Part shown: positions 1-64,000 of the stretch, piece after piece
How the letters are laid out: the number at the start of each line of letters is the position of its first letter
How positions within the stretch are numbered: position 1 is the stretch's first letter
DNA from: a bacterium
GTDB lineage: Bacteria; Fidelibacterota; Fidelibacteria; Fidelibacterales; Fidelibacteraceae
Length of the DNA stretch: 64,000 nt
Direction: 5' to 3'
Assembly: GCA_963676395.1 (NCBI GenBank)
Contig: OY781066.1
Span: 480,001-544,000, forward strand
Notes under the pieces: model-generated
What the model saw: only the letters and a program-made list of their open reading frames with translations
Told to the model about the DNA's origin: nothing
Database searches by the model: none
Program-made: the position numbers and the translations under genes

Positions 1-748
1 CCCAAGGTGTACGTGGATGTCCACCACCGGAGGTTCTACCTTCACCACCGCCCATGGGGTGGTCAACCGGGTTCATAGCAACACCACGAACTTTCGGGCG
101 TTTGCCTTTCCAGCGGTTACGGCCGGCTTTACCCAAGGTAACATTCTGATGATCTTTATTACCTACTTCGCCAATTGTTGCCAGGCAAGTCTCAAGGATC
201 ATTCTCATTTCACCTGAAGGTAATTTGATCGTTACATATTTTCCCTCTTTCGCCATGATCTGTGCGCCAGCACCTGCACCACGTGCGATTTGGGCTCCCT
301 TACCAGGTTTCATTTCAATGTTATGTACCATTGTACCTGCAGGGATATCTTTTAAAGGTAACGCATTCCCTCTTTTGATGGGTGCGTCTGAACCGGAGAT
401 CAGCTGGTCACCAACTTGAATGCCCTCTGGTGCGATGATGTATCTTTTTTCACCATCTGCATAAATTAGCAGGGCAATATTAGCCGAACGGTTAGGATCG
501 TATTCAATAGCTGCAACGCGTGACGGTACCCCAAACTTTTCGCGTCTGAAATCGACGATACGATAATGACGTTTATGTCCGCCACCTCGTCTACGTGAGG
601 TTACTCGACCGTTATTGTTACGACCACCGCTTTTTGGATTCGGTTTCAGCAATGATTTTTCCGGTGCTTTTTTTGTCAATTCGTCAAAAACCAATGTGGT
701 TTTGTAACGTTGACCCGGAGTGTGCGGTTTGTAGCTCTTTAAAGCCAT
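1..748 (-). CDS. rplB: 50S ribosomal protein L2 (3' end beyond window edge)
   Basis: Manual translation from ATG at 748: [14 protein letters not shown]...[20 protein letters not shown]...[12 protein letters not shown]...[23 protein letters not shown]; follows rplW. Confidence 0.98.
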
Positions 749-762
749 ATGATTCCTATTCC

Positions 763-1080
763 TTAAACAGCAGTTTCGCCTTCAAAGAAATCAATACGAT
801 CACCTTCAGCAAGGGTTACGATCGCTTTTTTCCAATTTGATCGTCTACCTTCTGTGCGGATCACGCGTCCACCCGAGCGGACTGTCATTGATTTCACTTT
901 ACCTTTTCTATTCATCGTTGCAACGTCGGTAACTTTAACATTGAAACGATCTTCTATCGCCTTCTTGATCTCAATCTTGTTAGCATCAGGAGCTACGACA
1001 AATGCATACTTGCCCATCTCTTCGCCCATGATACTGATCTTTTCTGTCAAGATCGGCCGGATGATGATATTTTTTTTCAT
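763..1080 (-). CDS. rplW: 50S ribosomal protein L23
   Basis: [29 protein letters not shown]10 operon position. Confidence 0.97.
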
Positions 1081-1095
1081 TCTTTCACCATTCCC

Positions 1096-1722
1096 CTACT
1101 TTAGGGCCTCGTTGATGCTCTTAACGGCTGATTTTTCAATAACAAGAACGTCACAGTCCATGATCTCATAAGTTGAAGCTCTTTCAGCAGACACAACATA
1201 TACATTGGGGATATTGCGCGCTGCCAAATAGAGGTTCTCTTCAATTTCAGGAACCAGGATGGTTAGTTTCTTGCCCGACAAACCAAGTGTGTCAAGAATT
1301 GTTGCAAGGCTTTTTGTTTTTGCTTCTTTCAGTTTGAAATCGTTGACGACCTTGACGGCTTTTTCGTTCATCTTCATGGAGAGAGCTGAACGACGAGCCA
1401 GTCGTTTAACCTTTTTAGGAAGCTTGGTTGTATAGAGGTGAGGTACGGGACCAAACGCTCTACCACCGCCAACCCAGACAGGAGAACGACGAGAACCGGA
1501 ACGAGCCGTACCGCGTCCTTTCTGTTTCCAGGGTTTAGCGCCACCACCACGTGCTTCGCCGCGAGTCTTGGTTTTATGTGTACCTTGACGCATATTAGCC
1601 AATTCGGCTTTTACAGCGAGGTAAATGGTATGTTCATTAGGTTCAATACCAAATACTTCTTTCGCCAGATCCACTTTCTTTTCAAGCTTTTCGCCATTTG
1701 CTTTGTAAACGTCTAATTTCAT
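1096..1722 (-). CDS. rplD: 50S ribosomal protein L4
   Basis: [12 protein letters not shown]...[15 protein letters not shown]...GGGRAFGP; start taken at MKLDV, which overlaps the rplC stop (ATGA). Confidence 0.97.
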
Positions 1723-2348
1723 TCCCAATCTCCCGCTTTAACAAGTTGAACTATGCCGTTCCGGGATCCGGGAACGCTTCCTTTTACCAGCAAAATGTTT
1801 TTGTCTGATCGGATCTCAACTACTTCGAGATTCCTTACTGTCACTGTTTCGTTACCCATTTGACCGGCCATGCGCATACCTTTCCAAACTCTGGAAGGGG
1901 ATGAACCAGCACCGATCGAACCGGGTGCACGTAAACGGTCTTTCTGACCGTGTGACTTTGGGCCGCCGCTGAAGTTGTGTCGTTTCATAGTACCCTGAAA
2001 ACCCTTACCTTTGGATTTTCCGGTTACTGCTACAATGTCGCCTTTTTCGAAAATGTCAACATTGATCACGTCGCCAACTTTAACACCGTCCACTTCTTCC
2101 AAACGAAATTCTTTCAAGGTACGCAATACTTTGCCGGCGCTTTTCAAGTGACCAAGCTCAGGTTTGGTAACTACCTTTTCCCTTACTTCGTCAAAGCCGA
2201 CTTGTACTGCGGTATACCCATCAGTCTCGTCTGTCTTGATCTGTGTTACATAGCATGGGCCCGCTTCGATAACGGTTACCGGAATGTTCCGACCGAACTC
2301 ATCGAAAATACGAGTCATACCAATTTTTTTACCTATGATTCCGTTCAC
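1719..2348 (-). CDS. rplC: 50S ribosomal protein L3 (GTG start)
   Basis: [32 protein letters not shown]. Confidence 0.98.
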
Positions 2349-2417
2349 AGTTTTAACCTTTTCTATTCATAGGGGCGTATCCTATGCGAAAAGAGGCCCC
2401 TAATGTTTTGGTTTTCG

Positions 2418-2726
2418 TTAAACCTTAATTTCAATATCCACACCTGCCGGAAGATCCAGCTTCATCAATTCATCGATGGTTTTAGTCGTGGTATTCAGGA
2501 TTTCAACAATACGTTTGTGCACTTTGATCTGAAATTGTTCACGTGATTTTTTATTAACGTGAGGTGAACGGTTAACCGTTACAACCGAACGTTTTGTAGG
2601 CAGAGGAATGGGGCCTGAGATAACGGCTCCGGTTGCCTTTGCACGCTGAACAATCTTCTCTGTTGATTTATCAAGAAGGTTGTGATCGTATGACTTTAAC
2701 GCAATGCGTATTTTTTGTCCTGCCAT
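2418..2726 (-). CDS. rpsJ: 30S ribosomal protein S10
   Basis: [42 protein letters not shown]. Confidence 0.98.
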
Positions 2727-2744
2727 AATGCTTTATGCCTTTAG

Positions 2745-3938
2745 TTATTCAATAATTTTTGTTACAACACCGGCACCTACGGTACGACCACCTTCGCGAA
2801 TAGCGAAGCGTAGCTCTTCTTCCATAGCGATCGGTACGATAAGTTCAACTTCAGCTTCGATATTATCGCCGGGCATTACCATTTCAACGCCATCAGGAAG
2901 TTTGATCGAACCGGTCACGTCCGTTGTACGGAAGTAAAACTGAGGACGATAGCCATCCATGAACGGAGTATGACGGCCGCCTTCTTCTTTCTTCAGGACG
3001 TAAAACTTAGCCATGAACTTGGTGTGAGGTGTAATGGATTTCGGCGCTGCGATAACCTGTCCGCGACGCAACCATTCTTTGTCAATTCCGCGTAGCAAAA
3101 GACCTGCGTTATCTCCGGCTTCTCCACGATCCAACAATTTGCGGAACATTTCAACGCCTGTTACAACTGTCTTCTTGCCTTCAGGGTGGATACCCAGGAT
3201 CTCAACTTCTTCTCCGACCTTGATCACACCGCGTTCGATTCTTCCGGTACCTACCGTACCACGACCCGTGATTGAAAATACATCTTCAACCGGCATCAGG
3301 AAGGGTTTGTCTACCGCGCGCTGAGGTTCAGGAATATAATTGTCGACCGCTTCCATCAATTCCATGATGCTTTTGGTCTTTTCCGGATCTGTAGGATTGT
3401 TCAATGCTTCAAGTGCTGAACCTTTGATGATCGGAATGTCATCACCGGGGAAATCATATTCGCTTAAGAGTTCGCGAAGTTCCATTTCTACCAGTTCCAA
3501 CAATTCAGGGTCATCTACCATATCAACTTTGTTCATATAAACAACCATTGAAGGAACGTTAACCTGGTGGGCCAACAGAACATGTTCGCGAGTCTGAGGC
3601 ATAGGGCCGTCAGCTGCGGATACAACCAGAATAGCTCCGTCCATCTGTGCTGCTCCGGTGATCATATTTTTAATATAATCGGCATGTCCGGGACAATCAA
3701 CGTGAGCATAGTGTCTACTCTCTGTTTCATATTCAACGTGAGCGGTGGCAATTGTGATACCGCGTTCGCGTTCTTCTGGTGCGTTGTCAATACTATCGAA
3801 CGAACGAACTTCTGCGCCACCTGCGATAGCCAATACTGAAGTAATAGCTGCCGTCAGTGTCGTCTTACCATGATCTACGTGACCGATCGTTCCTACGTTC
3901 ACGTGCGGTTTAGTACGTTCAAATTTTGCTTTAGCCAT
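2745..3938 (-). CDS. tuf: Elongation factor Tu (str-operon copy)
   Basis: [35 protein letters not shown]; downstream of fusA. Confidence 0.99.
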
Positions 3939-3960
3939 GTGAAATACTCCTTTGTTTCAC

Positions 3961-6018
3961 TTATTGTATTTTTTCCGCAATACTTGCGGGAGCAGGTGCG
4001 TAATGATCGAACTGCATCGTAAACACCGCTCTTCCTTGGGTGATAGATCTCAAGTCTGTTGCATAACCGAACATCCCGGCTAAAGGAACATCGGCATTCA
4101 AGACCTGGGCATCGTTTCGAGGGATCATTCCTTTGATCTGTCCTCTCCTCGAAGTGAGGTCACCCATTACATCTCCTAGATACTCATCCGGAGTAACTAC
4201 CTCAACGGCCATGATCGGTTCAAGCAAGATAGCTCCTGCTTGACGGACGGCTTTTTGAAAAGCAATACTTCCGGCTGCTCTAAACGCCATTTCAGATGAA
4301 TCAACCGGATGGTGATTACCGTCAACTAGCGTGATTCTTACATCTTCAATCGGATATCCCTTAAGAACACCGGTCTTACATGCATCTCGCATTCCGCGCT
4401 CAACAGCGGGAATATATTCTTTAGGGATTGCTCCACCCACGATCTTATTCACAAATTCGAAACCCTTACCAACTTCTGAAGGTTCCACATTGATCTTAAC
4501 GCGAGCATATTGTCCTTTACCACCGGTCTGTTTTTTAAAAATCTCATCAATCGTCGCTGCTTTCGTGATCGTTTCTTTATAAGCGACTTGAGGTTTACCG
4601 ACGTGTGCTTGAACTTTAAATTCGCGTTTTAGGCGGTCAACAATGATATCAAGGTGAAGTTCACCCATACCCCAAATAATTGTCTGACCCGTTGACTCTT
4701 CAAACTTAACCTGAAAAGTCGGATCTTCATCGGCCAATTTTATCAAACCGTCTGTCAATGCATCATGATCTGCTTTTGAAGCAGGCTCAATAGCTACATT
4801 GATCACAGGATCCGGAAAGTCCATTTCCTCCAAAACGATCTGATTCTTCTCATCACATAATGTCTGGCCCGTTCTTGTGTTTTTTAAACCAACAACCGCA
4901 ACGATCTCACCTGCATATGCAACTTTGATATCTTCACGTTTATTGGCGTGCATCTTGAGAATTCGGCCAAAGCGTTCACGCTTGCCGTTCTCAGAATTTA
5001 TCATATATTTACCCGCTTCAACCGTACCACTGTATATACGTAGGTAAGTTAAGCGTCCGACATAAGGGTCGGTCATGATCTTAAAAGCCAAGGCTGAAAA
5101 AGGTTCATCAGCGTCCGCTTTGCGAACGACAACCTTATCACTCTTGGGGTCTTTTCCTTCAACTGCAGGTACATCCAACGGTGAAGGAAGATATTCAACA
5201 ACAGCATTCAATAATTCTTGAACACCCTTGTTCTTGAAAGCTGAGCCGCATAGTACCGGGATTAAATCTCCCTTGATGGCACCTACGCGAATCGCATCTT
5301 TCAATTCTTTTTCTGTCAACTCTTCACCCTCAAGATATTTCTCAAGTAGTGAATCGTCGTAGGAAGCGACTTCTTCGACCAAATGATAGCGGTATTCTTC
5401 AACCTTCTCAGCCATATCCTTAGGGATAGGACCATATTCAAAATCCATGCCCAAAGATTCTTCTTTGTAAAGGATCGAACGATTATTAATAAGATCGATA
5501 ATACCTGTAAACATATCACCTGAACCGATAGGCAGGAATACCGGAAGTGGATTAGCGCCTAAACGCTTACGAATCATATCCAGTACATTATAAAAGTCTG
5601 CGCCCGCACGATCCATTTTATTAACAAATGCGATACGAGGCACAGCATATGTATTTGCCTGCTTCCAAACGGTTTCGGACTGAGGCTCTACCCCACCGAC
5701 ACCACAAAATAACGCAACCGCTCCGTCAAGTACTCGTAATGAGCGCTCAACTTCAGCGGTAAAATCTACGTGTCCGGGTGTATCAATAATATTGATACGA
5801 TTTTTACCCCAGGAACAGGTGGTAGCAGCTGATGTGATAGTAATACCACGTTCACGCTCCTGATCCATCCAGTCCATAACAGCCGTACCTTCGTGTACTT
5901 CACCAATTCGATGAGAAACGCCGGTATAGTACAGAATACGCTCAGTCGTCGTGGTTTTGCCCGCGTCGATATGAGCCATAATTCCAATATTTCGTACTTT
6001 TGATAAGTCTACTGCCAC
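3961..6018 (-). CDS. fusA: Elongation factor G (GTG start)
   Basis: [49 protein letters not shown]. Confidence 0.99.
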
Positions 6019-6043
6019 GTATTTTTACCTTTCCCTCACGGGC

Positions 6044-6514
6044 TTATCGACTGAAATGAGCGAACGCTTTGTTCGCTTCAGCCATTCTGTGCGTATCATC
6101 TTTCTTCTTGATGGATGAGCCTTCACCTTTTGAGGCAGCCATCAACTCTGAGGCCAATTTATTAGCCATTGCGTTACCTGAACGAGCACCGGCATACGAG
6201 ATGATCCAGCGCATTGCAAGTGCATAGCGACGATCGCGACGAACTTCAACAGGCACCTGATACGTAGCACCACCGATACGTTTGGATTTTACTTCCAAAA
6301 CGGGGGCAACATTATCTAAAGCTTTCTGAAATGTCTCTAGACCTTTACCGCCTGTTTGTTCATTTAAAATGTCGATAGCACCGTACATGATCTTTTCGGC
6401 AACACCCTTTTTACCCTCTTCCATCAAATTGTTGATGAATTTTGTGAGAGTTTTTGATTTGTACTTAGGGTCCGGCAATACGTCGCGTTTAGGTGGCTTA
6501 TTTCTTCTTGACAT
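6044..6514 (-). CDS. rpsG: 30S ribosomal protein S7
   Basis: RIGGATYQVP, THRMAEANKAFAHF. Confidence 0.99.
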   Translation of the reverse strand: MSRRNKPPKRDVLPDPKYKSKTLTKFINNLMEEGKKGVAEKIMYGAIDILNEQTGGKGLETFQKALDNVAPVLEVKSKRIGGATYQVPVEVRRDRRYALAMRWIISYAGARSGNAMANKLASELMAASKGEGSSIKKKDDTHRMAEANKAFAHFSR

Positions 6515-6531
6515 AAATAATTTTCTCCACT

Positions 6532-6906
6532 TTAGGATTTCGGCTTCTTAGCGCCGTAACGTGATCTGCTCTGTCGTCTACCTTCCACACCGGCAGTATC
6601 CAGTGTGCCTCGAATGATATGGTAGCGAACACCCGGAAGATCCTTTACACGACCACCTTCGATAAGCACAATTGAGTGCTCCTGGAGGTTGTGACCTTCA
6701 CCCGGGATGTATGCCGTGACTTCTGTGCTCTTATCAAGACGAACACGAGCGACTTTACGAAGCGCTGAGTTCGGCTTCTTAGGCGTCGTTGTATAGACGC
6801 GTGTGCAAACGCCTCGGCGTTGCGGATTTGCGTTCAAAGCAGGGACCTTGTTTTTCTTCGTGATCTTTTTTCTGCCTTGACGGACTAACTGATTGATCGT
6901 TGGCAT
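6532..6906 (-). CDS. rpsL: 30S ribosomal protein S12
   Basis: MPTINQLVR...[17 protein letters not shown]...[12 protein letters not shown]; true start at 6906 with GGAG RBS (ORF-track extension not used). Confidence 0.99.
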
Positions 6907-6940
6907 AAGTGTTTTTCTCCAATTTTCACAAAAGCTCAGT

Positions 6941-6969
6941 AAGATAATGCATAAACTGCTTGTTTGCAA
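6941..6969 (-). promoter_or_regulatory. Putative sigma70 promoter of the str operon
   Basis: Minus strand TTGCAA-17 nt-TATCTT about 35 nt upstream of rpsL, just after the rpoC terminator. Confidence 0.6.
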
Positions 6970-7059
6970 GATTTTGTTTAATTTTTGACAGGAATTTTTC
7001 CACACACATCATTTATTCGATATACGTGGGTTTAAAGCCATGCATATTCCTTTATTTTA

Positions 7060-7096
7060 CAAATAAAATAAAGGCTCGACAATGTCGAGCCTCTAC
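7060..7096 (-). terminator. Intrinsic terminator after rpoC (GTAG-headed palindrome)
   Basis: Minus: GTAG-AGGCTCGAC-ATT-GTCGAGCCT-TTATTTTATTT. Confidence 0.75.
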
Positions 7097-7115
7097 ATAT
7101 AAATATCCGTTCCGT

Positions 7116-10100
7116 TTATTCGACAGGTGCTTCAGTTACTTCTACATTTTCAGCAGGAGCTTCTTCGGGAGCCTGTTCGTCAACGATGGCTTTATCGGGA
7201 ACGGGTAATTCAATTTCTTCAACTTCGGGTTCAATGACTTGAACTCTACGATATTCACTCATACCGGTACCGGCAGGGATCATACGTCCGATGATGATAT
7301 TTTCTTTCAAACCACTCAAATCGTCGATCTTTCCGGAGATAGCTGCGTCAGTAAGAACACGAGTCGTTTCCTGGAATGATGCGGCTGAGAGGAATGATTC
7401 AGTATTCAATGATGCGCGCGTAATACCAAGCAGCAGCGGATCAAAAGTTGCAGGTTTTGCAGCTTTGAATTTCGCAGGGCGCTTTTCGGCAGCTTTATGG
7501 CGAGCATTATCTTCTTTAACGAGATCACGAGGATAAACATTACCTTCGATCAATGATGTATCACCGGCATCGTTGATACATACCATATCAAAGAGTTTTT
7601 CATTCTCGATTTGAACTTCCTGACGACCAACGCGATCTCCAACTAGGAAATCGGTATCGCCCGGATCTTTGATCTCTACCTTCTGCAACATTTGTCGAAC
7701 GATAACTTCGATATGTTTATCGTTGATACGCACACCCTGCAGACGGTAAACGTGCTGAATTTCATTCAAGAGGTGTTTCTGTACTTCTTTCACACCACGG
7801 ATCTTAAGGATCTTACGTGGAGGAATAGCACCGTCACATAGAGGTTCACCTGAACGAACATAATCGCCTTCGTGAACAAGAATGTGTTTACCTTTTGGAA
7901 TTTTATATGTGAAAACTTCACCAAGTTCGTTCGTTACGCGAATAGTTTGAATACCGTGTTGTAATTTATCAAAGCGTACATGACCGTCAACTTCAGAAAC
8001 AACTGCTTCGTTGCTGGGGTTACGAGCTTCAAACAACTCTGATACTCGGGGAAGGCCACCGGTAATATCGTTTGATCTTGCAGATTCTTTTGATCGTTTC
8101 GCCAATGTCTGTCCCTGTACAACTTTATCACCTTCTTTAACGATGATAGATGAGTTTTCGGGAAGCGCAATTGGTTTTCCAACCATCTCGCCGGTTTTAC
8201 CGTTCATAATCGCGATTCGTGCTGTCTTTTCACGGTCTTTAGAGGCGATAATCTGCCATTCCATGTGCCCCGACGAATCGGTCACTTCATCATAAGTAAC
8301 ACCGGGGATCAAGTCGAGGAATTTAACCAAACCATCATAACGGGATACAATGTGTTCATTGTAAGCATCCCAATCATAAAGAATTGAATCGGGGCCGACA
8401 TGATCATCATTATTAACATGAACTTTCGCACCCTGAGGAATGGTATATGTGATCAGATTACGGTTATCATCATCAATGATGGATACCTTACCGTTACGAA
8501 CCAATACAATGTTTAAATCGTTTTCAGAGATCAAGAGGTTATCACTAAACTCTACTCGACCTTTAAAGCGAGCTGTCTGGTGTGATTCCTGGATAATACG
8601 GCTGGCTGTACCACCAATATGGAAAGTACGAAGTGTCAGCTGGGTACCCGGTTCACCAATTGACTGTGCAGCCATAATACCTACAGCCTCACCTGTGTTC
8701 ACCAGTTTATCGGTAGCAAGGTTACGTCCGTAACATTTTGCACAAACACCGGTTTTAGCTTCACAAGTCAATACTGAACGAATGTAAACCGATTCAACAT
8801 TAGAGCTTGCAATTTTTTCAGCAAGTTCTTCATCGACATAAGTATCAACTTCAGCGATAACTTCATCGGTTAAAGGATCGATCACATCTTCTTGCAGAAC
8901 ACGACCAACGATACGTTCTTTGAGGTGCTCAATAATATTTTCGCCTTCTTTCAAAGAGGCAACGCGGATACCGTTAATAGTTCCACAATCAATACTATTG
9001 ATCACAACATCCTGAGATACATCAACCAGACGACGAGTCAAATAACCGGCATCGGCTGTCTTCAACGCTGTATCCGAAAGACCTTTTCGGGCACCGTGAG
9101 TTGAAATAAAGTATTCAAGTACGGTCAAACCTTCTTTAAAGTTCGAGGTAATCGGCGTTTCAATAATATCACCGCCGCCACCACCGGTGTTCTTTTGAGG
9201 TTTGTTCATCAAACCACGCATACCGGCCAACTGTTTGATCTGATCTTTAGATCCACGAGCACCGGAATCGGTCATAATGAATAAGGGGTTAAAACCTTCG
9301 TTATCTTGAACCAGTTTCTTGTTCATTACATTCTGAACAGAATCAGTGGTTTTAGACCAAGCGTCAATAACCTTATTATAACGTTCATTTTCGGTAATGA
9401 TACCGCGTTTACGCTTATCATTGATGTCATTAACGTTTTTTTCGGTTTTTTCAATAATTTCAAATTTATCATCGGGAATGATAACATCACTCAAACCGAT
9501 GGACACACCCGAACGAGTCGCCATTGAGAAACCAAGATTCTTGAGGTCATCAAGAAATTCTACAGTTCTGTTAATGCCAACTTCACGGTTACATTCACCC
9601 ACAATACTTTCAATACGCTTCTTGGTAAGCAATTCATTAAAGTAAGGCATACCTTCAGGAACAATAGAGTTGAAAAGAATTCTTCCAACTGTTGTTTCAA
9701 TGATCTTACCATCAACGGCCAACTTAACCTTTGCATGAAGAGTAACCCATTCATTATCTAAGGCAAGAAGTGCTTCGTCGGCACTATAATAAACCGAGCC
9801 TTCACCGGGCTGATTAGAGCGTGCACGGGTAATATAGTAAGATCCAAGAACCATATCCTGAGAAGGAATAGCAATAGGATGACCGTGTGCAGGGTGAAGA
9901 ATATTATTAGATGCAAGCATCAACATTCTTGATTCGATCTGAGCTTCAAATGATAGCGGTACGTGAACAGCCATCTGGTCACCATCAAAATCAGCGTTAA
10001 ACGCAGAACAAACCAAGGGGTGAATTCTAAGAGCTTTACCGTCAATAAGAATAGGCTGAAAAGCCTGGATACCCAGACGGTGAAGTGTAGGAGCACGGTT

Positions 10101-11444
10101 AAGAAGTACAGGATGATCTTTAACCACGTATTCAAGAAGGCTCATTACCTCCGGATCACGGGCTTCGACCATGCTTTTAGCAACTTTAGCGGTACCTGCT
10201 TTTCCACGAACCAGTAGTTCATGGATCAAATGCGGCTTAAACAGCTCAGTTGCCATCTTCTTGGGAATACCACACTCATGCATACGCAATTCGGGACCCA
10301 CACAAATCACTGAACGAGCAGAATAATCAACACGCTTGCCAAGCAAGTTCTGGCGGAAGCGGCCTTCTTTACCGTTCAGCATATCTGAAAGAGATTTCAA
10401 CGGACGGCGTGTGCCCGAACGGACAGCCGCACGTTTTCTACCGTTATCAAATAGTGAATCAACAGCTTCCTGAAGCATACGCTTTTCGTTACGTAAAATA
10501 ACTTCGGGAGCTTTAATGTCTATCAACTGTTTCAAACGGTTATTTCGAATGATCACGCGACGGTAAAGGTCATTCAAATCCGAAGCTGCGAAGCGGCCAC
10601 CTTCAAGGGGAACCAAAGGACGCAATTCGGGTGGAATAACCGGTAATACCTTCAGGATCATATATTCCGGACGATTGATGGGTTGTTCATCTTCATTCAT
10701 GGTTGTGAATGATTTTAAGATCTTCAAACGTTTTACAATGTCATCACGTTCTGAAACGGATTTTGTATTACGCAGTCTGGTCTTAAGTTCACTTACCAAT
10801 TTTGTTACATCCAGGTCAAGCAAGAGCTCGTACACTGCCTGAGCACCTGTTTTTGCAACGAAGAGATCATCTTCATCAATGGGCTCTTCCGCTTCTTCAC
10901 CATAGGTGTAAAGAAGGTCAAAGTATGTGTCTTCGTCAAGTAGTTCCATAGCTTTTACGGGACGTACTTTACCGTTATCCTCTACTTCGGCTTTTCCGGG
11001 TTGGATCACTACATATGATTCATAGTAAATGATCTGCTCCAGTTCTTTAGCGGCAATACCCAAAACATTCGCAAGTTTTGAAGGAATTGATTTAAGAAAC
11101 CAAATATGAACCACGGGAACGGCCAGGTTAATATGGCCCATACGTTCGCGGCGCACAGATTTGCGGGTAACTTCAACACCGCAACGGTCACAAATAATAC
11201 CTTTGTAACGAATGCGTTTGTATTTACCGCAGTGACATTCCCAATCCTTAACCGGACCAAAGATCTTCTCACAAAACAAACCGTCTTTCTCAGGTTTATA
11301 TGAGCGATAATTGATGGTCTCGGGTTTTAGAACTTCACCGCGGGACTTTTCTAATATCGATTCCGGCGATGACAAGCGGATTTGAATCTGCTGAAAGTCT
11401 TTTTTCGCCGTTTTTTGTTGTAATGTACTCAATGCCAATGTCAT
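7116..11444 (-). CDS. rpoC: DNA-directed RNA polymerase subunit beta'
   Basis: Catalytic NADFDGD, Zn finger CHC...CDRC, AAQSIGEPGTQLTLRTFH. Confidence 0.99.
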   Translation of the reverse strand: MTLALSTLQQKTAKKDFQQIQIRLSSPESILEKSRGEVLKPETINYRSYKPEKDGLFCEKIFGPVKDWECHCGKYKRIRYKGIICDRCGVEVTRKSVRRERMGHINLAVPVVHIWFLKSIPSKLANVLGIAAKELEQIIYYESYVVIQPGKAEVEDNGKVRPVKAMELLDEDTYFDLLYTYGEEAEEPIDEDDLFVAKTGAQAVYELLLDLDVTKLVSELKTRLRNTKSVSERDDIVKRLKILKSFTTMNEDEQPINRPEYMILKVLPVIPPELRPLVPLEGGRFAASDLNDLYRRVIIRNNRLKQLIDIKAPEVILRNEKRMLQEAVDSLFDNGRKRAAVRSGTRRPLKSLSDMLNGKEGRFRQNLLGKRVDYSARSVICVGPELRMHECGIPKKMATELFKPHLIHELLVRGKAGTAKVAKSMVEARDPEVMSLLEYVVKDHPVLLNRAPTLHRLGIQAFQPILIDGKALRIHPLVCSAFNADFDGDQMAVHVPLSFEAQIESRMLMLASNNILHPAHGHPIAIPSQDMVLGSYYITRARSNQPGEGSVYYSADEALLALDNEWVTLHAKVKLAVDGKIIETTVGRILFNSIVPEGMPYFNELLTKKRIESIVGECNREVGINRTVEFLDDLKNLGFSMATRSGVSIGLSDVIIPDDKFEIIEKTEKNVNDINDKRKRGIITENERYNKVIDAWSKTTDSVQNVMNKKLVQDNEGFNPLFIMTDSGARGSKDQIKQLAGMRGLMNKPQKNTGGGGGDIIETPITSNFKEGLTVLEYFISTHGARKGLSDTALKTADAGYLTRRLVDVSQDVVINSIDCGTINGIRVASLKEGENIIEHLKERIVGRVLQEDVIDPLTDEVIAEVDTYVDEELAEKIASSNVESVYIRSVLTCEAKTGVCAKCYGRNLATDKLVNTGEAVGIMAAQSIGEPGTQLTLRTFHIGGTASRIIQESHQTARFKGRVEFSDNLLISENDLNIVLVRNGKVSIIDDDNRNLITYTIPQGAKVHVNNDDHVGPDSILYDWDAYNEHIVSRYDGLVKFLDLIPGVTYDEVTDSSGHMEWQIIASKDREKTARIAIMNGKTGEMVGKPIALPENSSIIVKEGDKVVQGQTLAKRSKESARSNDITGGLPRVSELFEARNPSNEAVVSEVDGHVRFDKLQHGIQTIRVTNELGEVFTYKIPKGKHILVHEGDYVRSGEPLCDGAIPPRKILKIRGVKEVQKHLLNEIQHVYRLQGVRINDKHIEVIVRQMLQKVEIKDPGDTDFLVGDRVGRQEVQIENEKLFDMVCINDAGDTSLIEGNVYPRDLVKEDNARHKAAEKRPAKFKAAKPATFDPLLLGITRASLNTESFLSAASFQETTRVLTDAAISGKIDDLSGLKENIIIGRMIPAGTGMSEYRRVQVIEPEVEEIELPVPDKAIVDEQAPEEAPAENVEVTEAPVE

Positions 11445-11462
11445 TCCTCCTATAGAAGGATA

Positions 11463-14400
11463 TTATACCAAATCCATTTCAATACCCAGACCCTCAAGTT
11501 CCTTCAAGAGAACGTTGAATGATTCGGGTGTTCCGTATTCGGGAAGGTTTTCACCTTTCACGATCGCGTTGTAAATTCGCGTTCTACCGTCAACATCATC
11601 GGATTTGACTGTCAGAACTTCCTGAAGTGTATGCGCGGCACCGTATGCTTCAAGAGCCCAAACCTCCATTTCTCCAAATCTCTGCCCACCAAACTGTGCT
11701 TTACCACCGAGAGGCTGCTGAGTAATCAGAGAATAAGGTCCGGTTGAACGGGCATGCATCTTATCTTCGATCATGTGTGACAATTTCATCATGTATATCT
11801 GGCCACAGGCAACAGGATTATCAATCTTGTTACCGCTGCGTCCATCATACAATGTTTCTTTACCGTTAGCTGGTAAGCCAGCCTCTGTCATCAATTTAGA
11901 GATATCATCGTAAGATGCACCGTCAAATACAGGTGTTTCAAAATGAACACCCAATTCTTTTCCGGCCCAACCCAGCATTGTCTCATAAAGCTGACCAAGG
12001 TTCATACGAGAAGGCACACCCAGAGGATTCAATACGATATCAACGGGAGTTCCATCAGGCAAGAATGGCATATCTTCTTCAGGTACGATAATTGAAACCA
12101 CACCTTTGTTACCGTGGCGACCGGCCATTTTATCACCCACAGAGATCTTTCGCTTACTAGCAATATAAACCTTAGCAAGTTTCAAAACACCCGGTTGCAT
12201 GTCATCACCGGCACGAACTTTAAATTGTTCGTTCTGAACATCTTCTTTGATCTCATCATCGATCTTCTGGAAGTTTTCAACCAGTTTCAAAACGCGTGCA
12301 TACACTTCTTCATCGTTAACCCATGCTTTTTCGAGATCAATCTCGTCAAAGTCAACAGTTTCGAAAAATTCCCAGTTCCATGTCTTGCGTTTTGCATGAA
12401 CAGCATTGCCACCTTTGTTATAAATACCTTCGCAGGCTTGGCCTTCAAGAAGGTTCTGTAACTTAGCGATAAATTTATTGCGATGAATGATGAGTCTTTC
12501 AGCCAACTGTTTTGCAAGCTTTTCGAGTTTCTCTTTTTCATCGCGACGTGATTCTTTACCCTTGCGTTCAAACAAACGAGTATCGATAACCACACCATTG
12601 GTTGATGGGTCAGCTCGTTTTGAAGCATCCTTAACGTCGCCGGCCTTTTCACCAAAGATCGCCCTAAGAAGTTTTTCTTCGGGTGTAGGATCGGTTTCAC
12701 CTTTCGGTGTTACCTTACCAATGATGATATCGCCATGAGTAACGGGAGCACCGATACGAACGATACCGTTTTCATCAATATTTCTTGTAGCTTCTTCGGA
12801 AACGTTGGGGATTTCACGGGTCAATTCTTCAGAACCGCGTTTTGTATCACGGACTTCGAGTTCAACTTCTTTCACATGAACAGAGGTTAAAATATCTTCT
12901 TTAACCAATCGTTCATTAAGAATGATAGCATCCTCGTAGTTATATCCGCGCCAAGGCATAAATGCAACCAATACGTTACGGCCAAGTGCCAATTCACCCT
13001 GGTCGGTTGATGTACCGTCAGCAATGGGTTCGCCGGCTTTGACCTTTTGGTTCTTCCGAACGATAGGACGTTGGTTGATCGATGTATCTTGGTTTGTTCT
13101 TTGAAATTTCTTCAAATTAAAGACCACACGGCCTTCATTTTCATCCAATGAAACGTCAGCATCGAAATCTTCCAGCGGACGAAGCACGATCTTTCGTGCA
13201 TCCACATATTCGACAATGGCGTTAATGGGTGATGTGACAACGGCACGAGAATCGCGAGCTGCATCAGGTTCCATACCTGTACCGACGATCGGGGCCTTCG
13301 GTGTTAGCAGCGGAACTGACTGACGTTGCATATTTGAACCCATCAATGCACGGTTGGCATCATCGTGTTCCAAGAATGGGATCAAAGCCGCAGCGGCTGA
13401 AACCATTTGGATCGGCGAAACGTCCATGTAGTTGACATTTTCAGGAGATGAAATTGGATAATCAGCCTGATGACGACATTTAACATGGTCTAACTGGAAT
13501 TCATTTTTGTCTGTCAGTAACGCATTGGCCTGTGCGATCGTGTTACGATCTTCATCATCGGCAGATAGGTATTCTACGGATGCCGATACGCGTGTACCGT
13601 TTTTATTGTGGTTGACCTTCCTATATGGTGTTTCGATGAAACCCAAACGGTTGACGACTGCATAGTTCGCCAATGAAGAGATCAAACCAATATTGGGACC
13701 TTCAGGGGTTTCAATCGGACAGAGACGGCCATAATGAGTATAATGCACATCTCGAACCTCAAAACCTGCACGTTCACGAGTCAAACCTCCCGGACCTAGA
13801 GCTGACAAACGACGTTTGTGAGTCAATTCGGCCAAAGGATTCGTTTGGTCCATAAACTGTGACATCTGTGAGGTACCAAAGAAAGTATTGATCACTGAGG
13901 TAAGAATACGAGAGTTGATCAATTCCTGAGGTGTTAGATTTTCCGCATTGTGAATGTTCATACGATCTTTAATAGTACGAGACATACGAGTAAAAGCCAA
14001 TGAGAACTGGTTAGCCAGCTGTTCACCAACAGTTTTAACGCGACGGTTACCCAAATGATCGATATCATCAGACGCCTTTTCACCTCGACGCATCGAGATA
14101 AGCTGTTCGACAATCATCACAAAATCTTCAGGTGCAATCACGGTATTTTCAAGCGGAAGATCCAGATTGAATTTTTTATTCATGCGATAACGACCGACCT
14201 GACCCAGATCATATTTCTTAGGTGAGAAGAAAAGTTTCTCAAAGAATTTCTGAGCAGTGTCAACATTGGGCGGCTCGCCATTTCGCAAGTTACGATATAG
14301 ATAGATCAATGCTTCATCGGCTGTCGGTTCGCGTTCTTCTTCATCAGAGATACCGATCTTATCGCGTTCACGACGAATAGAATTAGCAAGAAGTTTAAAA

Positions 14401-15278
14401 TCCACTTCGCGGTCGAGATCTACAACTTCTAGATTCTTAACCTTAGCTTTCTTTAGCTCTCCGATCAGCTTTTCATCAAGAATGATCTGTTGATCTTCAG
14501 ACGTCCCCGCATTTAAAATGACTTCGCCACTTTTATTATCGATAATAGGAGTAACGACCATGCGTCCTTCCAGGTCACCGGTAATGGGAAGAGTTTCCAA
14601 TACTTTGAATTGCTGAAGAATATCATAATTTGTTTCAAAACCGATAGCGCGCAAGAAAATCGAAACCGGAAATTTTTTCCGGCGATCGATCGTTACATAG
14701 ATCGCATCGAAAATATCGGTGGTAAGGTCAACCCATGAACCACGCATCGGGATAATACGAGCGTTATATAATACGGTTCCGTTGGGATGCCGGGCATCAT
14801 TAAAAAACACACCGGGTGAACGCTGTAGCTGAGATACAATAATACGTTCGGCGCCGTTAATGATAAAAGTACCGCGTGGGGTCATATAAGGGATATTACC
14901 AAAGAATACATCTTGTTCAACCGTATCGGCAAGAGCCGGATTGTCAGAATCTTCTTCAGCAACCTTAAGCACCAATTTTGCCTTTAAAGGCACTGAATAG
15001 GTAATGCCTCGTTCGACACATTCCTGTTCTTCGTAACGAGGTTTTCCGATCGTATAATACTTATATTCTAAAACGAATGTATCGTGATTATCTTCGATCG
15101 GAAAGATGGTACGGAATACATTTTCAAGACCTAAGTCCTGACGATTTCTTGGACGCACGCGGGTTTGAAGAAAATCTTCAAACGAGCTTAACTGAACATC
15201 CAAAAGATCCGGGGTATCAAGAACTTGCTTGATCTTGGAAAAAGATGTCCGTTTGATCTTTCTTTTGATACTAGCCAA
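11463..15278 (-). CDS. rpoB: DNA-directed RNA polymerase subunit beta (TTG start)
   Basis: SQFMDQTNPL...THKRRLSALGPGG, GDKMAGRHGNKG, GGQRFGEME. Confidence 0.99.
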   Translation of the reverse strand: MASIKRKIKRTSFSKIKQVLDTPDLLDVQLSSFEDFLQTRVRPRNRQDLGLENVFRTIFPIEDNHDTFVLEYKYYTIGKPRYEEQECVERGITYSVPLKAKLVLKVAEEDSDNPALADTVEQDVFFGNIPYMTPRGTFIINGAERIIVSQLQRSPGVFFNDARHPNGTVLYNARIIPMRGSWVDLTTDIFDAIYVTIDRRKKFPVSIFLRAIGFETNYDILQQFKVLETLPITGDLEGRMVVTPIIDNKSGEVILNAGTSEDQQIILDEKLIGELKKAKVKNLEVVDLDREVDFKLLANSIRRERDKIGISDEEEREPTADEALIYLYRNLRNGEPPNVDTAQKFFEKLFFSPKKYDLGQVGRYRMNKKFNLDLPLENTVIAPEDFVMIVEQLISMRRGEKASDDIDHLGNRRVKTVGEQLANQFSLAFTRMSRTIKDRMNIHNAENLTPQELINSRILTSVINTFFGTSQMSQFMDQTNPLAELTHKRRLSALGPGGLTRERAGFEVRDVHYTHYGRLCPIETPEGPNIGLISSLANYAVVNRLGFIETPYRKVNHNKNGTRVSASVEYLSADDEDRNTIAQANALLTDKNEFQLDHVKCRHQADYPISSPENVNYMDVSPIQMVSAAAALIPFLEHDDANRALMGSNMQRQSVPLLTPKAPIVGTGMEPDAARDSRAVVTSPINAIVEYVDARKIVLRPLEDFDADVSLDENEGRVVFNLKKFQRTNQDTSINQRPIVRKNQKVKAGEPIADGTSTDQGELALGRNVLVAFMPWRGYNYEDAIILNERLVKEDILTSVHVKEVELEVRDTKRGSEELTREIPNVSEEATRNIDENGIVRIGAPVTHGDIIIGKVTPKGETDPTPEEKLLRAIFGEKAGDVKDASKRADPSTNGVVIDTRLFERKGKESRRDEKEKLEKLAKQLAERLIIHRNKFIAKLQNLLEGQACEGIYNKGGNAVHAKRKTWNWEFFETVDFDEIDLEKAWVNDEEVYARVLKLVENFQKIDDEIKEDVQNEQFKVRAGDDMQPGVLKLAKVYIASKRKISVGDKMAGRHGNKGVVSIIVPEEDMPFLPDGTPVDIVLNPLGVPSRMNLGQLYETMLGWAGKELGVHFETPVFDGASYDDISKLMTEAGLPANGKETLYDGRSGNKIDNPVACGQIYMMKLSHMIEDKMHARSTGPYSLITQQPLGGKAQFGGQRFGEMEVWALEAYGAAHTLQEVLTVKSDDVDGRTRIYNAIVKGENLPEYGTPESFNVLLKELEGLGIEMDLV

Positions 15279-15306
15279 GAGATTGTCCTCCCTTGTTATT
15301 TAAATT

Positions 15307-15340
15307 AAAACAAAGAGAGCCATCGCGTAGGTGACGGCTC
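15307..15340 (-). terminator. Attenuator-like hairpin between rplL and rpoB
   Basis: Minus: GAGCCGTCAC-CTAC-GCGATGGCTC-TCTTTGTTTT (imperfect stem); same position as the known rplL-rpoB attenuator of E. coli. Confidence 0.6.
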
Positions 15341-15374
15341 ATTTTGAACTCACTGAGCGTTACCTGTACAACCA

Positions 15375-15755
15375 TTACTTAAGTTCTACAGTAGCTCCGA
15401 CTTCTTCTAATTTTGTTTTAATTTCTTCTGCACTGTCTTTAGGCAATTGCTCTTTAACAGCTACAGGAGCGCTTTCAACCAATTCTTTGGCTTCTTTTAG
15501 GCCTAAACCGGTCAATTCGCGAACAACTTTAATGACGTTGATCTTCTTTTCGCCAAAGCTCTGAAGCATCACATCAAATTCAGTTTTTTCTTCTTCAGCG
15601 GCAGCAACGGGTGCAGCACCGGCAGCAGCTACAGCTACGGGAGCGGCGGCTGTTACACCAAATTTTTCTTCGATCTCTTTAATGAGTTCTGAGATTTCCA
15701 GCATGTTTGCTGTTTCCAAGTATGCTAATACATCGGCACGTTTGATATCGGCCAT
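15375..15755 (-). CDS. rplL: 50S ribosomal protein L7/L12
   Basis: [10 protein letters not shown] hinge, [24 protein letters not shown]. Confidence 0.99.
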
Positions 15756-15791
15756 GATAATCCTCCTTTAATTTCTGAGGGTTTTTTTATG

Positions 15792-16319
15792 TTATTGTTT
15801 TGTTTCTTCTAATGATTTCAATAGACCCTGTACATCACGCATAGGTGATTGCAAGCAACCAAGAACCTTCTGCATCGGTGATTGAAGAGCTCCAAGCAAC
15901 ATAGAAAGAAGTACTTCTTTTGAAGGTAGGTCAGCAATCTGATCAACCTTACTTTTGTCGCATAGTTCGCCCTGAAAGATCAATGCCTTAACATCAGGTT
16001 TTTTAAGATCCTTCATTTTCTTTTTGTAATCTTGCAGGATCTTAGCGGGTGCTACGGGATCTTCACCATAAACAAGAGCGGTTGAGCCGGTGAGGAAATC
16101 TTCTTTCTTCACTTCTTCATAACCTAAGTCTTGCAATGCTCGCAGGATAAGAGTGTTCTTAACAACCTGCATCTTGACATCTTTTTCAAAGAGTTCCGAA
16201 CGGAGCTCATTTACTTCTGCCACAGTAAGGCCAAGATAATCTGAAAAGTAAACAGCACCTGCTGCTTGAATCTTTTCTGTTATTTCTTTAACCTGTTCAA
16301 TTTTTTTCGGGGTTGGCAT
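15792..16319 (-). CDS. rplJ: 50S ribosomal protein L10
   Basis: DYLGLTV, VVKNTL, LPSKEVL; ATG at 16319 fits AGGAGG spacing better than GTG at 16325. Confidence 0.95.
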   Translation of the reverse strand: MPTPKKIEQVKEITEKIQAAGAVYFSDYLGLTVAEVNELRSELFEKDVKMQVVKNTLILRALQDLGYEEVKKEDFLTGSTALVYGEDPVAPAKILQDYKKKMKDLKKPDVKALIFQGELCDKSKVDQIADLPSKEVLLSMLLGALQSPMQKVLGCLQSPMRDVQGLLKSLEETKQ

Positions 16320-16332
16320 ATTCACAAACCTC

Positions 16333-17025
16333 CTAAGCTAATGCAGATTGTTTATCAATTTTAACACCAGGGCCCTGTGTTGAGGAAAGGGTAATCTTTT
16401 TAAGATAAGTACCTTTCAAGGCCGTGGGTTTTAATTTCATTACCGTACTCATCATCCCTTTTACATTTTCTTCAAGCTGTTCAACTGAAAAAGATGCTTT
16501 ACCAACTAAAACATGGAGTATTCCATATTTGTCAACACGGAAAGAGATCTTACCGGCTTTGGCTTCATTTACCGCCTGAGCAACATCTTGTGTTACCGTA
16601 CCTGTTTTAGGATTAGGCATTAAACCACGTGTACCTAAGGCACGACCCAGTTTTCCAACGTGACGCATCACATCGGGTGTTGCTATACAGACATCAAAAT
16701 CAAACCAACCACCTTCGATTTGTTTGACATATTCTTCCAAACCCGCATAATCTGCACCGGCTTCTTCTGCTTCTTTTACTTTCTCACCTTGAGTTAGTAC
16801 AAGAACACGAACTTTCTTACCGGTTCCATGAGGGAGAATGACTGTACCACGAATATTTTGATCAGCATATCGAGGATCAACACCAAGATTTAGTGTCAAT
16901 TCAACTGATTCGTCGAACTTGGCGTTAGCAGCTTGTTTTATCAAACTTACACCGTCGGCAAGAGCGTATTCACGTGTCTTGTCAACCAGTCCCTCATTTG
17001 CCGAATATCGCTTACTATGATTCAT
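16333..17025 (-). CDS. rplA: 50S ribosomal protein L1
   Basis: KFDESVE, LPHGTGK, LGTRGLMPNPKTGTVT; start at MNHSKRY with GGAGG RBS. Confidence 0.97.
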   Translation of the reverse strand: MNHSKRYSANEGLVDKTREYALADGVSLIKQAANAKFDESVELTLNLGVDPRYADQNIRGTVILPHGTGKKVRVLVLTQGEKVKEAEEAGADYAGLEEYVKQIEGGWFDFDVCIATPDVMRHVGKLGRALGTRGLMPNPKTGTVTQDVAQAVNEAKAGKISFRVDKYGILHVLVGKASFSVEQLEENVKGMMSTVMKLKPTALKGTYLKKITLSSTQGPGVKIDKQSALA

Positions 17026-17041
17026 TAATTCTTGCCTCCAG

Positions 17042-17467
17042 TTAACCTTCAACCTTTAATCCCATGCTTCGAGCGGTTCCTGCAATCATTCGCGCGGCCT
17101 GTTCGATGGTATGGGCGTTTAAATCTTTCATTTTCAACTTGGCAATTTCTTCAAGATCGGCCTGTGTTACCGTACCAACTTTTTCTTTATTCGATACGCC
17201 AGAACCTTTTTCGATCTTTGCTGCTTTTTTAAGCAAAACGGCTGCAGGGGGTGTCTTTGTAACAAATGTAAAGGACCTATCTGCATATACCGTGATCACT
17301 ACCGGAATGATCAAGCCCATTTGATCTTGGGTCTTAGCATTATAAGCTTTACAGAATTCCATAATATTCACACCGTGCTGACCGAGTGCCGGACCGACGG
17401 GAGGTGACGGGTTTGCCTTACCCGCAGGAAGCTGTAGTTTGATCAATGCTTCTACTTTTTTTGCCAT
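17042..17467 (-). CDS. rplK: 50S ribosomal protein L11
   Basis: [34 protein letters not shown]. Confidence 0.99.
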
Positions 17468-17500
17468 ACTACTTTTACCATTTTTTTGGTTTTATCGTTC

Positions 17501-18028
17501 TTATTTCTCTTTTTCTACTTGAAGGTAGTCCAATTCAACCGGCGTTGAACGCCCGAAAATACTGACCATTACCTTCAACTTGCGCTTTTCTTCATTAACT
17601 TCTTCGACTACACCGGAAAAATCAACAAAGGGACCGTCAACCACCTTAACAGGTTCACCTACATTAAAAGGTGTCGCCATCACTTCGCGTCCGTCTTTCT
17701 TTTCAACTTCGCCAAGAATTCTTGCGACTTCTTTCTCTGTAAGAACCTGGGGAACACCCTTCGAACCGACGAAACTAATTACGCCGGAGATGTTCTCAAC
17801 AAAATATTTGGTTTCCGCAGACACATCCATCTTAATCATAATGTAACCGGGGTAGAAAACCTTTACCCGGGTACGTTTTTTCCCGTCTCGCATTTCCACT
17901 ACGTTTTCAGTGGGAACCAAGACGTTTTCGATGGATTCAGCAAATCCGCAAGCTTCAGCTTCGAACATAATGCGTTCTGCAACCGCTCTTTCTTTTCCGG
18001 ACAATGCTTTCAGGGTATACCATTTCAT
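17501..18028 (-). CDS. nusG: Transcription termination/antitermination factor NusG
   Basis: WY...SGKE, YPGYIM, KOW VKVVDGPF, VSIFGRSTPVEL. Confidence 0.98.
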   Translation of the reverse strand: MKWYTLKALSGKERAVAERIMFEAEACGFAESIENVLVPTENVVEMRDGKKRTRVKVFYPGYIMIKMDVSAETKYFVENISGVISFVGSKGVPQVLTEKEVARILGEVEKKDGREVMATPFNVGEPVKVVDGPFVDFSGVVEEVNEEKRKLKVMVSIFGRSTPVELDYLQVEKEK

Positions 18029-18032
18029 TGTA

Positions 18033-18230
18033 TTACATCCATTCGATTAATTTTGCGACGAGGGTACCAACACCCATGTCAACGATTGCGATGAACAGAG
18101 TGATAAGGATCGAAAAGATCAAAACCACACCCGTTGAGGATCTCAATTCATCCCAAGAAGGCCAATTTACCTTCTTCATTTCATAGCGAACTCCGCTAAA
18201 AAACTCTTTTATTCTGTCAAACAATTTCAT
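18033..18230 (-). CDS. secE: Preprotein translocase subunit SecE
   Basis: EMKKVNWPSWDEL plus one TM helix; between tRNA-Trp and nusG. Confidence 0.96.
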   Translation of the reverse strand: MKLFDRIKEFFSGVRYEMKKVNWPSWDELRSSTGVVLIFSILITLFIAIVDMGVGTLVAKLIEWM

Positions 18231-18252
18231 TCTTTTGTCCTCGTTTGTCTTG

Positions 18253-18325
18253 CAGGCCAGGAGGGATTCGAACCCCCAACTTGCGGTTTTGGAGACCGCT
18301 GCTCTGCCAGTTGAACTACTGGCCT
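18253..18325 (-). tRNA. tRNA-Trp (CCA)
   Basis: Cloverleaf AGGCCAG...GCGGT-CTCCAAA-ACCGC...GTTCGAATC...CTGGCCT-G; 3' CCA not encoded. Confidence 0.97.
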
Positions 18326-18334
18326 GACACTATT

Positions 18335-18499
18335 TTAGCGTGTTTCTTTATGATTTGTATGCTTTTGGCACCACGGGCAGTACTTTTTATATTCCACGCG
18401 TTGAGGATGTAAGCGTTTATTCTTTGTCGTAGTATAATTACGACGTTTACATTCCTCGCATGCCAAAATGATGTTATTGCGTATTTTTTGTCCTGCCAT
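18335..18499 (-). CDS. rpmG: 50S ribosomal protein L33, Zn-binding C+ form (54 aa; not in ORF track)
   Basis: Manual translation [54 protein letters not shown]; CxxC...CxxC; canonical tuf-rpmG-trpT-secE position. Confidence 0.97.
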
Positions 18500-18521
18500 T
18501 GTACTCTAGCCTTTAATCTTA

Positions 18522-19715
18522 TTATTCAATAATTTTTGTTACAACACCGGCACCAACTGTACGACCACCTTCACGAATGGCGAAGCGTAGTTCTTCTTCC
18601 ATTGCGATTGGTACGATAAGTTCTACATCAGCTTCAATATTATCGCCGGGCATTACCATCTCTACACCGTCAGGTAACTTAATTGAACCTGTCACGTCTG
18701 TTGTACGGAAGTAGAACTGTGGGCGATATCCATCCATAAATGGAGTGTGACGTCCGCCTTCTTCTTTCTTCAATACGTAGAATTTGGCTTTGAATTTTTT
18801 GTGAGGAGTTATTGATTTAGGTGCTGCGACAACCATTCCGCGACGCAACCATTCTTTATCAATACCACGAAGCAATAAACCAGCATTGTCACCGGCTTCT
18901 CCGCGATCTAACAGCTTACGGAACATTTCCACTCCCGTACATACTGTCTTCTTACCTTCTTCGTCGATACCTACGATCTCTACTTCATCACCTACCGTGA
19001 TAACTCCACGTTCGATTCTTCCGGTTCCTACGGTACCGCGACCTGTAATTGAAAATACATCTTCAACAGGCATCAAGAATGGTTTGTCGATGGCACGTTC
19101 CGGTTCTGCAATATATGAATCTACAGCTTCCATCAATTCTATAATGCTTTTTGTCTTTTCTGCATCATCAGGATTGTTCAAGGCTTCCAAAGCTGAACCT
19201 TTAATGATTGGAATGTCATCACCGGGGAAATCATATTCGCTCAACAATTCGCGTAGTTCCATTTCTACCAGTTCCAACAACTCAGGATCATCAACCATAT
19301 CTACTTTGTTCATATAAACAACGATATAAGGTACGTTAACCTGATGTGCCAATAGAACGTGTTCACGTGTCTGTGGCATAGGACCGTCTGCAGCTGATAC
19401 TACCAAAATCGCACCATCCATCTGGGCTGCTCCGGTGATCATATTTTTAATATAATCGGCATGTCCCGGACAATCAACGTGGGCATAGTGTCTGCTCTCT
19501 GTTTCGTATTCAACGTGAGCGGTGGCAATTGTGATACCACGTTCGCGTTCTTCAGGTGCATTATCAATACTGTCAAAAGAACGAACTTCAGCGCCGCCAG
19601 CTTTTGCCAATACTGTTGTAATTGCAGCTGTCAATGTTGTTTTACCATGATCCACGTGACCTATCGTTCCGACGTTCACGTGGGGTTTAGTACGTTCAAA
19701 TTTTTCTTTAGCCAT
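18522..19715 (-). CDS. tuf: Elongation factor Tu (tRNA-operon copy)
   Basis: Same EF-Tu motifs; preceded by Thr-Tyr-Gly-Thr tRNAs. Confidence 0.99.
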
Positions 19716-19761
19716 CGTAGTATTCTCCTATAGAGTTTTACTTTAACTTAATTTTCAATTG

Positions 19762-19835
19762 AGCCCTTGACCGGATTTGAACCGGTGACCTCATCCTTAC
19801 CAAGGATGCGCGACTACCGACTGTGCTACAAGGGC
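19762..19835 (-). tRNA. tRNA-Thr (GGT)
   Basis: GCCCTTG...CATCC-TTGGTAA-GGATG...GGTTCAAATCC...CAAGGGC-T. Confidence 0.95.
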
Positions 19836-19837
19836 AT

Positions 19838-19876
19838 AAAAAAAGCCCATAACCGAAAACATGCGATTACAGGCTT
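19838..19876 (-). terminator. Intrinsic terminator-like hairpin inside the tRNA operon (candidate attenuator)
   Basis: Minus: AAGCCTGTAATCG-CATGTTTT-CGGTTATGGGCTT-TTTTT; 13-bp stem with G-U pairs, ending 2 nt before tRNA-Thr(GGT). Confidence 0.65.
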
Positions 19877-19956
19877 AATTAGCTTGCGGCGTGTTTTCTG
19901 GTGCATACGAGCTTTACATTTACAAAGCTCTCCCAGGTCTCTGCCAAAATTTCAAG

Positions 19957-20027
19957 AGCGAGTGATGAGAATCGAACTCACATAGTCAGCTTGGAAGGCT
20001 GATGTTCTACCATTGAACTACACTCGC
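19957..20027 (-). tRNA. tRNA-Gly (TCC)
   Basis: GCGAGTG...TCAGC-CTTCCAA-GCTGA...GTTCGATTC...CACTCGC-T. Confidence 0.96.
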
Positions 20028-20068
20028 GGCACGAGTGCCAAGTTCATATGATCTCAACACACGCAATG

Positions 20069-20151
20069 TGGGCCAGGATGGATTTGAACCACCGTAGACT
20101 TCCGTCGTCAGATTTACAGTCTGATGCCATTGACCACTCGGCCACTGACCC
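20069..20151 (-). tRNA. tRNA-Tyr (GTA)
   Basis: GGGTCAG...TCAGA-CTGTAAA-TCTGA, long variable arm, GGTTCAAATCC, CTGGCCC-A. Confidence 0.96.
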
Positions 20152-20165
20152 ATTTTATTGTGCGG

Positions 20166-20238
20166 AGCCTCTAGCCGGAGTCGAACCAGCGACCAACGGT
20201 TTACAAAACCGTCGCTCTACCATCTGAGCTATAGAGGC
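20166..20238 (-). tRNA. tRNA-Thr (TGT)
   Basis: GCCTCTA...ACGGT-TTTGTAA-ACCGT...GGTTCGACTCC...TAGAGGC-T. Confidence 0.96.
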
Positions 20239-20259
20239 TTGTGTTTCAAAAAGCCAAGA

Positions 20260-20287
20260 AATATAAGAAATAATTCGAGATGTGCAA
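20260..20287 (-). promoter_or_regulatory. Putative sigma70 promoter of the tRNA-tuf operon
   Basis: Minus TTGCAC-16 nt-TATATT about 21 nt upstream of tRNA-Thr(TGT), with AT-rich upstream region. Confidence 0.5.
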
Positions 20288-20553
20288 ATAGTTTATCGCA
20301 ATTTTTTAAATATTTTTTCATCAGACAAAGCTTTAAATATGATAGAATCACTAATAATATCTAATCCTTAGCGGTATACAAAAATATCCATTAATCCGAT
20401 CTGAATTTCGTGTTTGAATTTTGATTTATTACTTAATCAAAATTCTTCAATCAAGATCGAGATGCATCATTTATAACTCGATATTAAAATTTGCTTATTC
20501 AATTGTTCGATTGCAGTTTCCATCGTCCTCTCCTCCACTCTCCACTCATCTTC

Positions 20554-21003
20554 TCAATGTTCAACACTCATTTTCTTTCGCGCTAATGCATTCTCCCAGC
20601 GTCTCTTTTGATCTTCGCTTTCAGGTGTCAACTTAGGCACTTCAATAGGATTCCCTTTATCACACATGGCAACCATTGTAAAGTAACAGGAAATACTATG
20701 TCGTTTGGTATTGCTTTTAAGGTCTTCGGCAATCACTTTTATACCAACCTCCATAGATGTTCTACCGGTATAATTAACCGAAGCATAAAATGTAACAAGC
20801 TCGCCAACATTTATGGGTTTTTTAAATAGTACCTTATCAACACTTAGAGTTACTACATAACATCCGGCATATCTGGCTGCACATGCGTAGGCAGTTTCGT
20901 CCATAAGTTTTAACATCTGACCTCCATGAACCTTTCCTGAGAAGTTCGTCATATCCGGGGTCATCAGCTTGGTCATTTCGAGCGTTGGTTTGCGATTGTT
21001 CAT
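20554..21003 (-). CDS. Acyl-CoA thioesterase (hotdog fold, YciA/BFIT-like)
   Basis: NFSGKVHGGQMLKLMDE, VTLSVDKVLFKKP, TGRTSMEVG, YFTMVA. Confidence 0.9.
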   Translation of the reverse strand: MNNRKPTLEMTKLMTPDMTNFSGKVHGGQMLKLMDETAYACAARYAGCYVVTLSVDKVLFKKPINVGELVTFYASVNYTGRTSMEVGIKVIAEDLKSNTKRHSISCYFTMVAMCDKGNPIEVPKLTPESEDQKRRWENALARKKMSVEH

Positions 21004-21188
21004 ATTGCCACCTTTATTCTTTATCGAATTTAAGCAAATATACTCAAAATACCATTTAATTATAATTGAAGGATTTAAGGGTTTAGTAAGTTGGGAATTG
21101 ATGCTAATAGACTATAATTACTTTTCACTTATTAAAAATGATTAATCCAATCTTCGTTACTAATTATTAATCTCAGTGATAGTACCTA

Positions 21189-23120
21189 TCAAATTCCCCC
21201 GTTCATTTTTCTGATAACCCAATCGGCAACTAACAATAGAAACAATAATAGATAAAGATAATACTGATCACGAAAAGTATAGGTTCGAGAAAGCATCGTT
21301 TCTTTGTCGTTTCTTTTTAGATCATAGACAAAGGTATCTAAAGAACCAGAGGAGATATACCTACCACGATTATTTGTGCAAAGCTTTTTAAGATCAATTT
21401 CATTTAAACCCAGGCGCGTCCTTTCAAGATCATTCAGCAAAATACTTACTTTTGCACTGTCTTCCGCAAGAATCTCTCCATTAACAAACAAACTAGCACT
21501 TAGTGAGTATTCTCCGGCTTCATCAATCTTTAGATATAATGTTTTACTGGCATCAGACGTCTCTATTCTCTTTTGCTCTGAACGGTTTGAATCCCGAAGT
21601 GATACAATGAGCTTATAGTCTTGCGATAAATCATCGGCAAGATCAAGATTAAAGCCAAGCGGCCTAAATGCAAAAGTGTTATACTCATTTTCATTAAATG
21701 AAAGTGTTTTTGCGCTTTTCGTTCCGATTAATTCTTCGATCATACCAATAAACAAATCTTCATACAGTCCATCCCAATCTTTATTGAAAGCGGCTAAATT
21801 CCATTTCCACAAACCTTCGGCATTCACTTGCAGTGCACCACCAACATCTACGATCACAGGATGAGCGTTTGAGTCTTCTAACAAAACTTTCCCGGCAGGT
21901 GCCTGACTTACAAGTTTCACAGGTGGTAACTGAGACCAATTTCGCATATTTTCAAATGGATCTGCATAGATCATTAACCAAGAACGATATGATTTAATCT
22001 TAAAATCTTCAGATGATATATACTCTCTGTTCTTATTTCTATAGAAAATTAAAGTCGGTGCGATTTCAAGTTCCGGAACAAGAAAACTTGATGAATTGGT
22101 AATAAATACATCCGGAGTCTCTTGAGGATGCTCCTCGTTCCATTCCTTATAATGATAGCAGTTATAACGATCAATATCATCCAAAACAAATTTCAACATT
22201 GCAATATCCCTATCGGGTGGATCTGCGTAAAACACAAGATTCAATGTCGCGGCTTTCACGGTAATAATCTCCTCGTGCAAAAGAACATTGTTATCCGTAT
22301 CGTTGTAACGCCACTTTAATAAATTATTTCCAATATTTTCAAATGCTATCTTTTGAGTGATCCCTACACTTCTGAAGGCACTAAGTTCATATACAGACTT
22401 GCTGATACTTTTATCCGCGAGCACTTCCAATTCGAATTTCACGCTTTTCTCAGAAGGATTATAGATCTCATACTTTACATCGACACTGTCGCCCTGTGAA
22501 ATATAACCCGGATAACGAAGAGAACGGATCTCGGGTAAAGCGCTTTCTGCTTTCTTTCCAACAGCGATAACATTGAGGTTTATGTTATTATTTATCTTAA
22601 GGGATGACAGATCTTCACCTAACCATGATTGACCATCGGTAACCAAAAACAGCTCATCATAAGGCGCCGCCTTTTCCGCAAAACGAATGAGTACAGAATT
22701 ATCACTCAATGTCTCTTTCCTGTCCATACGCCTGATTTGTCCCAAGCTGTAAATTTCGGGAACCGCCATATTTGAGATATGTGCGATATCTGCAGTCTTA
22801 TTGAGGTTCCGGTATAGGTCAGATCTTAAAATCTTATTTTGGGAGTAAGCTGAATCGGCAGACATGCTTTGTGACATATCCCATAAAAAGGCAAGCTTTG
22901 GCTGATATTTGGAAAAACGATGATGCTCAACACTTAAATCAAGCAATAATAAGATAAAGATAAGAATCGCAAAACTTCTTAAGATCACCAGAGTAACCTT
23001 TACCTGAGATGAATAAAAATCGCTCTTCAGTGAGCGATACAGGTAAAAAACGCCATATAAAAGAAAGATGGCCGCAAGCAGCCATAGAATTTTCGACGAT
23101 GTTACAGAAAATTCAAACAT
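21189..23120 (-). CDS. Membrane-anchored VWA-domain protein
   Basis: Two N-terminal TMs, MIDAS-like DMSQSM...LVTDG, C-terminal TM ending DWVIRK. Confidence 0.7.
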   Translation of the reverse strand: MFEFSVTSSKILWLLAAIFLLYGVFYLYRSLKSDFYSSQVKVTLVILRSFAILIFILLLLDLSVEHHRFSKYQPKLAFLWDMSQSMSADSAYSQNKILRSDLYRNLNKTADIAHISNMAVPEIYSLGQIRRMDRKETLSDNSVLIRFAEKAAPYDELFLVTDGQSWLGEDLSSLKINNNINLNVIAVGKKAESALPEIRSLRYPGYISQGDSVDVKYEIYNPSEKSVKFELEVLADKSISKSVYELSAFRSVGITQKIAFENIGNNLLKWRYNDTDNNVLLHEEIITVKAATLNLVFYADPPDRDIAMLKFVLDDIDRYNCYHYKEWNEEHPQETPDVFITNSSSFLVPELEIAPTLIFYRNKNREYISSEDFKIKSYRSWLMIYADPFENMRNWSQLPPVKLVSQAPAGKVLLEDSNAHPVIVDVGGALQVNAEGLWKWNLAAFNKDWDGLYEDLFIGMIEELIGTKSAKTLSFNENEYNTFAFRPLGFNLDLADDLSQDYKLIVSLRDSNRSEQKRIETSDASKTLYLKIDEAGEYSLSASLFVNGEILAEDSAKVSILLNDLERTRLGLNEIDLKKLCTNNRGRYISSGSLDTFVYDLKRNDKETMLSRTYTFRDQYYLYLLLFLLLVADWVIRKMNGGI

Positions 23121-23125
23121 TATAC

Positions 23126-23386
23126 TTAACTCAAACCGCGTTTTCCGTGTTTTCGGGAAATTGTAATAATATGCTCAAACAATTCCATTACTTCGTTATC
23201 TCGGATACATTCTTTGGGCAAAGCTTTTAAATTGTTAAAGACTTCTTCTTCGCGTGAACCATCAAACACATCACGACCTTTTTCTTTTTTTATTTTACCA
23301 ATTTCAAAGGCAATACCCATGCGTTCATCCAGTAATTTTACGAGCTGCTCATCAATCTTATCGATGCGTTTTCTTAATTTGTCCAT
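23126..23386 (-). CDS. Monofunctional chorismate mutase (AroQ/type II)
   Basis: LRKRIDKIDEQLVKLLDERM...IGKIK...REEEV. Confidence 0.9.
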   Translation of the reverse strand: MDKLRKRIDKIDEQLVKLLDERMGIAFEIGKIKKEKGRDVFDGSREEEVFNNLKALPKECIRDNEVMELFEHIITISRKHGKRGLS

Positions 23387-24622
23387 TTAATACTCACTTA
23401 AAGGTTCACTTAATTGATAATCACCAAAACCTGTATTATCAATAAAAATAAAACTGCGATTTACCGAATAATAATACCAGATCATATATGGTTTTGTATC
23501 CATCTCCATATAATGCTCTTCAGTGGCATCGGGTTCACCATAAATAATATAGATCATGCCCCGGTCAGACCGCCACCCTTCTCGCTGTCCCGAAAAACGC
23601 TGATTCGCCACATATACTCTGTAATAATATTCGTTCATCAACTCGTTCTCATCTGTACGAGGTGTCGGGTCAATTTTTTTCCATGTTTCTGTAAAGAATT
23701 TTTGTTGATCTTCACCTTCAGCATTTTGAATACGCTTAAATTCTCGTGAAGGAAAATAACCGGTAAAAGAAAGATAGCGCATTTGTTTAATTGCTTCTTC
23801 CAAATTAGGGATCAGGGCAGAATTACCTCCCCATTGAATCCTCATAGGAATATTGCGGATATAACGTTGTCCCATTATCTCTGTTTCAAGCGTTAAAAAA
23901 TATTGATTAAAATTTAAATCTTTTGTCACAACCGGGAATATATATTCATGCTTTTCTTCTATAAGATCAATTTTAAATTTCGCTTTAGAAGCGATCTCTT
24001 CACGATTGTGAACCGTATAGGTAAACTCATGAGCACCCGAAATACCACTGGCCGTAAAAGCTAAAAATATTGCTTCTGGCATATCCTTTTCAAATACCAT
24101 TTTAGAGGAATCTTTTACAAAATAAAGATCACCCAACATCCAAGATCCTTGAGCCAGTTGAGTCATATCGATCTCACGCACCTGTTTACGTCTATTTTGA
24201 GTTTTAAGGTCTGTAATTAATACTTCCAAACGATATTTTTTAGGAGGAAGGTCATACGTCTTTTTTAGACGAATCAATTTTTTCCTCGAGTTGGTCATTT
24301 TAAATTCCTGCAAGGTCATTTTTTCTATCCAGCTCTCGGAAACAACTTTTTTATTTTCCTCAAAGATCATGATCGACACATCGAATCTACCCTTAAACAG
24401 ATCATTTTTTTTTACAAAATGAATCTCATCATAAGGTAAGGTCAGCTCAATAGATAATTCACCTTTACCCAGTATAGATGAAGGTTTTATAACATGTTGG
24501 ATCTTATATTCCGGCCCGATCTTCCATTTTCCACCATCACGGATTTGAGCATGCAATACCGAAAAAGCGATGTTCAGTACAAAGAAAAGAAATAATAATT
24601 TTGGTGTTTTATTTTTCATCAT
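23387..24622 (-). CDS. GWxTD domain-containing exported protein
   Basis: Signal peptide; WKKIDPTPRTDENE...EYYYRVYVAN...GWRSDRGMIYIIYGEPD. Confidence 0.88.
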   Translation of the reverse strand: MMKNKTPKLLFLFFVLNIAFSVLHAQIRDGGKWKIGPEYKIQHVIKPSSILGKGELSIELTLPYDEIHFVKKNDLFKGRFDVSIMIFEENKKVVSESWIEKMTLQEFKMTNSRKKLIRLKKTYDLPPKKYRLEVLITDLKTQNRRKQVREIDMTQLAQGSWMLGDLYFVKDSSKMVFEKDMPEAIFLAFTASGISGAHEFTYTVHNREEIASKAKFKIDLIEEKHEYIFPVVTKDLNFNQYFLTLETEIMGQRYIRNIPMRIQWGGNSALIPNLEEAIKQMRYLSFTGYFPSREFKRIQNAEGEDQQKFFTETWKKIDPTPRTDENELMNEYYYRVYVANQRFSGQREGWRSDRGMIYIIYGEPDATEEHYMEMDTKPYMIWYYYSVNRSFIFIDNTGFGDYQLSEPLSEY

Positions 24623-24753
24623 AATAAAATTAGCGGTTATTGATTAAAAAAACAATTAATAAACATGCAAATAAAAGATTCGTTCCCCAATTATACAAGT
24701 AAGGAGTATGCGGTAGTTAATTAAATTAGGTATTCAATTTACAATCTTCAATT

Positions 24754-24787
24754 AAAAAGGTCTCAACTTCTTTTCGAAATTGAGACC
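24754..24787 (-). terminator. Intrinsic terminator after CPBP gene
   Basis: GGTCTCAA...TTGAGACC stem followed by T5 on the minus strand. Confidence 0.6.
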
Positions 24788-24796
24788 CTCTTACTC

Positions 24797-27700
24797 TTAA
24801 TTCTCAACTGCCTTCTTCGGTTGTAATATCCTTAGCATATACATGCCATATACCGTTAACAAAGTTAGAGCTATGGTAACAAGAGAAGATATAAGTACAT
24901 AGCCCCATGTTAATGTAGCGGGATTTACAAAAAGATATTGCAATAGCTCCAGTATGATCATTACACCGGCCATAACCGGGATATAAATCATATTAAATCG
25001 TAACACAAAAACATATAGTAAGATCATAATCACACCACATCCCAGCCCACAGATTAGCCACCAACTTAAAGATAATTTGCCTACCATCGCAAATCCCGAA
25101 AACAATAAAATAACGATGGTCCAACCCTTTGACTTTTGCCATCCATGACTGACTCTCTCAGCTATAACAAATGGTACAATCAAAGTAATTAGCTGAATAA
25201 AATATCCTTCCAAGGCCGATAGACCTGAAAACAGTATAGGTAAAGCCGCATCCAATTGAAGTGGCGATAAAATAATAGGACTCTTAGCAAGAAAATTTCC
25301 TTGAGCAAATGCCATAGCAGTTGCCAGTACCAAACCAAGGCTTGCTCCCTTTAATCCAATGACATGTTCATTTCTTTGTACGTGTAAGGGTATTCGCACT
25401 ATATAGCCCAAAGGCAATGCATAAAGAAAACCTGAAAATATAGCACCAATAACCATAGAAATAATCAGCATAAGCATCATATTTGAGTATGGTTCAGATG
25501 TAGGATATTGTGCAATGATCATCTTGTTCATCAAAATTCCTTGAACCAATGACACGGCAACAAATCCAAGCAAGAAACCGATAAAGACTCTTACATTGAA
25601 ATTCTTTTTGGTCCAAGCTACGATCGCAAAGATCAAAACACTTACCAACATTGCAACTCGTACGAAAACCGAAATAGCTTTCAACACCGTTTTAAGTACA
25701 GATGCTTTCTTTTGCTCACGATCCCACTTTTCGGGAGTATGAACGTATTTTTTTAATCCGCACAATTCATCTCCGGCCAAAGATACTTCGTAGCGTAATT
25801 CACCTTCTTCTAATCCACTGTTTTTTACACGATAAACAATAGACCAATCCGTACGGGATTTACGTTTTTCGGGTATAATCTTTACCAGCTCCAGATCTTC
25901 AATATCTTTATCGGAAAATTGTTTAAAAGTACTTTCTGCCGCTTTTTGTGCACTAAGTTCATCAAGTTGTGCACCGGGACGAGGTTCCGGGACACTATGG
26001 AACCAGGAAAGGATCTCACCGTCGCGACCAACATTCACCTGCAATGTTTCTGATCTCCGAACCACATCGCCATGAAAAGTTTTATACTTTATGGAGTAAT
26101 AATTTGCAGCTAATTCAGAGTTATACAAGTCTTTAAAGACCTCTTTTCCACCCTTTTCCCAAACAAAACGTCCACCCTTACCTATTCCCGTATCCATAAG
26201 AACATAAGGTTTTAATTCCAATGAATCGGTTCCCGAATAATGCTGAGCTATAAAATCGTCAGCGATTTCAATGGCCGCTTTTTTATCTATCTCTAATCTT
26301 GAAACATCTTGCGTTTTGGGCGTAAGGAAATACCATCCAGCAGCACCCACAATGAGCAATACCACCGCTATGAGTATGGGTAATTCTCTATGTTCAGTCG
26401 TTTTAGCTGAGTTATTGATCTTTTCTTCTTTTACTTTTGGTTCAGGTGCAACATAGCCGGAATTAAGATCTTCAGCTTGAATGTTGTACCATGCACCCGC
26501 TTGTATACGTCTGAAGACAACCACCAATAGTGGAATAAGCATAAAAATGATAGCTAAAATTCTATTTACCCAAATACCCGGTGCAGATAGAAGGAACAAG
26601 GGCATTGCCATCAATACAATATCATATACAAAGTGAGAAACCACAACGGGGAGAAGACCCCAATTCATATATATCAAACCATATAATACAAAAGGAATGA
26701 TCATCTCAATAATTCTTGCATAAGCAGGTTGTTGCGGGTAATTAGCATGCATAGCACCAAAGATCATGGCTTGCAGTACCAAAGCAATGCCTATCCATAA
26801 ACCTTTTTTCTTGAAATTTTTCCCTATCAATACAGCGCCTGCAAGCGGTACAGCACGAAACAGTGTTTCTTCCCAGAAACCGGCTTGCAAAGATTGCGCT
26901 GAGGGTAACAACCAAGGGAAAGGTATAGCAAGAATATTTGGATCCATCATATTATCGGCAGGTGACCACCAATTGAACACATGATTGGTCAGCCAATAAA
27001 AGAATGTAATAAAACCAACCATAAAAAATGCCCAGAGATAACCAAAGGTCGTGTGGCGCATAATCTCTTTAGAAGCACCTACACCACGCCCCCAGGATTT
27101 CCAGAATTGGATCTGTTCGGGAAAAGCCTGACGCCCCAGACCCTCACCCGCAGTTGACGATACAAAGAAAATTACCGAAATCAGTACACCATTTAACAGA
27201 GCGAATAATACTTGTTGAAAAATAAACTGCCCCGATAACAATGAAGTATCATAATTATACCATGATAACGCGATTGATGTTAAATGTGCCATAAAAACGA
27301 GCACACCAATAACAACAGACCATTTCAGAGCAGGTCGCCAAATAAATGTTCGTTTCCGGATCATATAAAATAAGGCCAATGCAACTCCGACAATACCATA
27401 AAGAATCAACATAATAGCTTGTCCAACATATGCAATGGTCGTATTAGCGGAACGCATTTCTTGATATCGGTCATCAAAGGTTTCGGGTATTTTTACGCTG
27501 GGCATCACCATCGTGATCCTATCACCTGAGATCTTTACCTTAATTCGGTATGAGGCTTCACCTACTTCTTCATATTTGTGTTTATATACTAAAATATGGT
27601 CGCGACGACCACCTTCTTTTAGCTCCGATGAACTTTCAAACAACTCATAATTGCTTAGATCAGGAATCAATTCCCCGCGCGTATCTGCTTTCGCGATAGC

Positions 27701-28138
27701 GCTAAGATCAACAGATGCCAAATCAGCTCCATCCAAGGAATCGGGAACAACCAGTTTAAAACCCAAGAAAATTCCATCAGGAGAAAAAACATAATGACAT
27801 TCTTCTATCTCATTATGATTAAATTGACGTACGCGCCATGTATAGGGATAATATATCTGACTGTTAACGATCTGCTGGAACACTTCTACGCCGCCGCCTT
27901 CTAGCTCTACATAATTCTTAAAACGGGAATCAGTATCAAAAATCACAACTTTTTCACTGCCTTCATCCATCAGTTGTAATGCTTTATTGAGCGAATCAAC
28001 ATGGTTAAGTATTTGAGCCTTATCGGCACTAATTTTAACATTTACGATAGGAAAAGCCGTATCAAAAGAGAAGATACTGTAAATTATCCCCAATACTGCC
28101 AGTACTGCAACAACATAAATAAGTGTATTTTTTTTCAT
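24797..28138 (-). CDS. Large CPBP (CAAX/Abi)-family intramembrane glutamic protease with two extracytoplasmic domains
   Basis: WEETLFR (EExxxR), FGAMH (FxxxH), HFVYD; many TMs; start MKKNTL with GGAG RBS. Confidence 0.85.
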   Translation of the reverse strand: MKKNTLIYVVAVLAVLGIIYSIFSFDTAFPIVNVKISADKAQILNHVDSLNKALQLMDEGSEKVVIFDTDSRFKNYVELEGGGVEVFQQIVNSQIYYPYTWRVRQFNHNEIEECHYVFSPDGIFLGFKLVVPDSLDGADLASVDLSAIAKADTRGELIPDLSNYELFESSSELKEGGRRDHILVYKHKYEEVGEASYRIKVKISGDRITMVMPSVKIPETFDDRYQEMRSANTTIAYVGQAIMLILYGIVGVALALFYMIRKRTFIWRPALKWSVVIGVLVFMAHLTSIALSWYNYDTSLLSGQFIFQQVLFALLNGVLISVIFFVSSTAGEGLGRQAFPEQIQFWKSWGRGVGASKEIMRHTTFGYLWAFFMVGFITFFYWLTNHVFNWWSPADNMMDPNILAIPFPWLLPSAQSLQAGFWEETLFRAVPLAGAVLIGKNFKKKGLWIGIALVLQAMIFGAMHANYPQQPAYARIIEMIIPFVLYGLIYMNWGLLPVVVSHFVYDIVLMAMPLFLLSAPGIWVNRILAIIFMLIPLLVVVFRRIQAGAWYNIQAEDLNSGYVAPEPKVKEEKINNSAKTTEHRELPILIAVVLLIVGAAGWYFLTPKTQDVSRLEIDKKAAIEIADDFIAQHYSGTDSLELKPYVLMDTGIGKGGRFVWEKGGKEVFKDLYNSELAANYYSIKYKTFHGDVVRRSETLQVNVGRDGEILSWFHSVPEPRPGAQLDELSAQKAAESTFKQFSDKDIEDLELVKIIPEKRKSRTDWSIVYRVKNSGLEEGELRYEVSLAGDELCGLKKYVHTPEKWDREQKKASVLKTVLKAISVFVRVAMLVSVLIFAIVAWTKKNFNVRVFIGFLLGFVAVSLVQGILMNKMIIAQYPTSEPYSNMMLMLIISMVIGAIFSGFLYALPLGYIVRIPLHVQRNEHVIGLKGASLGLVLATAMAFAQGNFLAKSPIILSPLQLDAALPILFSGLSALEGYFIQLITLIVPFVIAERVSHGWQKSKGWTIVILLFSGFAMVGKLSLSWWLICGLGCGVIMILLYVFVLRFNMIYIPVMAGVMIILELLQYLFVNPATLTWGYVLISSLVTIALTLLTVYGMYMLRILQPKKAVEN

Positions 28139-28233
28139 GTCCAAACTCCAATTTGTATGGTAAAATATAATCATAAATTATCTTAAAACTATAATATTAA
28201 TTTCTATGTATAACATGCTTATATTCAATAGAC

Positions 28234-28262
28234 TTGACAAAGAAGAATAATTTATATATATT
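28234..28262 (+). promoter_or_regulatory. Sigma70 promoter of ArsR-family gene
   Basis: TTGACA-17 nt-TATATT. Confidence 0.7.
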
Positions 28263-28294
28263 AGCAAGTTAAATATTTAAAAGAAAGGAAGCTT

Positions 28295-28582
28295 ATGGCA
28301 ACCTCAAAGGATTATCAACAATTGGAGCAGAAAGCTGAAATATTAAAAGCAATTTCTCATCCCGTTCGTCTTTGCATCCTTCGTGGATTGGTTTTAAACG
28401 GTCCATCCAGTGTTGGCAAAATGACAATTTGTCTTAATATCCCTCAAGCAACCGTATCACAACATCTTGCAAAAATGAAAGCCGTTGGCATTATGTCCGG
28501 CAAACGCCAAGGTACAAAAGTTATTTATTCTTTAGAGAACAAAGAAAAAATTGTAGAACTGGTTAACAGTTTTATTCTCTAG
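28295..28582 (+). CDS. ArsR/SmtB-family transcriptional regulator
   Basis: LKAISHPVRLCIL, PQATVSQHLAKMK, RQGTKVIYSL. Confidence 0.93.
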   Translation: MATSKDYQQLEQKAEILKAISHPVRLCILRGLVLNGPSSVGKMTICLNIPQATVSQHLAKMKAVGIMSGKRQGTKVIYSLENKEKIVELVNSFIL

Positions 28583-28605
28583 AAACAGGTTAAATACTCA
28601 ACTTT

Positions 28606-28636
28606 AAAAGCCTCATCTAAACCAGATGAGGCTTTT
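28606..28636. terminator. Bidirectional intrinsic terminator
   Basis: AAAAGCCTCATCT-AAACC-AGATGAGGCTTTT between convergent genes. Confidence 0.85.
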
Positions 28637-28699
28637 GGTATTATGATTATAATTAAATCAATTACTAAATACTTGTATCGTGCTACTAGTTTCCAATTT

Positions 28700-30496
28700 T
28701 TAATAGCCGGTTACTATCATAACCGCTTCTCCCGGTGGAACAATGATCTTCTTTTCACTTACCTTAATGGTCGCTTCTCCTTTTAAGGGTCCTTTGATCC
28801 AATCGAGTTTTGTGATCTTTTGATCTAATATTGTTGAAAAGTATGCTTCTTCGGTTTTTGCACCGGAGTTATATGCCATAATTAGCGCATGTCCTTCCGC
28901 CTCTCGAGTTAACAAATAAATGTCATTCTGAAGATCATGTTTCATTTTGCTCAGAAATACTTCCGGGTAATCTTTTCTTACTTTCGTAAAAGCTTTCATT
29001 TGTTCAAAAATTATATTTTCTTTTTCAGTGCGAGTATCCGCATTAAAAGCACTTCGCTTGGTATAAGTAAATCCCCCCGGAAACTCCTTGCGATTTTCCG
29101 GATCATGTCCTCCGGCCATACCAATTTCATTTCCGTAATAGAGCTGAGGTATACCCCTCATGGAAAAGATCATTGTGAAAGCATTCAAGTATTTCTGCAG
29201 ATCACCGTTAACCGCAGAATAGAAACGGCCCATATCATGATTATCCATAAAGGTTAACATTCTATTGGGATCACGATAAATAAAATCGTTGGCGATCTCA
29301 CGATAAAAACGATCAATAGCCTTATCCTCAACGATCAACTGATAAATTTCCGAAGAGAAGCCAAAATCCGCAATAGACGACAATCCATTATCGACGGCTT
29401 CGCCGAAATAAAAAGCAAGGCGTGTTCTATCAAAATCCATGATCTCACCAACAAGATATAGATCTGGATATTCACGTTTAAGAGCCTTACCCCAGCGGCT
29501 TAAACCGACGTGATTGGAATACGCATAAGTATCTTCTCGAATGCCATCCAATTTCATGGTTTCTATCCACCATATCGCATGGTAAATAAAATAATCTACA
29601 ACATCGGGATTCGCCATATTCATATCAGCAAGATAACCTGCAAACCAACCTTCGGTTGGGAATTCTCGTTTTGCCGTTGGACCATAGGTATCGGTAATGT
29701 CAAGAATTTGATAATTACAAGATTCATGATCATCCAACGACCCATTTAGCCAATCTTTTGAAGGGGGATTTACCGCCAAAGGATGCGTGGGTGAAATATG
29801 ATTAACAATATGATCTTGAATAATCTTGATGCCACGAGCGTGACAGGCACTAACCAAATTATGGTAATCATCAAAGGTACCCATAAATGGATCTATAACG
29901 TAGGAATTTGTCGGTGTATAACCATGATAGCAATTAATGTAATTATTTTCATAAATTGGTGTCATCCAAAGAGCCGTTATTCCTAATTCATCCAAATAAT
30001 CCAAATGATCAATCACTCCGCGAATATCACCACCTCGCCTCCCCCACTTATGATCGCGACGAACGGGATCTTTATGTCCCTTAATCGTATTATTTTGTTG
30101 ATTACCATCAGCAAAACGATCGGGAATAAGCAAATAGACCACATCTCTCGCATCAATGGTCTTAATGGAATATTTATCCCGTTGTTTAATCTCATAGGGA
30201 ATACTCAGCTCGGTGTCTTTGTTTTTAAAAACAATATCAAAATAACCGACTTTTTTAACCTTAAGAGATAATCCGTAATAATGTTTATCATCATACTTAA
30301 TTTTTTCAAGAAGTTTAACATTACGAGATTTGATTTTTACATCACAATCGGAAAAATCATCACCATATATAAGAAGTTTTAAGGTATCATGCTCCATATC
30401 TACCCACCAATTGGGTGGCTCTATACGGGAAACGTCTAAAGCAAAGGCGCCAGATATGGTAATAAACAGTAAAAATATTATTAATGATCTTTTCAT
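28700..30496 (-). CDS. GH13 cyclomaltodextrinase/neopullulanase (SusA-like), signal peptide
   Basis: IEPPNWW N-domain, YLLIPDRFADG, YHGY, DHIVNH, GIREDT, VGEI, FMDNHD. Confidence 0.9.
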   Translation of the reverse strand: MKRSLIIFLLFITISGAFALDVSRIEPPNWWVDMEHDTLKLLIYGDDFSDCDVKIKSRNVKLLEKIKYDDKHYYGLSLKVKKVGYFDIVFKNKDTELSIPYEIKQRDKYSIKTIDARDVVYLLIPDRFADGNQQNNTIKGHKDPVRRDHKWGRRGGDIRGVIDHLDYLDELGITALWMTPIYENNYINCYHGYTPTNSYVIDPFMGTFDDYHNLVSACHARGIKIIQDHIVNHISPTHPLAVNPPSKDWLNGSLDDHESCNYQILDITDTYGPTAKREFPTEGWFAGYLADMNMANPDVVDYFIYHAIWWIETMKLDGIREDTYAYSNHVGLSRWGKALKREYPDLYLVGEIMDFDRTRLAFYFGEAVDNGLSSIADFGFSSEIYQLIVEDKAIDRFYREIANDFIYRDPNRMLTFMDNHDMGRFYSAVNGDLQKYLNAFTMIFSMRGIPQLYYGNEIGMAGGHDPENRKEFPGGFTYTKRSAFNADTRTEKENIIFEQMKAFTKVRKDYPEVFLSKMKHDLQNDIYLLTREAEGHALIMAYNSGAKTEEAYFSTILDQKITKLDWIKGPLKGEATIKVSEKKIIVPPGEAVMIVTGY

Positions 30497-30609
30497 CTAA
30501 TACATCCTTCTTGAACTTCAATAATCTTGATATCCACCTAAGCGCACAACTTGTGGAGTGTTTTCAATTCAAACTCGACATGTCCAGTCTTAACAATAAA
30601 TCAACAAGA

Positions 30610-31977
30610 TTATTTCATCATTTGTTTTTTAAACAATAATAACCAGACCAGCACCCACAAAACAATAGCCGCAAGTGAAATAAAAAATACTACCCATGAG
30701 CCGGTCATCACGCATAAAGGCATGGCAATGGACGTCCATAAACCACCACCCATAAAGGGTTCATGTAAAAGCTGTTTATAACCGAAAGCAGCATAGGCCG
30801 GAGATTTTTGTTCGGGATCTACCACACGCAACAGCAATAATCCGGTGGCCGTAACACCCATAGATTGTCCCATTTCGGCAATCGCTCGTTCGAACCAGGC
30901 ATTCGGGAGCAATCTGCGAGCGAGAAACATCACACAGAACACATTCCATACCACACCGGCAAGAACAACGATCATAATAGGCAACATCTGTGAACCAACA
31001 ATCGATATGTTGATCATTGCGATGGCAGCAACGATAAGAAAATCTAAAGCCGCCCCGGATACGCGTTGCATCATTTCTCGATCCATAATGCTTTCCTTTT
31101 TAAGCACTCTGGTCATAAATAACTGCACAATCAAGCCACCGATCATGGATAGAGGAAACATAGGAAAAGAAGATAATATACCGTTTTCTTGCATTGCAGG
31201 TGAAAGTGACTCAATAGCTATCAAGCCCTGTTTAATTAAAAAAGCAATAAATATTGCGCCCCCCACCAAAGCGATGTGCAGTGATAAAGTGTCTATTGAT
31301 GCAGGCAATACCGTTTGTTTCCCGGCAGACGGTTGCTCCTGAGGATCGTAAATTCCCACGATATTGCTTTCGGAGATATCCGATATCTTTTGCATTTTGC
31401 TTACATGGCCACGTTTTACAGCCCAGTTAATCAACCAGGTTCCGGTAATGATTGCAAATACAATACCCATAGTTGCCGAGGTCAATGCAAAATCGGCACC
31501 GTCTTCCCAACCATACGAAGCAAATACTTCGGCAAGGCCGGCGGCAGTTCCATGACCACCCTCAAAACCAATGGGAATGATCACACCAAAATGTTGGGGT
31601 AATTTAAATAACGGGGCAATGATCAATAAAGACAATCCTATACCCACGACATACTGTCCCCAGGCAACAATTTGCCCATAAGCCAGTTGAGGTCCGCTTT
31701 GTCGCCAAACCTCACTGAGTTTAGGTATTTTAACGCCCATGAACAGACATGCAAAAATAATATTGATCAGAAAACTCGGAAGTTTATTCCATCCGGCCGT
31801 AACCGTATCGGGTAATCCATTGCCCAAAACTTGAATGATCAGCAAGCCAAGAAGTCCACCAATCACAGCCGCAGGTAAATACAATCGCTGAAGCAATTTT
31901 ATTTTCACCCGCAGGACTTTGCCTAATATCAACAGTAAACATAATGAGGCAAATGACAAAATGATCGTCATAATCAT
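30610..31977 (-). CDS. Sodium/glutamate symporter (GltS/ESS) family transporter
   Basis: PAAVIGG, GFEGGHGTAAG, GQSMGVTATGLLLLR. Confidence 0.88.
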   Translation of the reverse strand: MIMTIILSFASLCLLLILGKVLRVKIKLLQRLYLPAAVIGGLLGLLIIQVLGNGLPDTVTAGWNKLPSFLINIIFACLFMGVKIPKLSEVWRQSGPQLAYGQIVAWGQYVVGIGLSLLIIAPLFKLPQHFGVIIPIGFEGGHGTAAGLAEVFASYGWEDGADFALTSATMGIVFAIITGTWLINWAVKRGHVSKMQKISDISESNIVGIYDPQEQPSAGKQTVLPASIDTLSLHIALVGGAIFIAFLIKQGLIAIESLSPAMQENGILSSFPMFPLSMIGGLIVQLFMTRVLKKESIMDREMMQRVSGAALDFLIVAAIAMINISIVGSQMLPIMIVVLAGVVWNVFCVMFLARRLLPNAWFERAIAEMGQSMGVTATGLLLLRVVDPEQKSPAYAAFGYKQLLHEPFMGGGLWTSIAMPLCVMTGSWVVFFISLAAIVLWVLVWLLLFKKQMMK

Positions 31978-31979
31978 TC

Positions 31980-34817
31980 CTATTTAAGTAAAAGCATTTT
32001 ACGTGTTTGAATGTTTTTACCTGAAGTCAATTTATACATATAAATACCGGAGGCTAAACCATGGGCATCAAAGTACTGACTATATGTACCGGCTGATTGA
32101 TATTCGTTCACCAGTGTTTTAACATGACGACCGCCAAGATCATAAACGTCCAGTTTTACCTTCGCATCTCTGGTTAAAACATATTCAATGTTCGTAACAG
32201 GATTAAACGGGTTAGGATAGTTTTGCTTTAACTCAAAAGCCGCAGGAATAATATTTTTCAAACCAACTTCAAGGGTATCAAGAATGCTATCAGAATAAAT
32301 TCTATATTCGCCCGCTGCCAGTGATATACCTGCATTTACATCAGTGACGTTCATCTCATCGCGAGTAAAATACTCGTACCAGGTTCCTGTATTATGGAAA
32401 GCAGGTGTTGCTGTTTGTGTTATCACATCAAAATTACCCAGAACAACCACATTGATGCCACCTTCAGATAGTTTTAGACGTTTTGTAGAAATATTACTAC
32501 CTACCCATTGATCTACATTATTTGCCGATGAAAACACGGGATAGGTTTTTCTTAAAAAGTTCATGGCAGAATACAGTTCATAAACATCATGGCGATCCAT
32601 ATCTTCGAAATATTCCCATTTCACGGGTTTCTTCCCTGTACGACCATTATATTCGATAGAATATGAATAACCAAGTTCGCCAAATTGCCAAATCATTTTA
32701 GGTCCCGGATATGATAATAAGAATACGGCTGCAAGTTCATTTCGATCTAGCGCCGTCCCCTGAATCTTGATATTATAGCCTCCGTTACTGTTACCATATT
32801 CTTTATTTCGAAATGTAACACGTTCCTCATCATGACTTTCCATATAACCGACAAGATGACGCCAGCTCCAACTACGATTTGCATGATAAACTCCACCAAG
32901 ATCTGAAGATGCCAGATAGCCCATTGAAGCTTCGGAATAATTATGATTTGCATTTCCCCATAACATCATACCATAGTTTGCCAGCTCGTTTTCCTCACTG
33001 TTATCACCAAAATGTTCAAGAATGATATAAGCACTGGGATCTACATCCCAAATTTTATCAGCCATTCGCTTTAATATAGCAATACGACCTGCATCATAAT
33101 TCCCCCAATAGCCAACATTATCACCGGAATTCGTTTGAGTAAAACCTTTAGAAAGGTCAAATCTATATCCATCTACGTGATATTCTTCAATCCAGTATTT
33201 ATTTGCACGATCAAGATAATATTGGGTATGTTTGCTTTCATGATTCGCATCATTGAAAACATTAAAAGGATGTCGTGCACTGGTATTAAACCAAGGATTA
33301 TCCGAAGTCGGAGCACCATAAGTTCCTTCATTATAAAGACGTACAAAAGGGCTCTGACCAGTAGCGTGGTTATATACCACATCAAGGATGACCGCAATTC
33401 CTCTAGCATGACAGAGATTTACAAACTCTTTAAATTTTTGTGCGGTACCATAATACTTATCTAGGGCTTGATAAAAAGAAGGATTGTAACCCCAACTCTC
33501 ATTACCTTCAAACTCACAAACAGGCATCAATTCAATGGCGGTTACACCTAATTCTTCCAGATAATCTAATTTATCGATCAGCGATTGATATGAATGTTGA
33601 TATGTAAAATCACGAAGCAACAATTCATAGATTACTAAATTATCCTTATGAGGTTTAACATAGGCTCCATCAGTCCAGGCAAACACATCGGGAGTAGGAT
33701 CCACAACAGCTACGGGGAAATCGGTTTTACCATCAGGATATAACTTGAGATCAGGATAAACTGCCGGCGAAATATATTCATCATTCCATGGATCCAAGAT
33801 TAATGAAGAATAGGGATCGGCAATGCGTATCTCGCCATCTACCAGATATTGAAAGCCCTGTTCTTCGGCATAAGAATTAGGAATACTTAACCAAAATACC
33901 GTTGAATCCGGAGCCGGTTCATATTTTTTCAATTGATAAGCCGGATCAATCATCCAATCATTAAAATCACCTATCAGATACACAAAATCTTTTCCGGGAG
34001 CAAAAAGAGCAAAATCTAAAGTCGAAGCATTAACCGCCACCCCCATTTCGGTACCCGAAGGCATAGTAGCCATATTGTGAGTATATTCTACAATACACAC
34101 TCGGTCAGTGGTATCAACTTCACTTCCTTTATTTGCAATGGCGTAAATATAGTTTTTACCTTCAGTAAAATGATGTGCCTGAATGGTATATTCCAGTTCA
34201 TCTACACTTGTAGCCGTGGTTAATTGAGTATTATTTAAGTACAAAGCAATATTATCGGCGGTTTCACTTGTTTCCACTCGAACATTCTGAGGTGCAGAAT
34301 CATCGGGAGACCTGAAAATAGGAGAACGCTCAGCAACACCAAAATCAATGGAAGCAGATGGTTCAAAAATAGCAACGGAAAAAACATCTTCGTATAATGT
34401 TAAATAGATATCTGAATCTCCAGCATCTTTGCCAACTTTAGAACCCGTAGCATCTCTAAAAACAAAAGCCAGCTTTTCTATTTGCGTACTAGTTGGACAA
34501 GAATAAAAATCATATACAGAGCCTATAACCAGTTTATATAAATTATCCGAAACCTTGGTCATGGTATTTTGGGTAGTATTTACCCCCCAATTCCATGGAA
34601 CAAATTTCCAATCGCTACCGTCACCACTCTGATCTGTGATCAAACCACAATGAGCATAAATAGATCCGGAATAATCTTTAAGTGCCTGATTCCCCATGGC
34701 AGCGTCATAAAAAATAACAATAGAATCGTTCTGAGTTGCAAATGCGGGTTCCGAGTAGATCACTTGTGCAAATGAAAATGCACTTGTTACACATAACAAT
34801 AATGCTAGCTTTTTCAT
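31980..34817 (-). CDS. Secreted GH13 alpha-amylase with T9SS type A C-terminal tail
   Basis: Signal peptide; YELLLRDF, SWGYNP, DVVYNH, DGYRFDL, ILEH, ESHDE; QNYPNPFNP...SGIYMY...KMLLLK. Confidence 0.9.
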   Translation of the reverse strand: MKKLALLLCVTSAFSFAQVIYSEPAFATQNDSIVIFYDAAMGNQALKDYSGSIYAHCGLITDQSGDGSDWKFVPWNWGVNTTQNTMTKVSDNLYKLVIGSVYDFYSCPTSTQIEKLAFVFRDATGSKVGKDAGDSDIYLTLYEDVFSVAIFEPSASIDFGVAERSPIFRSPDDSAPQNVRVETSETADNIALYLNNTQLTTATSVDELEYTIQAHHFTEGKNYIYAIANKGSEVDTTDRVCIVEYTHNMATMPSGTEMGVAVNASTLDFALFAPGKDFVYLIGDFNDWMIDPAYQLKKYEPAPDSTVFWLSIPNSYAEEQGFQYLVDGEIRIADPYSSLILDPWNDEYISPAVYPDLKLYPDGKTDFPVAVVDPTPDVFAWTDGAYVKPHKDNLVIYELLLRDFTYQHSYQSLIDKLDYLEELGVTAIELMPVCEFEGNESWGYNPSFYQALDKYYGTAQKFKEFVNLCHARGIAVILDVVYNHATGQSPFVRLYNEGTYGAPTSDNPWFNTSARHPFNVFNDANHESKHTQYYLDRANKYWIEEYHVDGYRFDLSKGFTQTNSGDNVGYWGNYDAGRIAILKRMADKIWDVDPSAYIILEHFGDNSEENELANYGMMLWGNANHNYSEASMGYLASSDLGGVYHANRSWSWRHLVGYMESHDEERVTFRNKEYGNSNGGYNIKIQGTALDRNELAAVFLLSYPGPKMIWQFGELGYSYSIEYNGRTGKKPVKWEYFEDMDRHDVYELYSAMNFLRKTYPVFSSANNVDQWVGSNISTKRLKLSEGGINVVVLGNFDVITQTATPAFHNTGTWYEYFTRDEMNVTDVNAGISLAAGEYRIYSDSILDTLEVGLKNIIPAAFELKQNYPNPFNPVTNIEYVLTRDAKVKLDVYDLGGRHVKTLVNEYQSAGTYSQYFDAHGLASGIYMYKLTSGKNIQTRKMLLLK

Positions 34818-34951
34818 CGTTTTCCTTCGCTTAAATTACTACTTTGTTCAGACTGAATATTATAAATTTTCAAAGATTTATACAAGGAAATAATCGGCAG
34901 GCAGCCTGTCCTTTAAGTGGTAGGACAGATGCTAGTTGTGAGTGGGAAATG

Positions 34952-35068
34952 GTGAACAGTGAACAGTGAACAGTAAACAGTAAACAGTAAACAGTAAACA
35001 GTAAACAGTAAACAGTAAACAGTAAACAGTAAACAGTAAACAGTAAACAGTAAACAGTAAACAGTAAA
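34952..35068. repeat. Heptanucleotide tandem repeat (GTGAACA)3(GTAAACA)13 plus partial unit
   Basis: 16 full 7-nt units counted (34952-35063) in the divergent amylase/DUF1295 intergenic region. Confidence 0.98.
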
Positions 35069-35184
35069 TGGTATTACATATCTACTATTTCTCCAAGCAT
35101 AGAATTACTTTTGTCATTTGCTAACAAATTTTTATATTCACCGCAATATAGGATATAATTTTCTTATACAGGAAGGGAGTTAAC

Positions 35185-36036
35185 ATGACGACACTACAAG
35201 TCACACTATTGATTCTTGGCATTTCAATTGTTATTTCATTTATCTATGGTTTATTCACTCGAAATTATTCAACCGTCGATCGACTATGGTCAATATTACC
35301 AGCCATTTACGCTCTTATTTGGATGAAAGATTTCATTCACAATCCACGCTTTGTCATTGCTACAATTCTGGTTTGCGCATGGGCTGTGCGTTTAAGTTGG
35401 AATTTCGCTCGTAAAGGCGGCTATAACTTCAATTTTAAAACAGGATTTACTGGAGAAGATTATCGTTGGGAGGTATTGCGTAAGCGCATACCGAATCGTT
35501 TTATCTTTGAACTTTTCAATCTTTTTTTCATCTCCGGCTTTCAGTTAATATTAATATTTTCTTTTACTTATCCTCTATATGTCATGGGACAAGTTGACAC
35601 GGCTCTAAACTGGCCGGATTATTTGTTATTTGGCATACACGCTTTATTACTGTTTGGTGAGTTCATCGCAGACATTCAGCAATTTAATTATTACAAGAAT
35701 CGCGAATCCATAGAATATAAAGAATCTGCTCGTTATCAGTTGGGGTTTAATACATTTGGACTTTGGAAGCATTCCCGACACCCAAACTATCTATGTGAAA
35801 TGGCTCAGTGGGTCATTGTAGGCATCTATGCCTGGCGCCTCACCGGAGAATGGATGATCATGATCGGTACTGCAGTACTCATACTTCTCTTTGTCGGCTC
35901 TACCGGCATGGCCGAAGGTATTACAAACGGGAAATATCCACGTTACCAAGAATGGCGTAAGGTCACCGTCCCCTGGATTGGAATCCCTTTCTTAAAAGCA
36001 AAAAGAAGAAAAGCCTTTTTGGATTCGCTAAAGTAA
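35185..36036 (+). CDS. DUF1295 (steroid 5-alpha-reductase-like) membrane protein
   Basis: NYSTVDRLWS, GEDYRW, ADIQQF, GLWKHSRHPNYLCE. Confidence 0.88.
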   Translation: MTTLQVTLLILGISIVISFIYGLFTRNYSTVDRLWSILPAIYALIWMKDFIHNPRFVIATILVCAWAVRLSWNFARKGGYNFNFKTGFTGEDYRWEVLRKRIPNRFIFELFNLFFISGFQLILIFSFTYPLYVMGQVDTALNWPDYLLFGIHALLLFGEFIADIQQFNYYKNRESIEYKESARYQLGFNTFGLWKHSRHPNYLCEMAQWVIVGIYAWRLTGEWMIMIGTAVLILLFVGSTGMAEGITNGKYPRYQEWRKVTVPWIGIPFLKAKRRKAFLDSLK

Positions 36037-36193
36037 GCACAACATCAAATAATGTAATTAAGTTCTATATAAACTCGGATTAAAACCTGAGGCTTTTGTG
36101 CATTTGCAATATTATATTTTTGTATTATATTTAAATAACTATTGTAGTCTGAACAGCTTTTTACTTTAGCTCTAATATTTATGAGGTATACAT

Positions 36194-36391
36194 ATGAGAT
36201 CCAGATTCTTCTCCATAATTCTACTTCCATTAGCTATGATCACTATTAATTGCATTTTCACTCCCGAAGATCCTCAAGAAGAAGAGATCATTGTGCCGCT
36301 GCCGATTAATCTTATGGTAAACAACTCCGGCATTCCGGATTGGTATCCTTCTACCTATGTTAAACAGGAATCAGAAAATGCCATTTGTTAA
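36194..36391 (+). CDS. Short putative lipoprotein, possibly truncated paralog of the downstream gene
   Basis: Signal ending ITIN-C, GAGG RBS; IPDWYPST matches VPKWYPST in the next ORF. Confidence 0.45.
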   Translation: MRSRFFSIILLPLAMITINCIFTPEDPQEEEIIVPLPINLMVNNSGIPDWYPSTYVKQESENAIC

Positions 36392-36415
36392 CATAAATCA
36401 ATTTATGAGTCTAAT

Positions 36416-37225
36416 ATGAAAAAATCTATTTCAATACTTCTTGTCTTTATTGTGTTAGTAGCAAGTACTCTATTTGCTCAAGAAAAACCCAAAGTTCCTA
36501 AATGGTATCCATCCACCAAAACACATTCAAAACGTGAAATGAAAAGATATGAGTCAAAATACAATCGTTTTATCAATACCTACCATTTAGAAAATGTAAA
36601 AGGAGGCGTTGATAGCATCAATGCGCATCTGAAGTATATACGATTCAACGATAAATTTAAAATTTGCAATTTCACTAACACCACCGATTCAATTGAAGTT
36701 TTTAAAAATAAAATATTTTCTTTTTATCGCTATTGGTGGCGAATATTTTCAAATGAACGTTTTGAAATAGATTCCTCAAGAATATTTATTGATGATGGTG
36801 GCTGCCTACAAGGGAGATTTACTATCAAGCATCCTTACGATCCTTCATTAAATATTCTTAAGCGTGAATTAGGTTCTTTAAGTGCAAGTGTTGATAGTGA
36901 AGGACATTTATTCTATATGCATTCATCACTTGTCCCTCACCTTCGCATACCGAATCAGCCCCTGATCACTAAAAGTGAAGCATTCCGTATTATCGAAGGA
37001 TATACATTCACCATTAATCAACCTATACATTTATATCATAAAACCTTTACCTTGACACGAGAAAAACTCAATGATCCAGAGCTAACCGTTTATACACAAA
37101 AAATAAATAAAAAGAGTTTAAAATATCGCCTCGTTTGGAGATTTCAAACTCGCGAGGTTATTGTATATATTGACGCTATGACAGGGGATATCATTGAACA
37201 CAAAATTACGTTGCTATTTATGTAA
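36416..37225 (+). CDS. Exported hypothetical protein with PepSY-like C-terminus
   Basis: Signal peptide (LFA-Q); ITKSEAFRI...YRLVWRF...VYIDAMTGDII. Confidence 0.65.
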   Translation: MKKSISILLVFIVLVASTLFAQEKPKVPKWYPSTKTHSKREMKRYESKYNRFINTYHLENVKGGVDSINAHLKYIRFNDKFKICNFTNTTDSIEVFKNKIFSFYRYWWRIFSNERFEIDSSRIFIDDGGCLQGRFTIKHPYDPSLNILKRELGSLSASVDSEGHLFYMHSSLVPHLRIPNQPLITKSEAFRIIEGYTFTINQPIHLYHKTFTLTREKLNDPELTVYTQKINKKSLKYRLVWRFQTREVIVYIDAMTGDIIEHKITLLFM

Positions 37226-37248
37226 TAAATATTGCACAAAATTAACAG

Positions 37249-37272
37249 AGCTCCTAGAATAGGAGCTTTTTT
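37249..37272 (+). terminator. Intrinsic terminator
   Basis: AGCTCCTA-GAA-TAGGAGCT-TTTTT. Confidence 0.8.
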
Positions 37273-37430
37273 ATATCAATAATATTAAGGACATAATAAC
37301 ATTCTTCGTAAATACTATATTGCTACTCCGCTTAAATTTACGTTCAAGCAACATACACAAAGGGCTCGATAACATCGAGCCCCATGCATATATCTTTTCC
37401 GATTTCCGATTATCGGTCTCGGTTACAGAT

Positions 37431-39413
37431 TTATTTCATCAGAACCATTTTGTTAACAATAGTAGCATTGTCAGCAGTCAACTGATAGAAATATACGCCT
37501 GATGCAAGATTTGCACCGTCAAAAATGACATCATAAGCGCCTGCATTAACATAACCGTTTACCAAGGTTTTAACCTTGCGACCGGCCATATCAAATACGG
37601 TTAAATTCACATCTGAACCCGAAGGAACAGAGAATGAAATTGTTGTAACAGGGTTGAAAGGGTTGGGATAATTCTGTGCTAGAGTAAATTCAGCAGGGAT
37701 ATCTTCAACAGCAACACCCGGTGTAGGTGTCCACTCACTGTAGAAAGTAGGATTGATACTACCAAAAGCAATGTACAAATAACTTTCAGCTTGTGAATCA
37801 TCAATGTTTACAATATGGTTATTACCATAACCGCCTTCACCACCTTCATTATCACCACCGTTGATACCGAATTTACATTCTTGAGCAACAGTATGACCTG
37901 AATCGGGAGAAAGCATATATGTCAATGTATAAATTGAATCACCGGCAGTGGCATCGCCATGTGTACCATCATCATACATTACGCGGTTTGTATCTGACAT
38001 TAATGAAGAGCCCCAGCCTGCCCATGTACCTTCAGCATAATTTGAAAAAGGTCCATTCATAGCAACACCGCTGATTTGAGAAACACTAGAAATATCCTGT
38101 GTTCCCTGAATATCATTCAACACTTTGCCAGCAGCTACTGTTGCATAAGCAGGACGAAGATCACATTCAACGTGAACAGTAACATTCTGTGAAAGAAGAC
38201 TTCTATTACGGAAGAAAGGCATGCGGCGTTCTTCACCACCATCAGTTTCAACATCGGCGATTTCTTCATCACCATCAGCGATAATCACGCGACGACGTTC
38301 AGCAGCTGAAGGTGTAGAACCATCATAGTTAAAGTTATAATAAACTTCACGTTCTTCAGCACCCTCTTTAATCATGTAATACTGATAATATAGATATTCA
38401 CCAAATACAACTGAAACATCAGAGGCTTGTGCCTGATACATTTGCGTACCACCCACGTGAGTCATCTGTAGTGTATGAACTTCATTTGAACTCAATTCAT
38501 AACCAAAACGTACTTCAAGAGTATCACCAATTTCAAAACCGTTATTTTCAACGGCATCAGCCATATTTACACCAAAAAGGATGTCGGCTGTATCAGCACC
38601 ACCAAAATCACCACCGGGAACATCATTCCACCATACCCAAGCGATCGTTGTATCTTTTGCAGGCAAACTAATCCGACGGTTTTCGGATGCTCCGTAAGAG
38701 CCATTCATATTTTCACTGTCATCCCATGTATCACCATTTACAAAGCGATAATTTTCGGACATAGGAAGAAATGAGGGATCAAGTTTCAGATGATAATTCC
38801 AAAAGTCAGATGAACCTTCCTGTGCCATAGCATATGCATCGGGAGTCCACATATTGGTACCTGAACCATTCAAAGGAAAACCACCAACAATGTTCATTCC
38901 TCTATCAGCACTATAATTTTCATAAGCACTCATATTGATACGGAAGAAAATATCAATTGAATCGGAAGGTGTGTAGGGAGGATTATAATCGTTATTTACA
39001 TAAGCAACATCAAGAACTGTATCACCTGATGCAGGCATAGTGAACATACGGTTTCCACCGGGAATGGTTACATTTTCCCAGTTGTAACCTTCTTCAACAG
39101 TTGAATCATAATAGCAAATCTTATATGCCATACGCCAACCGGCCATTGAATCCGGATATGCCACTGTTAATTCCCAGTAGTCTCCACCGACGTTAACGGC
39201 ATTCTGCGAATCATCTCCCCATGTCAGGAAATTGTTCTGCCATTTATCAACACCTTCGGGGCCAACTTCTGCACCACGGATTTGAACAGCGTAAGTTGAG
39301 TCAGCGGCACCCAACCCTGTAAGAGTAGACATATTTGCTACGTAAGTTACATTGATATCAGCCAATGCAAACGTAGCAAAGATGACCATCAAGATTACAA
39401 GAAGTTTTTTCAT
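37431..39413 (-). CDS. Secreted T9SS-tailed protein with four CBM20-like beta-sandwich repeats
   Basis: Repeats open VTYVANMS / IFFRINMS / ILFGVNMA / VHVECDLR, Trp-rich; MYDDGTHGDATAGDSIYT motif; QNYPNPFNP...KMVLMK tail. Confidence 0.75.
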   Translation of the reverse strand: MKKLLVILMVIFATFALADINVTYVANMSTLTGLGAADSTYAVQIRGAEVGPEGVDKWQNNFLTWGDDSQNAVNVGGDYWELTVAYPDSMAGWRMAYKICYYDSTVEEGYNWENVTIPGGNRMFTMPASGDTVLDVAYVNNDYNPPYTPSDSIDIFFRINMSAYENYSADRGMNIVGGFPLNGSGTNMWTPDAYAMAQEGSSDFWNYHLKLDPSFLPMSENYRFVNGDTWDDSENMNGSYGASENRRISLPAKDTTIAWVWWNDVPGGDFGGADTADILFGVNMADAVENNGFEIGDTLEVRFGYELSSNEVHTLQMTHVGGTQMYQAQASDVSVVFGEYLYYQYYMIKEGAEEREVYYNFNYDGSTPSAAERRRVIIADGDEEIADVETDGGEERRMPFFRNRSLLSQNVTVHVECDLRPAYATVAAGKVLNDIQGTQDISSVSQISGVAMNGPFSNYAEGTWAGWGSSLMSDTNRVMYDDGTHGDATAGDSIYTLTYMLSPDSGHTVAQECKFGINGGDNEGGEGGYGNNHIVNIDDSQAESYLYIAFGSINPTFYSEWTPTPGVAVEDIPAEFTLAQNYPNPFNPVTTISFSVPSGSDVNLTVFDMAGRKVKTLVNGYVNAGAYDVIFDGANLASGVYFYQLTADNATIVNKMVLMK

Positions 39414-39508
39414 TAGATTACTCCTTTTTTTGTTTCTTGTTTATCTTCTTTGTTAACTTTTTCTAATTAATGTGAAACGCAGTAAATCGCATTTCTACAT
39501 TTTTCACC

Positions 39509-40540
39509 TTAAAATGTTAAAGCAAATGAGGTTGTATTCAACATACCTAACCTGCCATAATTTTGGAATGAATAGTCAAAAATAATATTCATTCCGGATA
39601 TATTTAAATTCAAACCAAGTCCCAGTGTTAAACCACTTTCGCTTTCAGATTTGAACAATGATTGATAGCCGGCGCGAACCGAAATGATATTTGCGATCAT
39701 CCAGTCGGCACCTAGATTTAATGTCTGTGCATCATTCGTGGGACGAACAACATCTGCAGCTAAAACAAGACGATTGTTTCGAGTATTAAGTACCGGCATT
39801 GAAGCACCGATAATATAGGTTAAAGGAATTGCCCACGTATCAGTTTTTAAATACGAAACAATATTCTCATTATTACCATCTGACGCTTCATCAAGATCTA
39901 CCTGAACTAAAAGATCTCGTCCACGCATTTCCATGGAGCCCCCAAAATTACGGATGCTGGCACCGATCTGAAGTCCGTTAAATTGTGTAATAAACAGTAA
40001 ACCCAAGTCAAGCGCAACGGTTGAAGCACTTTCATTATATATCTGCTGATTAATGTACTTTACACTCGCTCCGATAGAGAACCTGTCTGTCATATTTCTT
40101 GCATAACTCAAAGAAATAGACATATCGCTGGCCTGCCAGAATTCACCGGTACCATCAGGCTCTTCAACCGTAGTAACGGGTTCCCAGTCACCATAATTCA
40201 AACTATTCAATGAAACACCAAAAGCATCAGATGATGTTAACATATACTGCGCTCCAAACCATGTGTGCTGCGAATCCACAAAGTAATTTGTAATGGATGT
40301 GTAAACATCGGATTTACCGACCCTTGACATCGCACCCGGATTCCAGAACAATGCGGTAGGATCATCCGAAATAGCCGTATAAGCGCCTCCCATAGAAATA
40401 GCTTTACCACCCACCGGAACATTCAAAAAGTTCGCTGCGACTGTTCCAACTTTATCCTGAGCAAAAGCGGCAGTAACAAGTCCCATACAGATCAATAATA
40501 TTGAAATAGCTTTTTTCATTTTTGTATTCCTGTTCATCAT
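39509..40540 (-). CDS. PorV/PorQ-family outer-membrane beta-barrel
   Basis: FLNVPVGGKAISMGGAYTAISDDPTALFWNPGAM; C-terminal F; overlaps upstream stop. Confidence 0.88.
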   Translation of the reverse strand: MMNRNTKMKKAISILLICMGLVTAAFAQDKVGTVAANFLNVPVGGKAISMGGAYTAISDDPTALFWNPGAMSRVGKSDVYTSITNYFVDSQHTWFGAQYMLTSSDAFGVSLNSLNYGDWEPVTTVEEPDGTGEFWQASDMSISLSYARNMTDRFSIGASVKYINQQIYNESASTVALDLGLLFITQFNGLQIGASIRNFGGSMEMRGRDLLVQVDLDEASDGNNENIVSYLKTDTWAIPLTYIIGASMPVLNTRNNRLVLAADVVRPTNDAQTLNLGADWMIANIISVRAGYQSLFKSESESGLTLGLGLNLNISGMNIIFDYSFQNYGRLGMLNTTSFALTF

Positions 40541-43500
40541 TTGATCACCGCAACCTTTCCGGATTTTTTACCCACTGAGGATTCAATCACGTAAAAGTAA
40601 ACACCAAAAGCAATATCCAGGTTCTCGCTTGTCTTTAGATCCCAAGCAAGCGTACCATTATGAATATCACCATCATGATTCAATGTTCTAACCAATGAAC
40701 CTGCCGATGTAAAGAGATATACTTTCGCATCTTCAGGTAATCTACGGAATTCGATTCTTCGCTCACCTCGTCCCGATGTTACTGCGGGAGGAAGTGGCGC
40801 TTCCATGTTATTAGCTACAATATATGGATTTGGAACAACCTGAACATTTTCCAATGAAGTTATCGCATCATCAGTGTTCACTTCGGGTACTTCGGTTGTA
40901 AATTCAAATACGTCACCGTTTCTGAAGGGTTTCTTTGTAATAATACTTAAGACATCGCCATTACCAAATTTATTACGGGTACCTTGTTCTCTAAATGTTA
41001 TAACCCAAGAATAGATCGCATTTAAGGAATCGGTATCTCCCGGCAAATAAAAGAAGGTCGAGAGCATTGCGCCATTGGACAATTCATAAATATCTGATGA
41101 GTTTTTATGACCGCCTGAAAATATAAATGGCACAACACAAGAATCCGTAACATTGTAGAGATAGAAGTTGGTTTCTACCGCTGAAGGTCTTAAAAATGAC
41201 GGTAATGTTGAATAAACATTATCAATTAAAAACTGAGGTGTAGAATAACCAATAGATGTGGAATCAACAAATCTGATCTCAAAATCAGCCGGATATGGTA
41301 TACCTGTCATAATGGTATCACCGAATGATGATGCAAATGCTTTCATTGAGAAATCCATTTGGCGACCATTTGTATTATTCCAAAATGTGTTATCTTCATC
41401 CTTTTCAATGATCCAATCATTAGCAAAGACCAACTGCAAACCATCAAAAATATCTGAATCCTTTGTTTCTCCTGAGTATGGCGAGCCTAAAATATTTGGA
41501 CTTTCATAGACGGGATAATACTGATAATTAAGGATATAATTCCCTTTTTCATAAGCACTACCGTCTATCAATTTAATTCTTCCTCTTAAGGTATCGAATT
41601 CAAATTCATCAACATCAAGATAATCATTGGGATAATCGACTTCCGCGATCAAAATACTATTTTTAATCAAATGTTCTTTCGCCAGATAAACATATTCAGT
41701 ATCCACTTCAACTATTTCTCTATGTCCCGTAAGGTCCATGATGGTATATAAAGTTGTAATGGGTGTATATTCATCCGGATCTAGAACATCAACTAAAAAA
41801 TCTTCATCATTATCAAGACTATCAGATTTAGTATCAATAAATGTTACACGGTATGTATGATCAGACAGTTCTGCTTCATCAAGGATCTCATAAGCGATCT
41901 CACCACTGGCGGGACCCTCATCGTGGAAAAGTTTTGTATCTTGATTTAAAGCATCATAGCCTGCGACAGCCGGTTGAGGTCTTACAACAGCAGTATTAAC
42001 ATCGGTAATAATAGAACCATCTGGCTGTACCGAGATAAACTTGGTGTTTTCTGAAGGGTAGATATCATTTGCCTCATCACCGCGATCATAGGCGACAACA
42101 GCATAATAATACTGTTTTCCATTAACAACATCATTATCAACATAAGTATGCTGTAATCCTGTATTATTACCCAGATTAACCGTATAACCATCGGCTTCTT
42201 GGAACAATTCGGAACTCGGTTCAAACATTCCGCTGATATGATTATCAAGATCGTATTGTTTAAAGGCTTTATAACCCGTGACGACACCATTGGCATTTGT
42301 TACACTGTATACTTCATTAAAATCAGAGTCAGTGGCTTTGTAAATTTTATAACCTTCAAAATCTTGTTCTTTGGTTACCGGATCAATTGATTTCTCCGCA
42401 TCTCGGTTCCAGTATAATGTTACTTTTCCATCACCCGGAACAGCGGTAAGAACAGGTTTATCGGGTGGTGAGGGGAAACGATAGTCAGAATCATATATCT
42501 TTTGTACCGTTGTACGATTTTTATATAAATCATCCAGATCATGACCATAAACAAGGGCAAGTGAGAAACGCTGGGTTTCACCCGCTCTTAAAGGGAAATA
42601 ACCTGAACCGTAAATAAAGTCACCATCTTCACCGGCAACAGGTTCACCGTTTTGGATATTGGTAGGTAGGTCAAAGTAACCCGGCTTCAACCAATCCCAA
42701 AGTTTATCATCATCATCCATAGGATATTCGTTGGAAGGTGTAAAATAATTGAACGAACTCAAACCGATCTGGTCAGATTCATCAACATCGGTTGCATCAA
42801 AATTCGGTTCACCGGCAGTAGGAAGTCCATCACCTTCACCAAAGTCGTTGGTATTGTCTTTACCATCTGCACCAACATCATCAAATTCCATATTCCAGTC
42901 ACCGTCGTTGTCAATGCCATCGGCTCGTTTTTCATCAATCATAGGATCATTAACACCCTGACCGGTAATATAATCCACATAACATACGGGATTTAAAATA
43001 TCATAGAGCTTCACATTGATCATTTCTTCACGATCGCCATCGCCATCAACATCATATTTATCGGCTTCTTGTTTTAAACGAACTTGACGATAATGGTAGA
43101 TATAGTTTTCATCAATCAAACCATCAAGGTCATTATCAATACCATCATAAGCGTTCTGGTTCATATTATAAAATTCATCGATAGGATTACCTTCGATCAA
43201 TTTTGTAACACCGGCTTCGATCGTTATTGACGCACCGCGTGTATTAAATGTTTGGGGACTTTCTGTGATCGTTACAACCGTACGACTGTAATCTTCGTTG
43301 ATCACAACCACCTGATCGCCTATTTCATAGACAATCGTATCAAAATCGTCAGCAACAAATTTCGGAGCTGAAAAAGCTAAGGCCGGATTTGTTTCAATCT
43401 CATTGTCTCCATCATTATCAATACCATCATATTGGTTGCCGGGAGATTCCAAGAAAGCATATCCGACTAAACCGACAGGTCCTTGCCATTTAGGGTTACG

Positions 43501-44397
43501 AGCACAGGAATTATCGAAATCGCCGGTATAAGTAATATCGTTTTGAACATCAAAGAATGACCAGTCATCATCATACTCACCGTGTGAATCGTCCGTACCG
43601 GTTACACCGATATATGTACCACAAAGCATACCAAAGGCAACCTTAGAATAATCGGTTGTTGATGTGTTTGTAACTTCATATAACCAGAAGATAACATCAG
43701 AAGCCAGGAACTGTTGCCACTGCATACCACGAACACGCATTTCCAAACCCAGACCGTTCCTTGTAAGATCGGTTGAATCGGGTTTAAAATAATAACCGGG
43801 GAATCCCAGCCAACGACCGGAGGTATTTGAGCGATGATTGTATTCTTCATCATTATTATCATCCATCACATAAAATGATTCCTGATCGGCAGAAAAAACA
43901 TCTTTACCAAAATAACCATTCCATGCACCTCTCCAACCGGGATCTTCGGTATCATGAGCTTTGTCCGGCCAACTTAAAGGCCAGGAATTCGGATTGGTGC
44001 TCATTGCCACCTGAGTCTGGTTGGCATTAATATATCCACCTACAGGCTCAAATGTCCATAGCTGACCATCATTTGATTCTTCGGCTTGTGTACGGGGACG
44101 ATCAATCGGACAAACAACAACTGAATTGAAGGTTAAATTTGAATCAAGGGTTTCATCGTAATATGTAACTTCGGCGCCAACCATGGGCGAAATATCTCCA
44201 ATGTAACCGTTGGTATCAAAAAGCCATGCTCCGCGGGGGCCTTTTGAACTTGGTTGTCCAACTGTCCCCCAGTTTCCAAAAACAGTACGAACCAAGTTTG
44301 CGTTATGAACGGCAGAGCGGCGATATTCCGGTCCACTTTGTGCAACAGCTATAGCTACGATGAGTAGCAATATACATAATCTTTTTATTGTTTTCAT
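40537..44397 (-). CDS. 1286-aa exported protein with Asp-rich Ca-binding repeats, FN3-like domain and variant T9SS-type tail
   Basis: Signal peptide; DGIDNDGD-type repeats; PGDGKVTLYW...DFEGYKIYK...YYYAVVAYD; VVPNPY...WDLKT...GVYFYVI...KVAVIK. Confidence 0.75.
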   Translation of the reverse strand: MKTIKRLCILLLIVAIAVAQSGPEYRRSAVHNANLVRTVFGNWGTVGQPSSKGPRGAWLFDTNGYIGDISPMVGAEVTYYDETLDSNLTFNSVVVCPIDRPRTQAEESNDGQLWTFEPVGGYINANQTQVAMSTNPNSWPLSWPDKAHDTEDPGWRGAWNGYFGKDVFSADQESFYVMDDNNDEEYNHRSNTSGRWLGFPGYYFKPDSTDLTRNGLGLEMRVRGMQWQQFLASDVIFWLYEVTNTSTTDYSKVAFGMLCGTYIGVTGTDDSHGEYDDDWSFFDVQNDITYTGDFDNSCARNPKWQGPVGLVGYAFLESPGNQYDGIDNDGDNEIETNPALAFSAPKFVADDFDTIVYEIGDQVVVINEDYSRTVVTITESPQTFNTRGASITIEAGVTKLIEGNPIDEFYNMNQNAYDGIDNDLDGLIDENYIYHYRQVRLKQEADKYDVDGDGDREEMINVKLYDILNPVCYVDYITGQGVNDPMIDEKRADGIDNDGDWNMEFDDVGADGKDNTNDFGEGDGLPTAGEPNFDATDVDESDQIGLSSFNYFTPSNEYPMDDDDKLWDWLKPGYFDLPTNIQNGEPVAGEDGDFIYGSGYFPLRAGETQRFSLALVYGHDLDDLYKNRTTVQKIYDSDYRFPSPPDKPVLTAVPGDGKVTLYWNRDAEKSIDPVTKEQDFEGYKIYKATDSDFNEVYSVTNANGVVTGYKAFKQYDLDNHISGMFEPSSELFQEADGYTVNLGNNTGLQHTYVDNDVVNGKQYYYAVVAYDRGDEANDIYPSENTKFISVQPDGSIITDVNTAVVRPQPAVAGYDALNQDTKLFHDEGPASGEIAYEILDEAELSDHTYRVTFIDTKSDSLDNDEDFLVDVLDPDEYTPITTLYTIMDLTGHREIVEVDTEYVYLAKEHLIKNSILIAEVDYPNDYLDVDEFEFDTLRGRIKLIDGSAYEKGNYILNYQYYPVYESPNILGSPYSGETKDSDIFDGLQLVFANDWIIEKDEDNTFWNNTNGRQMDFSMKAFASSFGDTIMTGIPYPADFEIRFVDSTSIGYSTPQFLIDNVYSTLPSFLRPSAVETNFYLYNVTDSCVVPFIFSGGHKNSSDIYELSNGAMLSTFFYLPGDTDSLNAIYSWVITFREQGTRNKFGNGDVLSIITKKPFRNGDVFEFTTEVPEVNTDDAITSLENVQVVPNPYIVANNMEAPLPPAVTSGRGERRIEFRRLPEDAKVYLFTSAGSLVRTLNHDGDIHNGTLAWDLKTSENLDIAFGVYFYVIESSVGKKSGKVAVIK

Positions 44398-47177
44398 AAG
44401 TTTATCCTCAATCCGATCTCTATACGACGAGGTTCAGAATAGTAATATGGTGAGTTAAACAATTCCGCAATACTGATAACCGGTGTCGCAACATTCAAAG
44501 CTTCAATTCGAGCTTGATCTCCGGTAAATCCGGCGCGACCCGTATCATCATATACACCCACTTCATTCAATCTATCAAGAACATTGGTTATTCTCACAAA
44601 AACTTCAGGTGTCAAACCAAATAGATCAAAGCGATAGAAGCCGCGTAAGTTCACGTTGAATGTTGAAGGTTTACTCTCTGAATTTTCCAGTAATGAAGTA
44701 ATATCGTCTGAAGCTCTTGGCGTATATGGCAAGCCACTTCCGTAAGATGCTACAGCATTTATACCCCAAAAAGAAGTATTAAAACCACCTACAACATTCA
44801 CGGTATGTCGCTGATCCCAAGAAAGGGGAAGCAACTGAACTTCAGGATCAGATCCGCCTGACACGGCATTCATATAAGCATAAGGATCCGATGCCGTCCC
44901 TTCTGCAATTTGAAAAGTATAATCCGCACCGGCATAAAAGCCACTGGGATCACGCTGATTCAATGAGAAGGTTACACCTTTGATCACTGCAAAATCAGAG
45001 TTTACGACTTTAGAATAATATTTTGACCCACCAAAGACTTCGATCACATCGGCACGTGTACCGGTCAGATCACGAACATCTTTAAGATATACTGTCAAGT
45101 CTGCAGACAAATTAGAATTCAACTGCTGTTGTAAACCAATTTCACCAACAATGGTTTTTTCCGGTGAAAGATCGGCATTTCCGATCGTACCTTGGTGACC
45201 GGTACCACTTCCTAATTGAAATGAAGGGTTCATATATAAATAGGTATAGTTAGGTGTCTGAAAAAATTGTCCGTATGAGAAATGAAATACACCTTGTTCA
45301 GAAATCGGAAAAGAAAATCCAATTCGAGGTGAAACAGCCAATTTTGGTGTTGCATCCACATACCAATATTCGGACCTATCTTCAATACTTTTACTAGCCT
45401 CACCGGCATCCTGTACACCATTGCCATTAATATCATTAAAACGATTATCAGGTTTAATAGGATTGTAAATATCAGGATCAGAAGGATCTGCCAGGGTAAC
45501 ATAATTAGGGTTAAAGTAGTCAAAACGTACACCAACATTAACAATGAAATCCTTTAGTTCAATTTTATCTTGAATAAAAGCAGAAAATTCAACGGGACTA
45601 ACTTCAAATGAACTTGAATAAAGCGTTGTATCAGCTAATCTGGTAGGTGTAATATATGGATCATCAGAATTAAATGATTCTTCATCTGCAGCAGGTCTGT
45701 ATTCCCAACTATTATATGCTAACATATTATATTTGAACTCGGCACCCAATTTCAATTGATGTGCTTTATCCAATTGAGATGTAAAAGTAAATTTACCAAG
45801 ATGATAACCACTGTTTCGTTCATACCAATTGTTCTGAGTACCTCCGATATGCAACTGATAAGGAAAAGTATTTTGCATTTCAGGATGAACCAGTAAATTG
45901 GAATCAGCTTCTGTCAATTCAAAATGATCATAGTAATTCTTGTATAATCTATTACCGTAAGTATAGGCCAAATCAAAGAAAGTTGTTTGAGATAGCTGAT
46001 GCTGATACTTTAAAATATGTGTTTGACCTATTTGATCCTGCGTACTTAAACCATCGGGATTATACATCCAACCGCGATCAGCACTTTGGAAACGGCGATC
46101 ATCATAGATCATATTATAAGAAACACGAGCTTTATCATTGATGCGATAGATTAATTGTCCCTGTAAATAGTATTTACGATTCCAACCCATATCTACCCAT
46201 TTACCATCTCCAAGCATCGTGGTTGAATCGGTAAGTTGAATGTCATTAAATCCGACTTCTTCTCCATAAGCAATAGGGGTGTATCTATTTTGACCTTTAT
46301 GATAACCATCATAATAGATATTTCTGGCATTTAAATAATAATAGAGTTTTCCGGGAATAATGGGACCATTTAAACCAAGTTCAATATTTCTGATACCGAA
46401 AAGTTCTATTCTATTAACTCTGGGGAAAATCTCCTCATGAGATGAAATATGGTCACCAAAATACGTTTCCACATGACCACCGAAATCATCGGAACCTTGT
46501 TTTGTGGTGATATTAACAATACCGGACATCGCCTGTCCATATTCGGCATTAAAAGCCCCCGAAATAACCTGAAGCTCTTGCACCATGGAAGTGTTCACAT
46601 CAACAGTAGATGAACGATCGTATGAATCGGTCATGGGAACACCATCTATCATATACATAACTTCACCACGACGACCACCTCGCAGGGAGCCATCAACCAT
46701 CCCAGCTTGCATAGCAAGAACATCACCAACTTCGGTAACGGGTAATGATTCCATTTCTTTTGCACCAACAATAGCGGTTGTAGATGTCAAATCCTTTTGG
46801 ATCATGGGTCTTTCAGCAACAACAGTTACTTCCCCACTCTGTAGGGCCTCAACTGTCATTTCCGCATCCAGAGGTGTTGTAAAATCAACTTGAACCTCTA
46901 CATCAGTTACTTTTAGCTGTCCGTATCCGATCATCATGAAACGCAATGTGTAAGTTCCGGGGGGAACATTGATAATATAGTAGTTCCCATCAAGATCAGA
47001 AGCAGCACCTAAAATAGTTCCTTCCACGAGAATATTACACCCCGGGAGGGGATCTCCGGTCGCCTTATCGATCACCTGTCCGGATATTTTTCCGGCAGTA
47101 CCAGCAAAAAGTGCCGAAACACTAAATGCAATAATCAACAAGAACATAACCAAACGCCTAATAGTAGCTTGTTTCAT
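44394..47177 (-). CDS. TonB-dependent receptor (non-SusC type, N-terminal carboxypeptidase-regulatory-like domain)
   Basis: GKISGQVID...GYYIINVPPG-like N-domain, RGGR, SGAFNAEYGQAMSGIVNITTK, SPRIGFSFPI, PRRIEIGLRINL. Confidence 0.92.
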   Translation of the reverse strand: MKQATIRRLVMFLLIIAFSVSALFAGTAGKISGQVIDKATGDPLPGCNILVEGTILGAASDLDGNYYIINVPPGTYTLRFMMIGYGQLKVTDVEVQVDFTTPLDAEMTVEALQSGEVTVVAERPMIQKDLTSTTAIVGAKEMESLPVTEVGDVLAMQAGMVDGSLRGGRRGEVMYMIDGVPMTDSYDRSSTVDVNTSMVQELQVISGAFNAEYGQAMSGIVNITTKQGSDDFGGHVETYFGDHISSHEEIFPRVNRIELFGIRNIELGLNGPIIPGKLYYYLNARNIYYDGYHKGQNRYTPIAYGEEVGFNDIQLTDSTTMLGDGKWVDMGWNRKYYLQGQLIYRINDKARVSYNMIYDDRRFQSADRGWMYNPDGLSTQDQIGQTHILKYQHQLSQTTFFDLAYTYGNRLYKNYYDHFELTEADSNLLVHPEMQNTFPYQLHIGGTQNNWYERNSGYHLGKFTFTSQLDKAHQLKLGAEFKYNMLAYNSWEYRPAADEESFNSDDPYITPTRLADTTLYSSSFEVSPVEFSAFIQDKIELKDFIVNVGVRFDYFNPNYVTLADPSDPDIYNPIKPDNRFNDINGNGVQDAGEASKSIEDRSEYWYVDATPKLAVSPRIGFSFPISEQGVFHFSYGQFFQTPNYTYLYMNPSFQLGSGTGHQGTIGNADLSPEKTIVGEIGLQQQLNSNLSADLTVYLKDVRDLTGTRADVIEVFGGSKYYSKVVNSDFAVIKGVTFSLNQRDPSGFYAGADYTFQIAEGTASDPYAYMNAVSGGSDPEVQLLPLSWDQRHTVNVVGGFNTSFWGINAVASYGSGLPYTPRASDDITSLLENSESKPSTFNVNLRGFYRFDLFGLTPEVFVRITNVLDRLNEVGVYDDTGRAGFTGDQARIEALNVATPVISIAELFNSPYYYSEPRRIEIGLRINL

Positions 47178-47290
47178 ACTATTTCCTATGATATTTCGAT
47201 TGCATGCTTAGTTTGAGGGAAATTAAAATAGTTTCTTTAAAATACAAACATTTTTTTATACATTCTTGTTATTAAATCAGGGGATGAAAA

Positions 47291-48298
47291 ATGAAAAAGA
47301 ATATACCTTTAAGCACGATAAGACAATTTAAAACGAACGAAGAAATACGTGCCTATCTACTATTAAAGGAAAAACATCTGCGATTAACACGTGATGGGAA
47401 GCCCTATCTTGATGTAATTCTTGCAGATAGATCAGGTGCTATCATAGGTAAAATCTGGGAGCACGCCGGAGAGATCGAACCGATGATCGAGACAGGCGCT
47501 CCTGTTGGTGTCCGTGCTATCGTCGAAGATTATCGAGGTAATCGTCAACTCAATATTAAACGTATTGTACCCGTTAATGAAGAAGATTTTTCGGCTAAAG
47601 GCTTTTCCTGGGAGCTCATTTTACCTCAATCGGAGAAAAATTCTGAAAAATTGTGGAAATTTGTCGAAAAAAACATCAATAAAGTAACTGATCCCTACCT
47701 AAACAAGTTACTTCAGTTATTAATTGTTGATAATCGTAGCAAAATACTAAAACATCCTGCCTCTTTACGCTTACATCATGCCACAATGGGGGGTTTTCTG
47801 GAGCATACGGTATATATGCTTAATCTTGGACTGCATGCCGCAAAACAATACAAGTTAAATATTGACCTTATCATCACTGGGATCCTACTTCATGATATAG
47901 GAAAACTCGATGAACTTAGCGGCTATCCAAACAATATGTATACGGATGAAGGAAATTTTTTTGGACATGTTGTCATGGGATATAATATGGTAGATAGAAC
48001 AATCGAAAAGATCAAAGATTTCCCGGAAGATCTTGCGATGAAAATCAAACATATCCTCTTATCTCATCAAGGTGCTTATGAAAATCAGTCTCCCAAAAAG
48101 CCGGCGTTCCCCGAAGCACTGCTGATACATTATCTTGATGAGTTAGATGCTAGAATGGATATGATGAAAACCGCGATCAGTCAAGAACTGGATGACGGCG
48201 AATGGACCTCAATGAAAAATTATTTTAGAATACCTCTTTATAAATCGAGCAAGGAAGAAAATGAACTCAACCAAGGAAACACTAAAGAAAAATCGTAG
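47291..48298 (+). CDS. YhaM-like 3'-5' exoribonuclease (OB fold + HD domain)
   Basis: GKPYLDVILADRSGAIIGKIW, HHATMGGFLEH, LHDIGK, ILSHQG, YLDELDA. Confidence 0.88.
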   Translation: MKKNIPLSTIRQFKTNEEIRAYLLLKEKHLRLTRDGKPYLDVILADRSGAIIGKIWEHAGEIEPMIETGAPVGVRAIVEDYRGNRQLNIKRIVPVNEEDFSAKGFSWELILPQSEKNSEKLWKFVEKNINKVTDPYLNKLLQLLIVDNRSKILKHPASLRLHHATMGGFLEHTVYMLNLGLHAAKQYKLNIDLIITGILLHDIGKLDELSGYPNNMYTDEGNFFGHVVMGYNMVDRTIEKIKDFPEDLAMKIKHILLSHQGAYENQSPKKPAFPEALLIHYLDELDARMDMMKTAISQELDDGEWTSMKNYFRIPLYKSSKEENELNQGNTKEKS

Positions 48299-48845
48299 TA
48301 TTGCGGAAACCGGAATATTTTTAGCCCTTTTTCTGGGACTGGCCTATGCCTTTTCCTATGTACCGAATTTAGAATTTATAACCCTTATGGCTTTTATGAG
48401 CGGCCTGCTTTTGGGGTGGAAAAGAGGTCTATTTGTAGCTTTGATCGGTGAAGCTGTCTTTTCTATCGCCAATCCCTTTGGTTCCAGCTTGGCTTTCCCA
48501 TCCTTATTGATCGCGCAGTTAATCTCATTTGGTCTTTTTTCCATCGTTGGTGCGATCTTTAGACTTTTTGTTTTAAGATTAATGGATCGTTCTCAAGGTC
48601 TGGCAGCTACCGTATTCGGTGTAACCGGACTACTGTTAACAATCAGCTATAATGTTTTAACAACCGTATCTTATGCTTTAACCTCCGGTTTTGATCTTAA
48701 TCAAACCATTGCCAGCATTATAAGTGGTATTCCCTTTTATCTGATTAACATGATAGCTAATACCATATCATTTTCCGTAATCATTACGTTGGTACTTAAA
48801 TACGTAATTAAAAGCTATCCGCATTACCTGGAGAAAAATAAATGA
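48261..48845 (+). CDS. ECF transporter S component (CbrT-like)
   Basis: About 6 TMs; YVPNLEFITLMAFMSGLLLG, NPFG. Confidence 0.72.
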   Translation: MNSTKETLKKNRSIAETGIFLALFLGLAYAFSYVPNLEFITLMAFMSGLLLGWKRGLFVALIGEAVFSIANPFGSSLAFPSLLIAQLISFGLFSIVGAIFRLFVLRLMDRSQGLAATVFGVTGLLLTISYNVLTTVSYALTSGFDLNQTIASIISGIPFYLINMIANTISFSVIITLVLKYVIKSYPHYLEKNK

Positions 48846-50269
48846 AAAAATTCCTTTTCCTTTTAATTCTTATTTGTTCTTTTTCCTTCGCTTATGAATT
48901 AAGCCTTGGCGGTTTAGGCTCTTCCACGGTCTTTGATTATGAAGCCAGAGAGTCCTTATTGGTATATCCAAAATCTTGGCTTAAGCCACACCCGGAATTA
49001 CTTCACTATAACTACCAGGATTCTTCATGGACAAAAGCTCAATGGAAACAGATCTTTGGCTTGGATAGAAGCAGTTCAAGTTATGTCTTGCTCCAATATA
49101 GTCCATTTTCTTTTCCTCATCGTTGGAATACCGGAGTCCAATTTACCAATTACAAAGGGGCCAACCCGATAAATAGAAGTGCCGCAGTATTTCATTTTAA
49201 ACATAAGCACGGAGATATTGAGTACTATTTTAATAATAATGACCAAAAGATTAACCTATTAAACAGAACAAACATTAATTATCGCCTTAAAACCAATTCT
49301 CTAAAATTTAAACTTAATCTAAATGACAAATTTGATCTTAATGGTGGCATTAACCTGAATTTTATTGAGCAAGAAGACGATAGCGTGCGAAATTATGATA
49401 TTCACCATGAACAGATAGCACTAAGCTACAAAGCTAATAATGCCCTTAAAGCCTATGGAAAGTTCCACTATTGGTATTGGGTGAATGAAGACAGGCAAGA
49501 TCCGGCTTGGCTTTTTTATCCCGGCCTTAAATATAGCGGAAAAAATTATAGTGCCGAAGCTATGCTCCGTATTGCCAGTACTTCGGTAAAACCAATAATC
49601 ATTTTATCATGTTTTGATGATTATTTTTACGCACAAGCCTATACAAAAGTAAGATCAAGTCGATTGGCACTTTTCCAATCGCCAGAACGTTATATAGGTG
49701 CCAATATGGGATTAAAATACAAGAAAAATGATTTCGATATTGATATTCAATACTCAACCTCGGTAAATTATGCTTTACCTCATGTTATGACTCCTCATAT
49801 AAATGATCATTCCAAATTTACCGCAAAAATGGGCATGAAAATTAATAATATTGATCTCTATTATCATGCATCATATAATAATATTAAAAATCCCCTGACC
49901 GGTTTTTACCATCCTGAACGAGCGGTTTTAACGCCGGGACTCAAATTTATTACTCCCGTAGCCAAAGGCAATCTTCTACTCTACGGTGATGTCAATGCAA
50001 AATACATTGTGCACGAACATCCTGACAATGTCAGTTTTGATCCCGTTACTCTATGCTATTCTTTAAACGGGGAAAGTCAGCTGGTAAATGACTGGATTTT
50101 TAACTTTTCATTAAAAGCCAAGGTCTCAACAGTTATATTATCAGCGGAGATCACCCTACCGTTCAATACCGAAAAAGCAAGCTTTGATTATTTTTGGACC
50201 AGCTCTGATCTGCAGTATGGTCATGGCGCATACGCCGGATTGGATATAGAATGGTTTTGGTGGAAATAA
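48842..50269 (+). CDS. Putative outer-membrane beta-barrel protein
   Basis: Signal peptide, alternating aromatic/hydrophobic strands, terminal GLDIEWFWWK; ATGA-coupled to the S component. Confidence 0.6.
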   Translation: MKKFLFLLILICSFSFAYELSLGGLGSSTVFDYEARESLLVYPKSWLKPHPELLHYNYQDSSWTKAQWKQIFGLDRSSSSYVLLQYSPFSFPHRWNTGVQFTNYKGANPINRSAAVFHFKHKHGDIEYYFNNNDQKINLLNRTNINYRLKTNSLKFKLNLNDKFDLNGGINLNFIEQEDDSVRNYDIHHEQIALSYKANNALKAYGKFHYWYWVNEDRQDPAWLFYPGLKYSGKNYSAEAMLRIASTSVKPIIILSCFDDYFYAQAYTKVRSSRLALFQSPERYIGANMGLKYKKNDFDIDIQYSTSVNYALPHVMTPHINDHSKFTAKMGMKINNIDLYYHASYNNIKNPLTGFYHPERAVLTPGLKFITPVAKGNLLLYGDVNAKYIVHEHPDNVSFDPVTLCYSLNGESQLVNDWIFNFSLKAKVSTVILSAEITLPFNTEKASFDYFWTSSDLQYGHGAYAGLDIEWFWWK

Positions 50270-50330
50270 ACTCTCGCTTTGATATGAAGGCATAAAAAAT
50301 AAAGTAGAAATAATAAGTAAATTTATATAA

Positions 50331-50361
50331 ATGCACCCGGCAAAATATGGGTGTATTTTTT
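50331..50361 (+). terminator. Intrinsic terminator
   Basis: ATGCACCC...GGGTGTAT-TTTTT. Confidence 0.6.
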
Positions 50362-50417
50362 ATTTAGGAAACATTTTTTATCTTTCTCGATCATAGTTTT
50401 TCCATTATTTTCACAGC

Positions 50418-51308
50418 ATGACAAAAAGTAAACTTTTCACCACCCTGCTTATTATCAACCAGGCAATTCTTATCGCCTTTACCAATATTGCTTCCAAACA
50501 AGCAGCTATGGAAATTGATCCTTTTGTGATCTCTTTCTTCCGTTATGTGATCGGTGTTTCTGCTTTGGGTTTGATCGTATTGATCAAAGGTTCTAAAATA
50601 AAAATAGACTGGTCAGACTGGAAGCAATTGCTCTTTTTAATGTTTTGCGGCATGATCTTTAATCAACTGCTCTTTGCTCAGGCATTAGCATTTACCATCC
50701 CCTCTCACCCACCTTTAATTTATGCGCTGACACCAATTGTAATTATTATGATCGATATTATCCGGCATAAGAAAATAGCCTCAAAGCAGATCATTCTGGC
50801 CTCCATGCTTTCCTTGATCGGTGTGGGAATAGTCATGGGCAAAAACATTCTCATCTTTAACTCCTCCATACTTTTGGGAGACGCACTGGTTTTTCTTGCT
50901 ATGATCTGCTGGTCTTTTTATACGGCTTTCAGTAAAAAGATGATTCATAAATATGGTGCTCTGGAATTATTATTGATCCTGCTAACAGGTGCTATGATCC
51001 TCTATATGCCATGGGGCATACATCGCACCATTCAGGCAGATTTAAGCTTGATCACGCCCAAAGGCTGGCTAAGTATTATTTATTTAGGAGCTTTTAGCTC
51101 CGGTATGGCCTACTTAAATTATTTTCTCGTCCTAAAAAGAATTGATCCGGCACAAACGGGCTTGATCATCACTCTACATCCACCTGTAACCATCCTTCTC
51201 TCAATCTTATTCGGATACGAGCATTTCCAATGGCATCTTATTAGTGGAACTATACTGGTTATTTTGGCATTGTGGATATCGCAGAGAACACAAAGCAGTA
51301 GACAGTAG
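50418..51308 (+). CDS. DMT/EamA-family transporter
   Basis: 10 TMs in two repeats; FFRY, LLGDALVFLAMICWSFY, YLGAFSSGMAY. Confidence 0.9.
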   Translation: MTKSKLFTTLLIINQAILIAFTNIASKQAAMEIDPFVISFFRYVIGVSALGLIVLIKGSKIKIDWSDWKQLLFLMFCGMIFNQLLFAQALAFTIPSHPPLIYALTPIVIIMIDIIRHKKIASKQIILASMLSLIGVGIVMGKNILIFNSSILLGDALVFLAMICWSFYTAFSKKMIHKYGALELLLILLTGAMILYMPWGIHRTIQADLSLITPKGWLSIIYLGAFSSGMAYLNYFLVLKRIDPAQTGLIITLHPPVTILLSILFGYEHFQWHLISGTILVILALWISQRTQSSRQ

Positions 51309-51410
51309 AAAATAGAAAATAATATTATTTTAGGGCTTAATGGTAAAAATGAGGGACTAAAAAGATGTCCCAAATTGTGTACATCTTAAAGTTTTCACGT
51401 TCAATTAAAA

Positions 51411-51436
51411 TAGCCTTGGATTTAACCCAAGGCTAC
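51411..51436. terminator. Palindrome/terminator between convergent genes (GTAG-headed)
   Basis: TAGCCTTGG-ATTTAAC-CCAAGGCTA-C. Confidence 0.6.
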
Positions 51437-51460
51437 GCATTTTTAATCCTAAATTCTTAA

Positions 51461-53545
51461 TTATAAGCGTTGTGGTCTCGGTCTTCCGGGGCTCTTCATT
51501 CTTCTGAACAGCAGGTGTTCTTTACGTTTAAGTTCATTGTCGCCATCTGCTCTGTTAACATAGAGAGATGAGTCAATATTAATATCCTCAGTTTTAATGC
51601 TGTCACCTGCCAAGAATGCAAGATAGTCGGAGATATCGGTTTCAATCGCAGAAATGCGGTGTGCGCTGCGACTGGCCAATTTCGACCCGGGATGCTCATC
51701 TTTGACGATATGATAATACTTTAAGGTACTATCTTGTGTATTTTCATCGCGACTTAATTCATTATCGTATAACCAAGCGATCTTATAAGCTACCAAGGCA
51801 TGATTTTTGTTATCAATATCATCACTGTTCAAAAGTGATTTTAATTCTTGTACACCTATACTGTAATCTTCATTATCTAGGTAAGTCATTTCTATGTCAA
51901 AAATCTTTTCCTGATTACTATAATATTTAACAGAATCACTGGGAACTCTACCTAAAATATTGTTCGAGATATTTGATTCGGGAAATTTCTCTATCAACTC
52001 TGCTTTTATACTATCAGCTATCGTTTTATTCCCCAATTCATGCTCCCATACATATGCCTGTGAATATAAAGCCAAAGGAATGTCTTGAGTAAAATAATAA
52101 TCGTTTTCAATTCTTTCATAAATGCTCAAGGCAGTATCTTTCATAGACAGATCAAACAAAAAATATCCTGCCAATGTATTGAGGTACCCTACATACTGAT
52201 TGGCACTCTCCACATATTTATTCATGGCCTCATCATAACGATAATAGCGTTTATTCACTACCGCTTTAATAGAATCGATCTGTAAACTATCTGCATTCAA
52301 TGTATCAGCATAGACTAATTCTCTTCTTTGTGCCTCACTATCGGTGGAGTCTTTAAGTATTTCATATTCCAACCATGCAGAATCTGCAAGTGCGGGTGTC
52401 GATTTAAGAATAGAAGTTAAAGCACTTTCTGTTTTTTGCAGCAACTTGATCCTACTTTCCATTTTTACTGCTTCTTCTCCCTCTTTAGCCTGATGTTTTT
52501 TCAACTTAGCCTGATTAAAGAAGTATTGCGCAGAATCAAGGTTCACATCATTGTATAAATAATACTCACCTAATCTATAAGCAGATTTTACCCAGGCTTG
52601 AGAATCTTTATTATTTTTATATATGCGATCCTTTACCACATTTCGCAATAGTCTTGAAGCTTCTGTACCTTCGCCATTCGAAAAATAAATATTAGCTTCT
52701 TCATAAATGAGATCACCCCAATACTGAGAGATACGGGCATCAGCCTTAGCTTCTTCAATAACCTTCAATGCATTTTGTTTGCTACCCTGCATTCTATAGA
52801 TACGTGTGTACATAATCTGAACGCGGGCACGCTGTTCATCAAATTTAATATTTCTGTTTGCTTTTTGAGCCAACTTCAAAGCCTCATCATAATTGGCATT
52901 TTCTAACAATAATTCCGCAGCCTCCAAATACATATTACAACGATCTTCTTTTGTAGATGCCTGTTCAGCTGATCGTTTGAATGCATCCAATGCTTTTTCT
53001 TTATTATCTTCCTGTAAAGCAAGAAAGCCTATCAAAGAGTATGCATCGGAGAAATATTCTTTATTTTTTGTATTCGCTAGAAACTGCTCCAAAAGATCAT
53101 AAGCAATGGTTTTTTTATCCATTTCAAAAAATACTTTAGATCTCCATAATTTAGATTCAAAATAATAAGGACTGTCAGGATACCTTAAAGTCAACTCTTC
53201 GAGACCGTCCAAGGCCTGTTTATATCGTTGCAATTCAAATTGACAAATGGCATTCATAAACATACAATCGTCAATAAATGATGAGGTCGGAAACTTACGC
53301 ATAACCAACTCAGCCTGCTTACTGGCTTTATTTAAGGCTGCGCGTGTATCTGTAGAAAGCTTGGTTTTATCCTCTTCATTTTCATACAACTCCTGAGCCT
53401 CATTATAATACACTTTAGCATTATAGTAGGTATTAAAATAGGCCAAAATATCAGCTCCTGCGCGTGTAAAGAAATTATCTTTTGCGGCAAATGCCGAAAG
53501 GGGGATCAGCAATGATAAGAGAATAATGATTTTTTTCATGTCCAT
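51461..53545 (-). CDS. Exported tetratricopeptide-repeat protein, SprE/PorW-like
   Basis: Signal peptide; YFNTYYNA N-terminal motif, FPTSSFIDD, multiple TPR units (YPDSPY, FPESN, HPGSK). Confidence 0.65.
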   Translation of the reverse strand: MDMKKIIILLSLLIPLSAFAAKDNFFTRAGADILAYFNTYYNAKVYYNEAQELYENEEDKTKLSTDTRAALNKASKQAELVMRKFPTSSFIDDCMFMNAICQFELQRYKQALDGLEELTLRYPDSPYYFESKLWRSKVFFEMDKKTIAYDLLEQFLANTKNKEYFSDAYSLIGFLALQEDNKEKALDAFKRSAEQASTKEDRCNMYLEAAELLLENANYDEALKLAQKANRNIKFDEQRARVQIMYTRIYRMQGSKQNALKVIEEAKADARISQYWGDLIYEEANIYFSNGEGTEASRLLRNVVKDRIYKNNKDSQAWVKSAYRLGEYYLYNDVNLDSAQYFFNQAKLKKHQAKEGEEAVKMESRIKLLQKTESALTSILKSTPALADSAWLEYEILKDSTDSEAQRRELVYADTLNADSLQIDSIKAVVNKRYYRYDEAMNKYVESANQYVGYLNTLAGYFLFDLSMKDTALSIYERIENDYYFTQDIPLALYSQAYVWEHELGNKTIADSIKAELIEKFPESNISNNILGRVPSDSVKYYSNQEKIFDIEMTYLDNEDYSIGVQELKSLLNSDDIDNKNHALVAYKIAWLYDNELSRDENTQDSTLKYYHIVKDEHPGSKLASRSAHRISAIETDISDYLAFLAGDSIKTEDINIDSSLYVNRADGDNELKRKEHLLFRRMKSPGRPRPQRL

Positions 53546-53683
53546 TGATCGCTATAATTTTATAAATGTTCCAATATCGGGAATAAAATACGAATTACAA
53601 TTCGTGTTACATAATAGTTTTAGATGATTTATGAATAAATGATACAGAGACGCAAAAATTCGCGTCTCTATAAAATAAATATA

Positions 53684-55591
53684 TTATTTTTCCTGAAGCT
53701 TCTTCAACCGTTTTAATGCGTCCTGACCGCTCTTAATAATATCATCTTCAACTTGCTTTGAAAAATCACCATCTTCTTTCCACTTGGCAAGCTCTTCGGC
53801 TTCGAGTTGAGTATAAGCGATCTTACCTACTTTGGTCAATGGGAATTCTTTACGAAATTCAACAAACTGGGGACAACTCCAGCTATTGATCCTGCCTTTA
53901 CAATAATCTTTAATCTCTTCTGCCAATTCCGGTGAAGGTTCAACATCATCTTCAAGTATAATAAAGGCCTTAATCACGTTGATCTTATAGGGATCCGGCA
54001 CACCGATGGCACAGGAAGATTTCACGGAGGGATGCGCATCAAGGCAGTGTTCAATTTCAGGTGGAAAAACTCCAATTCCGGATACCTTTACCATTCGCTT
54101 TATGCGCAAACGAAAAAATAAATAACCATCTTTATCCATATAACCCATATCTCCCGTATGTAACCAGGTAAGACCGTCTTTATGCTTTCTTAAAACTTCA
54201 GCGGTTTCCTCTGGCTCATCCAGATAACCTAACATCATAGTTGGGCCGGTGGCACAAATTTCACCATCTTCTCCCGCTGCCACTTCATTGATGGTGCCGG
54301 GCTCAACAATCTTAACGCTCATACTGGAAATGGGAACACCAACAGAGCCATCACGATCATTTCCCGAAGGTATTAAGGCATGACCGGTTACAGTTTCGGT
54401 TAAACCGTAACCTTCTCTGATCTTCGCTTTAGATCCGCCTTGTTTTAATACCTTATTAAACTTATCACGTACCGGTTTGGGCATTTTATCCGCGCCCACA
54501 AACACACCGATCAAATTTGAGAGATCAGATTTATATAATTTTTTATTCCGAAGCATAGCTTCATATAATGTCGGAACACCTGCAATAATATTGGGACAAT
54601 TCCGTTGGATCTGTTTGACCACTATATCACCATCAAACTTCGGCACCAAACGACTTGTACCACCATGCATCAAGATAGTATGCACACATATCCCCAAACC
54701 AAAGCCATGGAATACGGGCAAAATAGCCAGTATCACCGTACCCGGCTTAAAATCACCATCCAATTGCAAAATCATTTGCTCACCTAAAGCATTAAAGTTG
54801 CGACTAGTGAGCATTATACCCTTTGATCGACCTGTTGTACCGCCACTATAAAGAATCACAGACATTTCATCAGGATCCACTTCCACTTCAGGTGCCGGTT
54901 GCGATTTGGTTTTCATGAAATCCTGCCAATGTAAAACATAGGGATCATCATTTGGCACTTTAGGGATTTTTCGACCGGTGGTAAAATTAAAAACCTGCGT
55001 TTTTACTTCATTCAAATAGTCGGGAATACGCGTTAACAAAAGAGTTTCGGCTTCCACTTTAGCCATAATTGATGCAAAACGACTATAAAATGCATCGAGA
55101 GCGATCGCCCATTTCGATTTAGAGATATTCATAAAATATTCTATTTCGCTAGAGGTAGATAGTGGGTGAATTTCTGAAACGATCGCACCAATTTTATTCA
55201 GCGCATAAAAGGTGATTAATGCCTGGGGTATATTCGGCAAACAAATTGTAACTCTGTCACCCTTGCGCATTCCTCGTGCCCAAAAGGCATCGGCACATTT
55301 ATCAATATCTTTTAGAAATACTTTGAATGTACATTTTTCTCCAAGAAATTCATACGCATTGATCTTTGGGTAATTATAGGCTGCCCGGCGGATCGTTTCA
55401 TATAAAGATTCATCCCGTGTAACAATTTCGGCAGGAACCCGTTTATGATATTGTTTTAACCACGGTTTTTTTGCGCTAAGACTTTTCTTGTTAGATTTAC
55501 TTGTAGGCTTTGGATCTTTACTTTGTTTTTTCTCGGTCTTTACAACTTTCCTATCTGCTTTTTTCTTTACAGATACTTCACTCTTAGGCAT
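53684..55591 (-). CDS. Long-chain fatty acid-CoA ligase (AMP-binding)
   Basis: YSGGTTGRSKG, EGYGLTE, WLHTGDMG, FPLTKVGK; start MPKSE with GGAGG RBS. Confidence 0.9.
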   Translation of the reverse strand: MPKSEVSVKKKADRKVVKTEKKQSKDPKPTSKSNKKSLSAKKPWLKQYHKRVPAEIVTRDESLYETIRRAAYNYPKINAYEFLGEKCTFKVFLKDIDKCADAFWARGMRKGDRVTICLPNIPQALITFYALNKIGAIVSEIHPLSTSSEIEYFMNISKSKWAIALDAFYSRFASIMAKVEAETLLLTRIPDYLNEVKTQVFNFTTGRKIPKVPNDDPYVLHWQDFMKTKSQPAPEVEVDPDEMSVILYSGGTTGRSKGIMLTSRNFNALGEQMILQLDGDFKPGTVILAILPVFHGFGLGICVHTILMHGGTSRLVPKFDGDIVVKQIQRNCPNIIAGVPTLYEAMLRNKKLYKSDLSNLIGVFVGADKMPKPVRDKFNKVLKQGGSKAKIREGYGLTETVTGHALIPSGNDRDGSVGVPISSMSVKIVEPGTINEVAAGEDGEICATGPTMMLGYLDEPEETAEVLRKHKDGLTWLHTGDMGYMDKDGYLFFRLRIKRMVKVSGIGVFPPEIEHCLDAHPSVKSSCAIGVPDPYKINVIKAFIILEDDVEPSPELAEEIKDYCKGRINSWSCPQFVEFRKEFPLTKVGKIAYTQLEAEELAKWKEDGDFSKQVEDDIIKSGQDALKRLKKLQEK

Positions 55592-55636
55592 AATTCCCTC
55601 CCGGAAGAGCATGATCTTCCTTATTTGCGTATGTAC

Positions 55637-56167
55637 TTAGAGTATAAAATTGTTTACAATAACGATTGCAAGAATACCTGTTCCGCAGCCATAGAATATG
55701 CCACCGACAATATCAGAAGGATAATGAACACCTAAATAGATCCTGGATATTCCCACAAGAAATGCAAATATAAAAAGTGGGATGGTTAGGAAAGGTGTAA
55801 AATATGATATAAAGGTTGCAACTAAAAAAGCCACCGAAGTGTGCCCGGAGGGAAAGGAAAACTCATCAATGGGATACACAACATTCTCAATATCGGAATG
55901 GGCATTAAAAGGTCTCACTCGACGAATAGTATGTTTTAACAAAAAATATATCGGGAATTCAATAGCAAAAGCTACGATCGTGGTCCAAAGTGCAGGCTTA
56001 AATAACTCTGGATGTTTCCAGTGAATAAACACAAGAAAAAGGAGATAAAAGTAACCATCTCCAATAAAAGAGATCACACGAAAAAATATCGGCAGAAATG
56101 AATCACGCCGAAAGTTAAAGATTGCTCTAAAGAGCTTTAGATCAAGTTCACTTACTTTTGCTTTCAT
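55637..56167 (-). CDS. PAP2-family membrane phosphatase
   Basis: KHTIRRVRP, SFPSGH, SRIYLGVHYPSD. Confidence 0.93.
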   Translation of the reverse strand: MKAKVSELDLKLFRAIFNFRRDSFLPIFFRVISFIGDGYFYLLFLVFIHWKHPELFKPALWTTIVAFAIEFPIYFLLKHTIRRVRPFNAHSDIENVVYPIDEFSFPSGHTSVAFLVATFISYFTPFLTIPLFIFAFLVGISRIYLGVHYPSDIVGGIFYGCGTGILAIVIVNNFIL

Positions 56168-56816
56168 GCTTTCTCAAAGGGACAAAATGTACATCTGTGA
56201 TGACTTTCCCTTTCCATTCTCCCTTTATTTGCTCGTATAATACTAATAATTGATCGAATTTACCAACAGGTAATATAAGTTTTCCACTTGGTTTTAATTG
56301 ATCCAACAAATTCTCCGGTAAACTTTCCGGCGCTGCCGAAAGGATAATGGCATCATAGGGTGCTTTGGTCTTATGACCGTTGTACCCATCTTTGCAAAAG
56401 ATCTCAACATTATCAATTTTCAGTTTTTGAATGACTTTCTTACTACGTTCAGCAAGGTCTTTTTCCAGCTCTATACCGGTAACCTTTTTTACAAGTAAAG
56501 ATAATAATGCGGTAACATAACCGGATCCCGAACCTATCTCCATTACGTTATCACTTTGCTTTAACTTAAGTGTCTCAAGCATCAAGGCAACCACATAGGG
56601 CTGCGAAATGGTTTGACCGCACCCAATGGGTACAGCCTGATCACGATAGGACTTCTCATAAGCTTCTTCGGGTAAAAACTCATGTCGTGGAATACATAAG
56701 AAAGCATCAAGTAAACGCTTATCTTTAATCTCATACTCTTTCAGTAATTTGACCATTTTTTCACGTTTAGTGTATTTACCGAATTCCGCATAGCGAGAGG
56801 TATTGATTTTTTTCAT
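56148..56816 (-). CDS. pcm: Protein-L-isoaspartate O-methyltransferase
   Basis: PRHEF, GQTISQP, EIGSGSGY, APYDAII, FVPL. Confidence 0.95.
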   Translation of the reverse strand: MKKINTSRYAEFGKYTKREKMVKLLKEYEIKDKRLLDAFLCIPRHEFLPEEAYEKSYRDQAVPIGCGQTISQPYVVALMLETLKLKQSDNVMEIGSGSGYVTALLSLLVKKVTGIELEKDLAERSKKVIQKLKIDNVEIFCKDGYNGHKTKAPYDAIILSAAPESLPENLLDQLKPSGKLILPVGKFDQLLVLYEQIKGEWKGKVITDVHFVPLRKHESKSK

Positions 56817-56948
56817 AATTACTTAATGTTAGATGTAAAAGTGTATGATTTAAAATGTAAGGTTATAGGTTATAAAAGGTTTGACATGTATATTTTTTCC
56901 CTTACAAACGATATGAACTAACTACAAAAAAAGGGAGGAGAAAAAATG

Positions 56949-57683
56949 TTAAGATTTGTTTTCCGGTCGTCTGTGATTTTTATTGGCGGGTTTTCTCTGA
57001 TAAGATTTTTCAACCCGAATGATATGTCCCTTATTCATGACCAGAGTAATATCAACAAGACGATGGCGATTCAAAGATTGAGCTGAGGCAAGCACCAAAG
57101 TCTTATTATCTTGTTTTATGCTTTTCTTTAACATAGAGACATATTTTTTTACAAAACCTTCATCCAGAGATTCAAAACAAGGATCATCAATAATGATCAC
57201 TTTTGAATCTTTTAAAAATACCGTAAGTAAACTAATTTTTCTACGGGTTCCGGGTGAAAGTTCTGACATTTTTCTGTTTGCAATTTCGGATAGTGCAAAC
57301 TCATCCATTAATTCCATCACCGTGCGATAAGCAAGAGGTGAAGATAATCTTTTTGCCTTTACGGCATTTAACAATGTAGCCAAAGGAGTCTTTTTAAATA
57401 TATTTTCTCCTTGGCGAACATATGAAATTAAATTTTTAACGATCTTTGTTGAATACTGTTTTTTAGCCAATGATTTACCTTCAAAATAAATCGTACCTTC
57501 ATTGAGCTTGGCTTCATGAGCAAAAACATCTAAAAGAGTTGATTTTCCGGCACCATTGGGGCCCTGGATCTGATAAATAATTCCCGGGAAAAGTGTCGAT
57601 GTATATATCTCGATCGTTTCATGCGGCTTTTTAACTTTAATATTTTCAAGTTTTAGCAGCGGGGTTTGTTCAGTCATAGTCAT
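56949..57683 (-). CDS. Degenerate ABC-type ATP-binding protein
   Basis: Walker A GPNGAGKS; signature LSPGT; Walker B IIIDD; no H-loop His. Confidence 0.8.
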   Translation of the reverse strand: MTMTEQTPLLKLENIKVKKPHETIEIYTSTLFPGIIYQIQGPNGAGKSTLLDVFAHEAKLNEGTIYFEGKSLAKKQYSTKIVKNLISYVRQGENIFKKTPLATLLNAVKAKRLSSPLAYRTVMELMDEFALSEIANRKMSELSPGTRRKISLLTVFLKDSKVIIIDDPCFESLDEGFVKKYVSMLKKSIKQDNKTLVLASAQSLNRHRLVDITLVMNKGHIIRVEKSYQRKPANKNHRRPENKS

Positions 57684-57822
57684 TACCTTTCAAGGTATTC
57701 TCCTCCCTAATTTTCAAAAAGCACCCTAAAATACACTGGAATGTCGGAAAATGAAAGCGTAATTCGATCATTCGGCTATTCTCTTCTTCACTTGTTCTAG
57801 CATCAGGCTATTTACCTATCTT

Positions 57823-57843
57823 AATTGAGATTTATTCTCAATT
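57823..57843. promoter_or_regulatory. Putative Fur box upstream of feoA
   Basis: AATTGAGA-TTTAT-TCTCAATT inverted repeat with TGAnAAT-n-ATTnTCA-like core, 40 nt upstream of feoA. Confidence 0.75.
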
Positions 57844-57883
57844 CCCCTTTGAAAATGTAAAATTATTCACTATTATTTGCCTT

Positions 57884-58270
57884 ATGGAAAATGAACACAC
57901 AAAATCAGATATTATTTCACTCAGTCAAGCCGAGATCGGTAAACGCTACCAGGTAGTATCAGTTAAAACGAAAAGTGCCGTACATCAGCGTATGTTGGAT
58001 ATGGGACTTGTACCGGGAGTCAAACTTTGGGTTGTTCGTTTTGCCCCTCTAGGCGATCCTATAGAAATCCGGATAAGGCACTTCTTAATGAGCCTGCGAA
58101 AAGATGAAGCGGAAGGTGTTGACGTTGTAGATTTGGGTTATCATCACAATCATCATCACATGAAAAAAAAATGTGATGATTGTCATGGGAAACGGGGCCG
58201 AGGTCGGGGACAAGGTCGTAATCATAATTGGCTAAGACATCATAGGTGGAAAAAAGAAGATAATGAATAA
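57884..58270 (+). CDS. feoA: Ferrous iron transport protein A with His/Cys/Arg-Gly-rich tail
   Basis: RMLDMGLVPG, RFAPLGDPIEI, SLRKDEA. Confidence 0.93.
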   Translation: MENEHTKSDIISLSQAEIGKRYQVVSVKTKSAVHQRMLDMGLVPGVKLWVVRFAPLGDPIEIRIRHFLMSLRKDEAEGVDVVDLGYHHNHHHMKKKCDDCHGKRGRGRGQGRNHNWLRHHRWKKEDNE

Positions 58271-60371
58271 AACCATTCATGTTGCACTTGCGGGAAATCC
58301 CAATTCGGGGAAAACATCAATATTTAATGCTCTCGCGGGCACCAATCAAAAAGTCGGAAACTTCTCAGGAGTCACGGTAGAAAAAGTTGAAGGATCTTTT
58401 AAATATAAAGATTATACGATCCGATTGATCGATCTGCCCGGCACATATAGCTTATCCCCCTACAGTCCGGAAGAAAAAGTTGCTCGTGATTATATTATAA
58501 ATGAGAAACCCGATATGGTCGTTAACATTGTTGACGCTACCAATTTGGAACGTAATCTTGTTCTCACCACTCAACTAATGGATTTGGAAGTCGAACTCCT
58601 TGTTGTCATGAACATGTTCGATGAAATAAAAAAACAAAACATCCACATAGATCTGAATCAATTTGAGCAATTGTTCGGCGCTCATGTCATTCCTGCCTCT
58701 GCAGTTACAAAAGAAGGTATCGAGGATCTTCTGGAGCATATTATCCAGATCAAGGCCGGTGAGATCGAGACTAAAAAATATAAACATACCTACACTGAAA
58801 ATATTGAAAATGATATTGTTGAATTATCTCAACTCATTGAAGATAGAAAGATCTCACAAAATTTGCCTACACGTTGGATGGCGATCAAAATAATTGAAAA
58901 TGATAAAGATGTGGTTAAAATTCTATCCTCCCACCCCTGTTGGCGGGAAATAGAAGAAAAATATCATACCATTAAATATCGAATATATAAGCTTCATCAA
59001 GGGAAAGAACCCAATGTATATTTAAGTGAAGAACGCATAGCTTTTATCAATGGCGCCATTCATGAAACAGTTACTTTCCCAGAAGATGAGCCTGAATCAC
59101 TCACCGAAAAGATTGATAATGTTTTACTCCATCGTTTTTTAGGTTTACCTATCTTTCTTCTGGTCATGTATACCATTTTTCAGTTGACCTTCCGCCTTGG
59201 CGAGTATCCCATGCAATGGATCGATGGACTATTTCAGGCCCTGACACTTTGGCTGGATAAGATTATTCCGGCATCTATGTTCAAATCCATCTTACTTGAT
59301 GGTATTATCGCCGGTGTTGGTGGTGTATTGGTATTCTTGCCTAACATCCTGATACTGTTTTTATGTATTTCAATACTTGAAGCCACGGGTTATATGGCTC
59401 GCGTTGCCTTTGTAGTCGATAAACTCATGCATCGCATTGGCTTACACGGAAAATCTTTCATCCCCATGATCACAGGTTTTGGCTGCACCGTACCGGCGAT
59501 CATGGCCGCTAGAACACTCCGGAACAAGGGTGACAGGCTTACGACCATGATGGTGGTTCCTTTCTTTTCCTGTGGTGCAAAGCTTCCGGTATATACTGTA
59601 ATCATTTCAGCGTTTTTTGCTCCGGCTATCGCCGGGAATGTCCTGTTCGGTATCTACTTGTTCGGTGTATTTATTGGATTACTTTCGGCAAAGCTCCTAC
59701 GTAAAGCAGCATTTAAAGATGAATCTGAGCCTTTCGTAATGGAACTACCCCCATATCGAAAACCCTCGGGTAGCTCTATGGTCAAACAAACCTGGAATCG
59801 CGCACGAATGTACATTCGCAAAGCGGGAACGGTCATACTTCTTGCCAGTATTATTATTTGGTTTGCTGGTACCTATCCCAAGCAAATAGATGTGACAAAA
59901 AAATATGAAAGATTACAAAGCGTAGAAAATATAGATCTTGATTCACTTGCAAGGCTAGAGCGTGCAGAACAACTCCCCTATTCAATAGCCGGAAGATTGG
60001 GAAACGCTCTTGAACCGCTTATGAGACCTTTGGGGTTTGATTGGCGTTTAAATATTGCTTTGATAAATGGATTAGCGGCTAAAGAGATCGTTGTTTCCAC
60101 CATGGGAACAATATTTGCCATCGGTGATACAGAAGAAGATAGTCACACACTTGCAGAATCACTTCGAAATGATCCTGCATACTCGCAAGCTGTAGGTTTA
60201 TCGTTCATGGTCTTTGTCCTACTCTATATTCCTTGTATCGCCTCAGTTGCCGTTTTCCGCTCGGAAAGCAATTCAAGAAAATGGACATTTATTTTTGTTG
60301 CATATACTATAACTGTCGCTTGGATAGCGTCCTTTGCTGTATTCAATATCGCAAAACTCTTTGGATTATAA
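58263..60371 (+). CDS. feoB: Ferrous iron transport protein B
   Basis: GNPNSGKT, GVTVE, DLPG, NMFD, GFGCTVPA, CGAKLPVY, AKEIVV, LYIPC. Confidence 0.97.
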   Translation: MNKTIHVALAGNPNSGKTSIFNALAGTNQKVGNFSGVTVEKVEGSFKYKDYTIRLIDLPGTYSLSPYSPEEKVARDYIINEKPDMVVNIVDATNLERNLVLTTQLMDLEVELLVVMNMFDEIKKQNIHIDLNQFEQLFGAHVIPASAVTKEGIEDLLEHIIQIKAGEIETKKYKHTYTENIENDIVELSQLIEDRKISQNLPTRWMAIKIIENDKDVVKILSSHPCWREIEEKYHTIKYRIYKLHQGKEPNVYLSEERIAFINGAIHETVTFPEDEPESLTEKIDNVLLHRFLGLPIFLLVMYTIFQLTFRLGEYPMQWIDGLFQALTLWLDKIIPASMFKSILLDGIIAGVGGVLVFLPNILILFLCISILEATGYMARVAFVVDKLMHRIGLHGKSFIPMITGFGCTVPAIMAARTLRNKGDRLTTMMVVPFFSCGAKLPVYTVIISAFFAPAIAGNVLFGIYLFGVFIGLLSAKLLRKAAFKDESEPFVMELPPYRKPSGSSMVKQTWNRARMYIRKAGTVILLASIIIWFAGTYPKQIDVTKKYERLQSVENIDLDSLARLERAEQLPYSIAGRLGNALEPLMRPLGFDWRLNIALINGLAAKEIVVSTMGTIFAIGDTEEDSHTLAESLRNDPAYSQAVGLSFMVFVLLYIPCIASVAVFRSESNSRKWTFIFVAYTITVAWIASFAVFNIAKLFGL

Positions 60372-60372
60372 T

Positions 60373-60801
60373 ATGGATCACAAAAAATTTAAATCTCATT
60401 TTCAGGAATTTTTACGTTCTAAACGTAAAAATATTACTCCTGAGCGCATGGATATTCTTGCTGAAGTATTAAAACAAGAAAGTCATTTCAAAATTGATGA
60501 CATTATTGGAAAAATGGCCGAAGCAAAAAAACCGGTATCGCGTGCTACCGTTTATCGCACGATCAAAACAATTGAAGAAGCCGGACTAATCAAGTATATC
60601 CATAGCATAAACGACGAGAAATTTTATGAAGTCGAAGAAGATCATCACGACCACATGATCTGTGAGATATGCGGTAAGTTCATTGAATTTCATAATGACG
60701 AACTTGAAGCACTTCAAACCAGCATATGTAAATCCAAGGGATTTAAACCTTCTCGCCATACTATGAAAATCTTTGGAGTCTGCAAGAATTGTGATCAGTA
60801 A
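60373..60801 (+). CDS. fur: Fur-family transcriptional repressor
   Basis: TPER, SRATVYRT, HHDHMICEICG, CKNC; start at MDHKK directly after the feoB stop. Confidence 0.88.
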   Translation: MDHKKFKSHFQEFLRSKRKNITPERMDILAEVLKQESHFKIDDIIGKMAEAKKPVSRATVYRTIKTIEEAGLIKYIHSINDEKFYEVEEDHHDHMICEICGKFIEFHNDELEALQTSICKSKGFKPSRHTMKIFGVCKNCDQ

Positions 60802-60869
60802 TTCGTGGCATGAGGAATAAAGTCAATAATTTGAACAGCCCCTAAGTCATTCTCTTTTTATTTACCTAT

Positions 60870-60899
60870 AAAAAAAGCGGACCAATCGGTCCGCTCTAC
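60870..60899 (-). terminator. Intrinsic terminator (GTAG-headed palindrome)
   Basis: Minus: GTAG-AGCGGACC-GATT-GGTCCGCT-TTTTTT. Confidence 0.8.
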
Positions 60900-60916
60900 T
60901 TTGTTACTTTAACTTT

Positions 60917-63900
60917 TTACTTGAGTAAAGTCAGCTTTCTTGCACTTACCTCATTTCCAACAATCAACTTACAAATGTAAATACCCGAACTGAGATCATG
61001 GGCATTAAATACCACCTTGTGCTGGCCGGATTTTTGATAAGCATCATAAAGTGTTGTGATACATCTACCATTGAGATCATATATCTCAATACGTACATCC
61101 GCTGAACTTTTCATTGAATACGGGATAGTCGTAATAGGATTGAAGGGGTTAGGATAATTCGCCATCAAATAATAATCTTCAAGTTCAACACGATGATAGA
61201 TGGATGTTGGAATTGATGTAGCATCAAAACGATAAACACCAATACCGTTTTGGTTTCCAATTACAAAAATATCGAATTTACCGTTATCCCGTGCTCTTAC
61301 CTCAACATCACCCGATCCATTTCGGTTATGTGTTGTTCCCAGACTATAAGTTGCACCAACAAATGCAGCAGTACTTAAACCAGTGCTTGCGTCAACAATA
61401 TGCACGGATTCATCTTCTGAACTGTATGTGGCAATATATTGTTTACCATTATATGAAAAACTCTCAATGGAATTACCTCTCACAGGCATTGAAAAATTAC
61501 CCTGCATCCAGTCGATAAATTTACCTTCCTCAGAATAATGACACATATAATATGAGGTTGAGTTAACATAATATGAATCTGCTCCATCTGCGAAAGCCAC
61601 AGAAGGATTTTTGTAATTGTTCTTATCTAGAGTAATCAAAATCTCTTCAAATTTAGAATCGCTGGAATTCCAAACGATCTTCAATAATTTGTTGGTCTTG
61701 GCTCCTGCTGCAAAGATTTCAAGCGACTTATCATCCAAACGACCACGCACACTGATGTGATCTCCCAAACGATATGGAATATTATCGATCTGGTAAATCA
61801 ATGTCGGTGCTTCAAGAGGATTAGTCCATTGATATATCTTAAATTCTCCATTTTTGTCAGCACAATTCGATGCATAGATCACACCGTCTTCGGAGAACTC
61901 TATATCACGTAAAATATGTGTTCCGCCTTCGACACCATCAAGATTCAAATCAAAATTCAATTCCTGACCATCAGCAGCATTAACAGCAACGCATACTACA
62001 CTATCGCCATTACTCTGAAGAACAATAGCGATCTCATTCCCGAAATAATTACCAGCAGCAATAGCCGCGCCATCAAGATCCGGACTTAAATAATCGGGAT
62101 AATTTTGAGCAAGTCTTGAATTTTCCCAGATAGTTTCGACATGTATTTCCCCCGTCCTAAAGCTTGCGACTTCAGACCAACGTGTATATAGGTCTGATCT
62201 TACACGCCAATAATAGTGTGTAGTGGGCTCTAAGCTTGGAGCTTGATAAAGTGTATCATTGATACCACTGGCATCTACAAGGAGGTCTGACATGTCTGAT
62301 GTGGTCGAAATTTGAACCTCGTAGCTTGTAGATCCATTAAAATTTTTCCATAGTAATGTCGGCTCAAACGAAACACCCTGATATGCTGATAGAGGTGACA
62401 ACAATTCAACCTGAGGAGCAAGTTTTGTTTCAAATGACCAAACAGGTGACCAATATTGTTCATTATCGGCTTTCACGCGCCAATAATATTTTGTCGCATA
62501 ACCCAAGTTAACTGTCTCTAGGGTATCGTTAACACTCTTTTGAATAATAGGTGTATTAAAATTAACATTGTCGGAAATTTCCAAATAATATTGGGTAGCC
62601 CCAACTTTTGTCCTCCATTTTAATAGCGTATCCGGTTCCAAATTCTCACTAGCATAAGCGGGTGAAAACAAATCAACGAAATGGTGGTCAATATTAAAAA
62701 GTTCACTCTCATTGGAATAACGGTCAATGGATGTTACGCCATAATAATAAGAGCCGCTTGAGTTATCAGAGTATTCATTGTTTGCTCTCATCAGTACCGT
62801 TTGTGCCATACGCATATCATTTTTATCGATAGGATAAGGCGAACGATATACGACATAAGCATAAGCTGAATCTCTGGGATCTACATATGTTGGTGCATCC
62901 CAGCTTAAAGTTTTGGATCCGTCACCTTCAACCGCCAATTGAATATTTTCAGGACTTAAGGGCGGAAGTGAATCATGCCAAGTCATCACAGGCCATAAGG
63001 ATGGTGAACTATATAAATCGTATTTTAAACTATCAGCCACATGTTTAGAGTTATAATAAAAACTATGAGCAGTAAAGAATACCGATCCATCACAGTTTTC
63101 AGTCTGTCTATTTAAACGTACTTGATTAGGGATTTCTTCAGCAGCCCAATTACTCTCACGAACCCTATAGATAGCCTGCCCCGGATAAAAATGTCTACCG
63201 TAAGTACGGGCTTGTTCAGCCCACCAGGGAATCAGTTTCCCGTAATCTTGTCCTCCACCAAAGGGCCAATAACACTGAGGTGTAATATAGTCTACTGTTT
63301 TTTTCTGCAACCATGCAATCGGATCACAATATAAAACATTAAAAGCATTCATACCGGAAATACCGCTTGGTACACCGGGCTTCCAAATACCAAAAGGGGA
63401 AATTCCCCATTTAACCCAAGGCTTAACAGCATCAATTGAATCGGAAATCGTTTCAACCAACACATTTATATTATCTCTACGCCAATCATGAATATCTGTA
63501 AATCCCCGGGGATCAAGCGAAAATGTTGCAGAATCTTCTTGAACAATACCACTGTAAGGATAAAAGTAATCATCCATATGTAAACCATCAACATCATAGC
63601 GATTGACAATATCCATAAACACATTTGTTATATAATTTCTGACTTCAGGAAGACCCGGATCAAGGATATACACATCAGAAAATTTCAATATCCAATCCGG
63701 ATGCTGTTTTAAAACATGTTGAGAGGAAATATAATTGCTATCATTTACCTTACTTGGAGATTTTACGGCACGATATGGATTAACCCATGCATGTAACTCC
63801 ATACCCAACTTATGCGCTTCTTCTATGGCAAATTCCAAAGGATCCCAATCAGTACCGGGAGCTTTTCCTTGTTCACCGGTAAACCAATACGACCATGGTT

Positions 63901-64000
63901 CAATTGCTGATTTATACATAGCATCGCATTGAGGGCGAACTTGAAAAATAACCGAATTTACGCCGTTGTCTTTGAGTTTTAACAAATAGTTTTTTAAGTC
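60917..64000 (-). CDS. GHL10 (DUF187/YddW-DigH-like) glycoside hydrolase with FN3 repeats and T9SS tail (5' end beyond window)
   Basis: FQVRP, WDPL, ELHAWVNPYR, DGLHMDDYFYPY, GISPFGIW, PQCYW; YYWRV FN3 units; NYPNPFNP...KLTLLK; frame open to 64000. Confidence 0.88.
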   Translation of the reverse strand, partial: DLKNYLLKLKDNGVNSVIFQVRPQCDAMYKSAIEPWSYWFTGEQGKAPGTDWDPLEFAIEEAHKLGMELHAWVNPYRAVKSPSKVNDSNYISSQHVLKQHPDWILKFSDVYILDPGLPEVRNYITNVFMDIVNRYDVDGLHMDDYFYPYSGIVQEDSATFSLDPRGFTDIHDWRRDNINVLVETISDSIDAVKPWVKWGISPFGIWKPGVPSGISGMNAFNVLYCDPIAWLQKKTVDYITPQCYWPFGGGQDYGKLIPWWAEQARTYGRHFYPGQAIYRVRESNWAAEEIPNQVRLNRQTENCDGSVFFTAHSFYYNSKHVADSLKYDLYSSPSLWPVMTWHDSLPPLSPENIQLAVEGDGSKTLSWDAPTYVDPRDSAYAYVVYRSPYPIDKNDMRMAQTVLMRANNEYSDNSSGSYYYGVTSIDRYSNESELFNIDHHFVDLFSPAYASENLEPDTLLKWRTKVGATQYYLEISDNVNFNTPIIQKSVNDTLETVNLGYATKYYWRVKADNEQYWSPVWSFETKLAPQVELLSPLSAYQGVSFEPTLLWKNFNGSTSYEVQISTTSDMSDLLVDASGINDTLYQAPSLEPTTHYYWRVRSDLYTRWSEVASFRTGEIHVETIWENSRLAQNYPDYLSPDLDGAAIAAGNYFGNEIAIVLQSNGDSVVCVAVNAADGQELNFDLNLDGVEGGTHILRDIEFSEDGVIYASNCADKNGEFKIYQWTNPLEAPTLIYQIDNIPYRLGDHISVRGRLDDKSLEIFAAGAKTNKLLKIVWNSSDSKFEEILITLDKNNYKNPSVAFADGADSYYVNSTSYYMCHYSEEGKFIDWMQGNFSMPVRGNSIESFSYNGKQYIATYSSEDESVHIVDASTGLSTAAFVGATYSLGTTHNRNGSGDVEVRARDNGKFDIFVIGNQNGIGVYRFDATSIPTSIYHRVELEDYYLMANYPNPFNPITTIPYSMKSSADVRIEIYDLNGRCITTLYDAYQKSGQHKVVFNAHDLSSGIYICKLIVGNEVSARKLTLLK

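Follow-up and report, generated by a model that had tools for sequence, protein, structure and literature searches.

Autoregulation by ribosomal protein L1 is a textbook example of translational feedback, exerted at the start site of rplK or rplA. The tufB gene of Salmonella, which lies at the same locus as the element described here (thrT-tuf behind a tRNA cluster), is said to be autoregulated via alternative RNA structures around thrT, in a Rho-dependent manner and with EF-Tu as the sensed protein. According to Fu et al. (2013; PMC3616713), the described L1 operators, namely that in the rplK leader of Escherichia coli, the dual sites of Firmicutes, one before rplK and one before rplA, and that of the archaeal L1 operon, directly precede rplK or rplA and act on translation. 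That paper describes the L1-interacting RNA as a stem, an internal bulge with a potential G-A pair and then an unpaired A; the alignment in its supplement can be written as GGGGAG-stem-loop-stem-CG-N4-5-ACCC, with E. coli rows that read CGGGGAGCCUC UCA GAGGCGUUAUUACCCA. The affinity of L1 for such RNAs is given there as a Kd of 25-50 nM, and binding is lost on G-to-A changes in the operator. Ribosomal proteins can also act on transcription: two papers on Bacillus subtilis describe the infC leader as an L20-dependent transcription attenuator (PMC1865079) and the rplJL leader as one that depends on L10(L12)4 (PMC4538822).

Here we analyse a spacer between the genes for tRNA-Gly(UCC) and tRNA-Thr(GGU) of a bacterium belonging to Candidatus Neomarinimicrobiota. 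A hairpin in this spacer shares with the L1 operator, as presented in PMC3616713, the letters GGGAG, a G-A pair plus an unpaired A, a G-C-closed hairpin that is free in length, the arrangement C-G-N5-A-CC, and mimicry of the 23S rRNA L1 stalk. Unlike the L1 operators, it lies ~2.4 kb upstream of rplK with six genes between them, in a tRNA-tRNA spacer with no start codon nearby, and it is combined with an antiterminator and an intrinsic terminator; the L1 sites of Clostridia, at the loci examined, are situated 5-20 nt before the SD/ATG and have no terminator. The principle that a ribosomal protein autoregulates its operon via transcription attenuation in the leader RNA would be shared with the L20 and L10 attenuators of B. 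subtilis, which differ in using another protein and another sensor RNA and in directly preceding the regulated operon, whereas the putative switch in the spacer is located inside a tRNA operon and would gate tRNAs, EF-Tu, SecE and NusG too. The spacer differs from the tufB system of Salmonella by having an intrinsic terminator and an L1-type sensor. The glyT-thrT spacer of E. coli K-12 is 6 nt long, and hence there is no homologous element there. A literature search, mainly of journals outside subscription, turned up no paper in which an L1 site is wired to a terminator or sits between tRNA genes. An earlier note on this DNA had called the element an undescribed attenuator; as far as the literature and Rfam were searched, this description holds for its place (a tRNA spacer) and its wiring (antiterminator plus intrinsic terminator), and not for the sensor motif, which is that of the known L1 operator, nor is attenuation by ribosomal proteins new in itself.

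Results

A long spacer inside a tRNA operon

All features of the operon given below lie on the minus strand of the window, which is the whole 64-kb stretch of DNA that was analysed. The operon starts with a block of three tRNA genes (19956-20238) encoding tRNA-Thr(UGU) (20164-20238), tRNA-Tyr(GUA) (20068-20151) and tRNA-Gly(UCC) (19956-20027), which are all situated upstream of the terminator described below. A promoter-like site is present at positions 20259-20288, 20 nt upstream of the first tRNA gene; this is a consensus match only, which fits both the sigma-70-like and the TTTG-N19-TAnnTTT patterns, the latter of which occurs in the window at a frequency expected by chance (19 versus 15.9 matches). 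The spacer between the tRNA-Gly(UCC) and tRNA-Thr(GGU) genes, i.e., the proposed attenuator, spans positions 19836-19955. Its size is thus 120 nt instead of the 121 nt reported before, and it is indeed far longer than the other tRNA spacers of the same operon, which measure 12 nt between Thr and Tyr and 40 nt between Tyr and Gly. Directly after the tRNA-Gly gene, alignments of the class reveal a conserved 5' flank, UUUG(G/A)(C/A)A (19942-19949).

The first gene past the terminator is that for tRNA-Thr(GGU) (19761-19835), and it is followed by tuf (18522-19715), rpmG (18335-18499), the single-copy gene for tRNA-Trp (18252-18325), secE (18033-18230), nusG (17501-18028), rplK (17042-17467), rplA (16333-17052), rplJ (15792-16325) and rplL (15375-15755). 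The genes rpoB and rpoC (7116-15278) come next, behind a terminator-like hairpin (15340-15317), and a strong terminator-like hairpin (7096-7068) is located after rpoC. The protein-coding genes of this list are those that had been named previously, and all ten identities were confirmed. The gaps between the genes from tRNA-Thr(GGU) to rplL are 0-45 nt (33 nt between nusG and rplK, and 7 nt between rplA and rplJ), and past the spacer terminator no terminator-like site was found on the minus strand until the one at 15340-15317 in the rplL/rpoB gap. The rplA gene is therefore part of the same tightly packed gene string as the spacer, without a terminator-like site between them, and transcripts that pass the spacer may extend to rplA.

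The genes for tRNA-Thr(GGU) and tRNA-Trp are the sole copies in the genome, and both are located behind the terminator. Consensus scans yielded no promoter-like match on the minus strand in the region from tRNA-Gly to tuf (19955-19716). Together, these observations imply that the terminator is not fully efficient, unless there is an unseen promoter. Two metatranscriptome contigs of relatives, which stem from a single study, run from tRNA-Gly across the spacer into tRNA-Thr: the X12 record of 340 nt covers positions 19751-20027, and the X18 record of 319 nt covers positions 19686-20012, such that one of the two also reaches the start of tuf. These contigs are compatible with read-through and lend it weak support, as assembled contigs show neither 3' ends nor levels and RNA libraries can hold DNA; stretches that no contig covers carry no meaning either. 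Another X18 contig, which joins tRNA-Thr to tRNA-Gly without a spacer, was taken to belong to another organism.

Mutually exclusive folds of the spacer

The minimum free energy (MFE) fold of the spacer consists of a GGC/GCC pairing, a CUGG/CCAG pairing and an 8-bp hairpin, followed by a terminator hairpin of 13 bp plus seven U residues. The intrinsic terminator (19838-19876) has a 13-bp stem (19876-19843), an 8-nt loop and a seven-U run (19844-19838) that stops 2 nt short of tRNA-Thr, and a terminator scan listed the same stem with 13 pairs followed by a T-run. The nested hairpin domain and the terminator with its U-tract, both of which had been noticed before, were thus reproduced by the MFE fold, and the terminator by the scan as well. 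It should be noted that the single-sequence fold of the spacer is no better than chance: its MFE is -33.7 versus a mean of -28.4 for shuffled sequences (z -1.53), and 15 out of 200 shuffles fold as well as the native sequence. As shown below, the element stands above chance nevertheless, since it is conserved and covarying in relatives. The outer GGC/GCC stem (P0), which was part of the fold drawn originally, occurs only in genus g1 and never varies there; we found no support for it either way, and it was not retained.

In the alternative pairing, GAAAACACGC (19898-19889) pairs with GCAUGUUUUC (19864-19855). This pairing had been recognised earlier; it is present and is lengthened by ACC/GGU. 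The 5' strand of the complete antiterminator, ACCAGAAAACACGC (19889-19902), overlaps the 3' strand of the P1 stem of the sensor hairpin, and its 3' strand, GCAUGUUUUCGGU (19852-19864), comprises the last base of the 5' arm of the terminator, the loop, and four bases at the start of the 3' arm. In spacer numbering, positions 54-67 pair with 92-104, overlapping both the P1 3' strand (55-58) and the terminator (92 and 101-104). The antiterminator encloses the terminator 5' arm (80-92) and adjoins the 3' arm (101-113) without a linker; reasoned from the sequence, the antiterminator and the terminator can therefore not coexist. The geometry of the antiterminator with respect to the terminator and P1 bears out the mutual exclusion of the two folds that the earlier note had put forward.

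Transcripts of different length were folded for seven lineage representatives. When transcripts were cut just past the antiterminator 3' strand, the MFE structure contained the antiterminator in all seven representatives, and the antiterminator fold was better than the best fold in which P1 was forced by 2.3-10.7 kcal/mol. The MFE structures of the full-length transcripts contained the terminator, again in seven out of seven.

The sensor hairpin resembles the L1 operator

The hairpin at positions 19898-19936, whose letters in the window are CUGGGAG AGCUUUGU AAAU GUAAAGCU CGUAUGCACCAG, is an L1-site look-alike, as indicated by a pattern match, the top match of a covariance model (R2), its conserved letters and covariation in its P2 stem. 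It is composed of P1, CUGG/CCAG (19936-19933 with 19901-19898), a GA bulge (19932-19931), the G-C-closed hairpin P2 (19930-19909) and a 3' junction, GUAUGCA (19908-19902). The class alignment has three conserved stretches of letters, namely GGGAG, ACCAG and the C that closes P2. Among the 20 class sequences, only L044 departs from GGGAG, with GGAAG in its place. G24 is located opposite A54 and A25 is unpaired, which fits the published G-A pair and unpaired A. The closing pair of P2 (columns 25-46) is G-C in all 20 sequences and the next four pairs covary, and the P2 loop is free in sequence and in length (4-10 nt). Of the 19 class loci matched by the pattern, 18 have a 3' junction of 7 nt, and L054 has one of 5 nt; the junction starts with G in 16 of the loci and with A in 3, and its final A is part of an invariant ACC. 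The L1 stalk of the 23S rRNA of this genome reads GGUGGGAGACU...AGUC...ACCACC and has the same GGGAG and ACC frame. The earlier note had recognised no known consensus of a ribosomal protein leader in the spacer; this does not hold, as the sensor carries the published L1-interacting RNA consensus (PMC3616713).

The pattern used to search for L1 sites demanded GGGAG, a G-C-closed P2 with a minimum of 3 bp, a 4-8 nt junction whose last letter is A, then CC, and a P1 that likewise has 3 bp or more. It recovered the operator of E. coli K-12, 17 nt before the rplK start (junction GTTATTA, 7 nt), and the spacer hairpin in 19 of the 20 class loci. In Clostridia-type loci, it recovered sites at distances of 46-62 and 502-751 nt upstream of rplA, i.e., before rplA and before rplK, in agreement with the positions published for Firmicutes. 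In the genome, the pattern had six matches versus 3-12 in ten Markov simulations; because the genome count lies within the range of the simulations, one occurrence proves nothing alone. The pattern also matched the apparent tRNA-Trp in loci of other phyla (L085, L089, L165 and L166; identity inferred from sequence).

The covariance model R2 was built from 35 distinct rplK/rplA L1 sites of the Clostridia type, harvested with this pattern. R2 ranked the spacer hairpin first in the 2.34-Mb genome, with 23.6 bits (E 0.01), followed by a match of 16 bits (E 1.4), and also first in the window when the filters were switched off. It matched 18 of the 20 class loci with 12.6-28.3 bits, missing L044, which has the GGAAG variant, and L049; a filter-free search of 40 loci from 24 other families of the phylum (139 kb, tuf to rplA) gave a single match of 12.9 bits. 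R2 failed to recover the E. coli operator, probably due to the 3-nt loop of the latter. As the E. coli operator and two of the 20 class loci were missed, R2 is to be regarded as a narrow model and the E-value of 0.01 as rough. A second R2 match in the window (58909-58936) has no P2 and lies antisense within a 702-aa ORF. No other L1-like site was found in the window, and none was found before rplK or rplA in any of 18 close loci.

A search against Rfam returned only tRNAs, both at E-values up to 10 in the region 17500-21000 and at the gathering score across the 64 kb; hence, no Rfam riboswitch, T-box or leader matches the spacer at an E-value up to 10. We also considered whether the spacer contains a tRNA remnant, as CUGGGAGAGC resembles a tRNA D-loop/D-stem. 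This was rejected: neither ARAGORN nor the tRNA model detected a tRNA there, and GAGC pairs downstream in the spacer and not upstream. Leader-peptide attenuation was rejected as well, as the ATG-led frame seen in some spacers is absent from L002.

Distribution of the element

The element is present as a single copy and at the same position in 20 of the 35 genomes of one small class, which has a single order, of Candidatus Neomarinimicrobiota, and these genomes represent five genera. The tRNA-tuf stretch served as the query of a BLAST search of 40 relatives, and the 30 loci were then analysed with ARAGORN; 23 of them have both tRNA-Gly(UCC) and tRNA-Thr(GGU). Fourteen of these belong to the own class (genera g1-g5), and in each of them the Gly-Thr spacer measures 104-120 nt. 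In the nine that come from other families of the phylum, it measures 3, 6, 28, 38, 47, 49, 54, 496 or 627 nt.

R1, a covariance model that represents the entire spacer, detected one copy in the genome containing the window, with 112.6 bits (E-value of the runner-up, 0.15). Matches were obtained in 21 of the 35 class genomes; twenty are strong (57-122 bits), and the one in G004 (38 bits), which is without the GGGAG/ACCAG motif, was dismissed as a chance match. Among the class genomes that are at least 90% complete, 13 out of 16 have a match, and the class genomes without one are fragmented assemblies. Consistent with this, 14 of the 18 closest L1-gene loci begin 687-1582 nt before rplA, and all four that reach ~2.9 kb upstream carry the element; the assembly breaks upstream of rplA are probably due to the second tuf copy. 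In the 151 genomes of the phylum that were sampled, strong R1 matches were confined to the class. The matches outside the class (ten genomes, E 0.002-0.07) were rejected as chance matches, because the terminator half drives the alignment and GGGAG/ACCAG are missing; one of them, in L057, sits at the 3' end of an ORF. A plain terminator-like hairpin plus U-run, with no sensor, occupies the 47-54 nt Gly-Thr spacers of other families in the phylum (L016, L017 and L024). It follows that the downstream genes can be expressed there by some route, possibly an unrecognised promoter.

Conservation and covariation

The orthologous spacers were aligned and analysed for covariation, which revealed a conserved structure with compensatory changes in P2, in the terminator and in the antiterminator. 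In the model alignment of the 20 class sequences (A2), 98.7% of the cells of the OFF structure, which consists of P1, P2 and the terminator, are paired, versus 24-45% when the partners were slid. Nine pairs of the OFF structure have changed on both sides, corresponding to four out of five in P2 and five out of 11 in the terminator. Three of the four P1 pairs never vary in A2, and P1 is therefore supported by conservation and not by covariation.

One bulged A shifts the register of the antiterminator between genera on A2, and for this reason the antiterminator was scored by duplex energies and on a model-fitted alignment. In every lineage, a segment formed by the A before the P1 3' strand and this strand (ACCAG) plus 5-13 further bases can pair with the terminator loop and the beginning of the 3' arm. 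Both strands differ in their letters between lineages, while their complementarity is kept: the 5' and 3' strands are ACCAGAAAACA.GC and GC.UGUUUUCGGU in g1, ACCAGAAA and UUUCUGGU in g2, CCAGGAAACA and UGUUUCUUGA in g3, ACC.GGAC.UAAA.AGG and CCU.UUUA.GUCCGGU in g4, and ACCAGA.GCAU.C and G.AUGC.UCUGGU in g5. The duplex energies range from -9.8 to -15.6 kcal/mol in all 20 sequences, and between 0 and 7 out of 500 shuffles of the 5' segment matched the native energy in the seven lineage representatives. Pairs of strands from the same lineage have a mean energy of -13.0 kcal/mol, versus -8.2 kcal/mol for combinations across lineages. For g3, g4 and g5, no other combination in the row or column surpasses the own pair; this is not so within g1/g2, where the strands are alike. 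The shuffle and cross-lineage controls are independent of the structure-fitted alignment. On the alignment fitted to the ON structure, which leans towards that structure, the antiterminator has 12 pairs with 92% of the cells paired and five pairs changed on both sides; the slid controls, for the whole ON structure on the same fitted alignment, are 31-45% paired. Thus, covariation in five genera supports the architecture originally proposed for the switch, i.e., a sensor stem, an antiterminator and a terminator, and we regard this comparative support as strong.

Discussion

With moderate confidence, we propose that the spacer functions as an L1-responsive transcription attenuator that gates tRNA-Thr, tuf, rpmG, tRNA-Trp, secE, nusG and rplKAJL, and perhaps rpoBC. 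The nascent RNA would first form the hairpin that mimics the L1 site of 23S rRNA, with P1 (CUGG/CCAG), the G-A bulge and the G-C-closed P2. When free L1 is scarce, the P1 3' strand and the following bases (ACCAGAAAAC...) would pair with the terminator loop and the start of the 3' arm (GUUUUCGGU); the antiterminator formed in this way would block the terminator, allowing the polymerase to read into tRNA-Thr(GGU) and through rplL, and probably into rpoBC. When L1 exceeds free rRNA, it would bind to and lock P1/P2, holding ACCAG in P1. The antiterminator would then lose its 5' strand, permitting the formation of the 13-bp terminator, and transcription would stop 2 nt before tRNA-Thr. The folds of the truncated transcripts suggest that without L1 the antiterminator wins during transcription. 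According to our own estimate, a binding event of 25-50 nM is worth roughly as much energy as the 2-11 kcal/mol that separate the two folds. The direction of control would be negative feedback, like that of all known L1 operators.

Three other explanations have to be weighed against this proposal. The first is that the terminator of the spacer is a plain one, leaky or constitutive, at which the Thr-Tyr-Gly tRNA transcript ends, that the genes from thrT-tuf to rplKA are transcribed from an unrecognised promoter, and that the L1-like hairpin is an L1 decoy, or an element that stabilises or processes the excised spacer RNA. The sensor-less hairpins plus U-runs in the 47-54 nt spacers of other families would fit this explanation, as would the fact that our scans used consensus patterns only. 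Another observation in its favour is the semi-conserved UUUG just after tRNA-Gly. These letters resemble the last four letters of the -7 box of Bacteroidetes-type promoters. A separate promoter is disfavoured by the lack of a promoter-like match on the minus strand between 19955 and 19716. Moreover, a plain terminator leaves unexplained why the segment overlapping the P1 3' strand has kept its complementarity to the loop and 3' arm of the terminator although both sides differ from genus to genus, and why the truncated transcript prefers the antiterminator fold in seven out of seven lineages. We therefore consider this explanation unlikely.

The second explanation, which we also deem improbable, accepts the switch as real, but holds that its sensor binds a ligand other than L1, such as EF-Tu, NusG, an RNase or a small molecule, and that the likeness to L1 sites is coincidental. 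The motif is indeed short, with about six chance matches per genome under a loose pattern, the R2 scores are modest (12.6-28.3 bits), and the first downstream products are tRNA-Thr and then EF-Tu, not L1. However, the letters that are constant across the five genera are precisely the ones that make up the L1 consensus (GGGAG, the closing G-C, a junction of 7 nt with A as its last letter, and CC), whereas the loop is free, and rplA is part of the same tightly packed gene string. A small molecule would probably find little room for a pocket in a variable loop of 4-10 nt and a single small internal loop, and no riboswitch, T-box or leader of Rfam was matched even at an E-value of 10. The earlier note had listed EF-Tu, a ribosomal protein, tRNA processing or a nucleotide as possible effectors; the evidence favours the ribosomal protein, and nothing points to the other three. 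The third explanation, namely that there is no switch at all, the spacer being kept for tRNA 3'/5' processing and the alternative pairing being a by-product of A/U-rich sequence, could appeal to the non-significant single-sequence fold and to antiterminator pair counts taken from a structure-fitted alignment, but is very improbable in view of the shuffle and cross-lineage controls that are independent of that alignment, the drop to at most 45% paired cells when partners were slid, and the sizes of the other tRNA spacers of the operon, which are only 12 and 40 nt.

The proposed L1-responsive attenuator may be taken further, although we regard the following extension as rather doubtful. In this Marinimicrobia class, a single L1-sensing switch in a tRNA spacer might be the master valve of a transcription-translation super-operon of ~12.7 kb. 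The level of free L1 would then set the transcription of two essential single-copy tRNAs, one EF-Tu copy, L33, SecE, NusG, L11, L1, L10 and L7/L12 and, by read-through, that of RNA polymerase beta and beta', and the switch would take the place of the translational operators that L1 and L10 each have in other bacteria.

In summary, the spacer contains a candidate compact protein-responsive attenuator of ~105 nt. If our proposal is true, a motif that binds L1 has been re-used as the sensor of an intrinsic terminator and relocated to a tRNA operon, which would explain why a terminator ahead of essential single-copy genes is not lethal. It would also show that the feedback by ribosomal proteins has been rewired in uncultured phyla without Rfam leaders. 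In these bacteria, the status of ribosome assembly would then be coupled to the supply of tRNAs, EF-Tu and NusG, and perhaps of RNA polymerase.

Results

The spacer between tRNA-Gly(UCC) and tRNA-Thr(GGU) (19836-19955, minus strand), in which we propose an L1-sensing attenuator upstream of tuf, also carries a conserved 5' flank. The motif UUUG(G/A)(C/A)A (19942-19949, minus strand; columns 6-13 of the spacer alignments A1 and A2) is kept in all five genera of the window's own class in these alignments, lies 6-10 nt 3' of tRNA-Gly and belongs to none of the covarying helices. Possible roles are a signal for processing or a -7-like promoter box.

Two kinds of probably spurious match accompanied the searches for L1 sites. 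The string CTGGGAGAGCACCGGTCTCCAAAACCGG, present in four loci from other genomes (L085, L089, L165 and L166), matches our L1 pattern and, judging by its CCA anticodon context, looks like the D-arm plus anticodon arm of tRNA-Trp; this tRNA-Trp-like string is a source of false positives in such searches. The runner-up match in the window to R2, the covariance model built from 35 Clostridia-type L1 sites, scored 20.1 bits (58909-58936, minus strand). It contains GUGGGAG...ACCAC, lacks P2, the upper stem of the sensor hairpin, and lies antisense within a 702-aa ORF; we took it to be a chance match.

No Rfam ribosomal leader was found in the whole 64 kb window. Within 15756-16332, the rplA-rplJ gap is only 7 nt, which leaves no room before rplJ for the widespread L10 leader. 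The 96-nt rplL-rpoB gap contains an 8-bp terminator-like hairpin (15317-15340, minus strand), at the position of the classical rplL-rpoB attenuator of other bacteria.

The window contains two full-length EF-Tu genes, both on the minus strand, one 3' of rpsL-rpsG-fusA (2745-3938) and the other 3' of the tRNA cluster (18522-19715), whose starts share 88% DNA identity. Many MAG contigs of relatives break off ~1.1-1.6 kb upstream of rplA, probably as a result of the duplicate EF-Tu genes.

Discussion

Other families of the phylum include Gly-Thr spacers of 47-54 nt that contain a plain GC-rich hairpin followed by a U-run (L016, L017 and L024) and loci with inserts of 496-627 nt at this place (L022 and L026), and a terminator at this position may therefore predate the L1 sensor.

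Follow-up and report, generated by a model that had tools for sequence, protein, structure and literature searches.

The window, which is the whole 64,000-nt stretch of DNA analysed here, contains a run of four genes on the minus strand, and an ORF check of the window confirmed the coordinates of all four. The first three genes, referred to below as the trio, encode a TonB-dependent receptor (TBDR), a large exported protein (BIG) and a barrel, and the fourth encodes a T9SS cargo.

44394-47177, minus strand: TBDR, 927 aa
40537-44397, minus strand: BIG, 1286 aa, Sec-exported, of no named family
39509-40540, minus strand: PorV/PorQ-family barrel, 343 aa
37431-39413, minus strand: type-A T9SS cargo, 660 aa
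37361..37383, minus strand: terminator-like hairpin of 10 pairs directly past the fourth gene, a pattern match only
47178..47290, no strand assigned: intergenic stretch upstream of the TBDR gene, with 82% mean column identity over 4 close relatives

The genes of the TBDR and BIG overlap by 4 nt at 44394-44397, and those of BIG and the barrel by 4 nt at 40537-40540, as had been described in an earlier note on this DNA, which proposed that the first three genes are coupled. Taken as a group, the four genes are a conserved unit that is translationally coupled. Judging by its conservation, the intergenic stretch 47178..47290 is probably the promoter region; a scan for promoters gave about as many sites as expected by chance (50 versus 51.8). 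A search with a regular expression detected no lipobox at the N-termini of the four proteins. The region 35039-48000 was matched without differences by one contig of a public run, which is not independent evidence, because that contig possibly comes from the source sample.

The PULs of Bacteroidota use SusC and SusD. The TBDR of the window has an architecture composed of a CarboxypepD_reg N-terminal extension, a Plug and a barrel. It scored 75.6 bits against the SusC model TIGR04056, below the cut-off of 368, which agrees with its earlier description as a non-SusC receptor, and no protein of the genome matched TIGR04057 over the cut-off (control positive). The three SusD models PF07980, PF14322 and PF12771 gave 0 matches in the genome, which consists of one contig of 2.34 Mb and is 95% complete, and B. 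thetaiotaomicron controls were positive for all three. This result, together with the lack of a lipobox in the four genes, bears out the claim that there is no SusD lipoprotein here. Membership in a SusC/SusD PUL was rejected, because the TBDR is below the SusC cut-off and a SusD-family lipoprotein is missing. SusD (PF07980) was also found in 0 of 22 other genomes of the same family, and in 46 of 201 sampled genomes of the phylum. By our own count, 39 of these 46 SusD-positive genomes also carry a strong BIG homologue (E ≤ 1e-100), which shows that SusD and the trio coexist, and that the trio is no simple replacement of SusD. Hence, the earlier idea of an alternative to SusCD may hold for this genome, in which SusD has no match, but elsewhere many genomes have both systems.

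At E ≤ 0.01 the BIG protein had no match among the Pfam and NCBIfam families. The following parts of it were distinguished, with the domain limits taken from the secondary structure of a model.

42478..44340, minus strand: residues 20-640, galactose-mutarotase-like beta-supersandwich, closed by a linker helix and carrying the acidic insertion
42778..43446, minus strand: residues 318-540, Asp-rich insertion with DGIDND / Dx[DN]xDG loops
41968..42477, minus strand: residues 641-810, FN3-type domain with a long insertion (Foldseek fibronectin type III matches)
40540..40884, minus strand: C-terminal tail (VVPNPY...GKVAVIK), PorZ/PorU-like T9SS domain

Aspartate constitutes 10.9% of the residues of BIG. 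The DGIDND-type motifs were located at residues 324, 418 and 493, with related loops at 449 and 507, so the reading of this ORF as a 1286-aa exported protein with DGIDNDGD-type repeats was correct. We take the DGIDND and Dx[DN]xDG loops to be Ca2+-binding motifs, and on the strength of such motifs the Asp-rich insertion probably binds Ca2+. The AlphaFold2 model of residues 20-1180, which was obtained with 62 sequences (pLDDT 89.4, pTM 0.80), was nearly all beta. The comparison by VIA-align showed that residues 20-640 matched dextran dextrinase (9ju0; Z 19.4, rmsd 3.2, 256 aligned) and bacterial glucoamylase (1lf6; Z 19.1, rmsd 2.9, 234 aligned), and that the core fold also matched GH94, GH65 and GH116 enzymes, with 5-12% identity to the fold matches. 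These matches concern mostly residues before ~790, and their chain ranges indicate that the core fold of BIG is that of the N-terminal domains of GH15, GH94, GH65 and GH116 enzymes. In these matched enzymes the linker helix leads into a catalytic (alpha/alpha)6 barrel. In the model of residues 20-1180 there was no such barrel, but an FN3-type domain after the linker helix and otherwise only short helices, and BIG had no match to a GH family. The reading of BIG as a GH15, GH65 or GH94 enzyme was rejected because the catalytic barrel is absent, and the fold shared by the modelled core would by itself indicate no function. The Foldseek matches of BIG were all fibronectin-type, a PDB sequence search returned matches of the tail and the FN3 domain only, and in the ESM Atlas residues 20-320 gave no usable named cluster and the whole protein gave hypothetical-protein clusters only.

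The supersandwich and the FN3 domain were the most conserved blocks of BIG among 85 diverse cluster representatives of its family, and the region 641-810 was the best conserved of all, with a mean identity of 0.42 and an occupancy of 0.95. Residues 861-980 were present in only 41% of these representatives, which suggests that this part may be subfamily-specific. The residues D171, E173, D180, R223, D234, D277, D278 and D542 were kept in 87-100% of the 85 sequences, and no histidine was conserved at ≥80%. The conserved tryptophan and acidic residues could constitute a binding surface, Ca2+ sites or a new active site.

The tail of BIG was described earlier as atypical, and it indeed scored below the cut-offs for both type A (TIGR04183, 13.6 bits versus 23) and type B (PF13585, CHU_C, 16.2 bits versus 27). 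The best PDB matches of the BIG family profile, both weak, were PorU (6za2, E 0.014) and PorZ (5m11, E 0.025). The PorZ model NF052228 was matched at E ≤ 0.1 by all 61 scanned tails of the family, and weakly, at 21.7 bits, by the tail of the window protein alone; whole BIG gave no match to this model. According to the available part of one publication, the PorZ tail is uncleaved, belongs to neither of the types A and B, and is held by PorQ (PMC10947112). By sequence, the tail of BIG appears to resemble the uncleaved PorZ/PorU tails more closely than those of type B. The barrel encoded next to it matched the PorV/PorQ family model NF033709 with 179 bits (cut-off 90), as expected from its earlier assignment to this family, and was below the equivalog cut-offs of PorV, PorQ and PorV2 (for PorQ, 122 bits versus 220). 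The PorP/SprF model TIGR03519 had no match over the cut-off in the genome and did not match the barrel, with the control genomes also without a match. Classification of BIG as a type B cargo of PorP/SprF was rejected, because the tail is below the CHU_C cut-off and the barrel belongs to NF033709. In a quick tree the window barrel grouped with 18 orthologous barrels from other lineages (SH-aLRT 91), apart from its 9 paralogues in the same genome.

The association of atypical tails with barrels was compared across the genome, in which all C-termini were scored with profiles for the two tail types and ten barrels were found. Proteins with atypical tails were located within four genes of a barrel in 7 of 8 cases, compared with 8 of 69 type-A proteins (Fisher p 2e-5, with 10 ambiguous tails set aside, 4 of which adjoin a barrel); the other 61 type-A proteins were more than four genes from any barrel. 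The genome holds five loci that join a TBDR, one or more atypical-tail proteins and a PorV-like barrel. In some loci one barrel serves 2-3 atypical-tail proteins, and in one genome (665655) an atypical-tail protein has no barrel within 26 genes. Available parts of two publications state that a type B cargo requires a cognate barrel, whose gene lies directly downstream (PMC12618676) and by which the cargo is anchored (PMC9143113); PorV proper is a shuttle (PMC12618676). The earlier analogy with type B cargos and PorP is therefore upheld as regards the proximity of atypical tails to barrels, but not as regards the components, as the tail is PorZ/PorU-like and the barrel is not PorP/SprF. Likewise, the barrel is specific to its locus, as had been claimed, but a strict rule of one barrel per protein does not hold. 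Gene linkage and the analogy with known pairs point to pairing between the tail of BIG and the barrel, which is probably a dedicated shuttle or anchor holding BIG at the surface. Other T9SS parts present in the genome are SprA and a separate PorU, and TonB-domain proteins were also found; a search of the genome for GldM gave no match, and neither did the control.

The fourth gene and the genes beyond it provide information on the likely substrate.

38979..39362, minus strand: domain 1 of the cargo, CBM20 fold, with conserved W65, W80, K98, W112 and R122
31980..34817, minus strand: T9SS-secreted GH13 with CBM48, amylase/pullulanase-like, syntenic in genomes of the same genus
30610..31977, minus strand: GltS-family sodium symporter, syntenic with the amylases, with a putative role in sugar import
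28700..30496, minus strand: exported GH13 with a cyclomaltodextrinase N-terminal domain, identified by profile match and syntenic in the genus

The cargo has a signal peptide and the canonical T9SS tail that had been ascribed to it, with scores over the cut-offs of the type A models TIGR04183 (43.2 bits versus 23) and PF18962 (40.6 bits versus 27). Its model (pLDDT 87.7) consists of four beta-sandwich domains, and no catalytic domain was seen. In hhalign comparisons the homology of domains 1 and 2 was scored at 98.5% and that of domains 2 and 3 at 88%, while domain 4 reached at most 12.5% against the others. Hence, the protein described as having four repeats does have four beta-sandwich domains, but their homology is clear only between domains 1 and 2 and between domains 2 and 3. 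Its description as Trp-rich also requires a small correction, as its tryptophan content is 2.1% versus 1.14% across the ORFs of the genome. Domain 1 was superimposed on the CBM20 of 2vn7 (Z 11.7, rmsd 1.9, 96 aligned, 23% identity), and its ten best structural rows were all starch- or glycogen-binding modules or proteins carrying them. The five conserved residues of this domain were kept in 76-78 of 78 rows, and presumably correspond to the CBM20 binding site. The Pfam model of CBM20, PF00686, did not match the window cargo; the Pfam CBM20 label was present on 20 of 120 cargo homologues among the matches listed, and PF00686 was over the cut-off in 13 of 38 rescanned homologues, a set partly picked for this label. 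These data agree with the earlier view of a multi-CBM cargo, in that the protein is CBM-like and its domain 1 has the CBM20 fold. SusE and SusF are non-catalytic, multi-CBM starch-binding proteins of the Sus system, and the modelled domains suggest that the cargo could play a similar role.

The two GH13 genes are located 2.6 kb and 6.9 kb beyond the cargo gene, and in one relative (L146) an amylase gene lies directly past it. Among 46 homologous loci of at least 15 kb, GH13, GH77, GH57, GH97 or glucan phosphorylase was encoded within 10 kb in 25, and no alpha-glucan enzyme was encoded within this distance in 21, so that the co-occurrence with CAZymes, for which a survey had been proposed, was observed in a part of the long loci but not in the others. 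The regulator and transport genes in these 46 loci were LacI (25), MalK (7) and TrmB (5). In the broad sense the window contains a PUL, as the TBDR is clustered with CAZymes and a CBM20-type cargo for one substrate. The CBM20-type cargo and the alpha-glucan enzymes in 25 of the 46 loci make alpha-glucan (starch or glycogen) the most likely substrate of this subfamily. On the other hand, paralogous trios adjoin non-glycan genes, as one on a Rhodothermus marinus plasmid is beside an amidase and a serine hydrolase, and another in this genome is beside a subtilase, which indicates that the core fold of BIG is not specific for starch.

The conservation of the gene order was analysed by a scan of species-representative genomes, which gave at least 600 stretches, of which 597 were confirmed and the best 80 of these 597 were analysed. 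The data showed that the TBDR gene immediately preceded BIG in all of the testable loci (73 of 73), that the barrel gene was directly downstream of BIG in 65 of 65, and that a homologue of the cargo followed right after the barrel in 53 of 56, where the loci left out were those ended by contig edges. As the best 80 are the closest relatives, these counts apply to this subfamily and cannot be regarded as independent. The labels among them included Marinimicrobia, KSB1, Ignavibacteria, Calditrichota, Bacteroidota and one Prosthecochloris, and the named homologues closest to BIG were from Marinimicrobia/Fidelibacterota. The neighbourhood survey that the earlier note had called for thus gave a conserved order of the trio over several phyla, across which the identity of BIG was ~44-50%. 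The wider BIG family contained 393 clusters (50% identity, E ≤ 1e-30). At E ≤ 1e-10 BIG was matched in 200 of 201 sampled phylum genomes, and since this number is inflated by matches of the tail alone, we used the count at E ≤ 1e-100, at which 163 of 201 genomes had a strong homologue (own count from the table). A divergent trio was also kept in three genomes of ~1 Mb. In all loci where both could be scored (91 of 91, some of them duplicates), the TBDR and the barrel agreed on the nearest paralogous cassette of this genome, while BIG and the barrel disagreed on the nearest paralogue in 7 of 98 loci. The agreement between TBDR and barrel is what would be expected for descent as a unit, and is no proof of binding. 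A homologous trio is present on a plasmid of the cultured R. marinus (RMAR_RS14120/14115/14110), and all three genes of the plasmid trio point to one paralogous cassette of the genome studied here.

The explanation that accounts best for these data, which we consider somewhat more probable than all others taken together, is that the window contains the outer-membrane core of a SusD-free alpha-glucan utilisation locus. In this locus the cargo would very probably bind alpha-glucan via its CBM20-like domains and, together with the T9SS-secreted GH13, capture and cut the polymer extracellularly, with the TBDR importing the resulting maltodextrins. It is also probable that BIG would exit by the T9SS translocon (SprA), and that its PorZ-like tail would be taken by the adjacent barrel; by analogy with PorZ on PorQ it would then stay on the surface, because a tail held by the barrel and uncleaved would retain it there. 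The chances are about even that BIG would be a non-catalytic surface partner of the TBDR, with a supersandwich, stiffened by the Ca2+ loops, that would capture an oligosaccharide and pass it to the pore, which is the job of SusD; we infer the contact between BIG and the TBDR from gene position only. The same three-gene core, with divergent paralogues, would be reused for other nutrients. We lean slightly against, but consider quite possible, a more far-reaching version, in which the TBDR, BIG and the barrel would be one outer-membrane machine, with a T9SS-secreted lid that closes over the transporter and is fastened to a second barrel by its tail. Such a lid would originate from the accessory beta-supersandwich found in glycosidases, and the machine would represent a second class of lidded importers, built independently of the first. 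Marinimicrobia, KSB1, Calditrichota and Ignavibacteria would use it as their main platform for nutrient import, which even marine genomes of 1 Mb would have kept, and the copy described here would be its starch version.

Alternatively, BIG could be held by the barrel without capping the TBDR, as an independent glycan-binding or scaffold protein of the SusE/F or adhesin kind, which concentrates the substrate or docks type-A enzymes next to a TBDR that is lid-less like the glycan TBDRs of proteobacteria. We consider this unlikely, even though surface proteins typically have a multidomain FN3/Ig-like build and Ca-type loops, and some loci have two or three BIG-like proteins per barrel, because the position of BIG directly behind the TBDR in every testable locus is stricter than that of the cargo or of any enzyme. 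The retention of the trio in three ~1 Mb genomes and the level of identity that BIG maintains across phyla also argue against an independent scaffold. Two other alternatives ascribe an activity or a different purpose to BIG. It could be a surface enzyme of a new class, such as a lyase, hydrolase or epimerase, which has its active site in the supersandwich and prepares the substrate of the TBDR. This would be consistent with the top fold matches, which are all carbohydrate-active enzymes with mutarotases among them, and with the strong conservation of the acidic residues and R223. However, the best matches are the N-terminal domains of those enzymes and the model contains no catalytic helical barrel. 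Mutarotases use histidine, of which BIG has none conserved at the ≥80% level, and the same core is located beside starch, peptidoglycan and protease genes; hence an enzymatic role seems improbable. The least probable explanation, to which we give very little weight, is that the barrel is a transient shuttle or serves all secreted proteins of the locus, and that BIG has a non-nutritional function in TBDR assembly, signalling or cell contact. It would fit the occurrence of BIG-like matches, some of them tail-only, in nearly all genomes of the phylum (200 of 201), and the shuttle role of PorV proper, as given in the available part of PMC12618676. It is at variance with the distance of most type-A cargos from barrels (61 of 69 more than four genes away) and with the CBM20-type cargo that travels with this subfamily in 53 of 56 loci.

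If the SusD-free utilisation locus is the correct explanation, the trio would be a marker for nutrient-uptake loci in the phyla in which it occurs. The prediction of PULs leans on SusC/SusD pairs, and for this reason trio-based loci would escape it in abundant uncultured phyla; in the phylum studied here, 163 of 201 genomes have a strong BIG homologue and 46 of 201 a SusD match. It would also mean that the T9SS is used to build an accessory subunit of an importer, and that, in addition to types A and B, there is one more class of tail/barrel pairs. If the lid reading is true, several abundant phyla would have a lidded importer of a second class. The model is directly testable in a cultured organism, because R. 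marinus carries the trio RMAR_RS14120/14115/14110.

No description of the trio was found in the literature searched, a scope outside which subscription papers and bioRxiv supplements lay. In a term search of the accessible part of a 2026 review on glycoside transporters there were 0 occurrences of PorV, T9SS, Marinimicrob-, Ignavibacter- and Rhodotherm- (PMC13543919). Table 1 of a study of R. marinus, available in part (Ara et al. 2020, PMC6987092), places Rmar_1070-1073 in a xylan locus, in the order TBDR, hypothetical protein with a Por tail, hypothetical exported protein, and another hypothetical protein that has a Por tail. As far as can be compared by description only, this looks like the same quartet. 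The accessible part of that study leaves these proteins hypothetical and describes no system, and it reports a SusC/SusD pair in the same locus; Rmar_1070-1072 are absent from its three supplements.

The comparison with known systems shows both similarities and differences. As in the Sus system and SusCD PULs, a TBDR with an N-terminal extension has a strictly adjacent surface partner, and as in Sus one locus encodes GH13 enzymes together with a starch-binding protein that is multi-CBM and non-catalytic. In contrast to SusCD, the TBDR does not reach the SusC cut-offs, and SusD has no match. SusD is a lipoprotein lid on SusC, according to the available part of a preprint (bioRxiv 10.64898/2026.09.16.752182), while the partner of the TBDR described here is a 1286-aa, all-beta, non-lipoprotein protein of the T9SS type. 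The unit also differs from Sus in that it includes a PorV-family barrel, and in that the cargo and the amylase carry T9SS tails and no lipid anchors. With the type B pairs SprB-SprF and PG1035-PorP it shares the dedicated barrel gene directly downstream (PMC12618676, available part), and anchoring of the cargo at the surface by the barrel, described for those pairs in the accessible part of PMC9143113, is proposed here by analogy. It differs from them in its tail (16.2 bits versus 27) and its barrel, which belongs to the PorV/PorQ family, with no PorP/SprF over the cut-off. In comparison with PorZ-PorQ and PorU-PorV of Porphyromonas gingivalis, BIG is without the body of PorZ or PorU, and a separate PorU is encoded in the genome; the barrel scores too low for the PorQ and PorV equivalogs, and the pair is linked with a TBDR and occurs in five loci. 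Hence, the quartet looks like an undescribed build of a starch-uptake machine without a SusD lipoprotein, which would work like the core of a Sus-type PUL without SusCD membership, and would follow the logic of PorZ-PorQ without PorZ or PorQ.

Beyond the window, at locus L003 of the same genome (G000, single contig C1), the cassette of TonB-dependent receptor (TBDR), large protein with an atypical, PorZ/PorU-like T9SS tail and PorV-like barrel is found in a more elaborate form, where a single barrel is encoded together with three atypical-tail proteins of 749, 740 and 784 aa. Two further loci of this genome were noted.

G000:C1:607500-627000, L003, multi-gene cassette: two TBDRs, three atypical-tail proteins, one PorV-like barrel, two probable lipoproteins
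G000:C1:665655-668009, solitary atypical-tail protein, 784 aa, paralogue of the protein at 620723
G000 1318727-1324587, second PorU-like protein, 1605 aa, adjoined by its own barrel

Neither a barrel nor a TBDR was found adjoining the solitary protein. SprA and PorU were found in the genome, but the search for GldM/PorM gave zero matches, with its control also silent; this T9SS may be without the usual motor.

The composition of the cassette varied among relatives. A divergent trio, with a tail protein of 1080-1221 aa between TBDR and barrel, is kept in three genomes of the phylum of about 1 Mb each (L135, L136, L137). The starch-type loci L138, L147, L148, L153 and L154 contain a tandem pair of large atypical-tail genes with only one barrel gene after them; all five then continue with an SSF symporter gene, and TrmB and nearby GH13 genes are each present in four.

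The surroundings of the window's own cassette were also described.

24797-28174, reverse strand, multi-pass membrane protein, 1125 aa, 3′ of the second GH13 gene
35185-37225, forward strand, DUF1295 gene and 269-aa exported ORF, separating the cargo gene from the amylase
51461-53545, forward strand, TPR protein, T9SS PorW/SprE match below cut-off (59 bits vs 250)
60917-64000, reverse strand, GHL10 glycosyl-hydrolase-like protein, type A T9SS tail

The membrane protein had zero Pfam or NCBIfam matches, and its position after the second GH13 gene is syntenic in two relatives; it contains an EETLFR stretch resembling CPBP/CAAX-protease motifs. The 269-aa ORF gave a weak PepSY match and no counterpart in syntenic relatives, and L146 is without both this ORF and the DUF1295 gene. 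A short repeated element lies close to 34969-35072. The window's TBDR has, from residue 582 on, a calcium-type DINGNG loop resembling those of BIG, the 1286-aa exported protein encoded next to it.

A homologous trio is carried by a Rhodothermus marinus plasmid.

L155:6305-18784, pRMAR01, trio located between CRISPR-Cas genes

Its neighbors encode an FG-GAP cargo, an Amidase_2 protein and a serine hydrolase, and all three trio genes have their nearest counterparts in the window's genome in the cassette at 2128-2136 kb. These flanking genes and this relationship suggest that the subfamily comprising both loci may import peptidoglycan fragments.
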